Shown one piece after another: positions 1 through 63,958 of a stretch of DNA of 63,958 bases. The notes beneath the pieces are model-generated. The model was not told the origin of the DNA and made no database searches. It saw nothing but the letters and a program-made list of their open reading frames with translations. A program made the translations under genes and the position numbers. Source of the stretch: Candidatus Omnitrophota bacterium (lineage in GTDB: Bacteria > Omnitrophota > Gorgyraeia > Aquiviventales > Aquiviventaceae); assembly GCA_016209275.1 (NCBI GenBank), contig JACQWM010000015.1, positions 1 to 63,958 of the forward strand. The letters are read 5' to 3'. Each line of letters opens with the position of its first letter. The first letter of the stretch is position 1.

Positions 1-1595
1 CGGAGCTGATACAAATCCGCGAGTCCGAAGCTCTCGGCATCGTTGACGATCAGCGTATTCGCGTTAGGAATGTCAATGCCGGATTCAATGATCGTTGTGG
101 TCACCAGCACATCGACCGCGCCTTCCATGAAGGCCATCATCGCCTGCTGCAGCTCCGCTTCCCCCATCTGGCCGTGCGCGATACCGACCCGCGCTTCAGG
201 CACCAGCGCCGACACGTCCCCCGCGACCCGGTAGATATTATGCACCCGATTGTGCACCACGTATACCTGGCCACCCCGTTTGAGCTCCCGGAGCACCCAC
301 CGCCGCAGGCTGGCATCATCCTTTTCAAGGATCTGTGTCGCGATCGGATGGCGATTCTCCGGCGGGGTCGTGATCATGGAGAGCTCCCGCGCGCCCACCA
401 AGGCTAAATACAGCGTGCGCGGAATCGGCGTGGCCGAGAGTGTGAGCACATCCATTTGGCTGCGCCATTGCTTGAGCCGTTCCTTATCCTGCACCCCGAA
501 CCGCTGCTCCTCATCCACGATGAGCAGCCCCAGCGCGTTAAAGCGGATATCCCCGGAGAGCAGCCGATGCGTGCCGATCACGATATCGACCGCCCCGCCG
601 GCCACATCGCGCGCGATCTGCCGCTGCTCAGCCTCGGATTGAAAGCGGCTGAGCATCTCCACGCGAATCGGAAAGCCCCCCACGCGCTTGGCGAATGTCC
701 GGTAGTGCTGATACGCCAGGATAGTCGTTGGCACTAGCACGGCCACTTGCCGCTGGTCCATCACGGCCTTAAAGGCGGCCCGCAACGCCACCTCGGTCTT
801 GCCGTAGCCCACATCGCCCAGCAGCAAACGATCCATCGGCCGTGAGGCCTCCATGTCGCGTTTCACATCCGCCACGGCGGTGAGCTGATCCGGGGTTTCG
901 CGGTATGGAAACATGGCCTCGAATGCGCGCTGCCAGTCATGATCTTTCGCGCACGCGTGGCCGGGAAGGGCCAAGCGCTTGGCATGCACATCCAGCAGCG
1001 CTTTCGCGTACGTCCATGCGCCGACATAGGCGTTGACCTTGGCCCGCTCCCAAGCCGTGCCACCGAGCGTGTGCAGCGCCGGACTCCGGCCGCCGAAGGC
1101 CACATAGGTTTGGAGCAAATGGACCTGGTCGATGGGGACGTAGAGCAGATCGCCGCCGGCATACTCCACGACCAAGGTCTCTTGCGGCCCCTGGCTGCCC
1201 TCAATGGTCGCGCGCCGCAGATAGCGTCCGATCCCGTGGTCCAGGTGCACGACATACTGGCCTTCGCGCAGATCCAAAAACGCTTCAAACGGCACCTGCG
1301 CCGAGACCCGGGAATGCACCTGCCGCGGCAGGACCACGAGCATGGTGTGGCGATCCAGCGTCTCAAGCGTTTGGGGATTAAAGCTGCGGATAGAGTTCAG
1401 GCGCGAGCCGTCCCATTCGAGCCGAACCGGCGATTCAAAGGTGGCAGGGAACAGATCCAGAATGCCGCCGCGGAGTGCCACCTCTCCTGGGTCGGCTACG
1501 GCATCGACGCGCTCGTAGCCGAAGGCGAGCAGCTGCTTCAGCACAGGCTCGAGCGATTCGCGCGATCCAACAGAGAGCCGACAATACTCTAACAT
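1..1595 (-). CDS. mfd: Transcription-repair coupling factor Mfd, 5' portion (3' end runs off the window); unusually short N-terminus
   Basis: My own reverse-strand translation; absent from the ORF track because there is no stop in the window. It reads [22 protein letters not shown].., then a CarD/TRCF-like [17 protein letters not shown], helicase motif [23 protein letters not shown] and [13 protein letters not shown] at 1595-1593 with an in-frame TGA at 1610-1608 upstream. Confidence 0.9.
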
Positions 1596-1602
1596 CGAAG
1601 AA

Positions 1603-1642
1603 CGATATCAGATATCAAACGGCCGTTTGATATCTGATATCG
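1603..1642. repeat. GATATCAGATATC-family palindrome, copy 1 (40-nt perfect palindrome)
   Basis: CGATATCAGATATCAAACGG|CCGTTTGATATCTGATATCG, between the argS stop and the mfd start. Identical to 51625-51664. Confidence 0.95.
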
Positions 1643-1650
1643 CCTTTGCG

Positions 1651-3315
1651 TTACATCCGGGTGGGAGCCGAAATGCCCAGCAGGCCTAGGCCGTTGGCCA
1701 GCACCTGTTGGGCGGCGCGGATTAACCCTAAGCGCGCGGCCGTCAATTCCTGGTCCTCGCTGATGACGCGGTGCTTCGTATAAAACACATGGAACGTCTC
1801 GGCGAGCTTGCGCAGGTAGATGGTCAGGCCGTGCGGCTCAAGCGAGGCGGCGCAGAGCCGCAGCACCATCGGGTATTGGACAATCGCGCGCAGCAGCAGC
1901 CGCTCCTCGGTTTCGGCGAGCCGTTCGAGCGCCTTAGGGGAGGGCTCGCGCGGCGCGCCATTAGCTTTCGCCAGGATGCTGCAGATGCGAGCGTGGGCGT
2001 ATTGCACGTAATAGACCGGGTTCTCTTGAGATTGCGCGGCGGCGAGCTCCAGATCGAAATCAAGGTGGCTCTCCATCGTGCGCATCACGAAGAAGAATCG
2101 CGTCGCATCCACGCCGACTTCATCCAGCACCTCTTCAAACGTCACGAATTCGCCGGCGCGCTTGGACATCGGCACCGGCGCGCCATGGCGCGACAAGGTG
2201 ACCAGCTGCACGATCTTGACCGTCAGGCGCTCGGCCGGTAATCCTAAGGCTGCCACCGCCGCTTTGACGCGCGCGATGTACCCGTGATGGTCCGGCCCCC
2301 ACAAGTTGAGGATCTGATCGTACTTCCGCTCAAACTTGAACTGATGGTAGGCGATATCCGGGGCGAGATACGTCAGCTCCCCGTTGCGCTTCTTGATCAC
2401 GCGGTCCTTGTCATCGCCATAGGCCGTCGAGCGGAACCACATCGCCTCCTCAGCGTCATACACGGCCCCGGCCTCGCGCAAGGCCTTGAGGGCGGCGTCG
2501 ATCCGGCCTGAGGTGCGCACCCATTGCTGGCTGGTCCACACATCGAACACCAGGTTGAATCGCGCCAGCACGCGGCGGATCTCGGCAAGCTGCTCGTCCA
2601 TCCCGAACGCCATAAAGGCCTCGAGCGGCTGATCCGCCCATCGATCGCCGTGCTGCTGGATCAGGCGCGCCGCGCTCTCGGTGACGTACGAGCCATGGTA
2701 GCCGTCCTCGGGAAACGGCTCGTCGCGTCCCAGAGCCTGGAGGTATCGCGCCCGCAGCGAACGTCCGAGCATTTCAATCTGGCGGCCTTCATCATTCAGA
2801 TAGTACTCGGTGGTCACGCGGAAGCCCTGCGAGCGCAGCAGCCGAGCGAGCACATCCCCGACGCCGGCTTGGCGGCCGTGGGCCAGGCTCAGCGGGCCGG
2901 TCGGATTCGCGCTGACGAACTCGATGTTGATCAACGGCGATGGGTCGCGGCGGCAATGGCCAAAGCGGCCGCCCTCTTCAAGCGCTTGCGTGAGCGTCTC
3001 AATCAGGGCGCTGGGGGAGAGAAAGACGTTGAGAAACCCTGCGTTAGCTTCCGCGCGGTCAATCGCCTCCCCGGCGTTTGTCTGCCGGCTGCACGCCACA
3101 AAGGCCTCGGCGAGCGCTTCGGCAAGCCGGGGCGGCGGCTGGCGCAGCGAGGCGGCGAGCTTAAACGCCGCCGCGCTTGAGACATCGCCGAAGCTGGGGT
3201 CTTTGGGCATGTCCCAGCGCAGCAGCGCCTCAGGCACGGCCGCTTCGGGGGAGAGCCGGCTGATGGCGCTGCGTAAGATCTGGCTGAGTTGGGTCTCAAG
3301 CGTCTGTACAACCAT
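1651..3315 (-). CDS. argS: Arginine--tRNA ligase
   Basis: 554-aa ORF. Class I aaRS signatures SANPTGPLSLAHGR (HIGH-like) and PMSKRAGEF (KMSKS-like); anticodon-binding C-terminus ending ..APTRM. Confidence 0.92.
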   Translation of the reverse strand: MVVQTLETQLSQILRSAISRLSPEAAVPEALLRWDMPKDPSFGDVSSAAAFKLAASLRQPPPRLAEALAEAFVACSRQTNAGEAIDRAEANAGFLNVFLSPSALIETLTQALEEGGRFGHCRRDPSPLINIEFVSANPTGPLSLAHGRQAGVGDVLARLLRSQGFRVTTEYYLNDEGRQIEMLGRSLRARYLQALGRDEPFPEDGYHGSYVTESAARLIQQHGDRWADQPLEAFMAFGMDEQLAEIRRVLARFNLVFDVWTSQQWVRTSGRIDAALKALREAGAVYDAEEAMWFRSTAYGDDKDRVIKKRNGELTYLAPDIAYHQFKFERKYDQILNLWGPDHHGYIARVKAAVAALGLPAERLTVKIVQLVTLSRHGAPVPMSKRAGEFVTFEEVLDEVGVDATRFFFVMRTMESHLDFDLELAAAQSQENPVYYVQYAHARICSILAKANGAPREPSPKALERLAETEERLLLRAIVQYPMVLRLCAASLEPHGLTIYLRKLAETFHVFYTKHRVISEDQELTAARLGLIRAAQQVLANGLGLLGISAPTRM

Positions 3316-3350
3316 GCCCTATGCGGTGCGTGGCGCTGGGGTGCTGGCGA

Positions 3351-3761
3351 TTATGATTTCAAGGTGGGATGCTCTTCCACGGCAATGCGGGGGGCGTCAG
3401 CCCACAGATCTTCCAGCCGGTAGAAGTCTCGCGCGGCGCTGTCCAACAGGTGCACCACGAGGGGGCCGAAATCCATCAGGATCCACGGCGCGCCGGATGC
3501 GCCCTCGATATGCCACAGCGAACAACCCGCCGTTTCCAAGACCGCTTCCAGATGCCCTTTGATCGCGTCAAGCTGCCGCGAGCTGGCCGCCGTGCAGAGC
3601 ACAAAGAAATCGGTGACGTTCGACAACCCGCGCACATCCATCACCAGCACGTTCTCCGCCTGCTTCTCCAGCGCGGCGCGTGCGGCGATCAGCGCGTAGG
3701 TCTGGCTGGTCAGCGTTATTTGCCCAGAATAAGGAACACCGAGGTGCCGCACGAGGCGCAC
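3351..3761 (-). CDS. rsfS: Ribosomal silencing factor RsfS (iojap-like); start uncertain
   Basis: 136-aa ORF with ..AENVLVMDVRGLSNVTDFFVLCTAASSRQLDAI..WILMDFGPLVVHL... The first 46 nt overlap the upstream small gene, so the true start may be an internal non-ATG codon. Confidence 0.75.
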   Translation of the reverse strand: MRLVRHLGVPYSGQITLTSQTYALIAARAALEKQAENVLVMDVRGLSNVTDFFVLCTAASSRQLDAIKGHLEAVLETAGCSLWHIEGASGAPWILMDFGPLVVHLLDSAARDFYRLEDLWADAPRIAVEEHPTLKS

Positions 3762-3859
3762 TTGCCCTTCATGGCGGAGCGGCCGTTCTTCATCTTCACT
3801 TCCTTGCCGTCCTTCATCTCTTTCTTACCCTTGCACTTCATGCAATACGCCTGCATCAT
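3716..3859 (-). CDS. Small zinc-ribbon protein (CxxC..CxxC), about 47 aa
   Basis: MMQAYCMKCKGKKEMKDGKEVKMKNGRSAMKGKCASCGTSVFLILGK. AAGGAGG Shine-Dalgarno directly upstream of the ATGATG. The longer track ORF was trimmed to this start. Confidence 0.65.
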   Translation of the reverse strand: MMQAYCMKCKGKKEMKDGKEVKMKNGRSAMKGKCASCGTSVFLILGK

Positions 3860-3940
3860 GCCTCCTTGTGATCCGCGTGCTGCGTGCCTCTTCAGCCGTC
3901 TGAAGATTGGCACAAGCCTAGCATGGCGTTCCGCCTGCTG

Positions 3941-4948
3941 TCAAGCGCGCCGCGTGGGGGGCCGCTCTTCATGGATTTCTCCGACAATTTCTTCCAGCAG
4001 GTCCTCGATCGTCACCAGGCCCACGGTCGCTTTGCTTGCATTCTGCACGATGGCGATCTGCGCCTTTTGCTGCTGGAACTCGCTCAGGAGCTCGGCGATG
4101 CGCTTGGTCTCGGGCACGAAGGCCACCGGACGGATCAAATCGGCCAGCACGAACAAGCCCCCATGCCGCACCATGGTCAGCAAATCCCGCGCGTAAATCA
4201 CGCCGACGACGTGATCCAGGCTGCCCTGGTAGACCGGAATCCGCGCATGCCCTTGCTCAATGAGGACGTCCAGCACCGCCTCCGGCTTGGCGCGCAAATC
4301 CACGCCGGCGATCTGCGCGCGCGGCACCATCGCATCTCTGACAATCGAATCGCTGAACTCGAAAATCCGATGCAGCAGCCTCAGCTCCTGCTCCGCCAGC
4401 ACGCCGGCCTCCCGCCCCATCTGGATCATCACTTTAATCTCTTCTTCGGTGACGAGCGGCGCGCGGCGCTTCACCGGCACCCGCAGCAGGTGCAGCAACC
4501 CGCGGCCGAGCCACGTCCAAAAGGTGGAAAGCGGGTACAACACCGCGGTCAGCAGGCGAAGCGGTCTGGCCATGATCAGCGCCACCGTCTCGGGGTGTGT
4601 CACCGCGAAGAGCTTCGGCGTGATTTCCCCGATCAGCAGCAGCAGTGCCGCCAGCACGATCGTGGCGATGGCTAGCCCGGGATCAGAGCCGAAGATCGAC
4701 ACGATCCACCAGGAGCCGATGGCGGTAAAGACCACATTCACCGTCGTGTTGGCCACCAGCAAGGTGCTGACGAGATGATCGAGTTGTTTGAGCAGGTCAA
4801 AGGTGATCTGCGCGCTGCGATTGCCCTGCTCCACCAGGTGGCGGAGGCGGACTTTGTTGATCGAGAGCATCGCCGCCTCAGAGGCTGAAATGAGGGCGGA
4901 GGCCAGCAGGAGAAGGCCAAGCACGATACTCATCGGCACATGGATCAT
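3941..4948 (-). CDS. CNNM/HlyC-CorC family transporter (DUF21 membrane domain + CBS pair)
   Basis: 335 aa. N-terminal TM region ..ASALISASEAAMLSINKVRLRHL.., then a CBS-type region ..VRDAMVPRAQI..VYQGSLDHVVGVIYARDLL... Confidence 0.8.
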   Translation of the reverse strand: MIHVPMSIVLGLLLLASALISASEAAMLSINKVRLRHLVEQGNRSAQITFDLLKQLDHLVSTLLVANTTVNVVFTAIGSWWIVSIFGSDPGLAIATIVLAALLLLIGEITPKLFAVTHPETVALIMARPLRLLTAVLYPLSTFWTWLGRGLLHLLRVPVKRRAPLVTEEEIKVMIQMGREAGVLAEQELRLLHRIFEFSDSIVRDAMVPRAQIAGVDLRAKPEAVLDVLIEQGHARIPVYQGSLDHVVGVIYARDLLTMVRHGGLFVLADLIRPVAFVPETKRIAELLSEFQQQKAQIAIVQNASKATVGLVTIEDLLEEIVGEIHEERPPTRRA

Positions 4949-5526
4949 GAGGCGGCCAAGGCTCCTGCGCCGTAGAGGCGCTGCGAGTACAGGTGGCGCG
5001 CCACGGCAGGAGGAACCAGATAGCGGATCGACCGGCCCGCCTTCAGGCGCTTGCGGATGTCAGAGGAGGCGATGTCGACTTGCGGCATGTCCAGCCATTT
5101 CACCCCGGCCTCCCGGCGGCACTTCGGGCTGTTGGGGCGATGGGCGATCACGATGGCGCACAGTCCTTTAAGCTCCTTCCACGACAACCAGCGCACCGCG
5201 AGCATGTCTTCGCCCATCAGGAGGAAGAGCTTGGCCATGGGCAATTGCGCATGCAGCGTCTTTACCGTCTCGATGGAATAGGAGGGCCCGCCCCGGGTCA
5301 GCTCAATATCCGACGCGACGAAATTCGGATGGTCCTTGATCGCCAGCTGCACGAGCTGAAACCGCTCAGCACCGGGGAGCAGATTCGCGGCCGTCTTATG
5401 CGGCGGCTGATGCGTCGGCACGAAGAGGACCCGGTCAAGCGAGAGCTCTTCCCGCGCCGTCTCCGCCAGCAGAAGATGGCCGATATGAATCGGATTGAAC
5501 GTCCCGCCGAAAATGCCGAGTCGCAT
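4945..5526 (-). CDS. nadD: Nicotinate-nucleotide adenylyltransferase
   Basis: MRLGIFGGTFNPIHIGHL.. motif; 193 aa; 4-nt overlap with the downstream gene. Confidence 0.9.
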   Translation of the reverse strand: MRLGIFGGTFNPIHIGHLLLAETAREELSLDRVLFVPTHQPPHKTAANLLPGAERFQLVQLAIKDHPNFVASDIELTRGGPSYSIETVKTLHAQLPMAKLFLLMGEDMLAVRWLSWKELKGLCAIVIAHRPNSPKCRREAGVKWLDMPQVDIASSDIRKRLKAGRSIRYLVPPAVARHLYSQRLYGAGALAAS

Positions 5527-5532
5527 GCCTTG

Positions 5533-6801
5533 TCAGGTGCGAAGCTGTCCGGTGCCATACACGACATACTTATAGGTCGTCAACTCTTCCAGCCCCATCG
5601 GTCCGCGGGCGTGCAGCCGGTCGGTGCTAATGCCAATCTCCGCCCCGAGGCCGAACTGGAAACCGTCGGTGAACCTGGTCGAGGCGTTGACGTACACCGC
5701 GGCCGAATCTACCTCGCGCGTAAATCGCTGCGCATGCGCCGCATCGGCTGTCACGATGGCATCCGAGTGCGCCGACCCGTACCGCTGGATGTGCTCGATC
5801 GCTTCTTCCAGCGAGTCGACCACGCGGACCGACAGGATCAGATCCAGATACTCCGCGGTCCAATCGTCTTCCGTTGCCGGTGCCACGGATGGCGCGATGG
5901 CGCGCGTCTTCTCGCACCCGCGCACCTCCACCGCCGCCTCCTGGAGCTTCTGAATCACCTGAGGCAAAAACGATGCCGCGACCGTTCGATGCACGAGCAG
6001 CGTCTCCATGGCGTTGCAAGTGGCCGGCCGCTGGCATTTGGCATTCAGCGCGATGGCGCTGGCCATGCGCAGATCCGCCGCCTCATCCACGTAGACATGG
6101 CACACACCCTTGGCGTGCTTGATCACCGGAATCCGCGACTGCTCGGCGATCTTGCGGATCAAGGTCTCGCCTCCACGGGGGATCACCACGTCGATGAAGG
6201 CCTCCATCTCGAGCATCGCATCAACGCCGGCCCGATCCGCGGTTGGAATCATGGTGACCGCGGCCTCGGGCAGTCCTGTCTCACGCAAGGCCGCCTGCAG
6301 CGGTTTGGCGATCGCGTGGTTCGAGGCAAACGCCTCCGAGCCGCCGCGCAGCACGACCGCATTGCCGCTTTTAACACAGAGCGAGGCGCACTCGCTCGTC
6401 ACATTCGGACGCGATTCATAGATGATGCCGATCACACCCAGCGGCACGCGGACCTTCTTGATCGCCAGGCCATTCGGCTGCTGCCAGCTGCGGATGACAG
6501 CACCCACAGGATCAGGCAGGGCGGCCACCGCCTCGATGGACTGCGCCATCTCCGCGATGCGCGGCTCGGTCAAGGCCAGCCGATCCACCAGTGCCACTGA
6601 GAGCTGGGCGTGCTTCGCCGCCGCGACATCGCGCGCATTCGCGGCAAGGATCTCGGCCGCCGCGCTCCGCAATGCCGCGGCCATAGCGCTAAGCGCATTG
6701 TTCTTCTGCGCCGTTGAGGCGCGGGCCAGGACGCGGGAGGCCTCTTTCGCCGCCCCGACAACTTCGCGAATCGCCTCCTGAAGCTCACCGGCAATGGTCA
6801 T
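5533..6801 (-). CDS. proA: Gamma-glutamyl phosphate reductase
   Basis: 422 aa. Aldehyde-dehydrogenase-like ..GVIGIIYESRPNVT..; adjacent to and overlapping proB. Confidence 0.92.
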   Translation of the reverse strand: MTIAGELQEAIREVVGAAKEASRVLARASTAQKNNALSAMAAALRSAAAEILAANARDVAAAKHAQLSVALVDRLALTEPRIAEMAQSIEAVAALPDPVGAVIRSWQQPNGLAIKKVRVPLGVIGIIYESRPNVTSECASLCVKSGNAVVLRGGSEAFASNHAIAKPLQAALRETGLPEAAVTMIPTADRAGVDAMLEMEAFIDVVIPRGGETLIRKIAEQSRIPVIKHAKGVCHVYVDEAADLRMASAIALNAKCQRPATCNAMETLLVHRTVAASFLPQVIQKLQEAAVEVRGCEKTRAIAPSVAPATEDDWTAEYLDLILSVRVVDSLEEAIEHIQRYGSAHSDAIVTADAAHAQRFTREVDSAAVYVNASTRFTDGFQFGLGAEIGISTDRLHARGPMGLEELTTYKYVVYGTGQLRT

Positions 6802-7562
6802 GGGGCAAACCTCGTTCCCACCTGGCGGCCGCTGACTGCGTGCGTCACAACACCGGCCATCGTGCCATTCGCCAGGATCATCGAGATTCCGCGGCGCCCG
6901 ACAATCCGAGCCGCGTCAAGTTTTGAGGCCATGCCGCCCTTCGTGGTGTGCCGCGTCCCGGGCTTCACCGAAGAGTACAACCGCGTGACCGATTGCACCC
7001 GGGCGAGCGGCTTGCCATCCTTGAGAAATCCGTCCACATCGGAGAGGATCACCAGCAGTTGCGCTTCAACCGCGCACGCGACGTAGGCGGCCAAGCGGTC
7101 GTTATCGCCGAAGGTGATCTCCTCCACCGAGACCGTGTCGTTTTCGTTGACAATCGGCACGACGCGCCGATGCAGCAGAGTCAGCAGCGTTTGCTTCGTA
7201 TTGCGCAGCCGGGCGTCCTGCGAAAGATCATCTTGCGTGAGGAGCACTTGAGCGGTCAAGACGCCGTGCTCGGCAAACAGCGTCGTATAGCGATGCATCA
7301 GCTCCCCTTGCCCCACCGCGGCGCAGGCTTGCAACTGTGCTAAGGCCGTCGGACGTGGCGCGATCCCAAGCTGGGCCATGCCGCAGGCGATCGCGCCTGA
7401 AGACACGACGATGAGCTGGCGGCGGGCGCGATGAGCGGCCGCGATCTCCTCGACGAGTTGCGCCATGCGCTGGGGCAGCAGCCGGCCTTTCGCATCGGTC
7501 AGGACGCTGGCACCCACTTTCACGACAACACGTTGCGCGCGCAGTGCGTGGCGCTGGGTCAT
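6798..7562 (-). CDS. proB: Glutamate 5-kinase (no PUA domain)
   Basis: 254 aa; ..RVVVKVGASVLTD..VVSSGAIACG.. amino-acid kinase fold. Confidence 0.9.
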   Translation of the reverse strand: MTQRHALRAQRVVVKVGASVLTDAKGRLLPQRMAQLVEEIAAAHRARRQLIVVSSGAIACGMAQLGIAPRPTALAQLQACAAVGQGELMHRYTTLFAEHGVLTAQVLLTQDDLSQDARLRNTKQTLLTLLHRRVVPIVNENDTVSVEEITFGDNDRLAAYVACAVEAQLLVILSDVDGFLKDGKPLARVQSVTRLYSSVKPGTRHTTKGGMASKLDAARIVGRRGISMILANGTMAGVVTHAVSGRQVGTRFAP

Positions 7563-8536
7563 GTGGGTAGCTTAGCGAGTGCTTGCGCGATCGCGCGAAG
7601 CAATGCCGGGATCCCAGCGCCTGTCGCACAGGAGATCGGCCACACGGCAGCCTGAGGTGCTGCGGCTCGGAACGCCGCCAGATGCGCCTCCGCCTGCGGC
7701 AGGTCCATCTTATTCGCCGCGATGAGCTGCGGTTTTTCCTGAAGGGACGGGCTGTACACCGCAAGCTCCTGGTTCACGTGCGCGTAGGCGTCCGCCGGGT
7801 CGCGCCCATCGATGGCCGCCATGTCGATAAGATGCACAAGCAGGCGCGTGCGCTCGATGTGCCGCAGAAACTGAAATCCCAGCCCTTTGCCCTGTGACGC
7901 GCCTTCGATGAGCCCTGGGATGTCGCAGGCCACAAACCGGGCTCCTCCCGCCGCCTCCACGACCCCCAGCACCGGGTAGGTCGTGGTGAACGGATACGGG
8001 GCGATTTTCGGATGGGCGGTTGAGAGGCGCGACAGCAGCGAAGATTTTCCCGCATTGGGGAACCCGATCAGCCCGACATCGGCGAGGAGCTTCAGCTCAA
8101 GGGTGAGGCGCTTTTCCTCCCCGGGCGAGCCCTCTTGCGCCTCCGGCGCTGCGGCATTGCCGAACCCCCCGCCTCCGCCGCACGCGATCACGACATGTTC
8201 CTGCGGGCTGGACAGATCGCGCAGCACGGCACCGGTGAGGGTCTCATGGATCACGGTGCCCACCGGCACGTGAATCGTCAGGAGTTCGCCGCGCTTGCCT
8301 GTTTTCGTATTGCTGCCGCCGTGCCCGCCGCGGCCGGCTGAGAATTCATGCCGAAACTGAAAATCAAGCAGGGTCGCGATATTGGGGTCAGCCATCACGA
8401 TGACGTCGCCGCCGTCACCGCCATTGCCGCCGTCAGGATACGGATACCGGGTATACGGGGGGTGGGCAAAGGAGGAGCAGCCGCGGCCGCCATCTCCGGC
8501 CTTCACAACAATGTCGGCCTGATCGACAAACCACAT
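7559..8536 (-). CDS. obg: GTPase Obg/CgtA
   Basis: MWFVDQADIVVKAGDGGRGCSSF.., glycine-rich Obg fold, G1 motif GFPNAGKSSLL. Confidence 0.93.
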   Translation of the reverse strand: MWFVDQADIVVKAGDGGRGCSSFAHPPYTRYPYPDGGNGGDGGDVIVMADPNIATLLDFQFRHEFSAGRGGHGGSNTKTGKRGELLTIHVPVGTVIHETLTGAVLRDLSSPQEHVVIACGGGGGFGNAAAPEAQEGSPGEEKRLTLELKLLADVGLIGFPNAGKSSLLSRLSTAHPKIAPYPFTTTYPVLGVVEAAGGARFVACDIPGLIEGASQGKGLGFQFLRHIERTRLLVHLIDMAAIDGRDPADAYAHVNQELAVYSPSLQEKPQLIAANKMDLPQAEAHLAAFRAAAPQAAVWPISCATGAGIPALLRAIAQALAKLPT

Positions 8537-8542
8537 CGCGGC

Positions 8543-8788
8543 TCATTTCAGGGGTTCAATGCTCACAACGCCGGGTTTGGGAAACCGAACGATACCATCC
8601 GCCTTCGCGTACAGGGTCCAGTCGCTGCCGATTCCGACAAACCAGCCCGCGGCAAACTTGGTGCCGCGCTGCCGCACCAAAATCGAGCCGGCGGTGACGC
8701 GCTCGCCCTCGAAACGCTTGACGCCTAATCGACGCCCGGCGCTATCGCGGCCGTTCTTCGTTGATCCTGCTCCGGCTTTATGCGCCAT
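8543..8788 (-). CDS. rpmA: 50S ribosomal protein L27
   Basis: [29 protein letters not shown].. Confidence 0.95.
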
Positions 8789-8798
8789 CGTTTACTCC

Positions 8799-9245
8799 TT
8801 AGTCGTCTTTTCGTCCAGTGGTAATCTTTCGTGGTTTGGCAGTGACTGTCGGGGTTTTCTTCACCACTCCGGTGCCGCGAGGCTTGGCCGCAGGCCGCGC
8901 GGCGGCCTCGATCTGCGCCTTCGGCGCGCTGCCCGGCCAGAGAATATCTTTCACGATCAGGCGGCTCATCGGCTGGCGATGCCCTGAGGTCTTTCTCCAG
9001 TTCTCCCGCCGGCGATAATGATACGTGATGATCTTCGGGCCGCGCCGGTGCTCAAGGACCTCGCACACCACCTTGGCCCCCTCGACATACGGCCGCCCGA
9101 TCTTCGCCTCATGCCCGTCGTGAGCAAAGAGCACCTGCTCTACCGTGACAGACTCGCCGACCGGTGTGGCGAGCCGGTTGATATCCAGCCGCGTGCCCGG
9201 CTCAACCTTCCATTGGCGTCCGCCAGCTTCAATAATCGCGTACAT
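8799..9245 (-). CDS. rplU: 50S ribosomal protein L21 with a basic C-terminal extension
   Basis: MYAIIEAGGRQWKVEPGTRLDINRL..; AGGAG Shine-Dalgarno upstream. Confidence 0.93.
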   Translation of the reverse strand: MYAIIEAGGRQWKVEPGTRLDINRLATPVGESVTVEQVLFAHDGHEAKIGRPYVEGAKVVCEVLEHRRGPKIITYHYRRRENWRKTSGHRQPMSRLIVKDILWPGSAPKAQIEAAARPAAKPRGTGVVKKTPTVTAKPRKITTGRKDD

Positions 9246-9269
9246 GTTGTGCTCCTATGGCAGTGGGAT

Positions 9270-9298
9270 AGTATAACTTGACTTCTTCAGCCGGTCAA
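9270..9298 (-). promoter_or_regulatory. Candidate sigma70-type promoter for rplU-rpmA-obg
   Basis: Minus strand: TTGACC (9298-9293), 17 nt, TATACT (9275-9270), then 24 nt containing AGGAG before the rplU ATG. Confidence 0.5.
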
Positions 9299-9305
9299 CG
9301 GAAAG

Positions 9306-10829
9306 CTATTGATTGCCGACGTTCACCTTGATCTGCTCAAAGTGCAGGCTCGGGTCCGAAAGTACGAGGATCTTGGCTCGGCTCGTGTTCTCAAGCGCGG
9401 TCAGGCTGGGCCGATCCTCCTGCAGCAAGCGGACAGCCACCTGCGGATGGACCAGCAGCTCGACCGTCTTGTGGTGCCCTGCTTTCAGCACCCGCTTCGC
9501 CTCCCGGATCGCCTCGATGGCCATCGTGACCGCCGACTTGATGCTGCCCTTGCCGTTGCAGTAGGGGCAGGACTGATGGCTGACGGTTTCGAAGGAGCGC
9601 CGCATCCGCTGGCGGGTCAGCTCGGCCACGCAAATCTCGGAGAACGACACCAGGTTCGTCTTGGCCCGGTCGCGCTCCAGCGCATCCTCCAGCGTCTTCA
9701 CCAGCTCCCGGCGGTGGGCGGCGATGTCCAAATCGATGAAATCGATCACCACGATGCCGCCGATATCGCGCAGCCTCAGTTGCCGGGCGACCTCGATCGC
9801 CGCCTCTTTATCCACATGGAACGCCGTCTCCTCCAGGCCTCGCCGGCCGGTGAACTTCGCGGTGTTGACGTCGATCGCGACCATGCTCTCGGTCGGCTCA
9901 ATCACGATCGATCCGCCGGAGGGCAATTGCACCCGCTTATCAAACAGCGAGGCGATTTGATCCTCCAGCCCCTCTTTCTCAAACAGCGGCTGATCGCCCT
10001 GATACCAATCGACCCGCACCCGGACCCCGGGAATCAGCACTTGCAGGAAATGGCGCAGCTCGTGGAACGGCTTTTTCGAGTCGACGACAATGCGGTGGGT
10101 ATCCTCGGTGAAGCTATCCCGGATGACGCGCTGGGCCAGCTCGTATTCCTGGTACACGCAGGCCGGGGCCTTGGCCCTCGCCGAGCGGCGCTTCGTCTCT
10201 TGGTAGATCCGCGAGAGGTACCGCACGTCCCGCGCAAACTCTTTTTCCCCTTTGCCGATGCCGGCGGTGCGGATGATCAGCCCGGCCTCCTGGGAGAACC
10301 GCAGTTTCGAGAGGATCTCGCGCAAGCGGCCGCGCTCCTTGCCGTCCTCGATCCGCTTGGACACCCCGAGCCTTGAGTCGTTGCACATCAGCACCATGTA
10401 GCGGCCGGGCAAGCTGATGTGGGTGGTGAGGCGCGCTCCCTTGGTGCCGAAGGGCTCTTTCACGTCTTGGACCAGGATTTCCTGCCCGACCTTGGCGTCG
10501 TCCTCGATTCTGGAGCGCCGTTGGCCGCCGTGGTGCTGCGGCCGCGCTTTCTGGGCCGGAGCCTCGCCTTCAAGGATCGCGTCTTCTTCCGGCTTGGGCT
10601 CGACGATATCCGCGACGTACAAAAATCCATTTTTCCCCAGCCCGATGTCGACGAACGCCGCCCCGATGCCGGGCACCACCGACGTGATCCGGCCCTTATA
10701 GATGCTGTTCACCATGCGGGTATCCGAGGCGCGCTCGACGTAATACTCCTCGAGCCGTTTCTCCTCGGTGACCGCCACGCGGGTTTCCTGGGCGTCCGCG
10801 CTGATGAAGATTTCTTTGAGCTTAGGCAT
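9306..10829 (-). CDS. rng: Ribonuclease G/E family endoribonuclease
   Basis: 507 aa. S1-like N-terminus (..IYKGRITSVVPGIGAAFVDIGL..), catalytic core ..VVIDFIDL.., Zn-link CPYCNGKG. Confidence 0.88.
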   Translation of the reverse strand: MPKLKEIFISADAQETRVAVTEEKRLEEYYVERASDTRMVNSIYKGRITSVVPGIGAAFVDIGLGKNGFLYVADIVEPKPEEDAILEGEAPAQKARPQHHGGQRRSRIEDDAKVGQEILVQDVKEPFGTKGARLTTHISLPGRYMVLMCNDSRLGVSKRIEDGKERGRLREILSKLRFSQEAGLIIRTAGIGKGEKEFARDVRYLSRIYQETKRRSARAKAPACVYQEYELAQRVIRDSFTEDTHRIVVDSKKPFHELRHFLQVLIPGVRVRVDWYQGDQPLFEKEGLEDQIASLFDKRVQLPSGGSIVIEPTESMVAIDVNTAKFTGRRGLEETAFHVDKEAAIEVARQLRLRDIGGIVVIDFIDLDIAAHRRELVKTLEDALERDRAKTNLVSFSEICVAELTRQRMRRSFETVSHQSCPYCNGKGSIKSAVTMAIEAIREAKRVLKAGHHKTVELLVHPQVAVRLLQEDRPSLTALENTSRAKILVLSDPSLHFEQIKVNVGNQ

Positions 10830-10840
10830 GGGACGTTTTA

Positions 10841-11602
10841 TTATATCAGAAGAACCGCCAGCACGCTGATCGCCGCCGTCTCAGAGCGCAAGACCGCGCG
10901 GCCCAACGAAACCGCCACAGCCCCTGCGGCCGAGGCGTGGCGGACTTCCTGCGGCGTAAAATCGCCTTCCGGCCCGATGCAAACGAGCATTGACGATAAA
11001 GCCAGAGTCGGCTGGGGGCTAGGAGCTGGGGGCTGGGGGTTCAGGGAGGATAGCACCTCGCGCAAGGGGATGGTGCCAGGACCGAGGGTGGGCAACAGCA
11101 CGCGGGAAAATTCATGAAAGCGCTGTGTAAGTTCGGCGAAGCGCTGCGGCGACTCGATGATCGGCAGCACCGCCTGGCCGCATTGCTGGGCGGCCTCCCG
11201 GCTGATCGCTTGCCACCGGCCAACCTTGCGCTGCCCCTGTTCCTTGGTCAAGCGGATGATCGTCCGCTCTGTCACCAGCGGGATGATCTGTGCTGCCCCA
11301 AGCTCGGTCGCCTTCTGGATGGCCCAATCAAACCGATCCGCAGGCAGCAGGGCCATGGCCAGCGCGATCCGACGCTGCTGTGCCGGGACTTGCCGATGCC
11401 TACGCACCGCCACGCGCACCTGGCCTGACGCGCACTGGTCGATCACGCCGTCATAAATCGCGCCAGAGCCGTCGAAACATTCAAGGCCGTCCCCGGCTCG
11501 CAGCCGCAGCACGCGCACCAGATGATGCACGTCCTTCGGGTTAGCGATGGTGATGGTCGAGCCCTTGATGTCTTCAGGCGGGACAAAGACGCGGTGCATC
11601 AT
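10841..11602 (-). CDS. rsmE: 16S rRNA (uracil1498-N3)-methyltransferase RsmE
   Basis: MMHRVFVPPEDI..HHLVRVLRLRAGD.., C-terminal ..CIGPEGDFTPQE... Carries an in-frame heptamer array (see 11011-11045). Confidence 0.88.
   Translation of the reverse strand: MMHRVFVPPEDIKGSTITIANPKDVHHLVRVLRLRAGDGLECFDGSGAIYDGVIDQCASGQVRVAVRRHRQVPAQQRRIALAMALLPADRFDWAIQKATELGAAQIIPLVTERTIIRLTKEQGQRKVGRWQAISREAAQQCGQAVLPIIESPQRFAELTQRFHEFSRVLLPTLGPGTIPLREVLSSLNPQPPAPSPQPTLALSSMLVCIGPEGDFTPQEVRHASAAGAVAVSLGRAVLRSETAAISVLAVLLI
11011..11045. repeat. Tandem heptamers GCTGGGG/GCTAGGA/GCTGGGG/GCTGGGG/GTTCAGG inside the rsmE coding sequence
   Basis: Read directly. The minus strand is (CCCCAGC)n and encodes ..NPQPPAPSPQP.. 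just before the conserved GPEG motif. Confidence 0.85.
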
Positions 11603-11654
11603 TGTCGTGGTTCCCTCGGACAGCCTTATTGATCCCGGCTGTCCTCGGGATCAG

Positions 11655-11681
11655 ATTCCCGTCCCTTTCCGGGACGGGAAT
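11655..11681 (-). other. Strong stem-loop 4 nt downstream of tRNA-Ala (processing or termination hairpin)
   Basis: ATTCCCGTCCC-tttcc-GGGACGGGAAT (11-bp stem). A second hairpin GACAGCC..GGCTGTC lies at about 11619-11643. No U-tract. Confidence 0.4.
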
Positions 11682-11684
11682 CCG

Positions 11685-11757
11685 TGGAGCTGGCGGGAGT
11701 TGAACCCGCGACCTCTTGGGTGCGATCCAAGCGCTCTCCCAACTGAGCTACAGCCCC
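11685..11757 (-). tRNA. tRNA-Ala (anticodon CGC)
   Basis: Reverse complement GGGGCTGTAGCTCAGTTGGGAGAGCGCTTGGATCGCACCCAAGAGGTCGCGGGTTCAACTCCCGCCAGCTCCA. G3:U70 identity pair, anticodon loop AUCGCAC, T-loop GGTTCAA. CCA is not encoded. Confidence 0.93.
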
Positions 11758-11770
11758 TCGTCGAGCGTGT

Positions 11771-11798
11771 GACGTTTAACGTGAAACGTGTAACGTGG
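11771..11798. repeat. Four phased heptamers GACGTTT/AACGTGA/AACGTGT/AACGTGG upstream of tRNA-Ala
   Basis: Read directly. The same GAAACGT-type 7-mer alphabet occurs in the asd insert (47930-47998) and in hairpin 2 of the pilus leader. Confidence 0.7.
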
Positions 11799-11816
11799 AA
11801 GGGTAGACGTCGCGGC

Positions 11817-12035
11817 CTAAGACACAGAAACGGCCATATACGCGGAATGCGCCTGTGGGTGCGGAATCGGCGAGCGGTCCTCTTGAAGTCCCAGCACATG
11901 AAATTCGATAGCTTCACGAATACTGCGCTCGACCGCCTTCATGGTCTTGCCGGTTGCCACACAACCAGGCAAATCTGGGACATAGGCAGAGTAGTTCCTC
12001 TTGGCTTTCTCAATGACAACAAGAAATCTGTACAT
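11817..12035 (-). CDS. hicB: HicB-family antitoxin
   Basis: MYRFLVVIEKAKRNYSAYVPDLPGCVATGKTMKAVERSIREAIEFHV.. (UPF0150/HicB fold signature); directly downstream of hicA. Confidence 0.85.
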   Translation of the reverse strand: MYRFLVVIEKAKRNYSAYVPDLPGCVATGKTMKAVERSIREAIEFHVLGLQEDRSPIPHPQAHSAYMAVSVS

Positions 12036-12044
12036 TGGCGTTCC

Positions 12045-12239
12045 TCATCCAGGCTTTCTTACTTGAGCCTGCTTGAAAACGCTATTCAACGTGCCAGGCG
12101 CTAATTTGTCACTCGGGTGCCCCGCAACCGTCACACGGCCCGGCTTGCGCAGGTGTTTGTATTGTCTGTGACTGCCCTTTGTCGCAACCAGGTACCAACC
12201 ATCTTCCTCGATTAATTTAATAATATCACGAATTTTCAC
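12045..12239 (-). CDS. hicA: HicA-family mRNA interferase toxin
   Basis: MKIRDIIKLIEEDGWYLVATKGSHRQYKH..GRVTVAGHPSDKLAPGTLNSVFKQA; GTG start. Confidence 0.88.
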   Translation of the reverse strand: MKIRDIIKLIEEDGWYLVATKGSHRQYKHLRKPGRVTVAGHPSDKLAPGTLNSVFKQAQVRKPG

Positions 12240-12341
12240 AATTTACCAACCTTACGCATTAACCATCACGGCGCCATGACAGCACAAATCCACTGTGACG
12301 GCACCGTGTATGATACCACAAACCGATTATGCCGTTCTAAC

Positions 12342-12569
12342 TCACGATCTGAGTGATGGCAATAGCAGCGCGAGCTTAAAGAATGCATAGCCGGCTGCAA
12401 ACGCCAGCACCCCCATCACATACCGGTGCTTGATGAGCCACTTATCCAGCACCGTAACGGTTCGATTCATCCGAGTGCTCACCTTCAGGAGCGCGCTAGG
12501 CTGTAAAAATAGCAGACTGCCCATCATCAGCCCTAGTAAGGCAAGCAGCAAACAACCTGTATCAGGCAT
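12342..12569 (-). CDS. Small hypothetical membrane protein (2 predicted TM), last gene of the pilus operon
   Basis: Track ORF 12342-12623 trimmed to MPDTGCLLLALLGLMMGSLLF.. because the longer form overlaps the pilin gene. No recognisable family. Confidence 0.5.
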   Translation of the reverse strand: MPDTGCLLLALLGLMMGSLLFLQPSALLKVSTRMNRTVTVLDKWLIKHRYVMGVLAFAAGYAFFKLALLLPSLRS

Positions 12570-12586
12570 TGCGCTTCCCTCCACGT

Positions 12587-13015
12587 TTACGGGCCTGGTG
12601 CTGGTGCTGGCGCGCCTGCGCACGCGGTCCCTCCATAGGTGGCCGGATCATCCGTACACACATCACCGGTCGAAAATGTAATCTTTATGATCTTATCTTT
12701 ACTATCGCCCCCGTTTCTTTTAGCGGTGGCTGTTCCGCCGGCCGCATCGACAGTAAAGTCCCACGACTTGCCCGCGGCGGCAAGGTCGATATCAAGGTCA
12801 GCAAATGCCGCGTACGCACCAGTGTTCGAGAGCGCTTTCGCGCGAATTTCCGAGCTTCGGACTGCAGCCAGCGCGCTTAACGCTTCCGCCGCGCGAGCGC
12901 GCTCGCTGGTTCGCAAATATTGCGGCAGCGCAATGGCCGCAAGAATCGCAAGAATGATGACCACCATCATCAGTTCCAACAGCGTAAACCCTCCCCTACT
13001 CCTGGCTCGTCTCAT
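12587..13015 (-). CDS. Type IV (pseudo)pilin, probable major subunit
   Basis: Prepilin leader MRRARSRGG|FTLLELMMVVIILAILAAIALPQY. C-terminal Cys pair (..DVCTDDPATYGGTAC..). AAGGAGGAG Shine-Dalgarno. Confidence 0.88.
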   Translation of the reverse strand: MRRARSRGGFTLLELMMVVIILAILAAIALPQYLRTSERARAAEALSALAAVRSSEIRAKALSNTGAYAAFADLDIDLAAAGKSWDFTVDAAGGTATAKRNGGDSKDKIIKITFSTGDVCTDDPATYGGTACAGAPAPAPGP

Positions 13016-13035
13016 GCTCTCCTCCTTTTTCTTGG

Positions 13036-14277
13036 TTACGCCCGCAATCCTGTCCCCGTCGTCATCTGAAAGATCGGTAGGAAGATGGATAATACCACAA
13101 ACAGCACGATGCCGGCCATGATGATGATCGCCACCGGCTCAAACAGCCGCGTCATGCGCGCGATGAACGTGTCGGCCCGCTCTTCGTAATATTTCGCCAG
13201 GCGGGAGGCCATCTTGGCCAGCTCGCCGATTTCCTCCCCCACCTGGATCATCTGCACGACGATCGCCGGAAACATGCCGGTCGCCTCCATCGGCCCGGCC
13301 ATGGGTTTGCCTTCCCGCACCTGCTGCTGCACCGAACTGATCGCTTGGGCATAGAGCTTGTTGCTCGCACTGCTCGATAAGATTTCCAGCGTCGTCAGCA
13401 TGGGCACGCCGCTTTCCAGCATGGTCGCCAGCCCGCGGGAAAACTCCGCCAGCTGGATGTACGTCAGCAGCGTCTCCACCACCGGCAGCCGAAGCACCAA
13501 CCGATCCCTGGTCCATTGGCCGGCTTCAGTCCTGAGATACCGCTTCACCAGGAAAAATCCTCCGATTCCCGCGGCGACAAACAGGAAGAAATACTGCCGG
13601 GCCGCGTGGCAGAACCCCACCACCATCCGGGTCAGCAGCGGCAGCTCCATGCTGCCCATGTACGACTCAAAGATCTTGGCGAACTTCGGGATGAGCCAGT
13701 ACACGAAGACCGCCATGACCACCGCCGCGACCACGGCCAGAAACATCGGATAGGTGGCGGCGGTCTGCGCTTCGTTTTGCAGATGCCGCACGCGCTCTAA
13801 GTGATCCGCCAGGTGCCTGAAGGTCTCGGCCAGCCGGCCGCTGGCTTCGCCGGTTTCCACCATGTTGAGCCAAATCTTGGAAAAGATGGCCGGGTGCTTG
13901 CCCATCGCCGCGCGCAGCGAGCTGCCCGCCCCCACGTCGCGGTGCACCTGCTCAAGGGCCGCGAGCATCGAGCGGCTTTCCACCTGGGCCGAGACGACCT
14001 CAAGGCTCCGTAAGAGCGGAACACCGGCTTCAATCAGCGTGCCCAGCTCCTCGCACATCAGCACCTGGTCATCGATCGTGACCCGCTGGTGCATGCGCAG
14101 CATGCTGCGCCTGGCCACCGGCCGAGGGGCTGCGGCCAAATCCCTCTTGGCTACAGACGTCACGAGCAGCCCGCGGCCCTGCAGCACTGTGATCACTTCA
14201 TCTTCGCTGGCCGCATCGAGCTGCCCGGCTTGGGCGGCCCCTAACTGGTCGCGTGCAACGTAAGAGAATGTTGGCAT
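13036..14277 (-). CDS. pilC: Type IV pilus platform protein PilC / GspF family
   Basis: 413 aa; two T2SS-F repeats (..LIEAGVPLLRSLEV.. and ..MLESGVPMLTTLEI..). Confidence 0.9.
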   Translation of the reverse strand: MPTFSYVARDQLGAAQAGQLDAASEDEVITVLQGRGLLVTSVAKRDLAAAPRPVARRSMLRMHQRVTIDDQVLMCEELGTLIEAGVPLLRSLEVVSAQVESRSMLAALEQVHRDVGAGSSLRAAMGKHPAIFSKIWLNMVETGEASGRLAETFRHLADHLERVRHLQNEAQTAATYPMFLAVVAAVVMAVFVYWLIPKFAKIFESYMGSMELPLLTRMVVGFCHAARQYFFLFVAAGIGGFFLVKRYLRTEAGQWTRDRLVLRLPVVETLLTYIQLAEFSRGLATMLESGVPMLTTLEILSSSASNKLYAQAISSVQQQVREGKPMAGPMEATGMFPAIVVQMIQVGEEIGELAKMASRLAKYYEERADTFIARMTRLFEPVAIIIMAGIVLFVVLSIFLPIFQMTTGTGLRA

Positions 14278-14285
14278 TGTACTGT

Positions 14286-14372
14286 GATTACGGTGATTTC
14301 AAATTCTGATTACAATGATCAGACGTCCACGATGCGTTATCACTGTAATCGCTTTGTAAAATCACTGTAATC
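14286..14372. repeat. Four copies of the 12-mer GATTACNNTGAT: two direct and two inverted, 22 nt between copies within each pair
   Basis: GATTACGGTGAT 14286-14297, GATTACAATGAT 14308-14319, ATCACTGTAATC 14339-14350 and 14361-14372. Fills the pilB-pilC gap. Confidence 0.85.
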
Positions 14373-14381
14373 ATCGTCGAA

Positions 14382-16085
14382 TTATCTGTCGAGTAACACC
14401 ACGTTGCCAAGCTCCTCAAGGCTGGTCAGGCCGGCGCGCACTTTCTTCAGCCCCTCCTGCCACAGGGTGCTGAAGCCGTTCTTCAGTGCCGCATCCTTCA
14501 GCATCGGAGCCGCAGCCCCCCGCGCGATCAAATCCCGGATCTCCCGGGTGAGGACGAGCACTTCATACACGCCCAGGCGGCCTTGATAGCCGGTATTAGC
14601 GCACTCCTCGCACCCTTTCGGGCGGTAGAGCAGCTCTTCGGTGATACCGTACTGCGCGCGAAGCTCCGGCAGCGGCTCATACGCCTCTTTGCACCGCTCG
14701 CACAGCTGCCGCAGCAGCCGCTGGGCGATGACCAGGCTTAACGTGGAGGCGAGCAAAAATGGGGCGAGCCCGATGTCGATCAGCCGGGTAATGGCGCTTG
14801 GCGCGTCATTCGTGTGCAGTGTTGAGAGGACCAGATGTCCTGTGAGCGCCGAGCGCAGGCAAATCTCGGCGGTTTCCTGGTCGCGGATTTCTCCCACCAT
14901 GATGATGTCCGGATCCTGCCGCATGAACGCCCGCAGCCCGCTCGCAAAGGTTAACCCGATGGCCGGCTTGATCTGCACCTGATTCACACCCTCCAGCCGG
15001 TACTCCACCGGGTCCTCGATCGTGATGATGTTCTTGGTCGGCGAGCTGATTTCGATGAGCGACGCATACAGGGTGGTCGACTTGCCTGAGCCGGTCGGCC
15101 CGGTGAGCAGGATCAGCCCGTACGGATCGCGGATCGTTTTGCGGAAGACCTCCAGGCTCTGCGGCGAAAAACCGAGCCGCCCGAGGTCTAAGAGCGACTC
15201 TGGCTTATCCAAAATCCGGATGACGAGCTTCTCGCCGTAGATCGAGGGGATGGTCGAGACGCGGAAGTCCACCTGCCGGCCCTCCATCATCATCATAAAG
15301 CCGCCGTCCTGGGGCAGCCGCTTTTCGGCGATGTCCAGCTTGCAGAGGATTTTGATGCGCGAGACGATCGGCGGGTGGAATTGCTTGGCCGGCGGCGAAA
15401 TTTCCTGCAGCACGCCGTCGATGCGGTAGCGCAAGCTCACGCGGTCCTTGAACGGCTCGATGTGGATGTCGCTGGCGCGCTCTTTGATGGCTTGGCGGAT
15501 GATCAGATCCACCAAGCGGACCACCGGGGCTTCCTCGGCGGCTTGCTTGATCCGATCCAAATCCAGCACCTCGCCGCCTTCGAGCGTGTCGGCCTCGGCA
15601 CCCTCGTAAGACCGGCCGATGGCCTCGGAGAGCATGGAGCTATCGGTGTAAAATTTGTTGATCGCCTCTTCAAGATCCGATTTCGTGGTCACCACCGGGT
15701 TAATCTCGCAGCGCGTCATCCGCGTGAGGTTATCCATCGTGATCAAATCCAGCGGATTGACGCACGCGACCGTGACCGAGCTGAGCGTCCTGGAAAGCGG
15801 GAGTACGAGGTACTGGCGGGCGAAGCTGGCCGGTACGAGCTGCGCTAACTCGTCCTCTTTCCGCGGTGTCAGCAGGCCGGAGGCGCTGGTGGCAAACGGA
15901 ATGCCGAGCTGCTTGCTCAGGGTGAGGGCCAGATCCAGCTCGCTGATTAAGCCCAGCTCAATGAGCACTTCGCCCAGTCGCTTCGTCGTGCCTTTTTGCA
16001 CCTCCAGCGCCTTCGAGAGCTGCTGCTCGGTGATCAGGCCGTTTTGGATCAAGATTTCGCCGACCTTTTCTGTCGTTTTGAGCAT
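14382..16085 (-). CDS. pilB: Type IV pilus assembly ATPase PilB / GspE family
   Basis: MLKTTEKVGEILIQNGLITEQQL.. (T2SSE N-domain); Walker A GPTGSGKSTTLY; C-terminal CxxC..C Zn site. Start moved to ATG 16085; the GTG at 16106 lies inside the palindrome. Confidence 0.9.
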   Translation of the reverse strand: MLKTTEKVGEILIQNGLITEQQLSKALEVQKGTTKRLGEVLIELGLISELDLALTLSKQLGIPFATSASGLLTPRKEDELAQLVPASFARQYLVLPLSRTLSSVTVACVNPLDLITMDNLTRMTRCEINPVVTTKSDLEEAINKFYTDSSMLSEAIGRSYEGAEADTLEGGEVLDLDRIKQAAEEAPVVRLVDLIIRQAIKERASDIHIEPFKDRVSLRYRIDGVLQEISPPAKQFHPPIVSRIKILCKLDIAEKRLPQDGGFMMMMEGRQVDFRVSTIPSIYGEKLVIRILDKPESLLDLGRLGFSPQSLEVFRKTIRDPYGLILLTGPTGSGKSTTLYASLIEISSPTKNIITIEDPVEYRLEGVNQVQIKPAIGLTFASGLRAFMRQDPDIIMVGEIRDQETAEICLRSALTGHLVLSTLHTNDAPSAITRLIDIGLAPFLLASTLSLVIAQRLLRQLCERCKEAYEPLPELRAQYGITEELLYRPKGCEECANTGYQGRLGVYEVLVLTREIRDLIARGAAAPMLKDAALKNGFSTLWQEGLKKVRAGLTSLEELGNVVLLDR

Positions 16086-16100
16086 GATGTCTCTACTTCC

Positions 16101-16146
16101 GCACACTAGAGGTAGCGCAGGTTTAAACCTGCGCTACCTTGTGTGC
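16101..16146. repeat. Palindrome between pilQ and pilB (perfect 28-nt core 16111-16138)
   Basis: GGTAGCGCAGGTTTAAACCTGCGCTACC, with outer arms GCACAC/GTGTGC. GTAGCGC also recurs just outside the right arm. Confidence 0.9.
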
Positions 16147-16147
16147 G

Positions 16148-17854
16148 CTACTTTTTACTCTGTTCTTGCTCGAGGGCGTTGAGGGTTTGCTCAATCGCCT
16201 GCTGCTGGCTGCCCCCACCTGGCTCCTGCTCCCGCAGCATCGGCGTCACGCCGCTCGCCACCGCTTTTGGCAGCCGATCATGGAGAATGCGTGGTGTCAC
16301 AAACACGATCAGCTCGCTATTGGTGCGCGTGGTTTCCTTGTTCTTAAACGCTTCGCCGACGATCGGGATCCCGGAGAGCACCGGGACTTTCCTCACCGTC
16401 TGCTCATCGCTGTTGTCGATCAGCCCGCCAAGGACCAAGGTTTCGCCTGCCCGGATCCGCACCATGGCCCTGGCACTGCGCGTCTTCGGATCGAGCACGC
16501 TATTGCCGAGCCCACTCGGCGGTGTGAGGTTCGAGGTCACGGTCTTCGTCACCGAGGGCTCCACCAGCATGGTAATACCCCCCCCTTCATTGACTTGAGG
16601 GGTGACCACTAAAATGACACCGGTGATCGTCCGTTCAGGCGTTGCCGTCACCGAGGCGGTCCCGCCACCAGTGCTCGTGGTTTGCGTCTGGAACCCGATG
16701 ACCTGATTGGCGCTGAGCCGGATCACCGCGGCTTCATTGTCCAACGTCAGCACCTTCGGCCGGGCCAAAATTTTTGTGTCGGTGTCTGTCTCCAGCGCCT
16801 GCAACGTGGCGACGGCGCTGCTGGCGTCAAGCGTGCTCAGGCCGAAATGCGTTGGGGTTGTTGACGGCTGGATCTTCTGTCCGAACACATTGAAGGGAAA
16901 CCGCGTGGTGCGCGATCCCGGGGTGAAGGTGGCGAATGTCCCTTCGGAGCCAGTACCCCATTCAAGACCGAGGTCTTTGACTTTGCCCAGGGTGGTTTCA
17001 AGCACTTCGGCCTCGATCAGGACTTGGGCGGTTCGGATATCCAGCGCTTTGAGCACCGCTTCAATCCGCGGAAAGTTCTCCGGGATATCAGTCACGATCA
17101 AGCTGTTGGTCCGCTCATCCACGACGACCGTCCCGTCTTCGGTCAATAACTTCGCCACCACTTTATCCACACCGATCTCCTTCGCCCCTCCGCTCGTACC
17201 TGTTCCCCCGGCCGTGGAGCCGCCAGCGCCGCTCGAACCGCTTGTGCCGCCGGACCCTGAGGAACCTCCCCCGCCGCTTCCAATCGAGGCGTTGATCGCG
17301 GCGTTGGTCGCTTGCGCCGCCTCAAACGGGGTTTGCGAACCGAGGGCCTCCGCCGCGCGGGCCAGCCGCGAGGTGGACACTCGCGCGTATTTCAGCCGAT
17401 ACACGCGGGTGATCGTCTGCACCAGGCTCTCGGTGGATTTCTTGCCCGGCTCCTTCGGCCTAACCACGTAGATTTGGCTGCCCACCGGCCGCTCATACCG
17501 CAAATCCGCCGCCTCAAGAATCCGATCCAGCGCATCGAGCACGGTGACATCTTCCAGATACAGCGTGATCGGCTTATCACCCACCTTCTCGCTGGCGATG
17601 ACGTTGAGCCCGGTCTGCTGGGAGAAGGTCTTCAGCACGTTCTTCAGCTCGGCGTCTTTGAAATCCATCGAGATGCGCGTGGGCTCTGCCTCCGCGGCTG
17701 CATCAGGCGCGCCGCGAGAGGGGGCCTGCAGGGCCGGCTCCGGAACGGATGCGGCTGAGCCTGAGCCGCGATCGCCCTCCAAGGCTTGCGCCGACGCTCC
17801 GCACAGCGACAGGAGCGCCACCCACAACACCACGTGCCCGCATCTCGCGTTCAT
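16148..17854 (-). CDS. pilQ: Secretin PilQ / GspD family
   Basis: 568 aa. Signal peptide; N-domain ..ISMDFKDAELKNVLKTFSQQTGLNVI..; Gly/Ser-rich linker; secretin C-domain ..LVLGGLIDNSDEQTVRKVPVLSGIPIVGEAFK.. Confidence 0.9.
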   Translation of the reverse strand: MNARCGHVVLWVALLSLCGASAQALEGDRGSGSAASVPEPALQAPSRGAPDAAAEAEPTRISMDFKDAELKNVLKTFSQQTGLNVIASEKVGDKPITLYLEDVTVLDALDRILEAADLRYERPVGSQIYVVRPKEPGKKSTESLVQTITRVYRLKYARVSTSRLARAAEALGSQTPFEAAQATNAAINASIGSGGGGSSGSGGTSGSSGAGGSTAGGTGTSGGAKEIGVDKVVAKLLTEDGTVVVDERTNSLIVTDIPENFPRIEAVLKALDIRTAQVLIEAEVLETTLGKVKDLGLEWGTGSEGTFATFTPGSRTTRFPFNVFGQKIQPSTTPTHFGLSTLDASSAVATLQALETDTDTKILARPKVLTLDNEAAVIRLSANQVIGFQTQTTSTGGGTASVTATPERTITGVILVVTPQVNEGGGITMLVEPSVTKTVTSNLTPPSGLGNSVLDPKTRSARAMVRIRAGETLVLGGLIDNSDEQTVRKVPVLSGIPIVGEAFKNKETTRTNSELIVFVTPRILHDRLPKAVASGVTPMLREQEPGGGSQQQAIEQTLNALEQEQSKK

Positions 17855-18291
17855 CAGCCCCCCTTCGGCGTTAAGGTCAGCACCTGCCCTTGAAATTCAA
17901 CCTTGACACCGGTTCGATCCACCGATTTGATGATGACACCCTTGACGGCTTCTCCCACCCCATACACTTCGCTGTTGATGATCGCCGAAGGTTTCGGCCC
18001 GCCCCAGAGCACTCCTTGCAACTCCAACACCGGCATCGGGGTTTTGGCCAGCTTCTTCGCGTTCTTCCCATCGTCATCGCGGGCCGGGCGAAGCATCTCC
18101 TCATGCTGCGGTAGCAGGCTTTTCATCGGATCGCGCAGCGATTGCGCGGTATAGAGCGGGTCTCCTGAAATCGCCGGCGCTGCCGAGACCTCTTCACGGG
18201 TTGCGGCAAGCGCCGACTCCCCGATGATGAGCGCCCCGAGCCCTCCCACCACGATGAGGTTCCGCGCAGCCAAGTACTTCAACAGATGCAT
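17854..18291 (-). CDS. PilP/GspC-like pilotin-type periplasmic protein
   Basis: 145 aa. N-terminal TM, C-terminal beta-domain ..LELQGVLWGGPKPSAIINSEVYGVGEAVKGVIIKSVDRTGVKVEFQGQ... Lies between pilO and pilQ. Confidence 0.6.
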   Translation of the reverse strand: MHLLKYLAARNLIVVGGLGALIIGESALAATREEVSAAPAISGDPLYTAQSLRDPMKSLLPQHEEMLRPARDDDGKNAKKLAKTPMPVLELQGVLWGGPKPSAIINSEVYGVGEAVKGVIIKSVDRTGVKVEFQGQVLTLTPKGG

Positions 18292-18292
18292 G

Positions 18293-18814
18293 TCACGCCC
18301 CTTTCTTCGTGGCGGGCTGGATGCGGGGCAGATGGAATGTGCTCAGGACCAGCAGCACCGAGGAGAGCTCCCGATCCGTCTGCGGCTTGGCCATCTCCAT
18401 TCGCTCCACGCGGAAGAAATGCTCCGCGCGCTCGAGCTGGTCGAGAAATGCGCCGAGCTGATGATAGGAGGCTTGAAACTGCAGCGTCACCGCCAGGCGC
18501 GTGTAGTGCGCGGACGCCTGCGGGGCCTCGCGGTCGATGGTGGTAAATTTCAATCCGGCTTGCTCCCCGAGGGCCACCACGCGGTTCGCCAGCCATGAGG
18601 GATCCGGCTCAGGGGCGAGCCGCGCGCGGTAGCGCTCAACCCGGCCGTACAACGCCGCCACATCCGCCTGAAGCTTCTGGGTCTGCTGTTCCTGGACCGT
18701 CAGCGCGCGCAGCCGGCTCACGGTCGCCTGATGCCCTTTGTAGATGACATGATAGCCGAAGAGCCCGGCGAGGGCAAACATCACCGCGCTGAACACGAGG
18801 ACCGGTCGCATCAC
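18293..18814 (-). CDS. pilO: Type IV pilus biogenesis protein PilO
   Basis: 173 aa. TM + coiled coil + ..YTRLAVTLQFQASYHQLGAFLDQLERAEHFFRVERMEM.. Confidence 0.8.
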   Translation of the reverse strand: MMRPVLVFSAVMFALAGLFGYHVIYKGHQATVSRLRALTVQEQQTQKLQADVAALYGRVERYRARLAPEPDPSWLANRVVALGEQAGLKFTTIDREAPQASAHYTRLAVTLQFQASYHQLGAFLDQLERAEHFFRVERMEMAKPQTDRELSSVLLVLSTFHLPRIQPATKKGA

Positions 18815-18823
18815 CTTCTCCTG

Positions 18824-20413
18824 TTATAACCTTCGCTCGGCTTTCGCGTTGAGCTCAAACGTCCGATACGTGTACTCTTGCTGATTGCGGCGCTCCACCT
18901 GGTCGTGGATTTTCTCGACACCGGCCGACCCGAACGCCGCCTGGCTTTTCACGCGGGATTCAAAATTCCGGATCACTTCATCCTGGCGGCCTGGATCATC
19001 CAAGTAGCAGGCACCGGAGACCCGCAGCGTGCTCTGCCCTCTGCCGGTCGGATCCGGCCGATCCTCGAATGCCACGCCGGTCAGCCACACCCCATCCGGC
19101 AGCAACCGGGCCAGCACATCAAGCTTGGCGGCGACCCCGCTTCGCTGATCGACGAGCGCGGCCAGCACCCTGGCTTGCTCGCTGGCCTGCTGCATGAGCG
19201 GGGTCAACGCTTGCTGCTCCAACGCCGCCAGCCCAAAGCCGACATCGGGCCGCGAGCGTCGCTTCTGCGCGAGCGCGCGCTCTCCCTCCGCGTCTTGCTG
19301 CGCGAAAAACGCCCACGCGCTGATGAGCGCAATCACCGCGATGCTGACCGCGGCGAAGCTCTCCGTCGTTAGAAATTGCTCGAGAAGGTGTTTCAGCGCG
19401 GCTCGTCCTTGAGCCGCCCGAGCGCGCTCGGCCGGTTTGATCGTGCTGCGCTTCAAAAAGTCCAGGGCGGCGGCTGACCGATCGCCGCGGTGCCGCTGAA
19501 GCAAGCCTAAGGTCGCGGCAAACATCAAGGGCAATTCCTGGCCCGCCACCAGGGGCTTGAGCAAACCGCTTCCAAGCTCGACGACGCATCGCAGCTGATC
19601 CGACAGCCAGGCCTGCCACGCGCCGATTAAGGCGTCATCCCCGAAGAGCAGCACGGTGGGGATGATGGCCGAGGGATTCTCCCGGGTGAAGAAATCCATC
19701 GAGACGCGCAATTCGCTGAGGAGCCGCTGGGCGCGCGGGTCAACGCTCTCAAGCCCCGCCCCCCCCTGCGGCGATGCGGACAGGCTCGCGTGAGCATCCT
19801 CCGGCAACGCGATGTCCCTCGTCAGGTACGGCACCCCGCCGCGCGCGATCACCAAATGCGCCTGGCCAGGCTCCATATCCACCAAGCAGATATATTCGTT
19901 CGGATTGGAGGTCCGCTCTTTCTTTCCGATGGCCAGGCGGGCCAAGCTGAGGCTGCCGGGCTCAATGCTCGTCGGCTCCACACCGGCTTCGGTGAGCGCT
20001 GACAGAAATTGCTGGAACGCCGCGCGCTGGATGGCGGTAAACACCACGTGCAATTTCTTTTTGTCTTTGGATTCGAGCACATGATAATCCCACACCAGGT
20101 TTTCCGGCTTAAACGGCACGTAGCGGCGGGCCTCAAACTGCACCGCCCCCTCCCACTCCGCTTTCGGCAGCATCGGAAGGGTGAAGAAGCGCACCAAGAC
20201 GTCCTTCGTCGGGATGGCCACGGCCAGCCGCGCGTCCGCCAGATGCGCCTCGGCCACCGCCTGCCGGATGGCGGCGATCAGCTCTTGCTTCTCCGGCCCG
20301 CCGAGCGGCACGCGCACGCGCGCCGAAACTTTTAAGCCCTGCATGGCCAGTAGTTCGACCTCATGCGCCCGAATCACCAACCCTGCCGACGGTCCCGCGC
20401 TAAAGAAGCCCAT
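18824..20413 (-). CDS. Fused PilM (actin-like ATPase) - PilN protein
   Basis: 529 aa. The N-terminal ~330 aa are PilM-like (..AIPTKDVLVRFFTLPMLPKAEWEGAVQFEARRYVPF..). A TM segment (..AVSIAVIALISAWAFF..) and a PilN-like C-terminus (..LPDGVWLTGVAFE..) follow. Confidence 0.85.
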   Translation of the reverse strand: MGFFSAGPSAGLVIRAHEVELLAMQGLKVSARVRVPLGGPEKQELIAAIRQAVAEAHLADARLAVAIPTKDVLVRFFTLPMLPKAEWEGAVQFEARRYVPFKPENLVWDYHVLESKDKKKLHVVFTAIQRAAFQQFLSALTEAGVEPTSIEPGSLSLARLAIGKKERTSNPNEYICLVDMEPGQAHLVIARGGVPYLTRDIALPEDAHASLSASPQGGAGLESVDPRAQRLLSELRVSMDFFTRENPSAIIPTVLLFGDDALIGAWQAWLSDQLRCVVELGSGLLKPLVAGQELPLMFAATLGLLQRHRGDRSAAALDFLKRSTIKPAERARAAQGRAALKHLLEQFLTTESFAAVSIAVIALISAWAFFAQQDAEGERALAQKRRSRPDVGFGLAALEQQALTPLMQQASEQARVLAALVDQRSGVAAKLDVLARLLPDGVWLTGVAFEDRPDPTGRGQSTLRVSGACYLDDPGRQDEVIRNFESRVKSQAAFGSAGVEKIHDQVERRNQQEYTYRTFELNAKAERRL

Positions 20414-20425
20414 CTCTTAACCCAT

Positions 20426-20476
20426 CCTCATCTGCGTCATCTGTGTCATCATCTTTTCATAATCTCTGTAATCATC
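20426..20476. repeat. Tandem 9-mers (CCTCATCTG/CGTCATCTG/TGTCATCAT/CTTTTCATA) plus an 11-mer shared with the pilB-pilC gap
   Basis: Read directly in the pilMN 5' region. CTGTAATCATC at 20466-20476 equals 14365-14375. Confidence 0.75.
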
Positions 20477-20561
20477 CACGAATATCACTTAACGCTTCAT
20501 AGCATTACTCAAAAGCTTGCCTGATCTGCATGTCAAATGTCAAGCCCACCCCTGTTTTTCT

Positions 20562-21227
20562 TTACAGGCACGCCCCTGCCGGCGGCGGACTCACGTTATT
20601 CACGTCGATCCCAGGCCCGGTATCTCCTGCCGGCACCTGGGCATTGGACTCGGAAATGAGTCGAGCGATGGCTTCCCCGGAAAAGACGTGGGTATTGCCA
20701 GCACCATCATTCCAGGTGAACGCATATTCAACAACGTTATTGCCCACAGCACCCGGCAGCGCACCGCTTTCGTTGCGGAAGTTGAATGTCAGCGCAGTGA
20801 TTTGGTTGGCCAGCACCTTGACCGGCGCGCAGGGAGCACCTGCGCCGCGCTCGATAAATTCCAGCGCGTTGCCAACGGTGCGCCGGTATTCTTCCCACCG
20901 GTAGTTGGCCGCGTTATTAAAGCACGCTGGATCGCCTTGGGGAGCCGGCGGCGGCGGGCACTCCACATGCCGCGCCTGCAGCACAGTTCCATTCAGGATG
21001 CGAATCCGGTTGGCGCGCTCGATCGCTCGTGTGAGCGTCATCGTGGCCAACCCGGCGTTGGCTTGCTCGCCTTGGGTAAGCTGATACGTGTCTTTCAGCG
21101 CATCGTGCATGCGCGTGCGCCCCGCGTCAATCATGGCCATGCCGACTAAGACGACCACGGCGATGGCCGAGGCCACGAGAAGCTCCAGTAAGGTGATCGC
21201 TCGATGGCTAACGATGTCTACGTGCAT
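20562..21227 (-). CDS. Minor pilin (PilW/FimT-like), atypical leader
   Basis: Trimmed to MHVDIVSHRA|ITLLELLVASAIAVVVLVGM..; Ala rather than Gly at position -1. Confidence 0.7.
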   Translation of the reverse strand: MHVDIVSHRAITLLELLVASAIAVVVLVGMAMIDAGRTRMHDALKDTYQLTQGEQANAGLATMTLTRAIERANRIRILNGTVLQARHVECPPPPAPQGDPACFNNAANYRWEEYRRTVGNALEFIERGAGAPCAPVKVLANQITALTFNFRNESGALPGAVGNNVVEYAFTWNDGAGNTHVFSGEAIARLISESNAQVPAGDTGPGIDVNNVSPPPAGACL

Positions 21228-21646
21228 GTTCCACACGCTTGCGCGGTATTCCAACAAATTTGGACATCGATGGCTATGCATCCTCCCCCAGGACAATCCA
21301 CTCCGGCACCAAGTTGGCGAACTCGATAGCATCGAAGAGGACCCGCCAACCCCTTGCTTCCCCTGGCATCAGCAATGTTATCGGCCTGCCATCCTTGCGC
21401 GATCAGGTTGCAGTTCGCATCAAACCATGCTGGATCATCACATGCAATGTGGTTTCGCAATCGCTCAATCGTCTGCTGGGCCAGGGCGCTGGCCTCCGCA
21501 TAGCGGGTGTTGTTTTCATTCTTTGACATGCGGGCGGTGGACATGATGGCCATCATCGCGCCGGCCGCTACCACGGCAAACAAAATCGCGCCGATCATCA
21601 CTTCCATGAGCGTAAACCCTTTTGGGGCGATCGGCTTCATGGTCAT
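21218..21646 (-). CDS. Minor pilin (PilV/GspI-like)
   Basis: MTMKPIAPKG|FTLMEVMIGAILFAVVAAG..; Cys-rich C-terminus. Confidence 0.8.
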   Translation of the reverse strand: MTMKPIAPKGFTLMEVMIGAILFAVVAAGAMMAIMSTARMSKNENNTRYAEASALAQQTIERLRNHIACDDPAWFDANCNLIAQGWQADNIADARGSKGLAGPLRCYRVRQLGAGVDCPGGGCIAIDVQICWNTAQACGTCT

Positions 21647-22029
21647 GGTTCAGGCCACCCTGAAACATCCAGCCTTCCAGCTTCATTCATCGTCATCGAC
21701 TGTGCACCGCTGCTGGCCGTGGCTGTAAACGTGGCGTTTGGTCCTGTGCCAGCGCCAGCCGCGATGGCGTAGCCGACAGGACCCCCATTTGGGTTATCCA
21801 TAAAAATGTCCGCCCAGTTGGCGCTGTACTGATCGGCCTTGGACCAATAGGTGATCTCTCCGGCGCGGATGGTATGGAGCATGTCCCGGGCCTGCATCCA
21901 ATGGCTGCGCTCGATGGCGCGCTGATACATGGGCAGCGCGATCGCGGCCAAAATGGCGATGATGATCACCACGATCATGAGTTCCATTAGGGTCATGCCG
22001 TGCGCAACGCCTGCCGTCGTTCGTCTCAT
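21643..22029 (-). CDS. Pilin-like protein (PilE/GspG-like)
   Basis: ..VAHG|MTLMELMIVVIIIAILAAIALPMYQRAIE.. Confidence 0.8.
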   Translation of the reverse strand: MRRTTAGVAHGMTLMELMIVVIIIAILAAIALPMYQRAIERSHWMQARDMLHTIRAGEITYWSKADQYSANWADIFMDNPNGGPVGYAIAAGAGTGPNATFTATASSGAQSMTMNEAGRLDVSGWPEP

Positions 22030-22523
22030 TCGATCACCGGCTCTTCCGGCAGCGGATCACCAAGCAACGGAGGAGACCCGCCGCCAACCGGCCATGTCTG
22101 ATCCGCGCCTGGCGGCTTCGTTGTCGGATCCCAGGCATGAGTGACAGACAGAAACGAGTTGACGCCCTGCCGTTGCGCTGTGGCCGTAAACGTTGCCAAT
22201 GCCCCTGCTAAAGGTCTGCCGGTCCCATCGGTTGAAACCGCCACCCGAAACACGACCCCATCAACCGTGGGCAGCGGAGTGTAAATCTGCCGAAAGTCCG
22301 CCACGGCGGTGCCCGCAGTTGAGTCGACCGGCAGGAAGGTATTGTTCTGCGCCCAGTAGGCCCGTTCGCCAGCATAGATGGCACGAAGGATATCGATGGC
22401 GGCTTCCCGACGACGATTTTCAACCGCGCGCTGATACTGCGGCAGGGCGATCGCGGTGAGGACCGCCAGCAGCAAGACCGCAGCCAGCATCTCCATCAAG
22501 GTGAACCCTTGCGATCGCATCAA
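22026..22523 (-). CDS. Pilin-like protein
   Basis: MMRSQG|FTLMEMLAAVLLLAVLTAIALPQYQRAVE.. Confidence 0.8.
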   Translation of the reverse strand: MMRSQGFTLMEMLAAVLLLAVLTAIALPQYQRAVENRRREAAIDILRAIYAGERAYWAQNNTFLPVDSTAGTAVADFRQIYTPLPTVDGVVFRVAVSTDGTGRPLAGALATFTATAQRQGVNSFLSVTHAWDPTTKPPGADQTWPVGGGSPPLLGDPLPEEPVIE

Positions 22524-22846
22524 TACGCCACTCGGGTTGAAATTTCACGCGGCGTTGGACATGGCCCGGGAGGAGTGCACACCCCCGGACACGCAGAGAC
22601 CGTCACCACAACACTCACTCCATTTACCGCCAGCGGCCCGGCAGGGCTCCAACAGCCATTGAGTCTGAGCTGCTCTTGCGCCCACGTGACGCCGGCTTCG
22701 GAGGCGTAGAGCGCTTGGCTGCGCAGGCGGTGGAACCTGGCCCGGTGCGCCTCATTGCTCGCCATGGCCAGCAGCGCCATGCACACGATGGCGATCAAAA
22801 TCGCCGCCACCATCGCGAACGTCAGCACAAATCCTCTATTCTTCAT
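22520..22846 (-). CDS. PilX-like minor pilin (no Glu5), first gene of the pilus operon
   Basis: MKNRGFVLTFAMVAAILIAIVCMALLAMASNEAHR..ALYASEAGV..; GGAG Shine-Dalgarno 3 nt upstream of the ATG. Confidence 0.7.
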   Translation of the reverse strand: MKNRGFVLTFAMVAAILIAIVCMALLAMASNEAHRARFHRLRSQALYASEAGVTWAQEQLRLNGCWSPAGPLAVNGVSVVVTVSACPGVCTPPGPCPTPREISTRVAY

Positions 22847-22857
22847 CGTCTCCAGGC

Positions 22858-22895
22858 GATATCAGATATGAAACGGCCGTTTCATATCTGATATC
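22858..22895. repeat. GATATCAGATATC-family palindrome, copy 2
   Basis: GATATCAGATATGAAACGG|CCGTTTCATATCTGATATC, between the terminator and the pilX-like start. Confidence 0.95.
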
Positions 22896-22898
22896 AAC

Positions 22899-22930
22899 AA
22901 AAAACCGAGCCACCTGATTCGGTAGCTCGG
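22899..22930 (-). terminator. Rho-independent terminator
   Basis: Minus-strand RNA CCGAGCUACC-GAAUCA-GGUGGCUCGG-UUUUUU: 10-bp stem with one G.U pair, followed by U6. Confidence 0.8.
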
Positions 22931-23170
22931 CAATCTCTGCCTCTGGTCGGCCTCGGACTTCGTCCTCGGCACGCTCATCGGCGACCACGCACGCTGTGCG
23001 TGGTGCCCGCCTCGAGCGGCAGCTCGGCCATCTCAAGAGACCCGTAGCTTTGCCCCTCCTACGCTCAAACGTTTTCACGTTTGAGCTTCGGAGGGCCCTG
23101 CGTAGCTCAATCGTGCAAACGATTGAGCGAAGCAGGGGTCCCCAGATTACTCTGGGTTTGCCTTTATCGA
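22931..23170 (-). ncRNA. Candidate structured RNA of unknown class (sRNA or cis-acting leader of the pilus operon)
   Basis: No credible ORF. The region lies between a promoter-like element and the terminator. Hairpins: CCCAGA-GUAA-UCUGGG (23156-23141), two abutting paralogous two-tier hairpins (23137-23096 and 23095-23054), and CCACGCAC-AGC-GUGCGUGG (23003-22985). Confidence 0.5.
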
Positions 23171-23178
23171 CAATTATA

Positions 23179-23207
23179 AGTATGCCTCATCGTCAGGTGC
23201 GCGTCAA
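23179..23207 (-). promoter_or_regulatory. Candidate sigma70-type promoter for the structured RNA
   Basis: Minus strand: TTGACG (23207-23202), 17 nt, CATACT (23184-23179). A TATAAT hexamer abuts at 23178-23173. Confidence 0.4.
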
Positions 23208-23222
23208 GGCAGGGACGAGTCG

Positions 23223-23555
23223 TCACGCCCATGTGTTGGCGATCACCCAGGACAGATACGGGGGATGACCGGCCGTGACCGGCCAGGCAATGATCTCAGG
23301 GACATCATAAGGATGGAGCGCGCGGATCGTCTTGGAGAGCTCGGCAAATCGCTTCCGCGCGGTCTTGATCACGAGCAGGATTTCCGGGGCGCGCTCAATC
23401 TTGCCTTGCCACCGAAACACCGACGTCAGCCCTGGAACGATGTTCACGCACGCGGCCTGCCGCCGTTGCACGAGCCGCCCTGCGAGCCGCTTGGCCACCG
23501 CCATCGTTGGGCATGTCACGAGCACGACGACCACGTGCCCCGAGCGCGGCTTCAT
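23223..23555 (-). CDS. cutA: Divalent-cation tolerance protein CutA
   Basis: 110 aa; ..VVVLVTCPTMAVAKRLAGRLVQRRQAACVNIVPGLTSVFRWQGKIE..HPYDVPEII.. Confidence 0.88.
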   Translation of the reverse strand: MKPRSGHVVVVLVTCPTMAVAKRLAGRLVQRRQAACVNIVPGLTSVFRWQGKIERAPEILLVIKTARKRFAELSKTIRALHPYDVPEIIAWPVTAGHPPYLSWVIANTWA

Positions 23556-23752
23556 CGCCTCAGCGCGACGCTGAAATCATCCCCCTCGGCTTTCACGATC
23601 ACATGGCCTTCCCGCGCGAGCCAGCCGAGGCTCATGAGGGCGATGGCATTCGTGCGGGCAATGCCTGCGGCGATCTGAGAAAACCGGCTGTCCCCATGCT
23701 CGTCCAGGTAGTGCCAAATTTCTCCGGCGACAATGCCGATTTCTGTGATCAT
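23552..23752 (-). CDS. Small winged-helix protein (DUF2582-like)
   Basis: MITEIGIVAGEIWHYLDEHGDSRFSQIAAGIARTNAIALMSLGWLAREGHVIV.. Confidence 0.7.
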   Translation of the reverse strand: MITEIGIVAGEIWHYLDEHGDSRFSQIAAGIARTNAIALMSLGWLAREGHVIVKAEGDDFSVALRR

Positions 23753-23766
23753 CCCACCTCCTGCTC

Positions 23767-25893
23767 TTATTGAGCGGATTCCCGCCGCTCGCGGCGCAAC
23801 GCGGCGAGGCGCTCTTCAACGACGTTGGCTTCAGGAATCGGCTCGGCGGCCAGCTCTTGGTAAATCGCCTCGGCGGCGTCAAAACGCTCCTGGCGCTCCA
23901 GCAGCTTGGCCAGCGCCAGGCCGCCCCGCACGCGCCACGGAGGCTGGTCAATCCGCTGGTACCAGGCCATGGCGGTCTCAAGATCCCCGCCTTCCTCATA
24001 ACACGACGCGATGCGATACATCGATTCTCCGCGATCCGTCGGCCAGATCCGCAACGCCTCATCATACCATGAGATCGCATCCGCGTGCGCATCCGCTTGC
24101 CGCGCAAGGTCCCCAAGGCGGACCGCGAGTTTCGCGCGGTGGCGCGCGCTGAACGTGCCCGACTGGTACCACTCGCGCAAGCGCCGCGCCATCGCATCGC
24201 CCGGCTGCTCGCTCGATTGCACATCGATCAGCAACAGCTGAGCCTCAAACGCCTCATCCGTGCGCGGGGCCCCTGCGATGGCTTCTTGGCACAAGCGCAG
24301 TACCTCCGCCGGCTCCTCGCGATTGAGGGCGAGGAGTGCGGCGTAATACGCGGCCCGGGCCGCGAGCAGCGCGTTGGCAGGCGCTTGGCGAAGGCCCTCC
24401 AGCGCGCGCGCGGCGCGCTCCTCATCGCCCTGATTGAGGTAGGCGACCACCAGAGTCAGCTTCGCGTCATCAGCGATGGAGGCCTGAGGCATGGCGGCGA
24501 CTCGCTCAAACATCGTGACCGCGTCATCAAACGCCCCGTCCTGCAGATGAATGCGGCCGAGCTGGTACGCGGCGTACGCGCCCAGCGGCGTTTCCGGTGC
24601 GACCGCGGCCGCCCGCTCAAACTCATGCCGAGCGGCGGCGAGATCGCCCATGACGATCTGCGCTTCGCCAAGCCCATTGAGCGCGGCCTGACGGATGGCG
24701 GGATTTGCCGAAGCGGCCGCTAATTCATAAATCGTCTTCGCTTGCACCGGATTGCCCGCATCCAAGGCAATGGCCGCCAGCGGCACCTGGAGACGCTCGC
24801 GGGAGGCCGCATCAAGGTGGAGGCGCAGCAGCGTATGCAGCACGCTCTTGGCGGCCTCCAGCTGCCCCCAGCGACGGTGGAAATCCGCGATGACCACCCC
24901 GGCATCAAGCGCCAGCGGATGCCCGGGATCCTTGGCCATGAGCTGCCTCAGCGAAGCCATGGCCTCGGTGTCCTTGCCGGCCCGCAGCAAGCAGCTGCCC
25001 TGCGCAAACAGCGCTTCGGTCTGATGGTCGCCGGCAGGCCGCGCGAGGTACTGTGTGACGAGCGGCACGCTCTCCTCGCACCGTGCCTGTTGATACCGCG
25101 TCCAGCCCAACCCGAAGAGTGCGACCCCGGCCCACGAACTTTCCGGTGCCGCCTCGCGCACCCGCAAGTACGCGGCGGCCGCTTCGTCGTACCGCTTCAG
25201 CCCTCCATAGGCCTCGGCCAGGTAGAGCGAGGTTTGGGCGATGAGCTCCGGCCCTTGCGCTTGCTCCAACAGCGGCTCCAGCATGTCCGCGGCTTCCCGG
25301 TAGTCCTGCAATCGCAGATGGCAGAAGCCTTCAAACAGCTTGGCGTCGACCGCCACAGCACCCGACTCCTCGCGCAGAGCGACACGGTGAAAGTGCGGAA
25401 GCGCGCCTCGCACGTCCTGCTGATGCAAGAGGACCAGCCCAAGGCCGATTTCAGCTTGGGGTCCCCAAGTCGATTCCGGATAGGCCTCGAGCAGATGTCT
25501 GTAGGCTCGCGCGGCCCGGACCATTTGAAACGATTGGCGGCACACCTCACCCTCCCAAAACAGGACCTCCGACCACCAGAGGCCGTCGTCTTTGGCCAGC
25601 CGGAGCTTGAGCTGGTCCAGCTCGCCGAGCGCATCGCTGGATCGCTGCAATCGATGGAGGCTCAGGGCTAACCACAGCCAGACGCGCCGCGTTTCCGGCG
25701 CGGCAGGGCTCTGGGTCAAAAACCGCTGGGCTAAGACGGCGGTCGTTTCGAAATCTTCGCGCAGAAACGCTTGCTGGACGGCCGCATAGCTCGACGCGAG
25801 CTCCGCCTGCGCCCCTGAGGCCCAAGCGCTCAGAAGGATCAGGATGAGCCCGGCACGAGCCGAGCGGAGAGAACCGGTTCTAGGCATGCGCAT
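23767..25893 (-). CDS. Secreted tetratricopeptide-repeat (TPR) protein
   Basis: Trimmed to MRMPRTGSLRSARAGLILILLSAWASGAQA (signal peptide), because the longer ORF overlaps the uvrA 3' end. Repeated TPR-like A..Y..A..motifs run throughout. Confidence 0.75.
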   Translation of the reverse strand: MRMPRTGSLRSARAGLILILLSAWASGAQAELASSYAAVQQAFLREDFETTAVLAQRFLTQSPAAPETRRVWLWLALSLHRLQRSSDALGELDQLKLRLAKDDGLWWSEVLFWEGEVCRQSFQMVRAARAYRHLLEAYPESTWGPQAEIGLGLVLLHQQDVRGALPHFHRVALREESGAVAVDAKLFEGFCHLRLQDYREAADMLEPLLEQAQGPELIAQTSLYLAEAYGGLKRYDEAAAAYLRVREAAPESSWAGVALFGLGWTRYQQARCEESVPLVTQYLARPAGDHQTEALFAQGSCLLRAGKDTEAMASLRQLMAKDPGHPLALDAGVVIADFHRRWGQLEAAKSVLHTLLRLHLDAASRERLQVPLAAIALDAGNPVQAKTIYELAAASANPAIRQAALNGLGEAQIVMGDLAAARHEFERAAAVAPETPLGAYAAYQLGRIHLQDGAFDDAVTMFERVAAMPQASIADDAKLTLVVAYLNQGDEERAARALEGLRQAPANALLAARAAYYAALLALNREEPAEVLRLCQEAIAGAPRTDEAFEAQLLLIDVQSSEQPGDAMARRLREWYQSGTFSARHRAKLAVRLGDLARQADAHADAISWYDEALRIWPTDRGESMYRIASCYEEGGDLETAMAWYQRIDQPPWRVRGGLALAKLLERQERFDAAEAIYQELAAEPIPEANVVEERLAALRRERRESAQ

Positions 25894-28726
25894 GGTGTGG
25901 CGCGCGCGATGGGCGCAGCAACGGTTGCAACCACGTCCCGGTCGAGGAGCCGGGGGTGGCCGCAACCTCTTCCGGCGTGCCGCTGGCGATCAAGCGGCCG
26001 CCCGCCTGGCCCCCCTCGGGTCCCAAATCAATCACGTAATCCGCGGTCTTGATCACTTCGAGATTATGCTCGATGACGATGACGGTATTGCCATAGTCCA
26101 CCAGCTGATGCAGCACCGCCAGCAGTTTCTCCACATCGGCGAAATGCAGCCCGGTCGTCGGCTCATCCAGCAGGTAGAGCGTTCGGCCGGTCGCCCGGCG
26201 GGAGAGCTCCTTGGCCAGCTTGATGCGCTGCGCCTCCCCCCCGGAGAGTGTGGTGGCCGATTGCCCCAGCTCCAGATAGCCTAAGCCCACCGCCCGGGTG
26301 GTCTTCAGCTTCTGCGCGACGGCGGGAATCGGCTCAAAGAGTTCCAACGCTTCTTCGACCGTCATCGCCAAGACATCCGCAATGGAGCGGCCCTTGTACG
26401 TCGCCTGCAGCGTTTGCTCATTAAACCGCCGGCCCCGGCACGTTTCGCATCGCACATGCACATCCGAGAGAAAATGCATCTCGATGCGCTTGATCCCATC
26501 GCCCTGGCACGCCTCGCACCGGCCGCCTTTGACGTTAAAACTGAACCGCCCCGGGCGGAACCCGCGCAGTTTCGCCGTCGGTGTTTGGGCGAACAGATCC
26601 CGGATCGGGCCGAAGGCCTCCGTATACGTGGCTGGATTCGAGCGCGGGGTCCGCCCGATCGGCGATTGATCGATCACAATCACTTTGTCGACCAGGGGCA
26701 TCCCGGTGATCCGCCGATGGCGGCCCGGGTGGTCTTTCGCGCCGTAGAGCCGGCGAGCCAGCGCGCGGTAGAGGATATCATCCACCAGGGTGGATTTGCC
26801 TGAGCCTGACACGCCGGTGACGCACACGAAGCAGCCCAGCGGGATCTTCACGTCGATCGCTTTGAGGTTGTGCTCGGCCGCCCCCTCGATCACCAGCGCT
26901 TGGCCCTTGCGCTGCGGCCGCCGACGCGGCGGCACCGCGATGAATCGTTTGCCGCAGAGGAATTGGCCCGTGAGGCTCTGCTCGGCGCGCATGATATCCT
27001 CGATCCCGCCGCAGGCGACCACTGCTCCGCCATGTTTGCCGGCTCCGGGCCCGAGATCGACGAGATAGTCCGCGCGGCGGATCGTGGCCTCATCATGCTC
27101 CACCACCACCAGGGTATTGCCCGCATCGCGCAGCCGCTGCAAGGTGTTCAGGAGCTTTTCGTTGTCCCGCTGATGCAAGCCGATGGACGGCTCATCCAGA
27201 ATATAGAGGACCCCCACCAAGCCTGAGCCGACTTGCGTCGCCAAGCGGATGCGCTGCGCTTCCCCGCCGGAGAGCGTTCCGGAGGCTCGATCGAGTGTTA
27301 AGTAGCCAAGACCAACGTCGATGAGAAATTGCAGGCGCCGAGAAATTTCCTTGATCAGCGGGTCGCTAACACTCCGTTGCTGGGCGGTCCACTGAAGCCC
27401 CTGCACCCACCGTTGGGCGGCCGTCACCGCATCCGTGGTCACCTCGGCAATGGACCGGCCGGCGATCAGCACCGCGCAGCTCTCCGGTTTCAGACGAGCG
27501 CCCTGGCACGCTTGGCAAGGCAGCACGCTCATGTACCGGCTGATGTTTTCTTTCACGTAGTCGGAGTCGGTGTGGCGAAACCGCCGCTTGAGATTCGGGA
27601 TCACGCCTTCCCATGGCTCGCCCCAGATGATCTCTTCGGAGCCGTAGAGCAGCGCTTTTTGGATGCGGCGGTCCAATCGATGAAAGGGCGTGCCCAAACC
27701 GACACCGAAATGGCGGGCGGCCTCGCGCAACAGGCGGCTGTAATAGATGACCATGTGGTGCCCGCTTCGCCGCCATGGCGCAATGGCGCCGTCCTGAAGG
27801 GATGCGCTGCGATCCGGAACGACGAGCTCTTCATCAAGCTCCAGCCGGGTGCCCAACCCATCGCACGTCGGACACGCCCCATAGGGCGAGTTAAAGGAGA
27901 AGGTCCGCGGGGAGAGTTCCTCAAAACTGAACCCGCAGCGGGAGCAGGCGTAGAGTTCGCTCAAGAGCTGTTCGTGTTTGCCATGAACAACGGCCACGAG
28001 GCCCTTGCCGACTTTCAAGGCCGTTTCAATGGATTCGGTCAGGCGGATTTTGTTGTCGGGCTGGGCGTTCAAGCGATCGATCACGATGTCAATCGTATGG
28101 GCGCGCTTTTTCTCCAGCGCCATCGGCTCATCCACATCGTGGAAGGCGCCATCGACGCGGACCCGCACGAACCCCTGGCGTTTGGCATCGCGAAAGATCT
28201 CGGCGTATTCGCCTTTTCGGCCGCGGACGACGGGTGCCAGGATGGTGAGCGGCGTTTCTGCGGGCAACGCCAAGACGTGGGCGACAATTTCCTGCGCCGA
28301 TTGCTGGCTGATGGGCATTTGGCATTTCGGGCAGTGCGGCTGCCCCAGCCGCGCAAACAGGACGCGGAGATAATCATAGATTTCCGTTTGCGTGGCGACG
28401 GTGGAGCGGGGATTCGACCCTGCGGTGCGCTGCTCGATGGCGATCGCCGGCGAAAGCCCATCGATGGCGTCAACATCAGGCTTTTCTAGCCGCTCCAGGA
28501 ACTGCCGGGCATACGCCGAGAGGCTCTCCACATAGCGGCGCTGCCCCTCGGCATACAGCGTATCGAATGCCAGAGTGGACTTGCCGGAGCCTGAAAGCCC
28601 GGTCACCACGATGAGGGCTCCGCGCGGCAACTGCACATCAATCGACTTCAGATTATGTTCCCGAGCGCCTTGAATCGTAATGCACCCATTGGCTCCGGGA
28701 AGCGTGGGGTCTCTGCTGGAGGGCAT
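25880..28726 (-). CDS. uvrA: Excinuclease ABC subunit UvrA
   Basis: 948 aa. Two ABC modules (GLSGSGKSTLAFDTLY, GVSGSGKSTLV), Zn modules (CPKC, CSRC..CPTCDG, CEACQGDG..CETCRG). Confidence 0.95.
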   Translation of the reverse strand: MPSSRDPTLPGANGCITIQGAREHNLKSIDVQLPRGALIVVTGLSGSGKSTLAFDTLYAEGQRRYVESLSAYARQFLERLEKPDVDAIDGLSPAIAIEQRTAGSNPRSTVATQTEIYDYLRVLFARLGQPHCPKCQMPISQQSAQEIVAHVLALPAETPLTILAPVVRGRKGEYAEIFRDAKRQGFVRVRVDGAFHDVDEPMALEKKRAHTIDIVIDRLNAQPDNKIRLTESIETALKVGKGLVAVVHGKHEQLLSELYACSRCGFSFEELSPRTFSFNSPYGACPTCDGLGTRLELDEELVVPDRSASLQDGAIAPWRRSGHHMVIYYSRLLREAARHFGVGLGTPFHRLDRRIQKALLYGSEEIIWGEPWEGVIPNLKRRFRHTDSDYVKENISRYMSVLPCQACQGARLKPESCAVLIAGRSIAEVTTDAVTAAQRWVQGLQWTAQQRSVSDPLIKEISRRLQFLIDVGLGYLTLDRASGTLSGGEAQRIRLATQVGSGLVGVLYILDEPSIGLHQRDNEKLLNTLQRLRDAGNTLVVVEHDEATIRRADYLVDLGPGAGKHGGAVVACGGIEDIMRAEQSLTGQFLCGKRFIAVPPRRRPQRKGQALVIEGAAEHNLKAIDVKIPLGCFVCVTGVSGSGKSTLVDDILYRALARRLYGAKDHPGRHRRITGMPLVDKVIVIDQSPIGRTPRSNPATYTEAFGPIRDLFAQTPTAKLRGFRPGRFSFNVKGGRCEACQGDGIKRIEMHFLSDVHVRCETCRGRRFNEQTLQATYKGRSIADVLAMTVEEALELFEPIPAVAQKLKTTRAVGLGYLELGQSATTLSGGEAQRIKLAKELSRRATGRTLYLLDEPTTGLHFADVEKLLAVLHQLVDYGNTVIVIEHNLEVIKTADYVIDLGPEGGQAGGRLIASGTPEEVAATPGSSTGTWLQPLLRPSRAPHHAHA

Positions 28727-28761
28727 CGCAATCGTTCAACACGCAACAACGATTATCGCAG

Positions 28762-28838
28762 ATAGCACATAGCACACAGCACATAGCAACAGCGTCATCT
28801 CTCTGCTATTGGCTATCTGCTATGTGCTATGCACTATC
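28762..28838. repeat. Heptamer-array hairpin: (ATAGCAC/ACAGCAC)x4 - loop - (TGCTATG-type)x5
   Basis: ATAGCAC ATAGCAC ACAGCAC ATAGCAA .. TGCTATT GGCTATC TGCTATG TGCTATG CACTATC, upstream of uvrA. Confidence 0.9.
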
Positions 28839-28856
28839 GGCTTCACGAGCAGTTTC

Positions 28857-28985
28857 TTACCGACGACGACGTCGGCGTTGGCCGCCCCGCGCCATCTTCG
28901 CGCGAGAAATGTCACCCTGCTTGTCTACGAAGTACAGATAGCCGGCCTGCTTTCGAATGCCCACTTTCGCTACTTTCTCTGCCAC
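28857..28985 (-). CDS. Unlisted small basic protein, 42 aa
   Basis: My own translation (below the ORF-track size cut-off): V/M-AEKVAKVGIRKQAGYLYFVDKQGDISRAKMARGGQRRRRRR*. GTG start at 28985 with AGGGGGTGA 7 nt upstream. Confidence 0.55.
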   Translation of the reverse strand: MAEKVAKVGIRKQAGYLYFVDKQGDISRAKMARGGQRRRRRR

Positions 28986-29057
28986 GACAAGTCACCCCCT
29001 TCCACCAGTTGTCGGTTGTCACTCCGCTGTCGCCCCGGGTCGTGACAGCGAATCGCC

Positions 29058-29864
29058 TCAGGTGCCGATGTGCACGCGGTCGAAAATCCGTCCGAGCGTT
29101 GCGACGGCGGACCGCACCGCGAGCTCGCTTGTTTTCGGGTTAGCGCTCGGCGCGCTTTCAATCTGGCAACGAATCGACCCGCAATCGGCGTCCACTTCAA
29201 GTTCGTGGCGGTTGACGCGAATTGTGGGGTCCGCGACCACCCGAATGCGCGGGGTCGCGGCATGCTTGGCGGCGGCCAACGTCAAGGTGGCGGCGATATT
29301 CGTATTTTGGGGGAACGCGTTGACGACGGCAGCCGCGGAGCCTTCGAAAATGACGAGGGGTCGCTTCAGACGGTCCAGCCGAAGCCGCTTGCGGCGGATA
29401 TACGGCGCGCTCATCAGAGCCTTCGGGGGTTTGCGCGTCGTCAAGGCCAGGCGCGTGATGCGCCCGATGGCGAGGGCCTTGAGGCCATCCACGGCGGCGA
29501 GGGCTCCGCTTGGCAGATAGACCCGCCCTCTGGAGCGCCGTGCTGCGCGTTGCCAGGCCCGGCGTCCGAGCAGTCCGCCGACGCTCATGATGAGCACATC
29601 ATGATTCGCGCGGAGAGCGGCGAGTGCCACCGAAGCGGCCACGTCGGCTGAGGCGGCCTCAAGCACCAAGCGGCTTCGCCGGATGAGTTCAGCGCGGGAA
29701 ACAATCGAGGGATGGTTTGCAAGCCGGCGCTGCAGGGCGCGTGCGCGCGTCTCATCCACATCATGTAGGGCGATCAGTCGTGCGGTTGATCGATAGGTTC
29801 GCTCAACAGCTCTTGCGAGTTGCGAGCCGATGGTCCCGCAGCCGATGAGGCCGACAGGCACCAT
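29058..29864 (-). CDS. nadX: L-aspartate dehydrogenase (NadX family)
   Basis: 268 aa. Rossmann N-terminus VGLIGCGTIGSQLA, DUF108-type C-domain. Call from memory of the family. Confidence 0.65.
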   Translation of the reverse strand: MVPVGLIGCGTIGSQLARAVERTYRSTARLIALHDVDETRARALQRRLANHPSIVSRAELIRRSRLVLEAASADVAASVALAALRANHDVLIMSVGGLLGRRAWQRAARRSRGRVYLPSGALAAVDGLKALAIGRITRLALTTRKPPKALMSAPYIRRKRLRLDRLKRPLVIFEGSAAAVVNAFPQNTNIAATLTLAAAKHAATPRIRVVADPTIRVNRHELEVDADCGSIRCQIESAPSANPKTSELAVRSAVATLGRIFDRVHIGT

Positions 29865-29866
29865 GG

Positions 29867-30277
29867 CTACGATCGCCGCGAGGGATTCCCCGCCGTCTCC
29901 TCGAGAAATCGGCAGCGCTCGCGAACAACATCCCGGATGCGGTTGCCCGCGTCCACCATAATCACCGTAGGTGAAAAGGCCTCAACCTCTTGCTCCGTCA
30001 ACTGCGCGTACGACATGATGATCACGCGATCGCCGACCGTGATCAGCCGGGCCGCCGCGCCATTGATGCAGACGGTGCCGGACCCCGCCTGGCCCTCGAT
30101 GCAATACGTCACGATGCGGGCTCCGTTGTCCACGTCGACGACATGGACCTGCTCATACGGCAGGATGTTGGCCGCCTTCATCAGCTGCGCATCCAGTGTG
30201 AGGCTGCCGGTGTAATTCACATTGGCATCCGTCACGACGGCGCGGTGGAGCTTGGACTTGCAGATCGTTCGCATCAT
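29867..30277 (-). CDS. panD: Aspartate 1-decarboxylase
   Basis: MMRTICKSKLHRAVVTDANVNYTGSLTLD.. (self-cleavage G-S site). Trimmed so it no longer overlaps the panC stop. Confidence 0.92.
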   Translation of the reverse strand: MMRTICKSKLHRAVVTDANVNYTGSLTLDAQLMKAANILPYEQVHVVDVDNGARIVTYCIEGQAGSGTVCINGAAARLITVGDRVIIMSYAQLTEQEVEAFSPTVIMVDAGNRIRDVVRERCRFLEETAGNPSRRS

Positions 30278-30287
30278 CGACGAGGTA

Positions 30288-31136
30288 TTATGGCACGTCG
30301 ACGAGAAGATTGTCAATCAATCGTGTGCGGCCGAATCGGACGGCCAGCAGCAGGGCGACGCGCCCGGAAACGCGCGTCAATGGCTCGAGCGTCGCGGCGT
30401 TGACGAGTGCGACATAATCAATCCGCGCCTCAGGTGCTGATCGGATGCGTTGCGTCATCGCGCGCTGCACGCCTTCGGCGCGACGTTCGCCGGCTCGAAT
30501 GCCGCGTTGCGCCTGTTGGAGCGCTTGACGGAGCACGGCGGCTTGCCGCCGATGGCTCGGCGATAAGTAGATATTGCGCGAGCTCATGGCCAGCCCATCC
30601 GCTTCGCGAATCGTGGGACAGAGGTGAAACCGAATCGGCAGATGCGCATCGCGAATCATCTGGTGAATGATCCGGGCTTGCTGATAATCTTTTTGGCCGA
30701 AGTAGGCGTTGGTCGGCTGCGTGATCTCAAAGAGCAGCCACACCACCGTCGCAACCCCGCGAAAATGTCCTGGGCGGATCTTCCCTTCCCATCGCTGCGC
30801 TAATGGGCCAGGGTCGATCGTTGTGTGAGATCCCTCAGGATACATGTCCTGGGCCGCCGGCGAAAAAATCACATGAGCGCCTGCGGACGCTGCCAGACGA
30901 ACATCGCGCGCAAACGGCCGAGGGTAGCTGGCGAAATCTTCCTTCGGCCCAAACTGCAATGGATTCACGAACATCGTCACGACCACGACATCGTTCTCGC
31001 GAGCCGCGCGCCGTATCAAGGACAGATGCCCTTCATGCAGCGCGCCCATGGTGGGCACAACCCCAATGCGCTTGCCTTGAGCCCGCAGGCGCACCGCGCG
31101 CTGCTGCATCTGTCGCACTGACCGAATGATGGTCAT
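30288..31136 (-). CDS. panC: Pantoate--beta-alanine ligase
   Basis: ..GVVPTMGALHEGHLSLI.. HIGH-type motif; 282 aa. Confidence 0.92.
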   Translation of the reverse strand: MTIIRSVRQMQQRAVRLRAQGKRIGVVPTMGALHEGHLSLIRRAARENDVVVVTMFVNPLQFGPKEDFASYPRPFARDVRLAASAGAHVIFSPAAQDMYPEGSHTTIDPGPLAQRWEGKIRPGHFRGVATVVWLLFEITQPTNAYFGQKDYQQARIIHQMIRDAHLPIRFHLCPTIREADGLAMSSRNIYLSPSHRRQAAVLRQALQQAQRGIRAGERRAEGVQRAMTQRIRSAPEARIDYVALVNAATLEPLTRVSGRVALLLAVRFGRTRLIDNLLVDVP

Positions 31137-31143
31137 CTTCAGG

Positions 31144-31185
31144 GCGATATCAGATATGAAACGGCTGTTTCATATCTGATATCGC
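31144..31185. repeat. GATATCAGATATC-family palindrome, copy 3
   Basis: GCGATATCAGATATGAAACGGCTGTTTCATATCTGATATCGC. Contains the folK stop codon. Confidence 0.95.
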
Positions 31186-31635
31186 TTGGAGGAGGGCGAC
31201 GATGGGCTTCCGCAGCACCGGGTGGATGCACTCAGGGGAAAGTTGAGCAAGCGGCTGCAGCACAAAGAGCCGCTCATGCAGGCGGGGATGTGGAATCTCC
31301 AGATCCGGCTCATTGACGGCCCGATCTCCATAGAGAAGAATGTCCAGGTCGATGGGGCGAGGACCCCATCGTTCGGTTGAGGGCACCCGCCCCAGCTGCC
31401 GCTCGATCGCTTGGAGCGTCTGCAGCAGCGCACGCGGCGCAAGCGTCGTGTCGATTTCAACCACGGTGTTGAGGAAGGGGCCTTGCGGAGGACCTCCCGC
31501 TGGTTCAGTCTCGATGATCGGCGCCATCTGGGTTACCTGGACCCCAGGAACCCGATTCAACGCCTGGACCGATGTTGAAATCAGCGATAGACGGTCGCCT
31601 TCATTAGATCCGATTCCGATGAATACTCGGCTCAT
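31150..31635 (-). CDS. folK: 2-amino-4-hydroxy-6-hydroxymethyldihydropteridine diphosphokinase
   Basis: Trimmed to MSRVFIGIGSNEGDR..RWGPRPIDLDILLY..PHPRLHERLFVL... The C-terminal ..ISDMKQPFHI is encoded by the palindrome. Confidence 0.88.
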   Translation of the reverse strand: MSRVFIGIGSNEGDRLSLISTSVQALNRVPGVQVTQMAPIIETEPAGGPPQGPFLNTVVEIDTTLAPRALLQTLQAIERQLGRVPSTERWGPRPIDLDILLYGDRAVNEPDLEIPHPRLHERLFVLQPLAQLSPECIHPVLRKPIVALLQAISDMKQPFHI

Positions 31636-31651
31636 CTGCAGACTAATTCGT

Positions 31652-32842
31652 TTATGCGAGCGCCTTGGCCAGACGGGAAATCGCATCCTGCAGGCGTTCG
31701 ATGGGTGAGGTGAGGGACATGCGGACGTACCCTTCGCCGGAGGGGCCGAAGCCCACGCCGGGTGTGATGACGACGTGCGATTGCTCAAGCAGCCGAGACG
31801 CAAAGGTGATGGAATGTTCCTTGGTCGGCACGCGGGCCCAGAGATAGAAGGACGCCTTGGGTTTCGGCACCTGCCAGCCAGCGTTGGCTAATCCCTCCAC
31901 GAGCAGGTCACGCCGTTGCTGATACGTCGCCACTGCCTGTTGCAACGGGGTCTGATCACCGGTGAGGGCTTCGATCCCGGCCCACTGGATCGGCTGAAAA
32001 ATCCCTGAGTCAATATTCGTCTTCAGTTGTGTGAGCGCTGCGATCAGCTTGGCATTGCCGCAGGCAAACCCAATGCGCCAGCCGGTCATGTTGTAGGTTT
32101 TGGAGAGGCTGTGGAACTCCACCCCAACAGATTTTGCATCCGGCAGCTCGAGAAAACTCATCGGCGTGTAGCCGTCGAAGGCAATTTCCGAATACGCCGC
32201 GTCATGCGCGATCGCAACGCCATACTCTTTCGCCAGCGCAATCGCTTCCTGAAACTGCTCAGCCGTGGCGGTGGCCGCGGTCGGATTGTTCGGATAATTG
32301 AGGAACATGAGCTTGGCTCGACGAGCCGCTTTTTGGCTCAGCGCACCGAGATCCGGGAAAAATTGGTTCTCTTCCAGCAGCGGCATGGAGACCGGCTCAG
32401 CCCCGGCGAAGATCGTGCTGCTGCGATACGGCGGATAACACGGATCCGGGACCAGCACCACATCGCCAGGATTCGCCACCGCCAGCGGAAGATTCGCGAT
32501 GCCCTCTTTGGAGCCAAGCAACGGCAGCACCTCGGTGCTGGGATCCAGGGTCACGTTGAACCGTCGCTGATACCACTCCGCGATCGCTTTGCGCAGCTCA
32601 GGAATGCCTTCGGTAAAGCTGTACCGGTGATTGGCTGGATCATCGATGGTGTGTTTGAGCTTGGCGATGATATGAGCTGGCGTGGGCAAATCAGGGTCAC
32701 CGACTCCCAAGTCAATGACATCCATGCCCTCAGCTTGCAGTTTCCGCTTCGCCTTGTCGATCTCAACGAAGAGATACGGCGGCAACTGCTTGAGCCGATC
32801 CGCCTTCTCGAATTGGTTCGTCGTTGCCATTTGTGAGCTCAT
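31652..32842 (-). CDS. dapL: LL-diaminopimelate aminotransferase (DapL-type class I aminotransferase)
   Basis: 396 aa; ..LPPYLFVEIDKAKRKL..IDLGVGDPD... Clustered with dapB/dapA/dapF/lysA; no dapC/D/E in the window. Confidence 0.72.
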   Translation of the reverse strand: MSSQMATTNQFEKADRLKQLPPYLFVEIDKAKRKLQAEGMDVIDLGVGDPDLPTPAHIIAKLKHTIDDPANHRYSFTEGIPELRKAIAEWYQRRFNVTLDPSTEVLPLLGSKEGIANLPLAVANPGDVVLVPDPCYPPYRSSTIFAGAEPVSMPLLEENQFFPDLGALSQKAARRAKLMFLNYPNNPTAATATAEQFQEAIALAKEYGVAIAHDAAYSEIAFDGYTPMSFLELPDAKSVGVEFHSLSKTYNMTGWRIGFACGNAKLIAALTQLKTNIDSGIFQPIQWAGIEALTGDQTPLQQAVATYQQRRDLLVEGLANAGWQVPKPKASFYLWARVPTKEHSITFASRLLEQSHVVITPGVGFGPSGEGYVRMSLTSPIERLQDAISRLAKALA

Positions 32843-32853
32843 TTCTCAATAAG

Positions 32854-32943
32854 GCGACCCATGACCCATGACGCATGACGCATGACTAAAACCAAGCACG
32901 ACAGTGTGGGTCGTGTGTCATGGGTCATGTGTCTTGTGTCACT
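32854..32943. repeat. Heptamer-array hairpin: (CATGACN)x4 - loop - (NGTCATG-type)x5, copy 1
   Basis: CATGACC CATGACG CATGACG CATGACT .. GGTCGTG TGTCATG GGTCATG TGTCTTG TGTCACT. The right arm encodes the dapB C-terminus. Confidence 0.9.
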
Positions 32944-33698
32944 CTTGACTTGAGGACGTGACTCATATCGTAGAGGCCGGGCTGCTGCTTGACGACGAAC
33001 TGGGCGGCGCGTAGAGCGCCTTGGGCAAAGACGTCGCGGCTATGGGCGCGATGCGTCAGCTCCAGCCGCTCGGATGGTCCGGCCAAAATCACCGTGTGAT
33101 CACCGACAATGTCGCCGGCGCGCACCGCATGGACCGTGATGGCGCTCGTCGGCTGCTGGCGCGCCGCCGCCAACTCCTCGGCAAGCCGCTTGGCCGTGCC
33201 GCTCGGCGCGTCTTTTTTCTGCTTGTGGTGCGCTTCGACCACCTCAACGTCATAGGACAAACCCAGACGCTGCGCGGCCAAGTGGGCCAGCTCAAACAGG
33301 ACGTTGACGCCAACACTCATGTTTGGGCTGAACATAATCGGAATGGCCTTGGACGCATTGCGAATGCTCACCAGCTGGGCTTCAGATAATCCGGTTGTGC
33401 CGATCACCATCGGCTTGCGCAGCTCCTGCGCTAACGCAAGATGCGCGATCGTAGCCTCAGGTGAGGTGAATTCGATCACCACATCGCCCTGCCCCATCGC
33501 CTGCTTCGCATCGGTGCTGACGGTCACCATCGGTGTGACTGGCCGGCCAAGGACTTGGCTGTACGCTTTGCCGATCGCTTCATGGCCTGAGGCTTCAAGG
33601 ACGGCACCGAGGCTGAAGACAGCATCCCCCAGCGCGCACCGGGCAATCGCTTGCCCCATCCGCCCACACGCACCGCTAATCACCAATTTAACGGCCAT
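32925..33698 (-). CDS. dapB: 4-hydroxy-tetrahydrodipicolinate reductase
   Basis: MAVKLVISGACGRMGQAI..; ..VEAHHKQKKDAPSGTA.. Confidence 0.92.
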   Translation of the reverse strand: MAVKLVISGACGRMGQAIARCALGDAVFSLGAVLEASGHEAIGKAYSQVLGRPVTPMVTVSTDAKQAMGQGDVVIEFTSPEATIAHLALAQELRKPMVIGTTGLSEAQLVSIRNASKAIPIMFSPNMSVGVNVLFELAHLAAQRLGLSYDVEVVEAHHKQKKDAPSGTAKRLAEELAAARQQPTSAITVHAVRAGDIVGDHTVILAGPSERLELTHRAHSRDVFAQGALRAAQFVVKQQPGLYDMSHVLKSRVTQDT

Positions 33699-34615
33699 GT
33701 CGCCCTCTGTGTGCTGTGTGCCTTGCTGGATTTCAACAACCCATAGCTTTCGAGCGTCATCTGCAACCGTTCATGGTTCGTCTCGGACATCTCGCATAAT
33801 GGCAATCGCAGCTCAGGCTGGATCATGCCCAAAATCCCCATCGCGGTCTTGACCGGAATGGGGTTCGTCTCCAAGAACATCGCCTTGGTCAGCGGCAGCA
33901 GCCGGTGATGCCACTGGATGGCTTCGGCCCGCTCGCCGGCCTCAAATGCCGCCACCATCGCGGCCACATCCTTCGGCACGATATTCGCCACCACCGAGAT
34001 GACCCCTACCCCGCCGATCGCCAGGACGGGGAGTGTCAGCGCATCATCGCCGGAAATCAGCGCGATCTTGCCCTGGGTCAGCTGCAGAATCCGGCTCATC
34101 TGCTCAAGGTTCCCGCTGGACTCTTTCACCGCCACGATATTCGGAATTTGTGCCAATTGCGCAAAGGTCTCCGGCTCGATGTTGACCGCCGTGCGCGACA
34201 TGATGTTATAGGGAATCAGCGGCAGCTCCACCGCATCGGCAATCGCCTTAAAGTGCAGGTACAAGCCCCGCTGGGTCGGCTTATTGTAGTAGGGGCTGAT
34301 CAAGAGCGCCGCATCCGCGCCGGAGTCCTGCGCGTGCTTGGTGATGCGGATGGCTTCTCGCGTGCTATTGGAGCCCGTACCAGCGATCACCGGAATCCGG
34401 CCGCGGGCGGCTTTGACCGACAGTTTAATGACGCGGTCGTGCTCTTCAAACGACAGCGTCGCCGATTCGCCGGTGGTTCCGCAGGGCACAATCGCGGTCG
34501 TGCCGGATTTCACATGCCAATCGATGAGATGCTTGAGCGCCTTCTCATCAATTGCATCGTCGCGAAACGGCGTGACGATCGCCACCATGGAACCCCGCAA
34601 GCGCAGTGTGCTCAT
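33680..34615 (-). CDS. dapA: 4-hydroxy-tetrahydrodipicolinate synthase
   Basis: ..GSMVAIVTPFRDD..GTTGESATLS... The C-terminal tail ..SSKAHSTQRATWPLNW overlaps the dapB start and contains the GTGTGCTGTGTGCC repeat. Confidence 0.92.
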   Translation of the reverse strand: MSTLRLRGSMVAIVTPFRDDAIDEKALKHLIDWHVKSGTTAIVPCGTTGESATLSFEEHDRVIKLSVKAARGRIPVIAGTGSNSTREAIRITKHAQDSGADAALLISPYYNKPTQRGLYLHFKAIADAVELPLIPYNIMSRTAVNIEPETFAQLAQIPNIVAVKESSGNLEQMSRILQLTQGKIALISGDDALTLPVLAIGGVGVISVVANIVPKDVAAMVAAFEAGERAEAIQWHHRLLPLTKAMFLETNPIPVKTAMGILGMIQPELRLPLCEMSETNHERLQMTLESYGLLKSSKAHSTQRATWPLNW

Positions 34616-35502
34616 ACCGAAACCTCGCCGTCGAAGACGCGTTGTGCAGGCCCTTCCATGACGACATCAGCCACGCGCCAGGTTCCACGCTGCGGTTGCG
34701 CCATGCATGAGACGGCCACCAACTCCCCGCTGCGGGGTTGAAGGGTCATGCGAAATCGCTGCGGACGAGATGATGCCTTGGCTCGGCCCAATACTGCGAC
34801 GATCGCTGAGGCCACCATGCCAGTGCCACAGGCCAAGGTTTCATCCTCCACCCCCCGCTCGTACGTTCGGATCTTCAGTCGATGGGGACCCAGCCGCTGG
34901 ATGAAATTGACGTTGGTGCCCTGCGGCGCAAACACCTTGTGAAATCGCAACCGGCGCCCCAAGCCCTCGACGTCAATCGTCTCAAGGTTGGGAACGGCCA
35001 CCACCATATGCGGCACGCCAGTATTCACAAACCCATAGCGAATCGTCCGTGCGCCGACCTTCAGCGACTGCTGCAGCTGCAACTCGGTTGGCTCCATCAT
35101 TCGCGTCGCCACACGGTTGCCCTGCACCCGCGCCGATAACGTCCCCGCCAATGTCTCTAAGGTGATGGCTTTGCTGCTGTGTGCTGTGTGCTGCCCGCCC
35201 CGGCTCTGCGGGTCGGGCCGGGGTGTGCTGTGTGCCAAATACAGCGCGACACAGCGCGCGCCATTGCCGCACATCTCAGCCTCAGAACCATCGGCGTTGA
35301 AGATGCGCATTTTCGCGGCGGCTGAGCGCGATGGCTCCAACAGCAGCATCCCATCCGCGCCGATGCCGTGGTGCCGGTCGCACAAGGCTTGGCTGACAGC
35401 GCTCCATCGTCTTGAGACGCCGTTACACTGACGGCGCCTGGCATCCACGACAATAAAGTCATTGCCGGTGCCGGCCATTTTGGTAAAGGGAATCTTCTTC
35501 AT
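34612..35502 (-). CDS. dapF: Diaminopimelate epimerase with a repeat-encoded insertion
   Basis: MKKIPFTKMAGTGNDFIVVD..; ..EAEMCGNGARC..; ..LACGTG... Confidence 0.9.
   Translation of the reverse strand: MKKIPFTKMAGTGNDFIVVDARRRQCNGVSRRWSAVSQALCDRHHGIGADGMLLLEPSRSAAAKMRIFNADGSEAEMCGNGARCVALYLAHSTPRPDPQSRGGQHTAHSSKAITLETLAGTLSARVQGNRVATRMMEPTELQLQQSLKVGARTIRYGFVNTGVPHMVVAVPNLETIDVEGLGRRLRFHKVFAPQGTNVNFIQRLGPHRLKIRTYERGVEDETLACGTGMVASAIVAVLGRAKASSRPQRFRMTLQPRSGELVAVSCMAQPQRGTWRVADVVMEGPAQRVFDGEVSV
35172..35236. repeat. In-frame repeat insert in dapF: GCTGTGT heptamers flanking a GC hairpin
   Basis: GCTGTGT GCTGTGT GCTGCCC .. CCCCGGC-n12-GCCGGGG .. GTGTGCTGTGTGCC. The 14-mer GTGTGCTGTGTGCC also occurs at 33708-33721. 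Confidence 0.8.
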
Positions 35503-36776
35503 GTGAGAAACCCAGATGGAATCACATCATGGCGAATAAGATCAGACCGAGTCTCGCGGCGTCGGATGACGGCCCAACGGTTGCCGCGCACCAGCACCTC
35601 GGCCGGCCTCGTGCGTCCGTTGTAGTTGGACGCCATGGTAAACCCATAGGCGCCAGCACCCAGAATCGCTAGTCGCTGCCCGGCGGCCACGCGTCCCAGT
35701 GATCGATTTTTCGCGAACACATCAGCGCTTTCACAGATCGGCCCAACGATGTCGAACCGACCTGTCCCATTGGCGGCACCCGCACCTGATCCGACAGGGA
35801 TCACCTCATGATACGCTCCATACAAGGCCGGGCGGATCAAATCGTTCATGCCCGCATTCACGACGGCAAATTGTTTTCGGCGCGAGCGTTTGACATAAAG
35901 CACTTCAGCCACGAGAATCCCGGCATTGCCCACGATGAACCGGCCTGGCTCAAGAATCAGCCGCACTCCTAAGGGTTCAATCAGCGGCAGCACCGCCTTG
36001 GCAAACTGCTGCGGCGTTTGCGGCCGTTCATCTTTATAGATGATGCCAAGCCCGCCGCCAAGATTGAGCCACTCCAGAGGGGCCCCGTCTCGCCGCCCCT
36101 GCCGGATCACCTCGCCGGCTCGCCGGATCGCTTCCACAAACGGCTCGGGCTTGGTGATCTGCGAGCCGATGTGCAGGTGGATCCCGATCATCTCGACACC
36201 GCGAAATTTCGCATGCGAGCGCAGCAAGGTTTCAGCCGCTGCCCGGTCGATGCCGAATTTGGTCTCGGCCACTCCGGTCGTGATGTAGCGATGCGTATGC
36301 GCTTCGACGTCAGGGTTGAGCCGCAGCGCTACCCGCGCGGCCGTGCGCATCGATTGCGCGATGCGATCAATGGCGCGCAGCTCTGGCTCGGACTCCACAT
36401 TGAAGCAAAAGATGCCGGCCTTTAGCGCTTCGTGAATTTCCGCATCGGTTTTTCCAACGCTGGCAAACACGATCTTCGATGGCGGGCAGCCGGCTTTGAG
36501 CGCCTTAAACAGCTCGCCTCCGGAGACGATATCCAGCCCGGCCCCATGGCTGACCAGCAGCCTGAGAATCGCCAGGTTGCCGTTGGCTTTCACGGAGAAA
36601 CAGATCAGCGGCTGGATTTCGCGAAAGGCCGACCGCAGCTTCTCCAGATGCTCCACCAGAGTTTTGCGGCTATAGATGTAGACCGGCGTGCCGACCTGCT
36701 CGGCAATCTGAGCCACCGGCACGCGCTCGCAATAGAGCTGGCCTTTCACTTGATGAAAGTCGTGTGGATAGTACAT
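35499..36776 (-). CDS. lysA: Diaminopimelate decarboxylase
   Basis: 425 aa. PLP-dependent Orn/DAP/Arg decarboxylase fold (..FSVKANGNLAIL.., ..LNLGGGLGI..). Confidence 0.92.
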   Translation of the reverse strand: MYYPHDFHQVKGQLYCERVPVAQIAEQVGTPVYIYSRKTLVEHLEKLRSAFREIQPLICFSVKANGNLAILRLLVSHGAGLDIVSGGELFKALKAGCPPSKIVFASVGKTDAEIHEALKAGIFCFNVESEPELRAIDRIAQSMRTAARVALRLNPDVEAHTHRYITTGVAETKFGIDRAAAETLLRSHAKFRGVEMIGIHLHIGSQITKPEPFVEAIRRAGEVIRQGRRDGAPLEWLNLGGGLGIIYKDERPQTPQQFAKAVLPLIEPLGVRLILEPGRFIVGNAGILVAEVLYVKRSRRKQFAVVNAGMNDLIRPALYGAYHEVIPVGSGAGAANGTGRFDIVGPICESADVFAKNRSLGRVAAGQRLAILGAGAYGFTMASNYNGRTRPAEVLVRGNRWAVIRRRETRSDLIRHDVIPSGFLT

Positions 36777-36790
36777 GAAAGTCTTCCAAA

Positions 36791-36830
36791 CGATATCAGA
36801 TATGACACCGCCATTTCATATCTGATATCG
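36791..36830. repeat. GATATCAGATATC-family palindrome, copy 4
   Basis: CGATATCAGATATGACACCGCCATTTCATATCTGATATCG, between argH and lysA. Confidence 0.95.
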
Positions 36831-36833
36831 CTC

Positions 36834-38243
36834 TTAGGTTAGGGTTTTTCGCCAGCGGGCGATCGCCTGTCGCACCATCTGCGGATTCGTGCTGCCTAAA
36901 CTTCGTTTGCGATTCACCGACTGCGCCGGATCCATAACCGCCAGCGCATCCCGCCCAAACCGTGGCGAGAATCGCTGCAACTGAGCCCAGCGGAAATCGC
37001 GCAAGGCGTTCCCTTGGGATTCGGCGGCAGCAACGATGCGGCCCACGATCTCATGAGCCGTGGCAAATGGCTCACCCTTCTTGACGAGATACTCTGCAAG
37101 ATCCGTCGCGCAGAGCGTATCGGACGCAAGGAGCCGAGCCGCGGATGATCGGCGGATACGCACATGGTAAACCAATCGCGCGAGCACGGTCAAGGCGTCG
37201 TCGGAGGCTTCCACCGACTCAAACACGAATCGCTTGTCCCATTGCAAATCGCGGTTGTACGTCAACGGCAAGCCCTTCATCATCGTCAGAAACCCGGTGA
37301 GATTGCCGATGATCAGCCCCGCCTGCCCACGGATGAGCTCCAGCACATCCGGATTTTTCTTCTGCGGCATCAGACTCGATCCGGTGGCAAACGCATCATC
37401 CAGCGCCGCAATGCCGAATTCTGCCGTGGACCAGAGAATGAGGTCCTCGGAGAAGCGCGACAGATGCATAGCAAGCACCGCGAGCGCCGAGACGACCTCC
37501 AGCGCGAAATCTCGATCCGACACCGCATCCATGCTGTTGTCTGACACCTGAGAGAATCCCAGGAGCTTGGCCACGTAGCGGCGGTCGATTGGCCATGACG
37601 TGCCGGCAAGCGCCCCTGAGCCGAGCGGCAGCACATCGATGCGCGCTCGAGCATCAGCCAGCCGCGCTCGATCTCGCTCAAGCATCTCGACGTACGCGAG
37701 CAGGTGATGCGCCAGCAGCACCGGCTGGGCTTGTTGAAGGTGCGTGTAGCCTGGAATTACCACCTCGACATGCTTGTGGGCCATCGACACAAGGGCCCGC
37801 TGCACCTCCTGAATCCGCCCCATGAGGTTGGCCACGGCCGATCGAGCGTACAGGCGCAGGTCAAGACTCACCTGATCGTTGCGGCTGCGCGCGGTGTGCA
37901 ACTTCTTGGCCACCGGCCCGATCCCTCGCGCCAGTTGCTGCTGAATTTGCGTATGGATATCTTCGGCTCCAGCGTCCAGCGTCCCCGGCCCGCCACGTGC
38001 CGGGGCGGGCCAGCGTCCAGCCTCAATTGAGCGGAGGATTCGTGTCAGTCCTTTGACGAGTTTCTGGCTGTCAGACGATGGAATAATCCGGCACTTCCCC
38101 AGCATCTTGGCGTGAGCCATCGAGCCGATCACGTCATATTTCGCCAGCCGGTAATCCACGCTGATGCTTGAGGTGAACCGCTCCACCATCGGATCCGTCT
38201 TCTTCGTGAACCTCCCGCCCCACAATTTGCGCTGAGTGCTCAT
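36834..38243 (-). CDS. argH: Argininosuccinate lyase
   Basis: 469 aa; ..LHTARSRNDQV.., ..GSSLMPQKKNPD.. fumarate-lyase signature. Confidence 0.94.
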   Translation of the reverse strand: MSTQRKLWGGRFTKKTDPMVERFTSSISVDYRLAKYDVIGSMAHAKMLGKCRIIPSSDSQKLVKGLTRILRSIEAGRWPAPARGGPGTLDAGAEDIHTQIQQQLARGIGPVAKKLHTARSRNDQVSLDLRLYARSAVANLMGRIQEVQRALVSMAHKHVEVVIPGYTHLQQAQPVLLAHHLLAYVEMLERDRARLADARARIDVLPLGSGALAGTSWPIDRRYVAKLLGFSQVSDNSMDAVSDRDFALEVVSALAVLAMHLSRFSEDLILWSTAEFGIAALDDAFATGSSLMPQKKNPDVLELIRGQAGLIIGNLTGFLTMMKGLPLTYNRDLQWDKRFVFESVEASDDALTVLARLVYHVRIRRSSAARLLASDTLCATDLAEYLVKKGEPFATAHEIVGRIVAAAESQGNALRDFRWAQLQRFSPRFGRDALAVMDPAQSVNRKRSLGSTNPQMVRQAIARWRKTLT

Positions 38244-39421
38244 GTTGGGCTTCCTTCATACGCTAATCCGAACAGTTTAATGAAGCCTTCGGCATGGCGC
38301 TGGTCGAACTGATCTTTCGCCGAATACGTCGCCAGGCGCTCGCGATAGAGGCTGTGCGGCGATTGTCGGCCCACCGCTTGACAGCTTCCTTTATAGAGCT
38401 TGACCCGAACGCGCCCGGTCACACGCCGTTGCGTCTCATCCACGAAGACATCCAGGCTGCGCTTCAGCGGCGTGAACCACAACCCGCTGTAGACCAGCTC
38501 AGCGTACTTGGCTGACATCCCCTGCTTAAACTGCAGCAGCAGTCGATCCAGCACCAGCCGCTCCAACTCCTGATGCGCCTCAAGCAAGATCGCGCCGGCC
38601 GGCGACTCATACACCTCGCGCGATTTGATCCCGACCACCCGGCTCTCCATCATATCAGCCCGGCCGATGCCATGCTGAGCCCCGATGGCGCTGAGACGCT
38701 TAATGAGCCGCACGCCAGACAGGCGGGTGCCATTGAGCCCTGTGGGCGTGCCACGAGTGAAATCGATCGTGACATAGCCCGGTTTCGAGGTCGCTCGCTC
38801 GGGTGCTCGAATCGACCGATACGTATCCGAGGGCGGCTCAATCCAAGGATGTTCCAGCACCCCGGCCTCGATGCTCGTCCCCCAGAGATTTTGATCGATG
38901 CTATACGGGCTGCGCTTGGTCACATCGATGGGAATGCGGTGCCGTTTGGCGTAGTCGATTTCCTGATCGCGCGAACGGAATTCCCACTCCCGCACCGGAG
39001 CAATGATCTGCAATCGCGGATCAAGAATCCTGGCCGTGACCTCGAATCGCACTTGATCATTGCCTTTTCCAGTGCAGCCATGAGCCACGGCTGTCGCTTT
39101 CACCGCATGGGCCACATCAACAAGATGTTTGGCAATGAGCGGGCGAGACAGCGCGGTCGCCAGCACATATTTGCCTTCATAGACCGCATTGGCTTTGAGC
39201 GCCGGCCAGATATAGTCGCTGACAAACTCTTGGCGCACATCTTTCACCACGACGCTGGCAGCGCCCGCGATTTTTGCGCGCGTAACCGCCGCGGCTGACG
39301 GATCGCCCTGGCCCACATTGGCCATAAACGCGACGACGCGATACCCTCGTTCGGTTAACCACTTCACGCAGACCGATGTGTCAAGACCGCCTGAATAGGC
39401 CAGCACGACCGTTTTGCTCAT
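38240..39421 (-). CDS. argG: Argininosuccinate synthase
   Basis: Trimmed to MSKTVVLAYSGGLDTSV.. (the longer ORF would overlap the argF 3' end). Confidence 0.94.
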   Translation of the reverse strand: MSKTVVLAYSGGLDTSVCVKWLTERGYRVVAFMANVGQGDPSAAAVTRAKIAGAASVVVKDVRQEFVSDYIWPALKANAVYEGKYVLATALSRPLIAKHLVDVAHAVKATAVAHGCTGKGNDQVRFEVTARILDPRLQIIAPVREWEFRSRDQEIDYAKRHRIPIDVTKRSPYSIDQNLWGTSIEAGVLEHPWIEPPSDTYRSIRAPERATSKPGYVTIDFTRGTPTGLNGTRLSGVRLIKRLSAIGAQHGIGRADMMESRVVGIKSREVYESPAGAILLEAHQELERLVLDRLLLQFKQGMSAKYAELVYSGLWFTPLKRSLDVFVDETQRRVTGRVRVKLYKGSCQAVGRQSPHSLYRERLATYSAKDQFDQRHAEGFIKLFGLAYEGSPT

Positions 39422-39425
39422 CAAC

Positions 39426-40346
39426 TCAACCCTTTCCACATAGCCACATGAGGAGCGCTTTCTGAACATGCAGCCGATTCTCCGCCTGATCGAAGACGCG
39501 CGACTGCCGATGCTCCATGATATCGTCAGTAATCTCTTCCCCGCGATGCGCCGGCAAACAATGCAGCACGATGCAACCTGGCTGAGCCGCCTTCAACAGG
39601 CGCGCGTTGATCTGATAGGGCCGGAACACCTTCAAGCGCGCCTCGCGCTCTTTCTCCTGCCCCATGCTCACCCAGACGTCGGTGTAGAGGACCTCAGCGC
39701 CTGTTGCCGCTTCCGTGGGATCGGAGGTCCAGCGGATCACAGCGCCATGATGTTTCGCGCGCGCAACGGCATCCTTCCACATCGCGTCATGCGGCTTGTA
39801 GGCTGGCGGCGTCGCCACCGTCACATGAGCGCCCATCATCGCGCAGCCGTGCAGCAGCGAGTGCAGCACGTTGTTGCCGTCGCCGATGTAGGCCACGCGC
39901 AATCCCTTGAGCCGACCGAAGGCCTCCTGGATCGTGAGCAGATCCGCCAGCGCTTGGCACGGATGCACCGCATCTGAGAGCCCGTTGATGACCGGGCAAT
40001 CGGCGGATGTCGCAAACGCTTCGGCATCCGCATGGGCAAAGGTGCGCACAACGATCGCGTCCACGTAGCGCGACAGCGCACGGGCCACATCGTTGATGGG
40101 TTCGCGCACCCCCAGCTGAATATCCTGTTGGTCCAGATAGATCGCCGCTCCGCCCAGCTGGTGGACGGCCACTTCAAAGGCCACCCGCGTGCGCATCGAC
40201 GGCTTCTGAAACACCAGGGCCACCGTCTTGCCTTTCAGGGCGCTGCCGCCGAAGCGTCGATTGGCCTTGCATCGAACCGCCAACATCAGCAGCCGGGAGA
40301 GCTCTTTTTCACTCACATCCGTGATGGTCAAAAAATCTCGCATCAT
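39426..40346 (-). CDS. argF: Ornithine carbamoyltransferase
   Basis: Trimmed to MMRDFLTITDVS..; FQKPSMRTR, ..HPCQALAD.., ..HCLPAHRGEE... ATGA overlap with the argD stop. Confidence 0.94.
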   Translation of the reverse strand: MMRDFLTITDVSEKELSRLLMLAVRCKANRRFGGSALKGKTVALVFQKPSMRTRVAFEVAVHQLGGAAIYLDQQDIQLGVREPINDVARALSRYVDAIVVRTFAHADAEAFATSADCPVINGLSDAVHPCQALADLLTIQEAFGRLKGLRVAYIGDGNNVLHSLLHGCAMMGAHVTVATPPAYKPHDAMWKDAVARAKHHGAVIRWTSDPTEAATGAEVLYTDVWVSMGQEKEREARLKVFRPYQINARLLKAAQPGCIVLHCLPAHRGEEITDDIMEHRQSRVFDQAENRLHVQKALLMWLCGKG

Positions 40347-41533
40347 TGTTGTTGAATGAGCACTTCTTCGAGCATGTTCAGTCCGTGGTCCAGTTGCGCT
40401 TTGGTGATCGTCATCGCCGGCAGCAACCGCAGCACCCGCTCTTGGGTGCAGTTGATCAGCAGCCGCTTGGCCCGGCACGCCTCCACGATGGGCCGCCCGT
40501 CGATGCTCAGCTCCACGCCGATCATCAGTCCGCGGCCGCGGATCTCTGTGATGAAGGGCGCCTGCTCCTTGAGCCGCTGCAGCCGCGCCATCACATGCTG
40601 ACTCAGCGCGCGGACGCGTTCAAGCAGTCGCTCTTGGTCGATGACTTCAATCGTCGCCAGGATGCAGGCACAACCAAGCGGATTGCCGCCGTAGGTGGTG
40701 GCATGGGTCCCTGGCGTCAGCAAATCCGCAAACGCCGGCTTGGCAATCACCGCGCCGATCGGGAATCCCCCGCCGAGCGTTTTGGCTAACAGCATGATAT
40801 CAGGCGTGACCCCGCTGTGCTGATACGCAAACCATGTGCCGGTGCGCCCCATGCCGCTTTGGACCTCATCGAAGATCAGCAGCAGATGGCGCTCATCACA
40901 GATGTGGCGAAGCCCGGCAAGGAACTCGTGGCTCGCCACGCGAACGCCGCCTTCGCCTTGAATTGGCTCCACCAGCACGGCGCACGTCTTCGGCGTGATG
41001 GCTCGGCGCACCGCCTCAAGATCATTCAGCGGCGCGCGCACAAATCCCGGCAAGAGCGGTTCAAACCCTTGCTGGTATTTTGGCTGCGCGGTCGCACTCA
41101 TAGCTCCGGTGGTCCGGCCATGAAATGAGCGCTCCATCACGATGATTTCAAATCGGCCATCGGTGGCGCCAAACTTCCTCGAGAGTTTAATGGCGGTTTC
41201 CACGGCTTCTGCGCCGCTGTTACTGAAAAAGACCTTGCCCTCAAATGACCGCTCCACCAGCGCTTTCGCGGCTTTGGCCTGCAGCGGATGATAAAAGTTA
41301 TTCGGCACGTGCATCAGCCGTGTGGATTGTCCTCGCAGCGCGCGCATGACCCATGGATGGTTATGCCCCAAGCCGCTCACCCCCCAGCCCGGGAAGAGGT
41401 CCAGGTACTCCTGGCCCTCGACGTCCCAGACCCGGCTGCCTTTGCCTTTGGTCAGCACGAGGGGCTGGCGCACGTACGTGTTCATCACGTATTTGTCGTA
41501 CTGCTTGATCACTTGATTCGTTGTCTCTGCCAT
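40343..41533 (-). CDS. argD: Acetylornithine aminotransferase
   Basis: Trimmed to MAETTNQVIKQYDKYVMNTY..; ..FDEVQSGMGRTG.., ..LAKTLGGGFPIG.. Confidence 0.92.
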   Translation of the reverse strand: MAETTNQVIKQYDKYVMNTYVRQPLVLTKGKGSRVWDVEGQEYLDLFPGWGVSGLGHNHPWVMRALRGQSTRLMHVPNNFYHPLQAKAAKALVERSFEGKVFFSNSGAEAVETAIKLSRKFGATDGRFEIIVMERSFHGRTTGAMSATAQPKYQQGFEPLLPGFVRAPLNDLEAVRRAITPKTCAVLVEPIQGEGGVRVASHEFLAGLRHICDERHLLLIFDEVQSGMGRTGTWFAYQHSGVTPDIMLLAKTLGGGFPIGAVIAKPAFADLLTPGTHATTYGGNPLGCACILATIEVIDQERLLERVRALSQHVMARLQRLKEQAPFITEIRGRGLMIGVELSIDGRPIVEACRAKRLLINCTQERVLRLLPAMTITKAQLDHGLNMLEEVLIQQQ

Positions 41534-41535
41534 CG

Positions 41536-42387
41536 TCAGTGAACAATCTCCGTGCCGATGCCTTGCTTCGTAAAGATTTCCAAGAGCATGGCGTGCGGGA
41601 TGCTGGCGTCGATGATGTGCGTCTTCTTCACACCGATGCGCAACGCATTCACGCACGCTTTGACCTTCGGAATCATGCCTTCTTGGATGACCTGGCGCTC
41701 GATCAGCGTCTTGGCCTCCTTCACGGAGAGGGTTGAAATGAGCGAGCCTTCATCGCTGGCGTGCCGCAAAATGCCTCGGACGTTCGTGAGCAGGACGAGC
41801 TTCTCCGCCTTCAGATACGCCGCCACTTCGCTGGCCACGTCATCGGCGTTGATGTTGTACAGCTGCTCCCCATCCCCGATCCCCACCGGCGAAATCACCG
41901 GAATCGCGTTGTGCCGCAGCGCCTGGCGGATCCGGCCGGCCTGCACCATGCGCACCGACCCGACGAATCCCAGCTCAGCGCACCTGGCATGCGGCTGCGC
42001 GATAATCACCCAATGCCGCGGCACCAACCCCTCGGCGTCTCCGTTGAGCGCCTTGATCTGTGTCACGAGCCGCCCATTGACCTTTTCGAGCTCCTCATTG
42101 ACCACGCGAATGGCCTCGGCATCCGTCACGCGCATGCCATCGATGAACGCGCTTTTCTTGCCGCCCTCCGAGAGCTTTTTCGTGATCATCGGCCCGCCGC
42201 CATGCACGAGCACTGGGTGGATGCCGACCGCCCGCAGGAAGACGAGATCCTGCAGGATGCCTTTCATGGCTGTTGGATGATCAATGGCGCTGCCGCCATA
42301 TTTGACCACGACCACCTTCTGGTGAAACTGCTGAATGTACGGCAGCGCCTCAATCAGGATGTCGGCCTTCCTAATAGATTCCTCCAT
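41536..42387 (-). CDS. argB: Acetylglutamate kinase
   Basis: Trimmed to MEESIRKADILIEALPYIQQFHQKVVVVKYGGSA... The upstream residues of the track ORF are encoded by the CATGAC repeat. Confidence 0.92.
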   Translation of the reverse strand: MEESIRKADILIEALPYIQQFHQKVVVVKYGGSAIDHPTAMKGILQDLVFLRAVGIHPVLVHGGGPMITKKLSEGGKKSAFIDGMRVTDAEAIRVVNEELEKVNGRLVTQIKALNGDAEGLVPRHWVIIAQPHARCAELGFVGSVRMVQAGRIRQALRHNAIPVISPVGIGDGEQLYNINADDVASEVAAYLKAEKLVLLTNVRGILRHASDEGSLISTLSVKEAKTLIERQVIQEGMIPKVKACVNALRIGVKKTHIIDASIPHAMLLEIFTKQGIGTEIVH

Positions 42388-42393
42388 CTCAGG

Positions 42394-42485
42394 ACCGACC
42401 CATGACCCACGACTCATGACACATGACCAAAGAACCGTTAGCCGTTTGAGGTCGTGGGTCGTGCGTCATGTGTCGTGTGTCGCCG
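42394..42485. repeat. Heptamer-array hairpin: (NCATGAC)x5 - loop - (GTCRTGN)x5, copy 2
   Basis: GACCGAC CCATGAC CCACGAC TCATGAC ACATGAC .. GTCGTGG GTCGTGC GTCATGT GTCGTGT GTCGCCG. Aligns with 32854-32943. Confidence 0.9.
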
Positions 42486-43679
42486 TTACGTTGAATACCG
42501 TGCGTTAATATGGACATACTCTTCAGTCAAATCGCAGGTGCGCATGCGACTCGCGGCCCGCCCGGCATGCAGATGCACGTGAATGCGAACGCTCGGGCCT
42601 TGCATGAGACGACGCGAGACGGCAGCACTCAATCGCACGGCCACGCCGCCTACGACCATGCGCTGCCCTTCGATCCAAATGTCCAGGCGATTCGGATCGA
42701 ACACGGCCCCTGAAGCTCCGGCCGCCGCCGCCACCCGGCCAACATTGGGGTCGGCACCCGCCACCATCGTTTTCACCAGCGGAGAATTCGCAATGCTTCG
42801 CGCGCACCGTGAGGCTTCGCCCTCCGTCCGAGCGCCTTCCACAATGATTTCTGCCATGCGCGTGGCTCCCTCGCCATCGCTCACGATCATCAGTGCCAGT
42901 CGCTCCATGACCGCCTGGAGCATCTGGACAAAGGGCTTCTGAGCGGCTCCGGTCACGCGCGCTCCGGATCGGCCGCTCGCCAGCGCAAAGACCGTATCAT
43001 TCGTGCTCATGTCGCCATCAATCGTGATCTGGTTAAATGTCCTCGCCGCGGCCTGCCGCAGGAGACGCCGCAACAGCGAAGGGGCCACGGCCGCATCCGT
43101 GGTCATCACGCAGAGCATGGTGGCCATCGAGGGAGCAATCATGCCGGATCCCTTCGCCATGCCGCCAACCCGCACGGCGCTCCCATGGATGCGGGCTTCG
43201 ACCGCCGCTTCCTTCGGCTTCAGATCCGTCGTGAGAATCCCCAAGGCCGCTGAGGTATGATTCGCTCGATGCAGATGCTGCACGAGGGCTGGGATGCTCC
43301 GCAGCATGCGAGCCACGGGAAGCCGTTGCCCGATCATTCCGGTCGACGCCATCAGGACATGCCGCTCCGTCAGCCGAAGGGCCCCTGCGACGGATCGGCT
43401 GACCACCATGGCATCCCGAAGCCCGGCCACACCGGTCATGCAATTAGCGCACCCGCTGTTGAGGAGAATCGCCTGAGCCTGACCGGCGCGGATGCGCTCT
43501 TGGCTGATCAGCACCGGAGCGGCTTTCACACGATTTCGCGTCACCACCGCTGCGGCGACAGCGAGCTCATCGGCAACCACGAGCGAGAGGTCGGGTTTAT
43601 TGAGCCGTTTGATCCCCGCGTTGACCGCTGAAGCTCTAAACCCAAGCGCGGCGGTCACCCCGCCATTCATCCATTTCAT
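42486..43679 (-). CDS. argJ: Bifunctional glutamate N-acetyltransferase / amino-acid acetyltransferase
   Basis: 397 aa; ..GGVTAALGFRASAVNAGIK.., autoproteolytic ..ATMLCVMTTDA.. Confidence 0.92.
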   Translation of the reverse strand: MKWMNGGVTAALGFRASAVNAGIKRLNKPDLSLVVADELAVAAAVVTRNRVKAAPVLISQERIRAGQAQAILLNSGCANCMTGVAGLRDAMVVSRSVAGALRLTERHVLMASTGMIGQRLPVARMLRSIPALVQHLHRANHTSAALGILTTDLKPKEAAVEARIHGSAVRVGGMAKGSGMIAPSMATMLCVMTTDAAVAPSLLRRLLRQAAARTFNQITIDGDMSTNDTVFALASGRSGARVTGAAQKPFVQMLQAVMERLALMIVSDGEGATRMAEIIVEGARTEGEASRCARSIANSPLVKTMVAGADPNVGRVAAAAGASGAVFDPNRLDIWIEGQRMVVGGVAVRLSAAVSRRLMQGPSVRIHVHLHAGRAASRMRTCDLTEEYVHINARYST

Positions 43680-44716
43680 CAGAGGAGTCCGGTGGTCTCT
43701 GGCCAGCCGTGCATGATATTGAGATTTTGCACCGCTTGGCCGGCGGCGCCCTTCACCAAATTGTCCAAAGCGCTGGCGATCAGCATGGTGCCGGTCGCCG
43801 AGTCAACCATGATCCCGAGATCGCAGTAGTTGGTGTGCGTCACTTCGGATAGCTGCGGAAAACCGGATGAGCGCACGCGCACGAACGGCGTGGTCTCCGG
43901 GGAGTAGGCCGCGGCGAAGGCGGCTCGAGCCTGCGCTTCAGTCGTCTTCGCCTGCAGGTAGAGCATGGAGATCAAGCCGCGGGTGGCCGGAATGACTTGG
44001 GGCACGAAGACCATCTGGATCTCGCTGCCGGTCAGTTGGCGAATCGTCTGATTGATCTCCGGCATATGCTGATGCGCATTGACCTTATAGGCCCGCAGGT
44101 TCTCGGACATCTCCGCATAGAGCAATGAAGGCTCGGGTTTGCGTCCGGCCCCGCTGACGCCTGATTTGGCATCGATGATGACGCGGCGGCTATCCACCAA
44201 CTTGGCCCGAAACAGCGGCAGCAACCCTAGCAGCACGCTGGTCGCGTAGCAGCCAGGATTCGCCACCAGCGTGGCCTTGGCAATCTCCCCCTGACAAAAC
44301 TCGGCCAGGCCATACGCAGCGGCTCCTGGTTTGAGCCACTCAGGATGCGTATGCGAGAAGGTGTACCACTGTGGATAGAGCGAAGGCTCGTGCAGGCGGA
44401 AGTCGCCGGAGAGGTCAATCACCCGTTTGCCCGCGGCCAGCAGCTTGGGGGCGAGTTCCATCGCCATGCCATGCGGCAAGGCGAGAAACACCACGTCGGA
44501 GACATCAGTACAACGGGAGAGGTTGAGCGCTTCGACGGCGAGATCTACGCGGCCGGCGAAACGAGGATAGACCTCAGAGACAGGAGTCGGGCGGCCCCAT
44601 TTGGCCGAGGCGGCCAGATAGGTAAGCTGAACATGCGGGTGATGGATGAGGATCCGCAGGAGCTCTTCGCCGGTGTAACCGGTCGCTCCTGCAATCGCGA
44701 CGCGTATCGTTGGCAT
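43679..44716 (-). CDS. argC: N-acetyl-gamma-glutamyl-phosphate reductase
   Basis: ..IRVAIAGATGYTGEELLRIL.., ..ANPGCYATS.. Confidence 0.93.
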   Translation of the reverse strand: MPTIRVAIAGATGYTGEELLRILIHHPHVQLTYLAASAKWGRPTPVSEVYPRFAGRVDLAVEALNLSRCTDVSDVVFLALPHGMAMELAPKLLAAGKRVIDLSGDFRLHEPSLYPQWYTFSHTHPEWLKPGAAAYGLAEFCQGEIAKATLVANPGCYATSVLLGLLPLFRAKLVDSRRVIIDAKSGVSGAGRKPEPSLLYAEMSENLRAYKVNAHQHMPEINQTIRQLTGSEIQMVFVPQVIPATRGLISMLYLQAKTTEAQARAAFAAAYSPETTPFVRVRSSGFPQLSEVTHTNYCDLGIMVDSATGTMLIASALDNLVKGAAGQAVQNLNIMHGWPETTGLL

Positions 44717-44746
44717 CTGTGAGGTTTCATATTATCACAAGCTAAG

Positions 44747-44782
44747 GCGATATCAGATATCGAAATCGATATCTGATATCGC
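44747..44782. repeat. GATATCAGATATC-family palindrome, copy 5
   Basis: GCGATATCAGATATCG-AAAT-CGATATCTGATATCGC, between rpsI and argC. Confidence 0.95.
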
Positions 44783-44784
44783 AG

Positions 44785-45252
44785 TTATCGTTTCGTCCAC
44801 TGGAAGCGCTTACGGGCACCCTTCTGCCCGTACTTCTTCCGTTCCTTTTCCCGCGGATCCCGAGTGAGGAGCCCAGCGCTACGCAAGGCCGTTCGATACG
44901 ACTCGTCCGTTTTTAGCAGCGCGCGGGCGATCCCTAAACGGATCGCATCGGCCTGGCCGGTGAGCCCGCCGCCTTCAACATTCACGACCACGTTATATTT
45001 GCCCATCTGGTGCGTCAGCAACAGGGGAGCTCGGATCGACAATCGAAGCGCTTCGCGCGGAAAGTATTGCTCATAGGGCCGCCGGTTCACCTCAATCGCG
45101 CCTGGCCCCTGCAGCAAGCGCACGCGAGCCACCGAGGTCTTGCGGCGGCCGGTGGCCATCAGGCTCGCCGGCGCCTTCGGCGTTGACGCCGCCCCTCGGG
45201 CGCTGGACGCGGCGGCATCGACTTGCGTTGTCTCCGATTCGTTCATTCTCAC
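44785..45252 (-). CDS. rpsI: 30S ribosomal protein S9 with an N-terminal extension
   Basis: ..[54 protein letters not shown]. Start is GTG 45252 or ATG 45246. Confidence 0.92.
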
Positions 45253-45258
45253 ACTCGC

Positions 45259-45687
45259 TTAGTTCGCCAACGGGGTTGGCTGCTGTGCCGCATGGGGGTG
45301 CTGCGCTCCTGCGTACACCTTCAGCTTGGTCAACAGGTGCCGCCCGAGCGACCCGTCCGGCATCATCCCTTTGACCGCTTGGCTGATCACGCGCTCCGGA
45401 TGCGTCTTGAGCAACCGCTCCAAGGTGATTTCCTTATGACCGCTGGGGTAGCCGGAATACCGGCGGTACACCTTGTTTTTCAACTTGTTGCCGGTCACCG
45501 CGACTTTGTCCGCATTGATGACCACGACAAAATCCCCCGTGTCGAGAAACGGCGTGAACGTCGGCTTGTGCTTGCCGCGCAGGATCATGGCGATGCGAGT
45601 CGCCAACCGTCCCAGGACCTGATCCTTGGCGTCAATCACCATCCAACGGCGTTGGATACTCTTGATTGCTGGAAATGTCGTGGTCAT
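45259..45687 (-). CDS. rplM: 50S ribosomal protein L13
   Basis: Trimmed to [46 protein letters not shown]... The longer track ORF (to 46080) is antisense-frame read-through of the methyltransferase gene. Confidence 0.92.
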
Positions 45688-45699
45688 TCGAAAGTTGTT

Positions 45700-45728
45700 A
45701 TTATAGCTCGGCTTCAAGATGTTGTCAA
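45700..45728 (-). promoter_or_regulatory. Perfect-consensus sigma70 promoter 12 nt upstream of the rplM ATG
   Basis: Minus strand: TTGACA (45728-45723), 17 nt, TATAAT (45705-45700), aacaactttcga, ATG. The methyltransferase TGA stop lies inside the -35 hexamer. Confidence 0.6.
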
Positions 45729-46675
45729 CGGCGACCAGCTCCCGGCGGCTTTTCCAAAACGAGGGCGATGTAGCGAAGGCGCCGGCGAACCTCATCGTGG
45801 GCCCGCAGCACTTCCGCCAGCAAGATCCAATCCTCCGGAGTGAGCCGGCGAAAGGCGGAACGCATGGCGCACAGCGCCCACCGCGTGGCGGGCCGCTGCC
45901 CGCACCACAGGACGCCCTGGCCGATGCGCTGGCAACGCTGCAGCACCGGCTCGCTCCAGTCAAGGAGCCGCCGCTCCGCGAACCCGCAGTCTCGCGCCAT
46001 CGCCCGGTAGCGCTCCATGGACTCAAAGCTTTCAAATTGCCACGTCTGGCGCACGATGCCGGCGGGATCCGCCGCCTCAATCTCCGCGGGCTGCGCGGAT
46101 CGCCACATGAAATCGACCAGCACCAGCCGTCCGCCGGGCGTCAGCAGCCGGAACGCATCCTTGAGAAACACCTCGCGTCCCGGGAACCCGAAGTGAAACG
46201 CGGATTCTAGGCAGTGGATCTTATCGAGTGAGGCTTCGCCGAATCCCCGAGCTTCCAACGTCTCCCACAGCCGGGTCGCATCTCCCAGAATAAACTCCAA
46301 GCGCTCGGAGGCGGGGTACGTTTGCCGGGCGGCGCGCACATGCGCCTCGGCGATGTCAAGGCCGATGGCGCGCGCCGCCTGGGACGCGATGCGGCTGGTG
46401 GTCCAGCCGAAGCCGCAGCCGGCATCCAGCACCACATCGCTTGATTGAAGATCCAGCAGCGCGATGGAAAACTTCGCCAGCCTCCGCTGGCCTGAATTAA
46501 ACCCGGTGATCAGACTGTGGATATCGTAGAAGCGATAGTAGCCGAGGTTCAGCAGGGGCTGGCCCCACCCGCACGCCCCCATGAAATCCACCATGACGCT
46601 GGCACGCTGGTAGCGGCCGACGCCGCGGGGCCCTGGCCGGAAGATGGCATCCGGCGGTGGGGTCGGCTTTTTCAT
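45725..46675 (-). CDS. Class I SAM-dependent methyltransferase, substrate unknown
   Basis: 316 aa; motif I ..[13 protein letters not shown].., ..[13 protein letters not shown].. Confidence 0.75.
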
Positions 46676-46678
46676 GGC

Positions 46679-47458
46679 TCAATCATCATAGCCGACGCAA
46701 ACGAGCGTGAGCCCCTTCGCCGGCGCCGTCGCGCCGGCCAGCGACCGCTGGCCCTCCCGCAGCATCCGCCGCACGATGCCACGCGGCAATCGCCCGCGGC
46801 CGACATCCATCACGGTGCCGGCGAGGCTTCGAACCATCGTATGAAGAAACCCATTGCCCTCCACCTCAAGATGAAGCTCCTTGCCGCGCCGGATAAGCGC
46901 GATGCCATAAATGGTCCGGCGCGTCGACCGAAGCGTCTTTCCTTCCTCGCGGGCAAACGCGCGAAAATCATGCGCGCCCTTAGCCGCTGCGGCTTCCCGG
47001 CGCATGGCTGCGAGATTCAGCGGCGCATGCACGCGATGCACATACGGCCGAATAAAGGGCGGGGGCGCATCCCCAAGAAAGATCCGGTAACGATACCGCT
47101 TGCGCTTCGCAGCATACTGCGCATGGAACCCCCTTAAGGCCTCCTCAATGCTGGTCACGACGATGTCAGAGGGCAAGAGGTGGTTGGCGGCTTTGCGCAA
47201 CGTCTTGGTCTCGATCATCGAGCGGGTTCTGACGTGAGCGACTTGAGCTTCGGCATGCACGCCGGCATCCGTCCTGCCGCTGCCGATGACCCGCACGTCT
47301 TCGTGGAGGATGGTCTTGAGAACCTTCTGGAGCGTTCCCTGGATGGTTGGCGTCTGCGTGTTGCGTGTCTGAATTTGCCAACCCGCATATCGGGTGCCGT
47401 CGTAGGCGATGGTGAGTTTGAGGGTGCGAGTTCCGGTGCCAGGTCCTCTCTTCGTCAT
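46679..47458 (-). CDS. truA: tRNA pseudouridine(38-40) synthase TruA
   Basis: ..LKLTIAYDGTRYAGWQIQ..GSGRTDAGVHA.. Confidence 0.92.
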   Translation of the reverse strand: MTKRGPGTGTRTLKLTIAYDGTRYAGWQIQTRNTQTPTIQGTLQKVLKTILHEDVRVIGSGRTDAGVHAEAQVAHVRTRSMIETKTLRKAANHLLPSDIVVTSIEEALRGFHAQYAAKRKRYRYRIFLGDAPPPFIRPYVHRVHAPLNLAAMRREAAAAKGAHDFRAFAREEGKTLRSTRRTIYGIALIRRGKELHLEVEGNGFLHTMVRSLAGTVMDVGRGRLPRGIVRRMLREGQRSLAGATAPAKGLTLVCVGYDD

Positions 47459-48534
47459 GTCTTCACAAAATTGGACCTGGCACCGCCGATGAGGAGTTCA
47501 GCGATTTGGATGGCGTTGGTGGCCGCCCCCTTGCGCAGGTTATCGCCGCTCACCCACAAGGCGAGGCCCCGTTTCACCGACGCATCCCTGCGCAGCCGGC
47601 CGACAAGGACGTTGTCTTGCCCACCCGCATCAATGGGCAGCGGATAGGCGCCGCGCGCAGGATCATCGACCAGCGTCACGCCTGGCGCCTTGCGCAAGAG
47701 CCTGGCCGCCTGCTCGGCCGAGAGCGGCCGTTTCGTTTCGATCCAAACCGCCTCGGAGTGCGCTCGGAACACCGGCACCCGAACGCATGTGGACGTCACG
47801 GCAAGCTGCGGCTCCCCAAGAATCTTCCGAGTCTCGTTGACCATCTTCATCTCTTCTTTCGTGGAGCGGTTCTTCAGGAAGAGGTCGACCTGGGGGATCA
47901 CGTTGAACGCAATCTGCTTCGGTAAGACGGTTTCATGTTTCAGGTTCCAGGTTTCAAGTTGAGGTTTAACCTGAAACGTGGAACGTGAAACCTGAAACTG
48001 CCGCAAGGCTCGCTTCGTTTCGTCATAAAGTTGAAACATGGCTTTCGCGCCGGCCCCTGAGACGGACTGATAGGTGGACACGATGATCCGCGTGATCCGC
48101 GCCGCTCGATGCAACGGGGCCAGCGGGACGAGCATAATGATGGTCGAGCAGTTAGGATTGGCGATCAAGCCCTGATGGCCTTTCAGCGCGCGAGGATTGA
48201 CCTCCGGAATAACCAGCGGGACCTCCGGCGCCATGCGGAACGCGCTGGAGTTATCCACGACAATCGCCCCGCGTTTGACGGCTTCAGGAGCAAACTCCAG
48301 GCTGCGGGCAGCCCCGGCGCTAAAGAGCGCCACATCGATTCCGGCAAACGATCGCGGTGTCAGCTCCTCCACGCGATACGTGGAGCCGTTGAACGGCACT
48401 CGACGGCCTTCTGACCGCGCTGAGGCCAGCACTTTCAGCCCCACCACCGGAAAGCGCCGCTGCTGCAAGACTCGCAGCATCTCGGTGCCCACAGCACCTG
48501 TGGCTCCGACAACTGCAACGTTGATTTTTTTCAT
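47455..48534 (-). CDS. asd: Aspartate-semialdehyde dehydrogenase with a repeat-encoded loop
   Basis: MKKINVAVVGATGAVG..; ..ANPNCSTI..; ..STKEEMKMVNETRKILG... Confidence 0.93.
   Translation of the reverse strand: MKKINVAVVGATGAVGTEMLRVLQQRRFPVVGLKVLASARSEGRRVPFNGSTYRVEELTPRSFAGIDVALFSAGAARSLEFAPEAVKRGAIVVDNSSAFRMAPEVPLVIPEVNPRALKGHQGLIANPNCSTIIMLVPLAPLHRAARITRIIVSTYQSVSGAGAKAMFQLYDETKRALRQFQVSRSTFQVKPQLETWNLKHETVLPKQIAFNVIPQVDLFLKNRSTKEEMKMVNETRKILGEPQLAVTSTCVRVPVFRAHSEAVWIETKRPLSAEQAARLLRKAPGVTLVDDPARGAYPLPIDAGGQDNVLVGRLRRDASVKRGLALWVSGDNLRKGAATNAIQIAELLIGGARSNFVKT
47930..47998. repeat. 69-nt heptamer-array palindrome in frame inside asd
   Basis: GTTTCAT GTTTCAG GTTCCAG GTTTCAA GTTGAG GTTTAAC | CTGAAAC GTGGAAC GTGAAAC CTGAAAC. 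Encodes QFQVSRSTFQVKPQLETWNLKHE. Confidence 0.9.
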
Positions 48535-48540
48535 CGGTGC

Positions 48541-49578
48541 CTAGACCAAAAGCCCCTTGACAACAAGATCGCCGACTTCGCTGGTGGAATACCCCATCTT
48601 GCCGGCGGCAAGACTCTTCAGTTTCGTCGCGGTGATGTTTATGACCGCGCGCTCGATGGCGGCGGCAGCCTTCATCTGACCCAAATGCTCGAGCATCATC
48701 GAACCGGCACAGATGGCCGCCAGCGGGTTGATCACATGCTTGCCGGTGTACTTGGGGGCCGAGCCTCCGATCGGCTCAAACATGGAGACCCCCTGGGGAT
48801 TCAGATTGCCGCCGGCCGCGATCCCCATGCCGCCTTGGATCATGGCGCCTAAGTCCGTGATGATGTCGCCGAACATGTTATCCGTGACGATCACGTCAAA
48901 CCACTCGGGGTTCTTCACCATCCACATGCAGCAGGCATCGACATGGGTGTAATCAGTTTGAATATCCTTGTACTCCTTGGCGACGTCTTCAAACACGCGC
49001 TGCCATAAATCGTGCGCGAAGGTCAGCACATTGGTCTTGCCGCACAGCGTCAGTTTCTTTCTGGATCGCTTGCGCGTCGTCTCAAACGCGAAGCGGATGC
49101 AGCGCTCAACACCCTTGCGCGTGTTCACCGACGTCTGCAGCGCGACCTCATCGGCCGTGCCTTTGCGCAAAAATCCTCCCACGCCGGCGTAGAGCCCTTC
49201 GGTGTTCTCGCGCACCACCACGAAGTCGATGTCCTCAGGCTGCTTATCCCTCAAGGGCGTCCACACCCCGGGATACAGCTTCACCGGACGCAGATTGATG
49301 TATTGGTCCAGCTCGAAGCGCAGCCGTAGCAGAATGCCCTGCTCCAGGATTCCCGGCTTGACGTCGGGATGCCCGATGGCGCCGAGATAAATGGCGCCGG
49401 CCTCGCGCAGCTCTTTCAAGACGCTCGAAGGCAGGGTCTCTTTGGTTTTCAAATACCGAGCACCCCCCAGGTCATACTCGCGCCACTCAAGACGAAAATG
49501 GCCCTGACTCGCCGCCGCCTCAAGCACTTTGCGGCCCTCGCGGATCACTTCAGGGCCGGTGCCATCTCCAGGAATCAC
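48541..49578 (-). CDS. leuB: 3-isopropylmalate dehydrogenase; start uncertain
   Basis: ..IAVIPGDGTGPEV.., ..NMFGDIITDL... Conservative GTG start at 49578 (MIPGDG..). The alternative ATG at 49692 would translate the CGCAGAT repeat and overlap leuD. Confidence 0.85.
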   Translation of the reverse strand: MIPGDGTGPEVIREGRKVLEAAASQGHFRLEWREYDLGGARYLKTKETLPSSVLKELREAGAIYLGAIGHPDVKPGILEQGILLRLRFELDQYINLRPVKLYPGVWTPLRDKQPEDIDFVVVRENTEGLYAGVGGFLRKGTADEVALQTSVNTRKGVERCIRFAFETTRKRSRKKLTLCGKTNVLTFAHDLWQRVFEDVAKEYKDIQTDYTHVDACCMWMVKNPEWFDVIVTDNMFGDIITDLGAMIQGGMGIAAGGNLNPQGVSMFEPIGGSAPKYTGKHVINPLAAICAGSMMLEHLGQMKAAAAIERAVINITATKLKSLAAGKMGYSTSEVGDLVVKGLLV

Positions 49579-49593
49579 CGCAATCCGATAAGA

Positions 49594-49670
49594 CGCAGAT
49601 TTCCGCAGATTGCTACGCCGATTACCACTGATCTGCGGCGATCTGCGTTGAAGATCTGCGGTAATCTGCG
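49594..49670. repeat. CGCAGAT-family element, copy 1 (7-mer cores at 10-13 nt spacing, inverted arms)
   Basis: CGCAGAT at 49594 and 49604; ATCTGCG at 49631, 49641, 49654 and 49664. About 70-75% alignable by eye with 56187-56270. Confidence 0.85.
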
Positions 49671-49672
49671 TT

Positions 49673-50317
49673 CTAGTCGTCCGGGTGGTCATCGTTGACT
49701 CGCAATGGTGTTGGGCAGCTTGGCATGAAGCCTCGCGCCCGAGCATACGAAAAGAGATCCCCCGCCTCCAACATCGGAACAATGTCGCTCAGCGGACTCA
49801 GCGTCCATGAGGTCTTCAGGGCCGGCACATACAGCACCGGCTTGCTCGTATTCGCCAGCACCAGCTCGCCCTCCATGCCGGTGTGAACCACGTCGCAGAG
49901 CCGCTCAGCCGGCGAATCGCACGGCAACAGATACCCGCCGTTGACGCAGTTACGGTAGAAAATCCTGGCAAAAAACTCGGCGATCACCGCGCGCACGCCG
50001 GCTTGCTGCAGCGCGATCGGCGCATGCTCCCGAGACGAACCGCACCCAAAATTTTTGCCTGCCACAATCAGGGGAAACCGGCCGGGCGGCTGCCCTTCGC
50101 GGCTAAACGGCGTGCCGCCCTTGGGCAACCCTTGCGCGGCTTCCGGCACCCCAGAGAGCGCGTACCAGCCGAACTTCGCCTTCTCGTCGGACCGTGAGGG
50201 ATCCAAACTCAGATACTGCGCAGGAATGATCTGGTCGGTGTCGATATTATCCCCAACCACATAGATCGCGCCCTTGATCACATCAGAAATCTTATGATTC
50301 GAAGACGGCATGATCAT
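49673..50317 (-). CDS. leuD: 3-isopropylmalate dehydratase small subunit
   Basis: 214 aa; ..[17 protein letters not shown].., ..[15 protein letters not shown].. Confidence 0.9.
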
Positions 50318-51612
50318 GCCAAAAACTCCCGAGGGTCGGTGATGACGCCGCGCACCGCTGAAGCCGCCACGGTCAGGGGCGACGCCAGGTAGACTTGCGC
50401 CAGCTTATGCCCCATCCGACCCGGGAAATTGCGGCTGGTCGAGCTGATACACACCATCGGCTCATTGAGGCGCCCCAGGGTGTCCAAGGGCCCGCCCAAA
50501 CAGGCCCCGCATGACGGGGGCCCGATCACGCAGCCGGCGTGCTCAAAAATCTGCTTCAGCGTCTGCCCGTCGATCTTGGCGGTCTCGAGTGCCCGTTCGA
50601 TCTCCGTCGTGGCCGGCACGACAAAGGTGTTGACCTTCACGCGGCGGCCGTTCATCACCCGCGCCGCAGCGAGGAAGTCCGTGAGCTTGCCTCCGGTGCA
50701 GGACCCCAGGTACGCCCGGTCGATCGCCACCCCGCTGACGGATCGCACGGTCGCGTGATGGTCGGGGCTCGAGGGTTTCGCGACAACCGGCTCCAGGGCG
50801 CGGCAGTCGAAGCGATACTCCTTCAGATACGAGGCGTCGGCGTCCCTCGTGAGGGCTTGAAACGGTTTCTTCGTTTTAGCCGCAACGCTGTTGATCGTCA
50901 CCTGATCCGGATTGATCAGGCCGTTTTTCCCTCCGGCTTCGATGGTCATATTCACCAAGGTCATGCGCTCTTCCATGCTCAGGCTATAGACCCCGTCGCC
51001 ATCAAACTCGAGCGCTTTATACGTGCCGCCATCAACGCCGATCGTTCCAATCACGGTCAGCATCAGGTCTTTCGCCATGAGATACGGCGGCAGCGCGCCC
51101 TCGAACACGAACCGCAGCGTGTGAGGCACGCGCAGCCATAAGGTGCCGGTGCCCATCACGAACGCCGCTTCGGTATTGCCGATGCCGGTGGCAAACTCGC
51201 CGAAGGCGCCGGCCGTGCAGGTATGCGAGTCCGTGCCGAAAAGGACTTCGCCGGGGCGCGTGTGCCCTTCCTCGGCCAAGGCGATGTGGCACACCCCCTT
51301 ATACCGCTTCGTGCCCGGGTCGTAGTAGTGCGGCAGCCGCTGCTCGCCCGCAAACGTCCGCAGGGTTTCGACGTTGCGGCGCGCCTTCTCATCCTTCGTG
51401 AAGATGTAATGATCCGGGATGATCACGACTTTTTCCCGATCCCACACCTTGGCCGAGCGCCCGAATTGCTCGTGGAAAATCCCGATGGTGGGCGGCCCGC
51501 ACACATCATGGGTCATCAGCACGTCGGCCTTCACCCATACGGTCTCGCCCGGGCAGACCGATGAGCGATTCGCCGCTCTGGCGAGGATTTTTTCTGTCAG
51601 TGTCATGCCCAT
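50314..51612 (-). CDS. leuC: 3-isopropylmalate dehydratase large subunit (short, archaeal/type-2-like form)
   Basis: 432 aa; MTLTEKILARA.., aconitase-family Cys ligands (..GTDSHTCT.., ..SCGACLGG.., ..SSTSRNFPGRMG..). Confidence 0.9.
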   Translation of the reverse strand: MGMTLTEKILARAANRSSVCPGETVWVKADVLMTHDVCGPPTIGIFHEQFGRSAKVWDREKVVIIPDHYIFTKDEKARRNVETLRTFAGEQRLPHYYDPGTKRYKGVCHIALAEEGHTRPGEVLFGTDSHTCTAGAFGEFATGIGNTEAAFVMGTGTLWLRVPHTLRFVFEGALPPYLMAKDLMLTVIGTIGVDGGTYKALEFDGDGVYSLSMEERMTLVNMTIEAGGKNGLINPDQVTINSVAAKTKKPFQALTRDADASYLKEYRFDCRALEPVVAKPSSPDHHATVRSVSGVAIDRAYLGSCTGGKLTDFLAAARVMNGRRVKVNTFVVPATTEIERALETAKIDGQTLKQIFEHAGCVIGPPSCGACLGGPLDTLGRLNEPMVCISSTSRNFPGRMGHKLAQVYLASPLTVAASAVRGVITDPREFLA

Positions 51613-51624
51613 CGTGTCTCCGTT

Positions 51625-51664
51625 CGATATCAGATATCAAACGGCCGTTTGATATCTGATATCG
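51625..51664. repeat. GATATCAGATATC-family palindrome, copy 6 (identical to copy 1)
   Basis: CGATATCAGATATCAAACGGCCGTTTGATATCTGATATCG. Contains the thiG stop codon. Confidence 0.95.
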
Positions 51665-52440
51665 CCCTTGCTCAAGCCTTCCATAGGGCTGGAGGCCGAC
51701 GCGTACGGCTTCTTCGGGATCCGTCCGGCCTCAAACGCCAGCCGGCCGGATTCAACGGCCAGGCGCATTGCCGTCGCCATCTTCACCGGATCCGAAGCGC
51801 CGGCGATCGCGGTATTCATGAGCACCCCGTCAGCCCCCAGCTCCATCACGATCGACGCATCCGACGCTGTGCCCACCCCGGCATCCACGATCACCGGCAC
51901 GGAAACGGCCTCGAGAATGAAGTGGATGTTCAGCGGATTGATGATGCCTAATCCCGAGCCGATCGGAGCGGCCAGCGGCATCACGCACACCGCCCCGGCA
52001 TCCTGAAGCTTTTTGGCCATGATCGGATCATCATTCGTGTACGGCATGACCACGAATCCCTCCCTCACGAGCTCCTTCGTGGCGCGCAGGAGCGCTTCCG
52101 TATCTGGCAGGAGCGTCTTCTGGTCGCCGATCACCTCAAGTTTCACGAGATTGGACAGCCCAGCCTCCCGACCAAGCGCGGCGGTGCGAATCGCCTCCTC
52201 AGCCGTGTAGCACCCCGCCGTATTCGGCAGCAGGGTGAGGCGCGTTCGGTCAAGATAATCCAGCAGGCTCTCCTCATTTGGCCGATCCAGATTGATCCGT
52301 CGCACCGCCACGGTGACCAGCTCTGCTCCGCTCGCCTCAATCGCCTGGCGCATCAGCCCGAACGTCGCATACTTCCCCGTCCCAACAATCAGCCTCGACG
52401 AGAAAGCACGATCACCAATCTGTAATCCGTTCGCGTTCAT
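51637..52440 (-). CDS. thiG: Thiazole synthase
   Basis: Trimmed to [24 protein letters not shown]..; ..[13 protein letters not shown]... The tail ..GDIRYQTAV is encoded by the palindrome. Confidence 0.9.
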
Positions 52441-52476
52441 CTTCCTCTTGTGTCCAGGTGGCCACGTGGTCACACG

Positions 52477-53727
52477 CTACGTTCCCACCAACGACACCGC
52501 CGGCCGCGGCTCTTCGATCACGGTCCCTTTGCCGACGACCACGATGCCGGATTCGGTCACATGAAACCGACGACGGTCTTCCTCGAGGTTGTAACCAATC
52601 TCCGCATAGCGCGGAATGATGACGTCTTTATCGATAATCGCCCGACGGATCTTCGCGTACCGCCCGACTTCGACGTGCTCCATCAGAATCGAGTCTTCCA
52701 CCGTCGCGTAACTATTGATGCGCACATCAGGCGAGAGCACGCAGCGCTTGACCTGCCCCCCGCTGATGATGCAGCCATTCGACACGAGCGAATCCAGCAC
52801 CGACCCCACGCGGCCGGTGGCTTCATCGGCGAACACGGTTTTGGCCGGCGGCCACTGCTCATGGTACGTGCGGATCGGCCAGGCGCGGTCATAGAAATTG
52901 AACTGCGGTGTCACTTGCACCAACTCCATGTTGGCCTCGTAATACGCGTCCAAGGTCCCGATGTCGCGCCAATATTTTGAGGTGTGCTTGTTCTCGTCCT
53001 TGAAATGGTACGCCACCACTTTCACGTTGCGGGCCGCGGCCGGCAGCACGTCCCGGCCGAAATCGTGGCTGCTCTCCGCGCGGCGCGCATCGCCCACCAG
53101 CGCGTGCTGCAGGAGCTCCCGATTAAAGACGTAGATGCCCATCGAGGCGAAGCAGCGGTCCGGCTGCCCCGGAAGGGTCTTCGGGCGCTCCGGCTTTTCT
53201 TCAAAGCCGACGACCCGATCGGCCTCGTCCACCTCGACGATCCCGAACCCTTTCGCCCGCGCGAGATCCATCTCGATGACCCCGACCGTCACTTCCGCGC
53301 GCTGCGCCTCATGGAAGGCCACCATCTCCGCGTAATTCATCTTGTAGATGTGATCGCCCGCCAAAACGAGGACCTGATCCGGGTTTTCCTGCTCAATGGA
53401 ATTGATGTTCTGGTAAATCGCATCCGCCGTGCCTAAGTACCAGTGATCGCCGGTGCGCTGCTGAGCCGGAATCACGTCGATATATTCGCCCAGCTCGCTG
53501 TGGAAGATATTCCAGCCCATGATCAGATGCCGCTGCAAGGAGTGGGACTTGTACTGCACGAGCACATGGATTTTCCGAATGCCGGAGTTGATGCAATTGG
53601 AGAGCGTAAAATCGATGATCCGGTACGTGCCGCCGAAAGGCACGGCCGGCTTGGCCCGATCCTTGGTCAGCGGCAGCAGCCGCTCGCCTTTTCCTCCCGC
53701 CATCACAAACGCCAGGATCCGACGCAT
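52477..53727 (-). CDS. glgC: Glucose-1-phosphate adenylyltransferase
   Basis: Trimmed to [33 protein letters not shown]... The 193-aa N-terminal extension in the track lies out of frame over the marC gene. Start ATG shares 1 nt with the marC TGA. Confidence 0.92.
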
Positions 53728-54320
53728 CACAGGATGAGCGGGCGATTCAGCATCGCGCCAATCCCTTCCCGCATCAGCATGATCCCGAAGGCCGTGAGGA
53801 TCAGGCTGGTGATTTTTGAAATGACCTGGGAGCCGTCGCGCCCCAGCCGGCGCATGAGCCACTCGCACGCCTGCAACAGCGCCCAGATGACCAGCATGTT
53901 CGCCACGAGGGCGGCCACGGCCAGCCCCCAGCCGTAGCGCTCCCGCACCAAGATCGTCATCGTCAGCACCGCCGGGCCGGCGAGCAGCGGCACCCCGACG
54001 GGGACGACGCCGACATGGACATCGCGGATCCTCGAGGACTTGCCCGGCATGAGCAGCTCGCGCAGTGAGAGCACAAAGAGAATGGATCCGCCGGCCACCA
54101 TCACGTCGGCCAGCTCCAACCCCATCAGCCGAAACAGCGGCCGGCTCGCCCAGAGAAAGACGGCAGCGACGAGGAACGCGGTCGCCACCGCCTCGGTGGC
54201 GGCGCGCTGCCGCTGCCGGCTGCTCAGGCGATGCGAGAGCTGCCAAAACACCGGCAGCAAGCCCACGCCGTCGAAGGCGATAAACAGCGGCACAAACGCG
54301 TGCCAAAAACGCTCCATCAT
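53727..54320 (-). CDS. marC: MarC-family (UPF0056) integral membrane protein
   Basis: 197 aa, multi-TM; ..[13 protein letters not shown].., ..LLAGPAVLT.. Confidence 0.8.
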
Positions 54321-54362
54321 AGGAAGAAATATTATAACGCCAATCGGCGGAGATTGCGAGAG

Positions 54363-56276
54363 CTACGGATCCGACGTGAGGCGCTGCCGGGCGGCTGCCA
54401 GGTTGCGGCGCGCAGCCGCATGGGCGGGCTGTTGCCGCAAGAGCTCCGCGTACTGGGCGATCGCATCAAGCGTCTTCCCTTGATGCAACAGGACATTGCC
54501 GAAATTGAGCCGAGCCTCCGCCAGCGTAGGATCATCGCGGATGGCCGCGGCGTACGCGGCGGCGGCCTCCGCCCAGCGGTCTTGTTGCGCATACGCATTG
54601 CCGAGATTGTACCGGACGGTCGCCGCATGCGGAGCGATCTGCAGCGCGCGGTGATAGGCGGCGATGGCCGCCGACGGCTGTCCGAGCCTCATGTGGACAT
54701 TGGCCGCGTTGTTGTGCGCCTCGATCAGCAAAGGGTTGATCGCCAGCGCGCGCTGGTACCGCCGCATCGCCGCACCCAGATCGCCTTGCTGCTCCAGGAT
54801 CTTGCCGAGATTGCTGTGCGCCTCGGCGTAGTCAGGCTTCAGCTGGAGCGCTCGTGTTAATTGCGCGCGCGCCTCATCGCGCCGTCCAGCGTCGATCAGC
54901 GCATTGCCGAGATACAGACGCGCTCGGGGATTATCCGGGCGCGCCGCCACCGTCGCCGCCCAGATCGCGTCGCTGCTGCGATAGTCGGCGTTTCGCCGAA
55001 TCGTGCGGCTCCCCAGCACGACGACCGACACCGCGAGCAGTCCGGCGGCGATCCGGGGACGCGCAGACGGCGGAGCGAACCGCCCGAGCAGGCGCCATGC
55101 GCCGAGCACGATCAGGGCGATGATCGGAGCCAGCGGCAGATACATGCGGTACTCGCAGGCGGCATCGGCGAGCGGAACGACGCTTGAGCTGAGGGCTAGC
55201 AGCGCCACGGCGATCGCCGCGAGTCCGCCCGCGACCGGCGCTCGGCGCAGCGCCCAGCCAATGAGGATGAGGACCGCCACGCATCCCAGCGCCGCCGGCC
55301 ACACATCAGCCAACCGGGTGCTGAGCGGCCACGCGTAATCCAGTGCGAGCGGCGAAGGCCACACGACAAGCCGCAGATAATGCCACACGACCTTCGTCTG
55401 CGTGAGCAGGTAGGCCCATGGGGTGACCGGCTGATACGGGAAGCTGGCCTCCGGCGCTGCCAGGACGGTGATGAACGGCAACACCCCGCCGATGATCGCG
55501 CACACCGTGATCAGGGAGAGGAACAGGGAGCGGCGCTGACACCGCGCATCTGCCTCTGTTCGTGATAGGACAAACCGATCGTACGCGAAGGCGACGAACG
55601 GCAAGGTGGCCATGCTTGGCTTGCTGGCCATGCCGAGCCCGCACCAGACCACGGCCGCCATGCGCCACCTTCGAGGATGCGCCGCCTCAGCGCTGCGGAT
55701 GACGCTGTAGAGCGCGGCACAATAGCAAAGCCCCATCAACGATTCGGAGCGTTGGATGATGTAGGTGACGCTCGCGGTCTGCAGCGGATGGACCAGCCAG
55801 ATCAGGGCCACCGCCAGTGCGAGCCCCTCGGCAGCGCCTGAGGTGCCCGGCCCTTCAGGAAGCCTCTGGCGCATCCTGATGGTTCGGCGGGCGATGCCGA
55901 AGAGCGCCAGCGACGCGGCAAGATGAATCGCCAGGTTCACCGCGTGATACCCCCACACCGTCACCCCGCCCAACGCGTAGTTGAGGGCCAGCGTGAAGGT
56001 AATGAGCGGGCGGCCGTTGAATGCGCCGCGCTCGGCCGCCGTCAAGACATCCCACAACGGCCAGAGATGGTGGACGTGCCGATTCGTCACGATCGCGGGA
56101 ATATCGTCGAAGATGAACGGCCCGCCGAAACTATTGTGGTACGCCCAGAGCCCGGTGAGAATGATTAAAATCTTAAACCATGAGGACGCAGATTGCGGCA
56201 GATGGCTTCGCAGATGACCGCTGATCCGCGGAAATCTGCGCTGAGAATCAGCGGTGATCGGCGTTATCGGCATCAA
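54363..56276 (-). CDS. Membrane PMT/TMTC-like glycosyltransferase-type domain fused to C-terminal TPR repeats; start uncertain
   Basis: 637-aa ORF. ..NSFGGPFIFDDIPAIVTN.. followed by about 10 TM segments, then TPR repeats (..LGNALIDAGRRDEARAQLTRALQLKPDYAEAHSNLG..). The first ~30 codons are encoded by the CGCAGAT repeat and overlap the upstream gene. Confidence 0.7.
   Translation of the reverse strand: MMPITPITADSQRRFPRISGHLRSHLPQSASSWFKILIILTGLWAYHNSFGGPFIFDDIPAIVTNRHVHHLWPLWDVLTAAERGAFNGRPLITFTLALNYALGGVTVWGYHAVNLAIHLAASLALFGIARRTIRMRQRLPEGPGTSGAAEGLALAVALIWLVHPLQTASVTYIIQRSESLMGLCYCAALYSVIRSAEAAHPRRWRMAAVVWCGLGMASKPSMATLPFVAFAYDRFVLSRTEADARCQRRSLFLSLITVCAIIGGVLPFITVLAAPEASFPYQPVTPWAYLLTQTKVVWHYLRLVVWPSPLALDYAWPLSTRLADVWPAALGCVAVLILIGWALRRAPVAGGLAAIAVALLALSSSVVPLADAACEYRMYLPLAPIIALIVLGAWRLLGRFAPPSARPRIAAGLLAVSVVVLGSRTIRRNADYRSSDAIWAATVAARPDNPRARLYLGNALIDAGRRDEARAQLTRALQLKPDYAEAHSNLGKILEQQGDLGAAMRRYQRALAINPLLIEAHNNAANVHMRLGQPSAAIAAYHRALQIAPHAATVRYNLGNAYAQQDRWAEAAAAYAAAIRDDPTLAEARLNFGNVLLHQGKTLDAIAQYAELLRQQPAHAAARRNLAAARQRLTSDP
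56187..56259. repeat. CGCAGAT-family element, copy 2
   Basis: CGCAGAT 56187, GGCAGAT 56197, CGCAGAT 56209, ATCTGCG 56234, plus CCGCTGAT/ATCAGCGG inverted arms. Confidence 0.85.
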
Positions 56277-57015
56277 GATCTAGGGCGGCACTGCGAAGCA
56301 GCAGCTGGGTATACGCCTGCTGCGGCTGCGTGGTGATCAACTCGGTCGGTCCGACCTCGACGAAGCGGCCGCGGCGCATCACGGCGATGCGCTCACACAA
56401 GGACGCCACGGCCCGCACATCATGGGAGATGAAGAGCAGCGCCATCGTTCGCCGCTGCGAGAGATCGCGCAAGAGGTCGATGATCTGCGCGCCCACCGAG
56501 ACATCCAAGGAGGCAATGGGCTCATCGCAGATCACGGCATCAGGTTCAACCGAGAGTGCCCGCGCAATCCCCACCCGCTGACGCTCCCCCCCGCTGAGCT
56601 GACGCGGATACCGCGCCGCGAATGAGGCGGGCAGCTTGACGGCCTCCAGAAGCTCTGCGACCCGCCGGCGCAAGGCAACCCCTCGAGCCAATCGGTGGAT
56701 GACCAAGCCTTCGCCAACCGTCTCTCGCACCGTCATGCGAGGATTCAGGCTATTCATCGGGTTCTGAAACACGTATTGGATCCGCCCAGATCGCCGAACT
56801 TCCCCGCGGGTCGGAGGGAGCAAGCCAACCATGATTTTCGCCAAGGTGGTCTTCCCGCACCCGGACTCTCCAACGATGCCGAACCGTTCCCCCGGCAGAA
56901 GGCGGCACGTCACCCCATCAACGGCAGGAATCGCCGGCAGGCTCCGCCCCCACAGCGCCGCCCGGGGATGAAACCTCTTCTCAACAGCCATCGCGTCGAT
57001 CACCGCGTCAGCCAT
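56248..57015 (-). CDS. Peptide ABC transporter ATP-binding protein (OppF/DppF-like, short form)
   Basis: Walker A GESGCGKTT, signature LSGGERQR, Walker B ..VICDEP.. Confidence 0.85.
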   Translation of the reverse strand: MADAVIDAMAVEKRFHPRAALWGRSLPAIPAVDGVTCRLLPGERFGIVGESGCGKTTLAKIMVGLLPPTRGEVRRSGRIQYVFQNPMNSLNPRMTVRETVGEGLVIHRLARGVALRRRVAELLEAVKLPASFAARYPRQLSGGERQRVGIARALSVEPDAVICDEPIASLDVSVGAQIIDLLRDLSQRRTMALLFISHDVRAVASLCERIAVMRRGRFVEVGPTELITTQPQQAYTQLLLRSAALDLDADNADHR

Positions 57016-57751
57016 GCGCCTTCCGCAAGACCTCGGATGTTGATCCCAACGCCATCAGCCGGCCGGCCTTCATCACGCCCACGCGGTGTGCTAGCCGCTC
57101 CACCACGAGCAGATCATGCGTGATCAGCAGGACCGCCAGGTTCAGCCGTCGCTGGAGGTCGCGCAGGAGGCGCAAGATGTGCACCTGCACGGTCACATCG
57201 AGCGCCGTCGTGGGCTCATCAGCCACCAGCAGAACCGGCGCAGCGGCCAACGCCATGGCGAGCATGACGCGCTGCTGCATGCCGCCGGAAAATTCATGCG
57301 GGTAGGCTGACATCCGTCCGGCAGCCGAATCCATTCCCACGCGTTGCAGCCACTCCACCGCCAGCGCGCGGGCGGTGATCCCGCGCGATGCCGTATGCAG
57401 CCTCATAGCTTCGATGAGCTGCTCGCCGATCGTCAGCACAGGATTCAGCGAGGTGGCCGGCTCTTGAAACACATACGCGATCTTCCCGCCGCGGATCGCG
57501 CGCAATTGCGCAGGCGACGCCTCGAGGAGATTGGCCCCCTCCATCATCACCCGGCCGGAGATCACCGCCGGCGGAACCGGCAGCAGGCGGGTCAGGGCCA
57601 GGGCCACACTGCTCTTGCCTGAACCGGATTCACCGACGAGGGCGAGGATTTCGCCGGGCTCCACGTCAAAGCTGACCCCGCGCACCGCCGTGGTCAGTTG
57701 ATCACGGCTCCGGTACGACACAGAAAGGCTCTCAATGCTCAATAATGACAT
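57008..57751 (-). CDS. Peptide ABC transporter ATP-binding protein (OppD/DppD-like, short form)
   Basis: Walker A GESGSGKSS, signature FSGGMQQR, Walker B ..LLVADEPTTALD.. Confidence 0.85.
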   Translation of the reverse strand: MSLLSIESLSVSYRSRDQLTTAVRGVSFDVEPGEILALVGESGSGKSSVALALTRLLPVPPAVISGRVMMEGANLLEASPAQLRAIRGGKIAYVFQEPATSLNPVLTIGEQLIEAMRLHTASRGITARALAVEWLQRVGMDSAAGRMSAYPHEFSGGMQQRVMLAMALAAAPVLLVADEPTTALDVTVQVHILRLLRDLQRRLNLAVLLITHDLLVVERLAHRVGVMKAGRLMALGSTSEVLRKAHG

Positions 57752-57762
57752 AGCTTCCAGGC

Positions 57763-57797
57763 GATCTCAGATATCGCGATGCGCGATATCTGAGATC
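57763..57797. repeat. GATATCAGATATC-family palindrome, copy 7 (variant GATCTCAGATATC)
   Basis: GATCTCAGATATCGCG-atg-CGCGATATCTGAGATC. Both arms carry the same A-to-C variant. Overlaps the permease stop. Confidence 0.9.
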
Positions 57798-58593
57798 AGA
57801 CCTTGCTGATCCGCTCGCGGATTCCTTCCCCCAAGAGGTTAAACGCCAACACCGTCACCAGAATGCACAGCCCCGGGCACACGGTCAGCCACCACGCGAT
57901 CCCGAGCGCGATCCGTCCTTCATTGAGGATATTGCCCCAGCTCGGCGTGGGCGGCTGCACGCCTAAGCCGAGGAAGCTGAGCGCTGATTCCGTCAGAATC
58001 GCCCCGCCGACCCCAAGTGTCGCGGCGACCAGCACCGGGGCGATGGCATTCGGCAGCAAATGCCGGCACAGCAGCCTGGCGGAGGAGGCGCCGAGCACGC
58101 GGGCCGCCAGCACAAACTCCCGCTCTTTCAAACTCAGCAATTCCGCGCGGACGAGCCGCGCGACCCCCATCCAACTGGTGAGGCCGATCACCACCATGAT
58201 CAGCTCAATGCTCGGCCCCACCAGCGCGATGACCGCGAGCAACAGGAAGACCGTGGGAATCGACAGCATCGTGTCAACCAGGCGCATGAGCACCGCATCA
58301 ACCCATCCGCCAAAGAAGCCTGCGCACGCGCCGAGCAAGGTGCCGACCACCACCGCGATGCTAACCGCGATGACGCCGACCAGCAACGAAATGCGCGCCC
58401 CCCACATCAGGCGGCTCATGACATCGCGGCCAAGCTGATCGGTGCCCAGCCAATGCGCCATCGACGGCGGCTCAAGGGCCTGCGAAAGATTCACGTGGGT
58501 CGGATCGCACGGAGCAAGCCACGGCGCCGCCACTGCCACGAAGAAGACAACCAGCAACACCACCGCTCCGACAACCGCCGCGCGAGTACTCAT
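57796..58593 (-). CDS. Peptide ABC transporter permease (OppC/DppC-like)
   Basis: 265 aa; ..LGTDQLGRDVMSRL.., EAA-type loop ..EREFVLAARVLGAS.. Confidence 0.88.
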   Translation of the reverse strand: MSTRAAVVGAVVLLVVFFVAVAAPWLAPCDPTHVNLSQALEPPSMAHWLGTDQLGRDVMSRLMWGARISLLVGVIAVSIAVVVGTLLGACAGFFGGWVDAVLMRLVDTMLSIPTVFLLLAVIALVGPSIELIMVVIGLTSWMGVARLVRAELLSLKEREFVLAARVLGASSARLLCRHLLPNAIAPVLVAATLGVGGAILTESALSFLGLGVQPPTPSWGNILNEGRIALGIAWWLTVCPGLCILVTVLAFNLLGEGIRERISKV

Positions 58594-58600
58594 CCTAATG

Positions 58601-58670
58601 GATTTCCGATTGTCGATTGAAAATCACACATCGACAATGAATCGTCAATCGAACATCGTCAATCGTCAAT
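58601..58670. repeat. Phase-7 repeat array GATTNNN x3 .. CGTCAAT-type x5, with an internal palindrome ATTGTCGAT..ATCGACAAT
   Basis: GATTTCC GATTGTC GATTGAA AATCACA CATCGAC AATGAAT CGTCAAT CGAACAT CGTCAAT CGTCAAT, between the two permease genes. Confidence 0.85.
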
Positions 58671-58671
58671 G

Positions 58672-59652
58672 TCATGTGGTTTTGCCGACGCGGATGCGTG
58701 GATCAGCCGCCGCATACGCGATGTCGGCGAGCGCATTGCCGATCAGCGTCAGCACGGCTCCGATGGTCACGAGCGCCATCACCACGGGATAATCCCGAGC
58801 CATCACCGCGTCATACAGCAGCCGCCCCATCCCTGGGATGGAGAAAATGGTCTCCGCAATGACGCTGCCGCCGATCAGATCCGGCACGGACAGACCCAGG
58901 ATCGTGATCAACGGCAGCAGCGCGTTGCGCAACCCGTGATGGAACAGCACGCGCGACTCCGCGACCCCCTTCGCTCTCGCCGTCCTGATGTAGTCCGCGC
59001 GCAGCACCTCGGCCATACTGGAGCGCATGTAGCGAGAGAGGCCGGCCAGGCTGGCAAACGCCGTCATCCCGACCGGCAAGACGAGATGCCAGGCCAAGTC
59101 AGCGCCGCGCTGCCACCATGGGAATGATTCATAGTCGACGGTATGCATGCCGGAAATTGGCAGCCATCCCAGCCGCACCCCGAAGAACTCCATGCCCAGG
59201 AGGGCCAACCAAAATGTCGGGATGGAGTACCCGACAAACACGAACACCGTTGTGGCCTGGTCAAAACGGCTGCCTGGAGAGGCGGCCGCGAGGACGCCCA
59301 GCGGGATGGCGATGATGAGGATGAGTGCCAGCGAGGCGATATTAATCGTCAGGGTGACCGGCAGCCGCTCCAAAATTTTCTCACCGACGGGGCGATCATC
59401 AAGAAATGAGCGGCCAAAATCGAGCTGAACGACTCGGCGGAGCCACCCAAGATACTGACGGATGAGCGGCTGGTCCAAGCCGTAGAGCTGCGCTAATCGT
59501 TGGCGGACTTCGAGGGAGACCTTGGGGTTGAACGCCCCGGCCGCATCCACCGGCTTGCCCGGGGCCAGATGCATGATGCCGAATGACACCACGGTAATGA
59601 GGAAAAGGATGGGGACGAGACCGATGAGACGACGCACCAGATATGTCAGCAT
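58672..59652 (-). CDS. Peptide ABC transporter permease (OppB/DppB-like)
   Basis: MLTYLVRRLIGLVPILFLITVVSFGIMHLAPG..; ..ADYIRTARAKG.. Confidence 0.9.
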   Translation of the reverse strand: MLTYLVRRLIGLVPILFLITVVSFGIMHLAPGKPVDAAGAFNPKVSLEVRQRLAQLYGLDQPLIRQYLGWLRRVVQLDFGRSFLDDRPVGEKILERLPVTLTINIASLALILIIAIPLGVLAAASPGSRFDQATTVFVFVGYSIPTFWLALLGMEFFGVRLGWLPISGMHTVDYESFPWWQRGADLAWHLVLPVGMTAFASLAGLSRYMRSSMAEVLRADYIRTARAKGVAESRVLFHHGLRNALLPLITILGLSVPDLIGGSVIAETIFSIPGMGRLLYDAVMARDYPVVMALVTIGAVLTLIGNALADIAYAAADPRIRVGKTT

Positions 59653-59676
59653 TCACATCGCGCGGTCGTTCATCGT

Positions 59677-61284
59677 TCAGGGGACAAGTTGTTTGCTCTT
59701 GTAGCGCTGCTCGGCGGAAGGGACGTACCAGTCGATGAAATTGTGGCCGATGCCAATCGGTGTCGCGCGCACACGGCGAAAGCGCGAGGCGACGATCGGC
59801 AGCGCATCGCTGACGAACAGAAACGTGTAGGGTTGATCCTCATACAGCCGCCGATGCACCTCATGATAAATGCGCTCGCGCTCGACCCGATCAAAGACGC
59901 GCCGCCCGTCCTCAAGCAGCCGATCCACGTCGCGATTGGCATAGCCGACAAAATTGTACTGCCCTTCCTTGGTTTCTGAGGAATGGAACAAGCTGAAGAG
60001 ATCCGGATCGCGCGAGAGGTTCCAGGCCAGCAAGACGGCCTCAAAGCGGCGCTTATCGATGAACTCATGGACGAACACGCTCCATTCCACGACGCGGATG
60101 TTCATCTCGATGCCAATCGTCCTGAGGTGCTGTTGGATGAGCTCCGCCACCTGCTGCCGCACCTCATTTTGATTCGTCAGCAGCGTGAAGCGAAACGGCG
60201 CCCCAGCCTTGTCGATCACGCCATCGCCGTCATGATCCGCCCACCCGGCAGCGGCAAGCAGGCGCTTCGCCGATGCCAGATCCCGAGGCGCTGGGATCAC
60301 GGAGGGATCATAGGCCCACGACTCTTTGGGATACGGGCCGGTCGCCACCTGGCCTAACCCATAGAGCACCCCGTCGACGATCGCTTGCTTATCCAGGGCG
60401 AGGTTGATGGCTTGGCGGACCCGGACATCCCGAAACCGCTCATCGGCGAGATTGTAGCCGACATAGGTAAAGCCGAAGGAGGGATAGCGAAACTTCTGGT
60501 AGGACCGGCTGATCGCCGGCCGATTCGTGAGTTTGGTGAATTGCAGCGGTGTCAGGCTCGTCGAATCAACCCCGCGGGTCAGCAGCTCAAGAAACAGCGT
60601 GGTCTGATCCGGGATGACGCGATAGAGATACCGATCAATCCACGGCCGATGCTCGAAATAATCCGGGTTCGCCGCCAGCTCGATGAGCTCGCCGGTCTTC
60701 CAACGGACGAACCGATACGGGCCATGGCCGATGGGACGGCGAAGCAGCGGTGTGCGGCTGACGTCGTCATGCTCCAGCAGATGCTCAGGCATCACCCCGA
60801 TCATCCAGCTTTCGAGGGCCGGGGAAAATGGCTCCCGATAGGTGACGCGGACGGTGCGCGCATCCAGGACCTCAACCGATTTCACCAGCGCGTAGTTGCT
60901 GGAAAACGGCGTGGGCACGGCAGGATCGATGAGCTTTTGATACGTAAACCGGACATCCCTGGCGGTGACCGGCACACCATCATGCCATCGCACGTTGGGC
61001 CGCAAGACAAACGTGATGGTCATGCCGTCAGGGCTGACGTCCCATGACTCGGCCAGGTCCCCGACGATGTCCAGCCGCTCGTTGTATTTCAGCAAGCCGT
61101 TGAAGAGGAGGCCGACGATGTCTCCCGAGGCGGAATCGGAGGCGAGAATCGGCAACAGCCGGCTGGCGTCGCCGATCGATCCTTCAATGATCGCATCCCC
61201 AGCCACCGGATGGTCCTGCGCGGCGTCGCACAGCGAAGGGGTGAGGAGGAGTGTGAACAGCAACACTCCTCGGCGAACTGTCAC
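59677..61284 (-). CDS. ABC transporter substrate-binding protein, family 5 (peptide/nickel)
   Basis: 535 aa; signal peptide; ..LAESWDVSPDGMTITFVLRPNVRWHDG.. Confidence 0.88.
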   Translation of the reverse strand: MTVRRGVLLFTLLLTPSLCDAAQDHPVAGDAIIEGSIGDASRLLPILASDSASGDIVGLLFNGLLKYNERLDIVGDLAESWDVSPDGMTITFVLRPNVRWHDGVPVTARDVRFTYQKLIDPAVPTPFSSNYALVKSVEVLDARTVRVTYREPFSPALESWMIGVMPEHLLEHDDVSRTPLLRRPIGHGPYRFVRWKTGELIELAANPDYFEHRPWIDRYLYRVIPDQTTLFLELLTRGVDSTSLTPLQFTKLTNRPAISRSYQKFRYPSFGFTYVGYNLADERFRDVRVRQAINLALDKQAIVDGVLYGLGQVATGPYPKESWAYDPSVIPAPRDLASAKRLLAAAGWADHDGDGVIDKAGAPFRFTLLTNQNEVRQQVAELIQQHLRTIGIEMNIRVVEWSVFVHEFIDKRRFEAVLLAWNLSRDPDLFSLFHSSETKEGQYNFVGYANRDVDRLLEDGRRVFDRVERERIYHEVHRRLYEDQPYTFLFVSDALPIVASRFRRVRATPIGIGHNFIDWYVPSAEQRYKSKQLVP

Positions 61285-61670
61285 TATGGCGTGGTGGTCG
61301 AAGGCGGTGCGCTGGATGGTGTGCTCGGCGCCGTCGTGGTCGGTGCTGCTGGAGTCGCAGGTGTGGGGATCGAGGGTGTTCCTGGTGGCAAGGCCGCCGG
61401 CAATTGATCAATGGACATGGGCAGTTGCTCAGTCACCGAGCGCCCGCGCGCGCTGGAGAGCACCGCCAGCGACAGGCACGTCACCATAAACAGCGCGGCG
61501 ACCCCGGCCGTGAGTTTTGTCATCACCAGGTTGGCTCCGCCGCCGAACAATGATTGCGCCGCGACTCCGCCCATCGTCTCCGCCATGCCGCCGCGCCCTC
61601 CCTGCAGCAGCACGACGATGACGAGAAACAACGCCACGAGCACATGGATCACCATCACGAGTCCGTACAT
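61284..61670 (-). CDS. secG: Preprotein translocase subunit SecG with a Pro/Thr/Ala-rich tail
   Basis: [47 protein letters not shown].. Confidence 0.85.
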   Translation of the reverse strand: MYGLVMVIHVLVALFLVIVVLLQGGRGGMAETMGGVAAQSLFGGGANLVMTKLTAGVAALFMVTCLSLAVLSSARGRSVTEQLPMSIDQLPAALPPGTPSIPTPATPAAPTTTAPSTPSSAPPSTTTP

Positions 61671-62449
61671 TATTTCACCACCACTTTCGCTTCGGCTGCC
61701 GCCTTGACGATCGCTGAAAACGCCTCGTCCTTGAGACTGGCCCCGCCGACGAGGGCCCCGTCCACATCAGGCTGCTGCAGCACGCTGAGCGCATTCGAGG
61801 CGTTCACGCTGCCGCCGTATTGAATCCGCACCCGCGCAGCGGTCGCTGGCGCGACCGACTGGCCAATCCATTGCCGCACAAACGCATGGGCCACTTGAGC
61901 CTGCTCAGGGGTTGCGTTGCGGCCGGTGCCGATCGCCCAGACCGGCTCATACGCGATCGTGACTCGATCCCATCCGGCGGCGGCGATACCGTTGAACCCG
62001 GCCTCGAGCTGGCGCCTCAGCACGTCCAGTGTTCGACCCGCATCCCGCTCGGCCAAGGTTTCGCCGATGCAGACGATCGGAGCCAAGCCGTGTTTCAGCG
62101 CTGCGCCCAATTTGCTGTTCACCATTTCATCGGTCTCGCCGAACACCGTGCGCCGCTCGGAGTGCCCGATGAGCACGATCGCGCAGCCGGCGTCTTTGAG
62201 CATCGCGGCGGAGATTTCGCCGGTGAACGCGCCCTGCGGCTCCCAAAACAGATTTTGGGCCCCGACGCGGATGCGCGAGCTCCGGGCGGCGCTGGCGGCG
62301 GCGGACAACGCCGTAAACGGAGGGCAGACCGCGACATCCACCGCCTCGGTGTCGCACGAGGCCTTCAGCCGCTGGATGAGCGCTTGCGACTCCGCAATCG
62401 TCAGGTGCATTTTCCAGTTGCCACAAATGAAAGGCTTTCTCGTGATCAT
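61670..62449 (-). CDS. tpiA: Triose-phosphate isomerase
   Basis: ..[12 protein letters not shown].., ..IGHSERR.., ..[10 protein letters not shown].. Confidence 0.95.
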
Positions 62450-63657
62450 TTCGCGGCAGCAGGCTCTGCAGGTCGATCTCTGAGGATGGCGATCCCGGGC
62501 AACACCTTGCCTTCGAGGAACTCTAAGGACGCTCCGCCGCCGGTGGAGATGTGGCTCATGCGCTCGGCAAGCCCGAAGCGCTGCACGGCCGCAGCGCTAT
62601 CGCCGCCGCCGATGATGGTGGTGGCTCTCAGAGCCGCAAGCGCTTCGGCGATCCGCCGCGTGCCCTGGCTGAACCGTGCTTGCTCAAACACGCCGACCGG
62701 GCCGTTCCAGACGACGGTCTTCGCATCTGAGAGCGCTGCCGTAAACGCCGTGATCGTTTTCGGCCCGATGTCAACCCCTGACCAGCCGTCTGGAATCTGC
62801 CCGACGTCCACCGTCTTGACCGGGCTCGCGGGATCGTCCAGCGACGTCGTGATGACGTGATCCTCCGGCAGCACCACCGTCACCCCGCGCGCCTTCGCCT
62901 GGGCCAGCAGCTCCTTGGCCAGCCCCACTTTATCCGCCTCCAGCTTCGAGGAGCCGATGGCCCGCCCTTGCGCCTGTAAGAACGTATACGACATGCCCCC
63001 GCCGATGAGCAGCCGATCCACCCGCTCCAGCAGCCGTCTCACCACGCCGATCTTATCGGAGACTTTTGCCCCGCCGAGGATTGCGGCGTAGGGGCGCTTC
63101 GGATTGGCCAGAGCGTGATCCAAATACTGAATCTCCTTTTCCATCAGAAAACCGGCCACCGCCGGCAGCAAGCGGGCCACGCCTTCGGTGGATGCGTGCG
63201 CTCGGTGGGCCGTCCCGAAGGCGTCATTGACGTAGAGCTCGCCGAGCTTCGCGAGTTGGGCGGCGAAATTCGGATCGTTCGCTTCTTCCTGCGCGTAAAA
63301 TCGAAGGTTCTCCAGCACGCACACCTGCCCGGGGGCTAAGGTCATCACGGTCGCTTCCACCTGAGGTCCAATGCAGTCATTGAGGAAGAGCACCGGCTTC
63401 TTGAGTAATTCGGCCAGCCGCGCGGCCACAGGCTGCAGCGACAGCGATGGAACCTTCTTGCCGTCGGGGCGGCCCAGATGACTCATCAAGATCACGGTCG
63501 CCCCGCGCTCCAGGCAGTCGGTGATCGTGTGGAGGCTTTCGCGGATGCGGGTATCGTCGGTGATCGCGCCGGTCCCCTTCTCCAGCGGCACGTTGAAATC
63601 CACCCGGATCAATACCCGCTTCTTATTCACGTCCACATCTTTCACGGTCTGCTTCAT
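62446..63657 (-). CDS. pgk: Phosphoglycerate kinase
   Basis: ..RVDFNVPL.., ..SHLGRP.., ..[18 protein letters not shown].. Confidence 0.95.
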
Positions 63658-63685
63658 TTGGAATTTGGGTTTTGGGATTTAACCA
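63658..63685. repeat. Direct heptamers TTGGAAT/TTGGGTT/TTGGGAT/TTAACCA filling the gap-pgk junction
   Basis: Read directly. The whole 28-nt intergenic spacer is four phased 7-mers. No Shine-Dalgarno precedes the pgk ATG. Confidence 0.8.

Positions 63686-63958
<273 letters not shown>

Follow-up and report, generated by a model that had tools for sequence, protein, structure and literature searches.

In class I c-di-GMP (GEMM-I) riboswitches A47 stacks on the ligand, and the cGAMP-sensing GEMM-Ib variants have an A at position 20. Type IV pilus genes are a target of c-di-GMP in Clostridioides difficile, where a GEMM-II riboswitch with a terminator upstream of pilA1 turns them on at high c-di-GMP. 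Among dispersed hairpins, the REP/BIME elements of enterobacteria and the REPINs of Pseudomonas are short imperfect palindromes with conserved mismatches, scattered through intergenic regions and often arranged as inverted pairs; to our knowledge, no REP copy has been reported inside a riboswitch aptamer. In the Vc2 aptamer of Vibrio cholerae (Rfam RF01051), C92 and G20 contact the ligand and the long-range pair of C44 is essential (PMC11705072). A long platform with two terminators is described for the Bc1 c-di-GMP-I riboswitch of Bacillus thuringiensis (PMC11218506).

The leader described below lies in a contig of a Candidatus Omnitrophota bacterium (GenBank JACQWM010000015.1; the window, that is, the whole stretch of 63,958 nt that was analysed), immediately before a pilus operon. 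Judged from its sequence, this structured leader is a GEMM-I riboswitch with its own promoter and terminator. We have high confidence in reading the whole as a pilus-operon 5' leader containing a GEMM-I riboswitch, a repeat-derived hairpin pair at C44/G45 and a putative expression platform with a duplicated 3' strand. It resembles Vc2 in its three-helix core, junction sequences, GNRA-capped first arm and the equivalents of G20, C44, A47, C92 and G83, and GEMM-I riboswitches (RF01051) in its terminator-type platform and its position before surface-structure genes. Unlike Vc2, it carries an 84-nt hairpin pair at C44/G45, giving a four-way junction, and has a very short second arm; unlike RF01051 members, it scores below the cut-off and its platform duplicates the 3' strand.

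The aptamer core and its Rfam assignment

Transcription would start near 23172, downstream of a sigma-70-like promoter (23179-23207, on the minus strand like all features below) composed of TTGACG (23207-23202), a 17-nt spacer and CATACT (23184-23179). This is the sole promoter-like site within 22700-23400 (1 found versus 0.2 expected); as the initial annotation had stated, no second promoter was detected in the stretch that separates the terminator from the first pilus gene. Promoters of the TTGAC..GGCATACT type stand at comparable distances in the orthologous and paralogous leaders. At the far end of the leader, GGAG (22853-22850) and the ATG at 22846 introduce the first operon gene (22520-22853 including GGAG), which encodes a PilX-like protein of 108 aa without a Pfam match and is followed by N_methyl pilin genes and a PilM-like gene. 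Every element that the initial annotation had named on this strand (promoter, hairpins, terminator, palindrome, GGAG and ATG) was recovered in place. ORFs of 80 and 90 aa overlap the leader region mechanically, crossing conserved RNA helices. The palindrome GATATCAGATAT...ATATCTGATATC (GATATC; 22858-22895), situated between the terminator and the ribosome-binding site, belongs to a dispersed family of heptamer-repeat hairpins and lies outside the aptamer: it has about 300 short BLAST matches in the genome, many of them 38-50 nt long, and a very high summed depth in metagenomes. Hairpins of this GATATC type also occur in the second-arm loops of paralogues.

The whole of Rfam model RF03167 (clan CL00126) matched the leader with 35.3 bits (E = 2e-6, cut-off 59) and a single gap of 98 nt, while RF01051 matched in two pieces of 25.4 and 22.1 bits (gathering score 35). 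No Rfam family reached its gathering score at this leader, because an insertion of 84-98 nt sits exactly between C44 and G45. In five other genomes (G012, G015, G018, G020 and G025), a canonical GEMM-I riboswitch without the hairpin module precedes a pilus operon whose first two genes are homologous to those of the focal one, and these orthologues score 60-73 bits; RF03167 is the best-scoring Rfam model both in them and at the focal leader. Once the 84-nt module was removed in silico, the core aligned without gaps to nine canonical GEMM-I copies at 68-81% identity, the canonical paralogues among them scoring 50-70 bits. The same genome harbours 20 further GEMM-I copies above the cut-off and six GGDEF proteins. 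The initial annotation had noted a loose resemblance to GEMM-I and proposed a cis-acting riboswitch or attenuator. The class is confirmed by the whole-model match, the gap-free core alignment and the GEMM-I riboswitches at the orthologous position, and the cis-acting role is supported; of the Rfam comparison suggested there, the whole-model clan match stood, with both RF01051 and RF03167 remaining under their gathering scores.

Two neighbouring classes were considered and rejected. RF03167 shares high overall sequence similarity with the focal RNA, but its defining change, a G for A47 as read from the model consensus and name, is absent: the leader retains A47 (GCAAAGC, not GCGAAGC), as do the orthologues, and 35.3 bits is below 59. 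Membership in the cGAMP-type GEMM-Ib was rejected on the G at 23162. Other GEMM-I copies in the same genome have an A at the G20-equivalent position.

The GEMM-I junction blocks AAAGGCAAAC ... GGGAC ... GCAAAGC ... GCUGCCG and the three-helix architecture are all present. By Rfam and core alignment, in Vc2 numbering (taken from PMC11705072, with which our Vc2 alignment row agrees), the 5' part of the aptamer (23157-23171) comprises the closing-stem 5' strand GUCG, the junction AUAAAG, the lower first-arm GC and AAA. It is followed by the upper first-arm hairpin CCCAGA-GUAA-UCUGGG (23156-23141), which has a GNRA loop, and then GAC (whole part 23138-23156). The initial annotation had taken a GAAA-capped hairpin after CAGGGC for the GNRA hairpin of the aptamer. 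That assignment was wrong: the GAAA-capped hairpin is the second of the inserted ones (H2), and it is the GUAA-capped hairpin, preceded by AAAGGCAAAC, that belongs to the first arm. Beyond the insert, 23037-23053 contains G45-C46, which close the lower first arm, the A47 equivalent, AA and the second-arm 5' strand AGCUACGGGUCUC, hereafter strand X; the stretch at 23053-23041 reads GCAAAGCUACGGG. The aptamer 3' strand GAGAUGGCCGAGCUGCCG(CUC), hereafter copy A (23014-23034), supplies the second-arm 3' strand, a bulged GG and the closing-stem 3' strand, and the Rfam match ends at 23014.

By alignment, the equivalents of the ligand-contacting G20, A47 and C92 are G at 23162, A at 23051 and C at 23019, respectively; the C44 equivalent lies at 23138 and that of the bulged G83 within the bulged GG of the second-arm 3' strand. 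Candidates for inter-arm contacts are likewise present (the GUAA loop, the C of GAC at 23138 and the bulged GG), the second arm being too short for a tetraloop receptor to be recognised. All 6 pairs of the upper first arm covary across 36 homologues, each with at least two Watson-Crick types, and the lower first-arm pair G21-C46 becomes C-G in some copies. An aptamer with this core would be expected to bind c-di-GMP.

The hairpin pair between C44 and G45

The 84-nt H1+H2 pair interrupts the aptamer (23171-23014) in the internal loop of the first arm, on its 3' side; the pair immediately follows the equivalent of Vc2 C44, is itself followed at once by that of G45, and ends 2 nt short of A47. 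It turns this internal loop into a four-way junction. H1 (23096-23137) is CCCUGC/UUC/GCUCAAUCGU-UUGC-ACGAUUGAGC/UAC/GCAGGG, with a 3x3 internal loop of pyrimidine type, and H2 (23054-23095) is CCCUCC/GAA/GCUCAAACGU-GAAA-ACGUUUGAGC/GUA/GGAGGG, with a purine-type internal loop and a GNRA loop. The initial annotation had described two abutting two-tier hairpins of 42 nt as paralogous, with compensatory differences, and this description holds: their shared core has 2 matches in the window against a chance expectation of 0.01, and both hairpins together make up the insert that separates GGGAC from GCAAAGC. Folding of the module is equally good on either strand. A crosswise fold or a single long hairpin was rejected (local pairing 117/126 versus cross pairing 39/126; energy -55.2 versus -45.4). 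Contigs from four groundwater DNA runs match 22866-23300 with 0-1 differences and all carry the module; since the runs belong to a single study in which the source sample was probably included, their support is not independent. An assembly artefact was ruled out, since all four runs yield this sequence. The locus was found only in DNA metagenomes, with no RNA run containing it.

Hairpins of the same family occupy the same site in nine sequences from eight genomes, where 94.5% of the cells are paired and double-sided changes are seen at 20 of the 40 pairs, a level reached by none of 500 shuffles (slid controls, 35-46%). Across the phylum, 49 of 301 genomes were matched at E <= 1e-8. In a covariation analysis of the kind that the initial annotation had proposed, 28 of the 32 hairpin pairs covary over 36 sense-strand copies from across the phylum, including 5/6 in the lower and 9/10 in the upper tier of H1. 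G.U pairs outnumber A.C mismatches in H1 (28 versus 7), which supports selection on the sense-strand RNA; the corresponding counts for H2, 12 and 16, do not support it, the H2 mismatches recurring at one position in related sequences and not being independent events. The module at this site precedes many different, unrelated genes across the phylum, and elsewhere the same site is occupied by other hairpin pairs of unrelated sequence. A pattern search for single-hairpin inserts at C44/G45 returned mostly noise, with similar counts in the controls and no true case, and inserts at this site are seen only as hairpin pairs. The search also turned up hairpin pairs in the other strand of the first-arm internal loop. 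In the literature searched, which includes few subscription-journal papers and in which absence is not proof, no GEMM-I riboswitch with a hairpin-pair insert is described. The expanded aptamer adds a new structural form to an established riboswitch class.

The H1/H2 module is a copy of a dispersed, REP-like hairpin repeat family of Omnitrophota genomes, because free-standing copies lie outside riboswitches. Such copies, as twin modules and as single hairpins, were found in G160, G025, G022 and on contig C27 of the focal genome, and the H2-type hairpin occurs free-standing in other genomes. The family is most conspicuous in G284, where at least 15 matches include two loci with identical twin copies as well as single hairpins of 96-98% identity. 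Multiple dispersed copies of imperfect palindromes, single or as inverted pairs, are the hallmark of REP/BIME elements, and the Omnitrophota family behaves like these and like REPINs in G284. It differs from them in the focal genome, where the repeat is present at only one or two loci and one copy sits inside a riboswitch aptamer. The idea that the twin hairpins are an abundant repeat in their own genome was rejected: BLAST and a structure-aware scan detected no other full copy, and only one loose pair, on C27.

In the main reading, C44/G45 is one of a few permissive places in the aptamer where such hairpin pairs persist, and selection keeps H1 and H2 self-folded, so that the sensor would still work. 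Lying beside the pocket, the insert may also entail loss or change of aptamer function. A further possibility is that the pair has been co-opted as a functional part of a distinct subclass, its junction tuning affinity or kinetics, or its conserved GNA/GNA and UNC/UNC loops taking a second input by binding a protein or a different part of the RNA. Conservation of the internal-loop sequences across families and classes far exceeds what a harmless stem would need, the inserts at C44/G45 are always paired and flush with the junction, the same module stands before many different genes, and it persists in a genome with almost no other repeat copies. However, the same conserved loops are found in the free-standing copies, so that their conservation need not serve the aptamer; moreover, the orthologous pilus riboswitches presumably work without the insert, and other hairpin pairs at the site are of unrelated sequence. 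We regard co-option as less likely than not; the pair may be a passenger that the aptamer tolerates.

A duplicated 3' strand and the proposed sign of switching

Downstream of copy A, a spacer (22938-23013) contains the stable stem-loop CCACGCAC-AGC-GUGCGUGG (23003-22985). The base of this stem-loop is paired, in predicted folds, with the strand that copy A contributes to the closing stem; the spacer is homologous to the spacer of a paralogue in the same genome (C17:16590-16677) and missing from simpler orthologues. The spacer leads into GAGAUUGCCGAGCUACCG (22920-22937), a near-duplicate of copy A, hereafter copy B, which has the C92-equivalent C as well, can take the place of A in the aptamer and overlaps the 5' arm of the terminator GCCGAGCUACC-GAAUCA-GGUGGCUCGGU and its U run (22899-22931). 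The terminator had been recognised in the initial annotation; its stem is counted here as 11 pairs (22931-22899), 7 of them G-C, followed by the T run, and it is present in the full-length minimum free energy (MFE) structure. The platform resembles that of Bc1 in being an unusually long, multi-element terminator platform of a GEMM-I riboswitch, the focal one having one terminator and a duplicated 3' strand.

The duplicate strand recurs in five orthologues and eight paralogues of the same genome. Copy B is used in the best Rfam alignment of G020 and in the MFE structures of G015, G020, G025 and the paralogues on C15 and C1. For the focal leader, at the decision point, the structure with X:B pairing has an MFE of -132.8, as opposed to -120.8 for the A-form; the full-length MFE is the A-form with the terminator, the terminator state being ahead by about 11 kcal/mol, in energy models that take no account of ligand, tertiary structure or kinetics. 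As the equilibrium partner of X, copy B is favoured by folding energies as well as by covariation.

On the basis of these models, it seems somewhat more probable that bound c-di-GMP blocks the terminator and turns the pilus genes ON than that it does not. The 5' part of the aptamer would pair first with copy A, after which copy B would capture it in a more stable helix. Without ligand, the 3' arm of the terminator would strip B away, causing transcription to stop before the pilus genes; c-di-GMP bound to the B-form aptamer would lock B, the terminator could not form and the operon would be transcribed. In this favoured behaviour the locus would be similar to C. difficile pilA1, even though the aptamer class and the phylum differ and the pilA1 switch is without inserted hairpins.

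Copy A is also competent to complete the aptamer, and early capture of ligand on the A-form would free B, favour termination and reverse the sign. The switch would then turn the pilus genes OFF at high c-di-GMP, with the A-form capturing the ligand co-transcriptionally and free B pairing with the terminator 3' arm. Copy A is a complete, consensus-like 3' half, the approximately 100 nt between A and B give time for binding, and the full-length MFE combines the A-form with the terminator. On the other hand, orthologue terminators overlap only the closing-stem strand of B, which makes the A-bound state equivalent to the ligand-free one. The B helix is also longer. Selection for X:B pairing is suggested by the nucleotides preceding B, which complement loop-side bases of X in G020 (CAC:GUG) and G025 (CC:GG). 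Finally, paralogues of simple design in the same genome, whose terminators pair directly with the 3' strand of the aptamer itself, give ON logic. We consider OFF switching less likely than not, and ON remains the preferred direction. A combined proposal, that Omnitrophota made the hairpin pair a working sensor part (a subclass with altered affinity or kinetics, or with a second protein or RNA input) together with a strand-exchange platform in which a single 5' half of the aptamer selects between two 3' halves, first A and then B, we regard as rather unlikely.

Less probable readings and biological meaning

Action at the DNA level appears improbable. The palindromes would serve as operators of a dimeric regulator (a roadblock at +35 to +118) or as REP/BIME-like sites for a transposase or nucleoid protein, and indeed both hairpins come close to perfect inverted repeats, the module forms a pseudo-palindrome whose two strands have equal folding energy, A.C mismatches exceed G.U pairs in H2 and the family is dispersed in G284. 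However, the stems are free to vary in sequence provided that they still pair, so that the upper stems lack a conserved operator half-site; H1 contains many G.U pairs, and the exact, repeated placement within one RNA junction is explained by RNA structure and not by DNA binding.

More improbable still is a dead riboswitch, in which insertion of the repeat destroyed ligand binding and left a constitutive terminator, an attenuator or a structured UTR. The insert does adjoin C44 on its 3' side and stop 2 nt short of A47, and every Rfam model stays under its threshold, but all core positions are intact at 68-81% identity to working-type copies, at least 49 of the 301 sampled genomes retain this insert at this site along with an intact core, and compensatory change maintains the hairpin fold; moreover, a constitutive terminator before an entire pilus operon would be costly. 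A mainly trans-acting small RNA, a version of the novel sRNA put forward in the initial annotation, would suit a terminated transcript of about 270 nt with its own promoter and an efficient-looking terminator, but is very improbable, given that only 52 promoterless nucleotides separate the terminator from the first pilus gene and that orthologues share the same arrangement of leader and genes.

Under the GEMM-I reading, default Rfam scans miss the focal riboswitch and many of its relatives, meaning that the c-di-GMP regulon of Omnitrophota, which extends from pili and adhesin-like secreted proteins even to ATP synthase subunit c, is under-counted. The backbone between C44 and G45, beside the ligand pocket of a well-studied aptamer, accepts a natural 84-nt expansion into a four-way junction, providing a natural test of the tolerance of the aptamer core and a possible site for engineering. 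Dispersed hairpin repeats can settle in functional RNAs and subsequently be held in shape by compensatory evolution, and the duplicated 3' strand suggests a strand-exchange platform. For the organisms themselves, the locus would tie pilus expression to c-di-GMP in a phylum that has no cultured model and whose members are tiny and possibly dependent on hosts.

Leader elements and riboswitch class

All of the leader elements listed in the initial annotation were found in place on reading the minus strand of 22700-23400. The proposed promoter (TTGACG, 17 nt, CATACT; 23207-23179) is the sole sigma-70-like site of this interval in a consensus scan (1 found, 0.2 expected), the terminator placed upstream of the pilus genes coincides with an intrinsic-terminator-like site (22931-22904) that has a T run behind it, and the paralogy of the two abutting hairpins, H1 (23137-23096) and H2 (23095-23054), is borne out by a 24-nt core that matches twice in the window (0.01 expected). 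A GATATCA-heptamer palindrome (GATATCAGATAT...ATATCTGATATC; 22858-22895) lies between the terminator and the ribosome-binding site and is a highly dispersed repeat, with ~300 short genome matches and a summed metagenome depth in the thousands. Contigs of four groundwater DNA runs (one study, probably including the source sample) reproduce 22866-23300 with 0-1 differences, and no hairpin-free version was found among them; the sequence, hairpins included, is therefore real.

The loose likeness to class I c-di-GMP (GEMM-I) riboswitches pointed out in the initial annotation is confirmed by an Rfam clan match and by gapless alignment of the core to canonical aptamers. The Rfam scan gave one non-trivial match, to the c-di-GMP-I clan, and no model reached its gathering score. 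Under permissive settings RF03167, the GGC variant model of this clan, matches 23171-23014 from end to end of the model (1-80; 35.3 bits, E = 2e-6) with one 98-nt gap, located in the first arm; in the genome scan with RF01051, the GEMM-I model, the window copy is seen only as two pieces, both sub-threshold. By eye and alignment, the RNA reads AAAGGCAAAC-CCAGA-GUAA-UCUGG-GGAC, then 84 nt, then GCAAAGCUACGGGUC...GAUGGCCGAGCUGCCG. With these 84 nt (H1 and H2) removed in silico, the core aligns gaplessly, at 68-81% identity, with canonical aptamers from five orthologous and five paralogous loci, and the shortfall against the curated score is attributable to the insert alone.

On the numbering of Vc2, the Vibrio cholerae prototype, the insert falls exactly between C44 and G45, 2 nt before A47, the base that stacks between two guanines of c-di-GMP. 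Alignment places the equivalents of G20, C44, A47 and C92 at minus-strand positions 23162, 23138, 23051 and 23019, and a bulged GG is retained at the G83 equivalent. In Vc2 (G20 G21 C22 ... G42 A43 C44 G45 C46 A47), the long-range pair of C44 with the bulged G83 is essential for folding, and C92 and G20 contact the ligand (PMC11705072). Position 47 of the window copy is A, not G, which rules out a GGC variant despite the name of the RF03167 model; position 20 is G, not A, which rules out the cGAMP type. Core sequence, structure and context all place the element in GEMM-I, and its identity and anatomy as a true c-di-GMP-I riboswitch in control of a pilus-like operon are highly probable.

Expression platform and c-di-GMP setting

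The 3' strand of the aptamer is repeated in all five orthologues and in eight paralogues from the same genome: copy A (window 23034-23017, minus strand) completes the Rfam-type aptamer, and copy B (22937-22920, minus strand) lies 5-100 nt further on, where it forms the terminator 5' arm or adjoins it. Two paralogues (contig positions C49:5087 and C5:20172) have a simple design with classical ON logic, in which the aptamer's own 3' strand is the pairing partner of the terminator 3' arm. The platform logic set out here is inferred throughout, the ViennaRNA energies describing secondary structure only, without ligand, tertiary contacts or kinetics. In these energies the free MFE of the window RNA before the terminator 3' arm (-132.8) pairs X, the 5' strand of the second arm (23053-23037 segment), with B; the forced A-form and B-form reach -120.8 and -129.1. 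At full length the MFE (-153.1) combines A-type pairing, the spacer hairpin and the terminator, and keeping X:B gives -142.2.

The MFE also uses B in three relatives (genomes G015, G020 and G025) and in two paralogues (C15 and C1), all five with a terminator that overlaps only B's closing-stem strand, the part that the ligand would lock. Rfam's alignment of the G020 copy likewise uses B, not A, and the bases just 5' of B complement loop-side bases of X (CAC:GUG in G020, CC:GG in G025, CGCG:CGUG in G018) beyond what plain duplication requires. On these energies, the use of B in relatives, the complementarity before B and the simple-design ON logic, we somewhat favour an ON switch: A would be a transient partner of the aptamer 5' part and B the equilibrium 3' half, and c-di-GMP would lock the B-form and block the terminator, turning the pilus genes ON. 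The opposite sign, with the ligand caught early on the A-form and B free to terminate, is the less likely reading; confidence in the ON direction is moderate.

Besides the window copy, RF01051 matches the genome (1.80 Mb, 96.7% complete) at 20 further loci with 50-70 bits; the genome also encodes six GGDEF proteins and has a very dense c-di-GMP riboswitch regulon. These further loci (L001-L020, including C49:5087-5162, C36:11932-12073, C57:30361-30436 and C38:40449-40526) all exceed the Rfam cut-off, at about 1 copy per 90 kb with three within 6 kb on C18, and pilin-like or secreted-protein genes lie behind many of them. An A at position 20, the mark of cGAMP-sensing GEMM-Ib in Geobacter, replaces G (..A-GC-AAAC..) in C38:40449-40526, C5:20172-20313, C17:16504-16584 and C48:49381-49468, and C42:17680 and C50:6982 have C there; judged by these bases, the organism may sense more than one cyclic dinucleotide. 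Tandem aptamers ~120 nt apart (C5:19908-20053 and C5:20172-20313), one G20-type and the other A20-type, each apparently have their own promoter-like sequence. The G21-C46 pair of the lower first arm is swapped to C-G (GCCACAC...GGAAAGC in place of GGCAAAC...GCAAAGC) in C43:6296, C43:9105, C27:35144, C18:15966 and C18:12868, as well as in L079-L081 of relative G047, a clean compensatory change that defines a sub-lineage of these aptamers.

The twin-hairpin module

A DNA search recovered the 84-nt module from several genera of relatives at 70-83% identity, both hairpins always lying within a GEMM-I aptamer, between its GGGAC and GCAAAGC, and found no second copy in the window's own genome. The covariation looked for in relatives is present: across nine sequences 94.5% of cells are paired and 20 of 40 pairs have changed on both sides, a pairing level reached by none of 500 shuffles (slid controls, 35-46%). 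A covariance model built from these nine sequences, R1, detects this family with scores of at least 94 bits in 10 of 37 genomes of the order (six copies in G047), and matches 49 of 301 sampled phylum genomes at E <= 1e-8, including other families and another class. At least two Watson-Crick types occur at 28 of 32 hairpin pairs (36 sense-strand copies), and the internal loops are near-constant (C-UNC-GC...GC-UNC-G in H1, C-GAA-GC...GC-GNA-G in H2). H1 resembles H2 in reverse complement, which makes the module pseudo-palindromic, and either strand folds equally well (-55.2 kcal/mol each); the strand test was mixed, with 28 G.U versus 7 A.C in H1 and 12 versus 16 in H2. A crosswise fold is rejected, informative cells being paired locally in 117/126 cases and crosswise in 39/126.

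Of 37 genomes of the order, 29 have an orthologue of the operon's PilM-like gene. Upstream of the orthologous operon, G015, G018, G012, G025 and G020 carry canonical insert-free GEMM-I aptamers of 74-104 nt, and G023 a different two-hairpin variant. Behind those riboswitches lie a first and a second gene with homology to their window counterparts (blastp E = 1e-8 to 1e-21); the second arm and platform are similar to the window's, and the insert distinguishes versions of one riboswitch. The best match to the window module (83%) is the one at G001:C2, in front of a small unrelated gene; together with the insert-free orthologues, this suggests that a pre-existing pilus riboswitch acquired the module, by gain or by exchange, as against repeated loss from the other orthologues. 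Same-family twin-hairpin aptamers elsewhere precede genes for an HTH_17 protein (G047), a pilin-like protein (G022), a DUF7305 protein (G021) and, at L046 (G011:C18), ATP synthase subunit c (Pfam ATP-synt_C, E = 1.4e-8). Control of the latter by a c-di-GMP riboswitch would be unusual, and by eye the gene after it resembles one for a b subunit.

Among the lower-scoring R1 matches, many are GEMM-I aptamers with two quite different hairpins at C44|G45 (CCCCGC...GCGGGG pairs; short unrelated pairs). A noisy, flank-anchored pattern search of 37 genomes gave hairpin pairs across from this site, on the 5' strand of the internal loop, in G021, G024, G016 and G009, and no genuine single-hairpin insert (4-34 nt) at C44|G45 itself, a negative that the noise makes weak. 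The C44|G45 site itself is special, not the sequence alone. Second-arm loops also hold inserts: GATATCA palindromes in five paralogues (C18:9843, C18:12868, C42:17680, C5:19908, C50:6982) and, in two others (C36:11932-12073 and C5:20172-20313), a common 76-nt element with a long stem and three small hairpins (CCCACCCCCUGCUGG...CCAGCAGGGGGUGGG), a further structured extension or passenger.

H1/H2-type hairpins are also present outside riboswitches, solitary in a 5' UTR (G022:C23) and singly in G025:C51, and as a second-arm tip in G019:C8. A loose pair (C27 ~3080-3200 of the window's genome, L075) and a free-standing twin (G160:C1 ~261990-262080, L156) lie beside tRNA genes; such pairs could be terminator or processing structures, or reflect a preferred landing site. 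G284 has at least 15 matches, including single hairpins at 96-98% identity and two identical 86-nt twin modules, each inside an outer stem (C2:67568-67653 and C3:186294-186379); in a motif check, no GEMM-I junction blocks turned up at the C2 copy. Between these two loci the outer-stem flanks are inverted relative to the module, possibly through insertion in both orientations or inversion of the module. The family behaves as a REP/BIME-like repeat, the likeness being its dispersal as single and twin copies outside riboswitches. A strict structural scan of the window's genome returned the window copy only, so the family is not active there.

Whether the module is a tolerated passenger kept folded by selection is about an even call: free-standing copies have the same conserved loops, orthologues manage without it, and unrelated hairpin pairs occupy the same site. 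Co-option as a part of the riboswitch is a more tentative reading, to which its deep conservation within aptamers, its always paired and flush geometry and its retention in a genome otherwise rid of the repeat all point; other readings take the rest. In the literature searched, most subscription-journal papers lying outside its reach, we found no description of a two-hairpin expansion at C44|G45 or of a duplicated-strand platform. The riboswitch class is already known, and what is new is a structural variant with a hairpin-pair expansion. Beside a highly probable identity and anatomy, passenger and co-opted part are both in play as roles of the insert, and the riboswitch bears one copy of a hairpin-pair repeat found across the phylum, at a permissive, recurrently used site adjoining the ligand pocket.

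Follow-up and report, generated by a model that had tools for sequence, protein, structure and literature searches.

Fast-evolving heptanucleotide arrays and hairpins at gene junctions and within genes of an Omnitrophota chromosome

The DNA analyzed here (the window, meaning the whole stretch of 63,958 nucleotides, about 64 kb) is from an Omnitrophota chromosome, and nearly all of its genes are on one strand. A hairpin of the CATGACN type is situated between dapB and a class I/II aminotransferase gene. It consists of 4.4 copies of GACNCAT, a 20-nt spacer and an inverted array of 4.6 copies (32854-32943), and its right arm forms the last six codons of dapB and the stop codon. The minimum free energy calculated for the RNA is −39.1 kcal/mol on the minus strand (z −3.7) and −46.9 kcal/mol on the plus strand. 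A sequence-only reading of this DNA had proposed that many such loci share one architecture but not one sequence. This is borne out: 7-mer arrays with inverted copies are real features of the window, at least eight unrelated 7-mer cores stand side by side in it, and the loci are not degenerate copies of one REP consensus. Most arrays are inverted pairs giving long stems with one mismatch per 7-mer. An inverted partner is present within 110 nt for 8 of the 12 stringent window arrays and for 66 of 113 Omnitrophota arrays (58–67% paired). The 7-phased elements between genes, apart from one palindromic family described below, are the following.

32854-32943, unstranded: CATGACN-type hairpin described above, arms 32856-32886 and 32906-32940
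42394-42485, unstranded: second CATGACN hairpin, occupying the whole argJ/argB junction
28750-28845, unstranded: ATAGCAC/ACAGCAC hairpin, immediately upstream of uvrA
58598-58674, unstranded: ATTGNCG/CGTCAAT hairpin at a junction of ABC permease genes, weaker than the rest (z only −0.6)
11771-11798, unstranded: tandem array of three GAAACGT units, a short way upstream of the minus-strand tRNA gene at 11685-11757
63656-63685, unstranded: tandem array of 3.6 TTGGNNT units, filling a 28-nt junction

The loop of the second CATGACN hairpin is unrelated to that of the first, and the orthologous argJ/argB junction in JACPSR010000053 is empty and only 12 nt long. Junction stems finish 5–15 nt ahead of the next start codon, and GGAG-like motifs often follow them. 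The proposal that almost every gap longer than about 20 nt holds such an element was overstated. By our own count, which takes GATATCA x2 palindromes as 7-phased, there are around 27 gaps of at least 20 nt in the window; about 12 hold a 7-phased element, about five hold another hairpin and about ten hold none. Several loci that had been listed as 7-phased are of other kinds. The one at 16101-16146 is a plain hairpin, that at 23063-23086 a simple stem, and the 20426 locus has a period of 9; at 49594-49670 and 56187-56259 the CGCAGAT units are spaced 10–13 nt. The second of the following hairpins had been overlooked.

49593-49671, unstranded: CGCAGAT hairpin, a related junction hairpin with units 10–13 nt apart; second copy at 56187-56259
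14285-14378, unstranded: junction hairpin with GATTACAGTGAT units 21 nt apart

Period-7 arrays are far commoner in the window than in shuffled sequence. A lag scan (21-nt window, at least 16 matches) found 10 period-7 loci against 0.1 in 30 dinucleotide shuffles, an excess of about 100-fold that is confined to period 7; the other periods from 4 to 13, and period 15, gave 0–2 loci. In all, 10–12 window loci show period-7 self-similarity. Tandem Repeats Finder places period-7 arrays of 2.1–5.1 copies at 14 places, at 11010, 11778, 28758/28802, 32856/32910, 33707, 35175, 42397/42450, 47929/47968, 58640 and 63656. Periods 7 (and 14) are the only strongly enriched ones, with a weaker excess of period 8 in the Omnitrophota sets (11 arrays). 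Two independent Omnitrophota sets contain 52 arrays in 203 kb and 48 arrays in 286 kb, whereas other phyla gave 11 in 1.1 Mb and 4 in 0.6 Mb. This corresponds to about one array per 4–6 kb in related Omnitrophota contigs and one per 100–150 kb elsewhere. The Omnitrophota loci bearing arrays span 35–71% G+C, so the arrays are independent of base composition. The short size of some listed fragments (33706-33721, 11771-11798) is the one point in favor of chance, low-complexity sequence or an assembly artefact. Against it, the Logan assembly of run SRR12113390, which is independent, reproduces the 42394-42485 hairpin base for base, and the 7-phased architecture recurs in dozens of independent assemblies. 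Chance and artefact are thus already refuted by the shuffles, the Logan copy and the counts in Omnitrophota versus other phyla.

The elements had been assigned to gene junctions. This holds for some of them, but at least five lie in frame within genes (asd, dapF, dapA, rsmE and the dapB tail). The truA array listed here was also overlooked earlier.

35172-35236, unstranded: TGCTGTG arrays in frame within dapF, interrupted by a nested G+C-rich palindrome at 35194-35223
33706-33721, unstranded: fragment of two CTGTGTG units at the 3' end of dapA
11010-11045, unstranded: tandem array of 4.3 GCTGGGG (CCCCAGC) units, in frame within rsmE (10841-11602)
47349-47368, minus strand: array of three ACACGCA units, in frame in a loop of truA
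47930-47998, unstranded: GTTTCAN hairpin in frame within asd, at about residues 179-201, in a variable surface loop

The in-frame inserts are 20–70 nt long and have no common consensus. In proteins such as Asd, DapF, UvrA and RsmE the arrays add or replace peptide segments of about 7–25 residues. The 7-mers in the dapF and lysA loops differ from genome to genome, and different heptamer arrays occupy the equivalent dapF site in L001 and L006. The truA site carries ACGCACG in L083 and AAGGTAA in L082; these arrays are unrelated and of equal length, in genomes that are 89% identical. The uvrA loop is occupied in L013, L001 and L003 and empty in the window and L006, and the L013 copy is a full hairpin within the coding sequence. 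The occupied sites are gene junctions, gene 3' tails and enzyme surface loops, where extra sequence is tolerated.

L082 and L083 carry orthologs of the hairpin in asd. Compared between the window and L082, the hairpin is 72% identical, the encoded peptide only 50%, and the fourfold-degenerate sites of asd are 42.5% identical against 35% expected from composition. Four pairs are changed on both sides of the stem and none in slid controls; two mismatches 7 nt apart (columns 22 and 29) are conserved. Pairing of the asd hairpin is therefore kept through four compensatory changes while synonymous sites are saturated, as seen in two independent lineages only. Comparison of L082 with L083 had given an apparent signal of purifying selection, with the hairpins differing at 5 of 187 nt and the fourfold-degenerate sites at 45 of 182 (Fisher p = 1e-10). 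We discarded this test because a sliding-window plot places both hairpins within a 630-nt tract of near identity, which is probably a recombination tract.

The heptamer arrays and hairpins are real and fast-evolving in Omnitrophota. Over 23 genes syntenic between the window and JACPSR010000053, occupancy or family differs at most junctions. Junctions occupied in some genomes have overlapping stop and start codons and no element in relatives. Among 13 genomes, some lack any element at the argF/argG and argG/argH junctions, and others have GCGGATT, GCGGAAT, CAGTGAC, GAAAGTG, TTGGAAA or GAGGGGC elements there. The family at a junction switches even between genomes that are 89% identical. Related Omnitrophota with an unchanged gene order have anything from 0 to about 10 arrays per 10 kb, the extremes in our sample being L168 and L174 (none) and L169 (the JACPSQ locus, with the highest density). 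Relatives also vary in arm length and in the arrays themselves. Exact-protein look-ups for strain variation gave no match for the aminotransferase and, for ArgJ, a single contig of the same organism that is identical to the window.

On the transcribed strand the stems have z values of −2.9 to −9.3, with the exception of 58598 (z −0.6) and 56183 (z −2.0); the most stable, at 28750-28845, reaches −52.9 kcal/mol (z −9.3). When both strands of 18 elements were folded, neither was consistently favored by G-U pairs, so that strand preference does not allow an RNA or an antisense role to be deduced. As transcribed, the stems lack a following U tract. An intrinsic-terminator scan of the minus strand called no heptamer stem and picked out just a minor stem within the loop of the hairpin beside dapB; overall it gave 23 sites against 14.9 ± 4.0 in shuffles. 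The heptamer stems are not terminators and are probably transcribed as non-terminating stem-loops. At the Rfam 15 gathering score, the only match in the window is the tRNA at 11685-11757.

The stems might exist for work on mRNA, with the 7-nt phasing a by-product of the easiest way to make a stem. Possible jobs in long same-strand operons are protection of upstream segments from 3' exonucleases, processing by RNase III or RNase E, and tuning of translation of the next gene. In keeping with such selected punctuation, about 17 of the 27 gaps of at least 20 nt hold a stable stem, with z down to −9; the genes are nearly all co-directional, the stems stop just short of the next start codon, and the asd hairpin has retained its pairing. 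However, related genomes have no element at equivalent junctions, where stop and start codons overlap; many arrays lack an inverted arm, and hairpins and arrays occur within coding loops. The transcribed strand folds no better than its opposite, and density drops to zero in Omnitrophota of the same gene order. We consider this explanation unlikely. A role in mRNA stabilization or processing, as had been suggested earlier, is possible for the junction copies, but it cannot explain why the architecture exists, given the full hairpins in coding sequence (asd; uvrA in L013), the many tandem-only arrays and the unconserved occupancy of junctions.

One family behaves differently from the rest, with 6–7 copies in 64 kb.

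1603-1642, unstranded: perfect palindrome of two GATATCA units
22858-22895, unstranded: GATATCA-family palindrome
31144-31185, unstranded: GATATCA-family palindrome downstream of a folK-like gene (folK by similarity only)
36788-36833, unstranded: GATATCA-family palindrome at the argH/lysA junction
44747-44782, unstranded: GATATCA-family palindrome at the rpsI/argC junction
51625-51664, unstranded: GATATCA-family palindrome with exactly the sequence found at 1603-1642

Members of this family are nearly identical to one another, even in the loop. In a single metagenome scan the palindrome and loop were found at unrelated loci in four contigs, of which the palindrome is the sole shared part. This looks like transposition rather than local growth. 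Taken as short (20–40 nt) imperfect palindromes in many near-identical copies, REP/BIME-type elements are matched by GATATCA, whereas the other types have 1–2 copies with differing loops, as counted in the window only.

All of the elements could in principle be mobile in the manner of REP/REPINs or MITEs, with an enzyme acting on single-stranded DNA hairpins (a RAYT/IS200-type Y1 transposase or similar) copying pre-formed palindromes that slippage modifies later. Genomes do have a dominant family, GATATCA in the window and GCGGATT in JACPSR010000053 (three hairpins). The junction switch between genomes 89% identical and the sharing of heptamer classes between genomes above chance also fit. Outside GATATCA, however, members of a family vary in loop, copy number and arm length, so no fixed unit has been copied. 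There is no conserved flanking tetranucleotide or evident target duplication, and tandem-only arrays are common. A RAYT normally goes with a single REP type, whereas here many families coexist in one genome. A mobilizing gene, the search for which had been suggested, was not apparent: tblastn with IS200 TnpA and RAYT queries gave no credible Y1 transposase in 565 kb of Omnitrophota DNA. The only matches were two weak ones (E ~0.5) adjoining a GATATCA palindrome in L165; they fell in a 368-aa ORF that, from its sequence, we take to be amidohydrolase (NagA)-like. As a general account, mobility of this kind is rather improbable.

The 7-mers are also not confined to this clade. CATGACN arrays are spread over at least 12 phyla and more than 120 genomes, and GGATTTT and GCGGATT arrays recur across phyla as well. 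Identical-class 7-mer pairs between genomes number 22 against 4.8 for permuted 7-mers, an excess partly inflated by orthologous arrays and by the counting of both arms. Single-linkage clustering of the 7-mers (at most one mismatch) was uninformative, as nearly all fall into one cluster. Local slippage does not predict the same 7-mer classes across genomes and phyla, and their recurrence points to sequence-specific copying, binding or selection.

If binding is meant, each 7-mer would be a 5–6-nt core with one or two free positions, read once per 7 nt by a protein on single- or double-stranded nucleic acid, and the arrays would organize the nucleoid or mRNA. Units do have a conserved core with one or two variable, unpaired phases, and a limited set of cores (CATGAC, GGATT, GCGGAT) recurs across phyla. 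For proteins with a cold-shock domain, a binding site of roughly one heptamer per protein is reported, and binding of heptamer repeats by CspB is cited in PMC4679880. On the other hand, the window alone has at least eight unrelated cores, for which a single reader protein is insufficient, duplication of units by slippage also gives phase-restricted variation, and translation of the arrays is tolerated. Binding is a highly improbable basis for the arrays. A bolder scheme, to which we give little credence, would have dedicated machinery shared across phyla write arrays from a limited 7-mer vocabulary that includes CATGACN, GGATT-type and GCGGATT units; in Omnitrophota it would work with unusual vigor and in conjunction with fold-back copying. 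The periodically mismatched hairpins would then be standard punctuation of very long same-strand operons, selected even inside asd. Candidates for such machinery are a property of a polymerase or primase, or an RNA-templated activity like that of a reverse transcriptase. DNA-uptake sequences were also considered. A pilin encoded in the window matches ComP_DUS below threshold (21.6 bits; cut-off 27.3), too weakly to lend the idea support, and the idea is ill-suited to many different 7-mers.

In our judgment, held with slightly better than even confidence, the elements are lineage-wide, fast-turnover heptanucleotide microsatellite palindromes (STRR/REP-like) that are shaped by slippage and template switching and tolerated at permissive sites, with junction copies probably transcribed as stems. 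A common generating process, as had been supposed, is strongly indicated by the restriction to period 7, the phylum-wide occurrence at any G+C content and the unit-wise variation. Units follow AABB and ABAB patterns, and Tandem Repeats Finder reports period-14 rows, a signature of slippage. Variation within arrays and mismatches between arms fall in one or two phases of the unit; in 37 aligned pairs, 77 of 133 arm mismatches fall in one phase (54.5 ± 2.9 expected). Arms may be unequal, for example four versus seven units at L001 3972-4079. No slippage event was observed directly, the lone other contig of the same organism being identical. Under this palindromic-microsatellite model, slippage of strands during replication, 7 (or 14) nt at a time, would lengthen, shorten and homogenize the arrays. 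Intramolecular template switching at quasi-palindromes, selection on the stem, or the two together may create the inverted arm and preserve its complementarity, and families would reach new sites through some copying step. Junction copies would be transcribed within the long same-strand gene strings as stable stems lacking a U tract. If active at all, they may act as REP/BIME-like barriers to 3' exonucleases or as processing punctuation rather than as terminators.

Cyanobacteria gave the first sight of heptanucleotide repeats, around 1990, and their over-representation across bacteria was reported in 2007. Cyanobacterial STRR in the strict sense belong to heterocystous cyanobacteria and have the units CCCCAGT (STRR1), TTGGTCA and CAACAGT. 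The window is from a different host and has different units; only its CCCCAGC array comes near, one base off STRR1. In the broader STRR-like sense, the arrays do have at least three head-to-tail 7-nt units and a period of 7 over-represented relative to neighboring periods. They had been thought to form an undescribed class, but there are precedents in bacteria generally (PMC4679880, PMC4692102), in Xanthomonas (PMC4692102) and in Geobacter metallireducens (PMC2700814), besides the wide occurrence of CATGACN. The Omnitrophota elements thus belong with the heptanucleotide repeats already known from cyanobacteria, Xanthomonas and Geobacter, as an instance that is dense and rich in hairpins, and are not a new class. 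Our literature search found no paper tying Omnitrophota to heptamer repeats.

An excess of heptanucleotide tandem repeats is reported for many bacteria (Mrazek 2007, quoted in both PMC4679880 and PMC4692102), and STRR were described in Calothrix/Nostoc (Mazel et al. 1990, as cited in PMC4692102). Those simple repeats resemble the present ones in their tandem 7-nt units, mostly intergenic position, several unrelated 7-mers per genome and specific over-representation of period 7, for which polymerase slippage has been proposed, and probably also in length variation among relatives. The Omnitrophota arrays differ in host, in being short (3–5 units) and largely inverted-paired, and in lying often in frame in housekeeping genes. 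In Xanthomonas, GGGAATC repeats form 70–75 convergent inverted pairs per genome that are capable of stem-loops (Rehm et al. 2015, PMC4692102). They are transcribed, 7–11% of them overlap ORFs, they vary in length from species to species but stay either "single or paired" in type, and 83% of sites are common to Xcc and Xac (PMC4692102). The convergent, closely placed arrays of one unit (8 of 12 in the window) are alike. Here, however, there are at least eight unrelated units in place of one G-rich, quadruplex-capable unit, and occupancy changes at most junctions. Most window units (CATGACN, ATAGCAC, GTTTCAN, GATATCA, ATTGNCG) have no G tracts and are unable to form a G-quadruplex.

Geobacter metallireducens has several families of 4–5 tandem heptanucleotides (GGACCGG at 49 sites, MTYCTGA at 15), within and between genes and in some classes mostly in pairs (Aklujkar et al. 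2009, PMC2700814). They were read as regulator binding sites or regulatory RNAs, without an analysis of turnover (PMC2700814). The presence of several families per genome, in genes and between them, is shared, whereas the Geobacter families have fixed copy number and many near-identical members. The TAACTGA repeats of marine Beggiatoaceae and cyanobacteria are intergenic direct repeats of 2–6 copies in scattered phyla, just upstream of start codons, with 169 direct sets and one inverted (MacGregor 2015, PMC4679880). They are a single 7-mer in direct orientation, unlike the many, mostly inverted 7-mers here.

REP/BIME/REPIN elements share with the Omnitrophota hairpins the form of short imperfect palindromes at junctions of co-transcribed genes, and genome-specific families such as GATATCA. 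A role of REP in mRNA stabilization is known for malE-malF, and the junction stems, which lack a U tract, would be compatible with one. The arms here are instead made of phased 7-mers, in many families of few copies, with no GTAG-type flank and no RAYT in the 565 kb searched. REP are strictly extragenic, whereas copies here lie in asd, dapF, dapA, rsmE, truA and the dapB tail. Rickettsia palindromic elements are in-frame palindromic repeats tolerated in surface loops of essential proteins. They are copies of 100–150 bp of a few consensus sequences without 7-nt phasing. Tolerated in-frame insertion is common to both, but the present inserts are shorter and share no consensus.

The Omnitrophota clade offers a dense and tractable case, with about one array per 4–6 kb, mostly hairpin-paired, with gain, loss and replacement at 89% identity, in-frame copies in essential enzymes and one hairpin with compensatory changes. 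It makes testable the questions of slippage versus copying, of maintenance at the DNA or the RNA level, and of what part, if any, the arrays play in operon expression. A practical consequence is that the arrays alter peptide segments in proteins such as Asd, DapF, UvrA and RsmE; they also extend ORFs across junctions, and this extension misleads gene callers.

The hairpin between dapB and the class I/II aminotransferase gene (32854-32943) is built from phased 7-mers. Its left array (GACCCAT GACCCAT GACGCAT GACGCAT GAC) is followed, after 20 nt, by a right array (GTGGGTC GTGTGTC ATGGGTC ATGTGTC TTGTGTC). Tandem Repeats Finder located period-7 arrays at 14 places in the window, and an inverted-repeat scan paired the arrays at 28758/28812, 32856/32907, 42410/42456 and 47937/47975. 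The periodicity is specific. In a lag scan, 10 window loci agreed at 16 or more of 21 positions at lag 7 versus 0.1 in dinucleotide shuffles; the other lags from 4 to 13, and lag 15, gave 0-2 loci each. The stems fold on the transcribed strand at -38 to -53 kcal/mol (z-scores -2.9 to -9.3), with a regular helix pattern of about 6 pairs and 1 mismatch per 7-mer. The hairpin at 42394-42485 is reproduced exactly in an independent Logan assembly and is therefore not an assembly artefact. An Rfam scan of the window elements gave no family matches. No U tract follows the stems, none was called as a terminator on the transcribed strand, and folding of both strands favored neither consistently. A RAYT/IS200-like mobilising gene had been suggested; a shallow search of 565 kb of Omnitrophota DNA with approximate query sequences turned up no Y1/RAYT-like gene.

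The original observation, phased 7-mer hairpins or tandems in nearly every gene junction, is partly confirmed. The 7-nt phasing holds for the focal locus and for the loci found by Tandem Repeats Finder and the lag scan, but not for the following loci that had been listed with them:

16101-16146, plain 13-bp stem
49594-49670 and 56187-56259, CGCAGAT spaced every 10-13 nt
20426, period 9
23063-23086, one of two adjoining simple stems

The elements are not restricted to junctions either. They are tolerated inside proteins, and dapB takes its tail, the last six codons and stop, from the right arm of the focal hairpin. Arrays within genes are:

47930-47998, in frame, inside asd
35172-35236, inside dapF
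11011-11045, inside rsmE
33706-33721, 3' end of dapA
47349-47368, additional array in a truA loop

The asd hairpin encodes an extra loop of approximately 17-23 residues in a protein that can be aligned over its full length with solved Asd structures. That almost every gap holds an element was an overstatement. By our tally, about 27 gaps of at least 20 nt separate consecutive genes; a 7-phased element is present in about 12 (GATATCA GATATCA palindromes counted in), another strong hairpin in about 5 and neither in about 10. A strong junction hairpin at 14285-14378, which is not 7-phased, had been overlooked.

Nested in the TGCTGTG array of dapF is a G+C-rich palindrome (CCCGCCCCGGC...CGGGCCGGGG) at 35194-35223. 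The array continues to either side of it, as if the palindrome had been inserted into heptamer repeats that were already there. Elhai is said to have described, in 2008, small dispersed repeats inside heptamer arrays of Nostoc. At 23053-23138, upstream of the pilin-like gene cluster, a pair of similar 19-bp stems (CCCTCCTACGCTCAAACGT... and CCCTGCGTAGCTCAATCGT...) lie side by side, and a GATATCA palindrome neighbors them at 22858-22895.

The window has a G+C content of 62% and a steadily negative GC skew, and its minus strand carries almost all of the genes. Around 60 consecutive minus-strand genes span 1-63958, many overlapping by 1, 4 or 8 nt, an unusually long same-strand string. Housekeeping biosynthesis and repair genes were assigned by Pfam, except where stated:

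argC-J-B-D-F-G-H
lysA-dapF-dapA-dapB and a class I/II aminotransferase gene
panC, an Asp dehydrogenase-like gene and uvrA
leuB-asd-truA, rplM-rpsI and rsmE
type IV pilin-like genes
a folK-like gene (similarity alone)

The nearest relatives of DapB, Asd and ArgG are from groundwater 'Candidatus Omnitrophota' MAGs (70-80% amino-acid identity). Loci from related and other genomes (denoted by L-numbers) were fetched via these three proteins and scanned in the same way as the window. This wider scan, which had been proposed with the original observation, found the period-7 excess throughout the phylum. Two sets of Omnitrophota-type loci contain 52 period-7 arrays per 203 kb and 48 per 286 kb, and all other periods give 0-11 arrays, with the exception of 14 (twice 7). 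Loci from other phyla contain 11 per 1.1 Mb and 4 per 0.6 Mb. Base composition is not the cause, since the Omnitrophota loci carrying arrays range from 35% to 71% G+C. Density varies from 0 to approximately 10 arrays per 10 kb among genomes sharing gene order. Period-8 (L002, L019) or period-6 (L013) arrays occasionally occupy the same kinds of site; the period-8 arrays (AGTGATTG; GTTCAAAA) lie at L002 4965-5014 and L019 9922-10835, in junctions occupied by period 7 in other genomes.

Individual 7-mers also recur widely, that of the focal hairpin among them. CATGACN x3.5 is present in more than 120 species-representative genomes, against a chance expectation of about 0.1 matches estimated from collection size and pattern length. 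The hosts include Streptomyces, Chloroflexota, Cyanobacteria, Verrucomicrobiota, Gemmatimonadota, Planctomycetota and Burkholderiales. The 895 kb surrounding these matches contain 342 period-7 arrays, among which GGATTTT, GCGGATT and GGGGATT recur, units also found in Omnitrophota. An inverted partner accompanies 30% of arrays in these loci; for Omnitrophota the share is 58%, and for the window 67%. In several Nitrospira genomes, GTGAGRC/CTCACGY-type arrays lie at the dapA/dapB junction in either orientation:

L034 9955-9982, L074 9964-9994, L080 9961-9999, L011 2033-2063 and L027 5073-5108, arrays
L044 2177-2267, hairpin

Four metagenome contigs (64-66% G+C) also carry the window palindrome GATATCAGATAT-AAAC, within flanks that have no blastn match to the window:

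L162 37-74
L163 6148-6185
L164 1984-2021
L165 5402-5439, between a 368-aa putative amidohydrolase-like ORF and a putative glmS-like ORF (both named by eye)

Gain, loss and replacement of the elements are rapid. The related 28-kb contig JACPSR010000053, pieced together from L082 and L001, keeps the gene order of window 25.9-52.5 kb across 23 genes. The dominant family is genome-specific, GATATCA in the window and GCGGATT in this contig.

Junctions in the window and in JACPSR010000053
argJ/argB: 92-nt CATGACN hairpin; 12 nt, empty
argC/argJ: genes overlap; 139-nt GGCTCAA hairpin
argF/argG: 4 nt; 127-nt GCGGATT hairpin
argH/lysA: GATATCA palindrome; GCGGATT hairpin
dapB/aminotransferase: CATGACN hairpin; CCTTGAA x4, tandem only

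The argF/argG and argG/argH junctions are empty in several of 13 related genomes and elsewhere hold GCGGATT, GCGGAAT, CAGTGAC, GAAAGTG, TTGGAAA or GAGGGGC elements. Between JACPSR and JACPSQ, argG/argH differs (GAGGGGC x5 in one, a CAGTGAC hairpin in the other) despite 89% DNA identity. Coding loops behave similarly. A uvrA loop is occupied by a GGCTCGG hairpin in L013 and by different arrays in L001 and L003, and is empty in the window and L006; one dapF loop has TGCTGTG in the window, CAGAAGG in L001 and CACGCTC in L006. The truA loop has AAGGTAA in L082 (6678-6715) versus ACGCACG in L083 (3629-3654), in segments of equal length (45 nt), which looks like replacement rather than divergence.

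Arrays vary internally by whole units, giving AABB or ABAB patterns. Arms may be unequal (4 versus 7 units at L001 3972-4079), and arm mismatches cluster in one unit phase (77 of 133 versus 54.5 +/- 2.9 expected; 37 inverted pairs). This is the expected product of whole-unit duplication and loss, acting independently on each arm. The window, L082 and L083 share an orthologous asd hairpin. Between the window and L082, identity at fourfold-degenerate sites is 42.5%, versus 35% expected from composition; synonymous sites are thus saturated. The hairpin is 72% identical in DNA and its peptide just 50%, against 82% for the remaining Asd. GTTTCA has become GTTTCG in every left-arm unit, and TGAAAC has become CGAAAC in three of four right-arm units. 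Four pairs changed on both sides (0 in slid controls), and all three sequences keep a pair of mismatches at alignment columns 22 and 29, 7 nt apart. The alignment, which covers two independent lineages only, indicates that this copy is old and that its pairing is maintained, either by selection on the stem or by templated correction between arms. A comparison of L082 with L083 had also suggested constraint on hairpins, but was dropped because both hairpins lie in a recombination-like near-identity tract. This 630-nt tract (L082 6000-6630) has about 1 difference per 30 nt in genomes otherwise 89% identical, covers the 3' half of asd and the asd/truA hairpin, and probably reflects recent recombination between same-sample populations.

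Heptanucleotides are reported to be the most abundant longer simple repeats in many bacterial genomes, with polymerase slippage proposed as their origin (Mrazek 2007, as relayed in PMC4679880 and PMC4692102), and STRR units of Calothrix and Nostoc are cited in PMC4692102. Xanthomonas has around 185 GGGAATC sites per genome, with 70-75 pairs convergently inverted, 7-11% touching ORFs and lengths varying by species (PMC4692102). Several families of heptanucleotides are present in Geobacter metallireducens, some copies inside genes and others between them (PMC2700814), and marine Beggiatoaceae have TAACTGA repeats (PMC4679880). Our literature search yielded no paper that describes repeats of this kind from Omnitrophota. 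With heptanucleotide repeats known in cyanobacteria, Xanthomonas and Geobacter, the suggestion of an undescribed class is not upheld; the elements are best regarded as the form that this phenomenon takes in Omnitrophota, dense and rich in hairpins. The sequence-only interpretation, a common generating mechanism or function, is partly supported. Slippage would lengthen and shorten arrays 7 nt at a time, the arms would be kept complementary by template switching or selection, and families would spread through a copying step. Junction copies may act as REP-like stem-loops that do not terminate transcription. Simple slippage does not account for the recurrence of particular 7-mers in different genomes and phyla, which is the most interesting loose end. 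The Omnitrophota arrays offer an unusually favorable system for an old question on heptanucleotide repeats.

Several other features of the window were observed. Type IV pilin/pseudopilin-like genes with an N-terminal methylation motif lie at 20562-22846 and 12587-13015; the ComP_DUS match of one of the pilin-like genes (21643-22029) is sub-threshold (21.6 bits versus a cut-off of 27.3). A tRNA gene (11685-11757, minus strand, 67.8 bits) lies within a 984-nt gap, with a GAAACGT x3 array directly upstream. The longest ORFs of leuB (48541-49782), the gene at 54363-56276 and argB (41536-42417) extend upstream through junction hairpins, so mechanical ORF calls over-extend N-termini; a Logan gene call puts the argB start at 42388. 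Upstream of rplM-rpsI, one of the few hairpin-free gaps contains a perfect sigma-70 consensus (TTGACA-17 nt-TATAAT; 45700-45728, minus strand).

Follow-up and report, generated by a model that had tools for sequence, protein, structure and literature searches.

How a 69-nt palindrome built from tandem heptamers comes to lie in frame within a conserved essential gene is the question raised by asd (aspartate-semialdehyde dehydrogenase; 47455–48534, minus strand) in this stretch of 63,958 nucleotides, referred to here as the window. The sequence at 47930–47998 reads exactly as the original prediction listed it, and an inverted-repeat search resolves it into two 31-nt arms (47930–47960 and 47968–47998) that are 87% complementary and separated by a 7-nt loop. 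Each arm holds four to five tandem heptamers of the form GTTTCAN / NTGAAAC, for which TRF reports a period of 7 and copy numbers of 4.6 and 4.4, the latter in the 5′ arm. On the mRNA the 5′ arm (47968–47998, minus strand) is (GTTTCAN)x4 + GTT and encodes (Q)FQVSRSTFQV, the centre (47961–47967, minus strand) is AAACCTC within GTT AAA CCT CAA (V-K-P-Q), and the 3′ arm (47930–47960, minus strand) is AAC + (NTGAAAC)x4 and encodes LETWNLKHE(T). Across the high-GC clade of orthologues described below the centre is kept as GTGAAaCCnAAA (V-x-P-K). In the predicted stem, 6-bp helices alternate with 1x1 mismatches at every seventh base, and the fold reaches −39.4 kcal/mol for the sense RNA (z −6.1; equalled by 0 of 200 shuffles) and −26.5 kcal/mol as DNA (z −6.3). 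Shuffles rule out chance or composition as the origin of the heptamer palindrome. An attC-like core site was rejected, as GTTRRRY does not fit the element, and a search of the window with the Rfam 15 covariance models at the gathering score matched only tRNA-Ala, with no family for the element.

The asd ORF stays open through the palindrome, as had been predicted, giving an intact Asd of 359 residues, and the window gene has no pseudogene signs. The predicted count of 23 codons and their peptide, QFQVSRSTFQVKPQLETWNLKHE, also hold, but the limits assigned to them do not: the codons occupy 48000–47932 and sit 2 nt off the limits of the palindrome, which is consequently not codon-aligned. One consequence of the reading frame is visible at a TGG (Trp) codon (47947–47949, minus strand); the consensus TGA would be in frame in this arm heptamer alone. 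An idealised array would place an in-frame stop at exactly this position, and the TGG pairs with a GTTCCA variant in the opposite arm. In 13 of 15 genomes the arm-consensus heptamer pairs are free of stops in all frames, and in the remaining two (WIN, L268) the lone copy that would yield an in-frame stop departs from the consensus. The reading frame filters the outcome, in that heptamers carrying an in-frame stop and lengths that are not multiples of three do not survive. For lack of an XXXYYYZ motif, a −1 frameshift slippery site was rejected, as was translational bypass of the element, since the open ORF and stop avoidance point to translation. From these patterns the element appears to be translated, in frame, within an intact asd.

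The identity of the host gene is supported by its ORF, by PDB matches (top match 2qz9, E 2.6e-95; 2gyy also matched, in the range 1e-94 to 1e-95) and by the precomputed Pfam domains PF01118 (Semialdhyde_dh) and PF02774 (Semialdhyde_dhC); a separate Pfam scan covered nine window proteins. The catalytic Cys129 (NPNCST) and His259 (AHSE) are invariant in an alignment of 86 Asd sequences. The element occupies a linker that joins the SGAG helix to the QIAFN strand; this linker was predicted to be variable and does differ in length among Asd homologues. Here the SGAG..IAFN linker is 53 aa, about 17 residues above the commonest non-clade length of 36 aa and 10 above the 43 aa of Bacillus-type linkers, which agrees with the predicted excess over B. 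subtilis. The AF2 model derived from the 86-sequence alignment, which includes non-clade Asd, has an overall pLDDT of 88 and a core that superposes on Asd crystal structures (TM 0.83–0.90); a run with 29 close homologues gave pLDDT <50 for residues 155–257. In the former model pLDDT per 10-residue block is 48–75 over residues 161–220, with a minimum of 48–52 at 191–210 and values <50 at 197–203 and 208–210, and a small beta-hairpin is built at residues 180–182 / 187–189 from two FQV motifs. The model thus predicts a low-confidence excursion at about residues 180–210, which Asd would merely tolerate, and a role for the element in catalysis is improbable.

The asd palindrome belongs to a wider population of repeats. 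Ten period-7 runs were detected in the window, against none at periods 4–6 and 8–12 and none in shuffles. In 203 kb of clade DNA the corresponding figures are 43 period-7 runs and 0–3 at other periods, and the clade period-7 density is about eight times that in 1.7 Mb of non-clade DNA. Intergenic DNA, 8% of the total, contains or borders 22 of 33 runs, and these often take up the whole spacer between a stop codon and the following start codon. Convergent heptamer pairs able to form a stem-loop occur four times in the window, in three heptamer classes with no common consensus. The three siblings of the asd element are a GCACATA / TATGTGC hairpin (28754–28832) between an aspartate dehydrogenase gene and uvrA; a GACCCAT / ATGGGTC hairpin (32853–32941) that fills the spacer between dapB and an aminotransferase gene and overlaps the final 17 nt of dapB; and a second GACCCAT hairpin of the same class (42397–42482) that fills the argJ–argB spacer. 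The expectation that this type of element is otherwise non-coding in the same genome is borne out by these intergenic positions. The antisense strand folds as well as or better than the sense strand at three of the four window hairpins, the sense strand being better at one. The claim that the asd 7-mer recurs elsewhere stands for 11771–11798, which falls within a three-unit half-array (11770–11800; AACGTGA / GTTTCAC type) of a related heptamer, directly upstream of tRNA-Ala (11684–11757, minus strand) and with no inverted partner. It does not stand for a 'pilus leader hairpin', which was not located and for which a prepilin-motif search of the window gave no match. Beyond this half-array the window has no further copy of the asd element, and in particular no second full one.

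Of 71 pairs of separate sites within one genome, 5 have a heptamer class in common; between genomes this is so for 5 of 964 pairs. The heptamer-array architecture also occurs in other phyla, in one case in frame inside MurD, and in-frame copies elsewhere likewise lie within inter-domain linkers. A collection scan, run with the GTTTCR heptamer only, found hairpins of this type in many phyla, with carriers besides groundwater 'Omnitrophota' including Flavobacterium, Acidobacteriota, Desulfobacterales, Verrucomicrobiota and CPR genomes; cultured organisms with intercistronic copies include Desulfonema magnum (CP061800) and Flavobacterium species.

Orthologues decide whether the asd element is new to this genome. 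The orthologous asd DNAs number only 15–18 and were drawn from genome and metagenome pattern scans (at least five clade loci), a clade-specific DNA pattern and 12 exact-protein look-ups. MAGs of the high-GC clade carry the NCBI label 'Ca. Omnitrophota'. All 120 closest Asd homologues (71–81% identity; "Ca. Omnitrophota" groundwater MAGs) have a segment at the same site, with linkers of 46–66 aa (53 aa in 64 of 120) in which the V-x-P-K-L centre and the terminal LP are conserved. Heptamer register and centre are retained at the same codon across 15 ungapped orthologous DNAs, and leuB-asd-truA synteny is conserved in the clade. Four groundwater DNA runs show no indel at the element, but their contigs break there; a search of RNA runs did not recover the locus. 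The original prediction had named the same peptide without palindromy in distant orthologues as evidence against it. The distant AT-rich relatives L200 and L106 approach this case, with equally long linkers free of repeats and palindromy, but their peptides are unrelated. These repeat-free linkers imply that the extra linker length might predate the element.

If a mobile element of MITE or RPE type had recently entered asd in this genome without breaking the frame, that would account for a palindrome lying in frame in a surface linker, for the related half-array at 11770–11800, and for heptamer classes that are shared more within than between genomes. Together with the GTTTCR-type hairpins in many phyla, such sharing leaves room for some copying between loci. 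This explanation is nevertheless highly improbable for asd, where the same codon and heptamer register are found in 120/120 closest orthologues, the orthologues differ in element sequence, the flanks lack a visible target-site duplication, no second full copy occurs in 64 kb, and the length of 69 nt compares with about 150 bp for Rickettsia palindromic elements (RPEs; PMC10969869). Orthologue sampling largely refutes a recent, genome-specific event. Within the clade the element is, judged by its fixed position, probably vertically inherited. The predicted origin from a mobile or expandable hairpin survives better in its second half, which fits concerted turnover at a fixed position, than in its first.

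Each genome has a heptamer of its own (GTTTCA, GTTTCG, GTGTCG, GTGGCG, GAATTCG and others), with period-7 identity of 0.6–0.96 inside the arms of the 15 orthologous DNAs. With a unit of 7 nt, three units yield a peptide period of 7 aa, and linker peptide identity between residues i and i+7 is 0.21 as against 0.05–0.07 at other periods, a signal present in 84 of 120 homologues. When orthologues were compared for palindromy, as originally proposed, the arms proved complementary in 12 of 15 genomes. In register 71.9% of cells are paired, compared with 27–38% when the partner is slid by 1–3 columns; both-sided changes are seen in 25 of 33 pairs, and the observed pairing score was reached by 0 of 500 shuffles. 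Both arms of L241 and of L242 form near-perfect arrays that are mutually non-complementary, and in L245, L247 and L248 periodicity and pairing have both decayed while the gene is intact. These exceptions indicate that neither periodicity nor pairing is indispensable. The heptamers appear to turn over in concert inside each arm, with position and (mostly) length fixed.

Selection at the protein level for a 7-residue repeat loop, for example an FxV / FxV beta-hairpin, with the DNA periodicity incidental, could be read from the modelled hairpin of two FQV motifs and from the conserved linker length, V-x-P-K-L centre and terminal LP. It is barely tenable given that peptide selection can produce neither a periodicity of 7 nucleotides, which takes the unit through all three reading frames, nor the complementarity of the arms. 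The segment peptide is also the most variable portion of Asd, and segment differences fall evenly on codon positions 1, 2 and 3 (WIN, L391, L392, L393). The nucleotide pattern already contradicts this explanation, and the evidence points to the nucleotides rather than the peptide as the conserved object.

What acts on the nucleotides may be sought in the rate and type of change. Third codon positions outside the segment differ by 46–53%, and the segment by 17–29%, in a handful of non-independent pairs among the closest relatives (WIN, L391, L392, L393). The contrast between L001 and L002, with third positions 23% diverged and the segment 2.8%, was rejected as strong evidence, as full concerted evolution leaves about seven independent sites (P ~0.16). 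On the sense strand G·U cells number 24 and A·C cells 29; G·U is not in excess, so that selection on a sense-strand RNA fold is not specifically supported. Selection could act on the RNA, with the element as a functional mRNA hairpin in cis and the peptide as a by-product; such a hairpin might pause the ribosome just after emergence of the N-terminal NAD-binding domain, or determine how stable the leuB-asd-truA transcript is or how it is processed. The very stable sense stem (−39 kcal/mol, z −6.1), covariation across the clade, divergence that is slower than at synonymous sites and even by codon position, the 27 of 33 pairs (six of them G·U) retained in L259, siblings sited precisely between cistrons, a setting in which REP-like stem-loops have known effects on mRNA, and in-frame copies in inter-domain linkers elsewhere all speak for it. 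We consider it possible but unlikely in view of the near parity of G·U and A·C, the antisense folds at three of four window hairpins, the loss of pairing in L241 and L242 and its decay in L245, L247 and L248 with the gene intact, and the lack of an Rfam family; an mRNA hairpin alone also leaves the tandem periodicity of the arms unexplained.

Several of the same observations suit a neutral relic, in which a single insertion or expansion created a loop whose length is now needed and the repeats are kept by mutational homogenisation with no nucleic-acid selection. Unpaired arrays persist in L241 and L242, several lineages have decayed harmlessly, and G·U bias is absent. Heptamer repeats have been on record as over-represented in bacteria since 2007, and PMC4679880 and PMC4692102, citing Mrazek 2007, ascribe such excess in many bacteria to polymerase slippage; template switching that corrects quasipalindromes is well established as a source of mutation (PMC7202029). 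A relic of this kind is quite unlikely, since it predicts a mean divergence equal to the neutral rate, whereas the segment lies 2–3 times below saturated third positions. It would also have to account for retention across a clade with saturated synonymous sites, even though bacterial genomes are biased towards deletion and long palindromes are unstable, and single-unit slippage within the frame would be lethal.

Our preferred reading, to which we assign a probability of roughly 0.55, is that the asd element has been passed down vertically as one member of a class of heptamer-array palindromes found throughout the lineage, and that it lies in frame, is translated and is tolerated as a low-confidence loop. 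Heptamer-array elements of the clade normally occupy spacers between operon genes, and one may have arisen or landed in the length-tolerant Asd linker in the ancestor of the high-GC clade. Heptamers within each arm could then be homogenised by replication slippage or by conversion among repeats. Slippage by one unit (7 nt) breaks the frame of an essential gene, so that homogenisation at constant length needs another mechanism. Complementarity of the arms may be kept by intra-palindrome template switching, by selection for a nucleic-acid hairpin, or by both. Any function would probably operate at the level of nucleic acid and be common to the intercistronic siblings, as a stable stem-loop in a polycistronic transcript or in DNA.

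Known systems that come close to the asd element include the heptameric simple sequence repeats (SSRs). Xanthomonas genomes each contain 70–75 inverted (convergent) pairs of the heptameric SSR GGGAATC (Rehm et al. 2015, PMC4692102), and other heptanucleotide repeats include the cyanobacterial STRR and the TAACTGA repeats of Beggiatoaceae, a few of which lie inside ORFs (MacGregor 2015, PMC4679880). The likenesses are tandem head-to-tail 7-nt units with period 7 specifically in excess, a mostly intergenic class (though the asd copy is intragenic), opposed arrays with stem-loop potential as in the Xanthomonas pairs, and a repeat type kept by related genomes while its length varies. In contrast to the single dominant G-rich unit of those repeats, many heptamers occur per genome here, with no G-quadruplex potential. 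The asd copy further differs as a complete in-frame palindrome in a conserved essential enzyme, orthologous clade-wide, with concerted heptamer turnover and compensatory change; the heptamer-repeat and RPE literature searched yielded no description of such a palindrome.

The parallel drawn with RPEs in the original prediction is fair as a likeness of working: the asd element is palindromic DNA set in frame in a housekeeping gene with the ORF intact, translated and apparently compatible with fold and function. RPEs are intragenic MITEs (PMC10969869), and membership of an RPE or MITE family was rejected on length, the lack of a second window copy and of a target-site duplication, and the lack of a conserved family peptide. 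RPEs form sequence families of many copies with presence or absence among species; the asd element is instead heptamer-built, present in every sampled orthologue, variable in sequence and single as a full copy in the window. REPs lie outside genes by definition, share a genome-wide consensus, are linked to RAYT (Y1) transposases and have no tandem heptamer substructure. The siblings resemble them as imperfect palindromes between operon genes with heptamer classes that recur within a genome, and differ in lacking a consensus shared among window hairpins, in their heptamer substructure and in having an intragenic counterpart in asd. Borg repeats within ORFs have unit lengths divisible by three, run in direct orientation only and are recent, whereas the arrays in asd are inverted and of ancient standing in their clade. 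Intercistronic REP/BIME (REPIN) palindromes are described for enterobacteria and pseudomonads (PMC3116915), and disordered regions created by tandem repeats for Borg proteins (PMC9879509). The Borg repeats are like the asd element in being fast-evolving nucleotide repeats, kept in frame within ORFs, that add disordered peptide.

The asd copies form an orthologous series within a conserved gene whose flanks anchor the alignment, so that concerted turnover, compensatory change and stop avoidance can be read directly. They also tie in-frame copies to a class whose elements fill the spacers between cistrons. Whether such repeats are mutational by-products or functional hairpins becomes testable. 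A stronger proposal is that heptamer-array palindromes are distinct, widespread functional nucleic-acid modules, actively renewed and copied between loci, with structure selected even inside asd and murD, where they force a translated loop on the protein and may programme the ribosome to pause at a domain boundary. We regard this proposal as doubtful; were it true, asd would be a natural experiment in which nucleic-acid-level selection has prevailed over protein-level economy for the whole lifetime of the clade. De Bruijn assemblies break at heptamer-array elements, and annotators should not take such segments for pseudogenes, frameshifts or errors of assembly.

The asd gene of the window (47455–48534, minus strand) encodes an ordinary Asd of 359 aa and holds within its reading frame a 69-nt palindrome built of heptamers (47930–47998). 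On the plus strand the element reads GTTTCAT GTTTCAG GTTCCAG GTTTCAA GTTGAG GTTTAAC CTGAAAC GTGGAAC GTGAAAC CTGAAAC, and a repeat finder places its 31-nt arms at 47930–47960 and 47968–47998, with 7 nt between them and 87% complementarity. The stem comprises stacked 6-bp helices with a 1x1 mismatch at each seventh base, and none of 200 shuffles matched its fold either as sense RNA (-39.4 kcal/mol, z -6.1) or as DNA (-26.5 kcal/mol, z -6.3). The gene product matches PDB entries 2qz9, 2gyy and 8juo at E 1e-91 to 1e-95, contains Pfam domains PF01118 and PF02774, and carries the catalytic NPNC129ST motif and H259, which show no variation among 86 aligned sequences. The re-read sequence, inverted arms and fold (z about -6) uphold the original prediction of a 69-nt heptamer palindrome, as do the open frame and invariant catalytic residues its placement in frame inside asd. 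The 23 residues named in that prediction are encoded by codons 48000–47932, so the palindrome lies 2 nt off the codon boundaries.

The element occupies one orthologous site throughout the clade of close Asd homologues from 'Ca. Omnitrophota' groundwater MAGs. The 120 closest homologues (71–81% identity; groundwater and sediment metagenomes) are 'Candidatus Omnitrophica/Omnitrophota' where named, with some labelled Planctomycetales. All 120 have a long linker, of 53 aa in 64 and ranging from 46 to 66 aa, with lengths of 46 and 60 aa represented by one homologue each. A 7-residue period runs through the linker peptides (seen in 84 of the 120 homologues), though the peptides differ (FRVSSSEFRV / LETRNPKLGT; CRVASGQWRV / LVTRHSSLVT; FGVRSSEFGV / LSPRTSHLAP), and identity between residues i and i+7 is 0.21 in the linker compared with 0.05–0.07 for other periods and 0.09 in the rest of the protein. 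DNA was obtained for 27 clade loci, in which the gene order leuB-asd-truA is conserved. All 15 orthologues whose 53-aa linker aligns ungapped share one heptamer register: arm 1 is [C/G]AGTnnn repeated four to five times, the centre is GTGAAaCCnAAA (V-x-P-K) and arm 2 is four copies of CTCGnnA. The variable part of the heptamer is genome-specific and all copies of an arm usually change together, giving an arm 2 series of CTCGAAA, CTCGCAA, CTCGCCA, CTCGCAC and CTCGCCC across genomes.

This concerted turnover is accompanied by frequent compensation. The arms pair at 23–29 of 33 positions in 12 of the 15 genomes, and in-register pairing covers 71.9% of cells versus 27–38% when the partner is slid by 1–3 columns. 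Both sides have changed in 25 of 33 pairs, and the observed covariation score was reached by none of 500 shuffles. The original prediction had proposed aligning orthologues and comparing their palindromy; throughout the clade the linker is long, and in most genomes the arms are complementary. In two loci, L241 and L242, each arm is a near-perfect array, yet the arms are not complementary to one another. Each unit of arm 1 there consists of a 6-nt palindrome and one further base (GAATTC-G; TGTACA-G), which makes the arm self-complementary, and arm 2 is a perfect array unrelated to it (CTCGCCC; CTCGCAC). L245, L247 and L248 show decay of periodicity as well as of pairing. At L246 (10477–10672; protein P0069) about 36 nt of extra sequence lie in the loop between GGCTMRG and GCCCAYA arrays, and P0069, P0079, P0080 and P0116 each have a further insertion of 11–13 residues in the loop or an arm, which indicates that the site keeps accepting new sequence.

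The element is read in frame and shows stop-codon avoidance. When each arm was idealised to its own consensus heptamer, the frame stayed open throughout in 13 of 15 genomes; in the window and L268 one idealised copy produces an in-frame stop, and the real copy deviates exactly there. The deviation in the window is TGG at 47949–47947; its G is matched in the opposite arm by the C of the GTTCCA variant. Comparison of the window with its three nearest relatives (L391, L392 and L393) gives saturated third codon positions outside the segment (46–53% different) and only 17–29% difference within the 72-nt segment, spread evenly over codon positions (e.g. 4/5/5, 5/4/9 and 5/4/4 of 24 each). Lower and even divergence of this kind is characteristic of constraint acting on the DNA and not on the peptide. 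The sense RNA cannot be named as the selected object, given that the sense strand has no G·U excess (24 G·U versus 29 A·C cells) and the window's intergenic hairpins have no consistent strand preference.

The asd element is akin to intercistronic elements. The window contains ten period-7 tandem runs, eight of which form four hairpins of like architecture and different heptamers; runs of periods 4–6 or 8–12 were absent from the window and period-7 runs from shuffled sequence. Besides the asd hairpin (GTTTCAN), these lie at 28754–28832 (GCACATA; the nadX-like/uvrA spacer, upstream of uvrA), 32853–32941 (GACCCAT; between dapB and an aminotransferase gene) and 42397–42482 (GACCCAT; between argJ and argB). 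The three intergenic hairpins nearly fill spacers of co-directional minus-strand genes, and the latter two share a heptamer class and differ in their 21-nt loops. Directly upstream of tRNA-Ala (11684–11757, minus) is a half-array of three asd-like units (11770–11800; GTTTAAC GTGAAAC GTGTAAC) for which no inverted partner arm was found, and which corresponds to the like 7-mer originally reported outside genes at 11771–11798. A CCCCAGC array at 11010–11039, also with no inverted partner, is in frame in rsmE (10841–11602, minus); the peptide it encodes, NPQPPAPSPQP, immediately precedes the IGPEG motif of the 16S rRNA methyltransferase RsmE-like protein (Pfam PF04452). Rfam matches in the window were to tRNA only.

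Clade DNA as a whole contains 43 period-7 runs in 203 kb versus 0–3 for other periods, a density about 8x that of 1.72 Mb of non-clade loci. Gene calls cover nine loci, where 22 of 33 runs are within or at the edge of intergenic DNA (8% of the total), and seven of the 11 'coding' runs are the asd element itself. Clade arrays typically span stop codon to start codon, as at leuB-asd, argC-argJ, argJ-argB and argF-argG in L242. Across related genomes, elements in L242 (4214–4342, 9910–9993, 15802–15885, 17127–17168 and 20384–20466), L244 (4313–4418 and 11071–11234), L245 (16749–16843) and L248 (13537–13606) occupy many spacers of the corresponding operons (leuB-asd, asd-truA, argC-argJ, argJ-argB and argF-argG). 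The heptamer of a given spacer differs by genome (argJ-argB: GACCCAT in the window, GACAGAG in L245, GGCAGTA in L242), and separate sites share a heptamer class in 5/71 pairs within a genome versus 5/964 between genomes. By analogy, the position of these intergenic siblings suggests that the class may act in a REP-like manner on polycistronic mRNA. Lying inside a gene, the asd element does not itself qualify as a REP.

Similar arrays occur in distant phyla. A collection scan with four GTTTCR units returned at least 120 species from many phyla against a chance expectation of about 0.1, although GTTTCR, as the only heptamer used, cannot be called special; 19 loci among the matches listed have an inverted partner within 80 nt. 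Hairpins of the form (GTTTCAR)n - loop - (YTGAAAC)n, close to the window element, are present in organisms that include cultured ones: Flavobacterium panici (L336, 3223–3285), a Pyrinomonadaceae member (L295, 2270–2343) and Desulfonema magnum CP061800 (L310, 7656–7754). Several matches read in frame within real proteins, most clearly MurD of a Desulfobacterales MAG (L321; JAOZRQ010000481.1, ORF 1847–3281, reverse), in which a GTTTCR-type heptamer palindrome encodes (KFETGNW)x6 then KFQVSSFKFQ inside Mur_ligase_M with Pfam domains on both sides. With MurD, an insert of like kind is seen in a second essential enzyme and in another phylum. An in-frame array also separates the PSCyt1 and PSCyt2 domains (Pfam-checked) of a Verrucomicrobiales protein (L309), another falls within a protein that Pfam matches to the DHDPS family (L348), and translations read by eye place others, among L316, L342 and L382, in TopA (Saccharimonadales), in PurL (Flavobacteriaceae) and, ahead of the receiver domain, in the linker of a hybrid histidine kinase.

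Among documented systems, the nearest are the convergent pairs of heptamer repeats in Xanthomonas (PMC4692102), along with heptanucleotide repeats in general (PMC4679880). The asd element is a variant that departs from these in being intragenic, heptamer-diverse and orthologously conserved with covariation. The parallel originally drawn with Rickettsia palindromic elements (RPE) holds in that each is palindromic DNA translated as part of a housekeeping enzyme (PMC10969869), but fails on size, multi-copy family and presence/absence, features that also separate the element from MITEs.

Within the protein, the SGAG-to-IAFN linker is 36 aa in 43 of 68 non-clade Asd genes, and 53 aa in the window versus 43 aa in the Bacillus type, in keeping with the predicted excess of about 10 residues over B. 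subtilis. Relative to S. pneumoniae Asd it has about 6 extra residues, and alignment with V. cholerae Asd2 leaves a 17-residue gap opposite residues ~188–204. An AlphaFold model of window Asd from an 86-sequence alignment reaches pLDDT 88 and pTM 0.85 and superposes on Asd crystal structures with TM 0.83–0.90. Confidence dips only near the insert, per ten-residue block from 73–75 (161–180) through 72 (181–190), 52 (191–200) and 48 (201–210) to 63 (211–220), and falls below 50 at residues 197–203 and 208–210; two FQV motifs (180–182 and 187–189) are modelled as a small beta-hairpin. Low confidence, the alignment gap and the insert position, a site that varies across the Asd family (its 'helical subdomain'), together point to a probable surface loop. 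Two AT-rich distant homologues, L200 (27% GC) and L106 (31% GC), have linkers of 52–53 aa with neither heptamer periodicity nor a hairpin, which shows that long inserts of different origin are also tolerated there. One short contig from each of four groundwater DNA runs (X1–X4) joins 47700 to 47767 within asd, skipping 66 nt (22 codons); being 90–95% alike to the window, these contigs probably represent the asd of a related organism in which that segment is shorter.

The element itself is firmly established and out of the ordinary, and the way it has evolved is informative. We infer a mechanism in which the element would have had one ancient origin in the Asd linker and be tolerated as a flexible loop. 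Slippage or conversion among heptamers would homogenise the units, and arm complementarity may be upheld by template switching within the palindrome, selection, or both. Template switching within palindromes is an established mutational process (PMC7202029). A difficulty is that asd is essential and one 7-nt slip would be lethal, yet homogenisation must keep length; slips of three units, or conversion that leaves the length unaltered, would resolve this.

Logan contigs of runs X3 and X4 end or start at the asd palindrome (window 47903–48090). De Bruijn assemblies evidently break at heptamer-array elements, which may in consequence be under-represented in MAGs. The window also has long palindromes of non-heptamer type: at 16101–16148 a perfect-type palindrome of 24+24 nt, with a T-run after it, resembles a bidirectional intrinsic terminator, and at 23053–23138 two adjacent hairpins lie in 86 nt.
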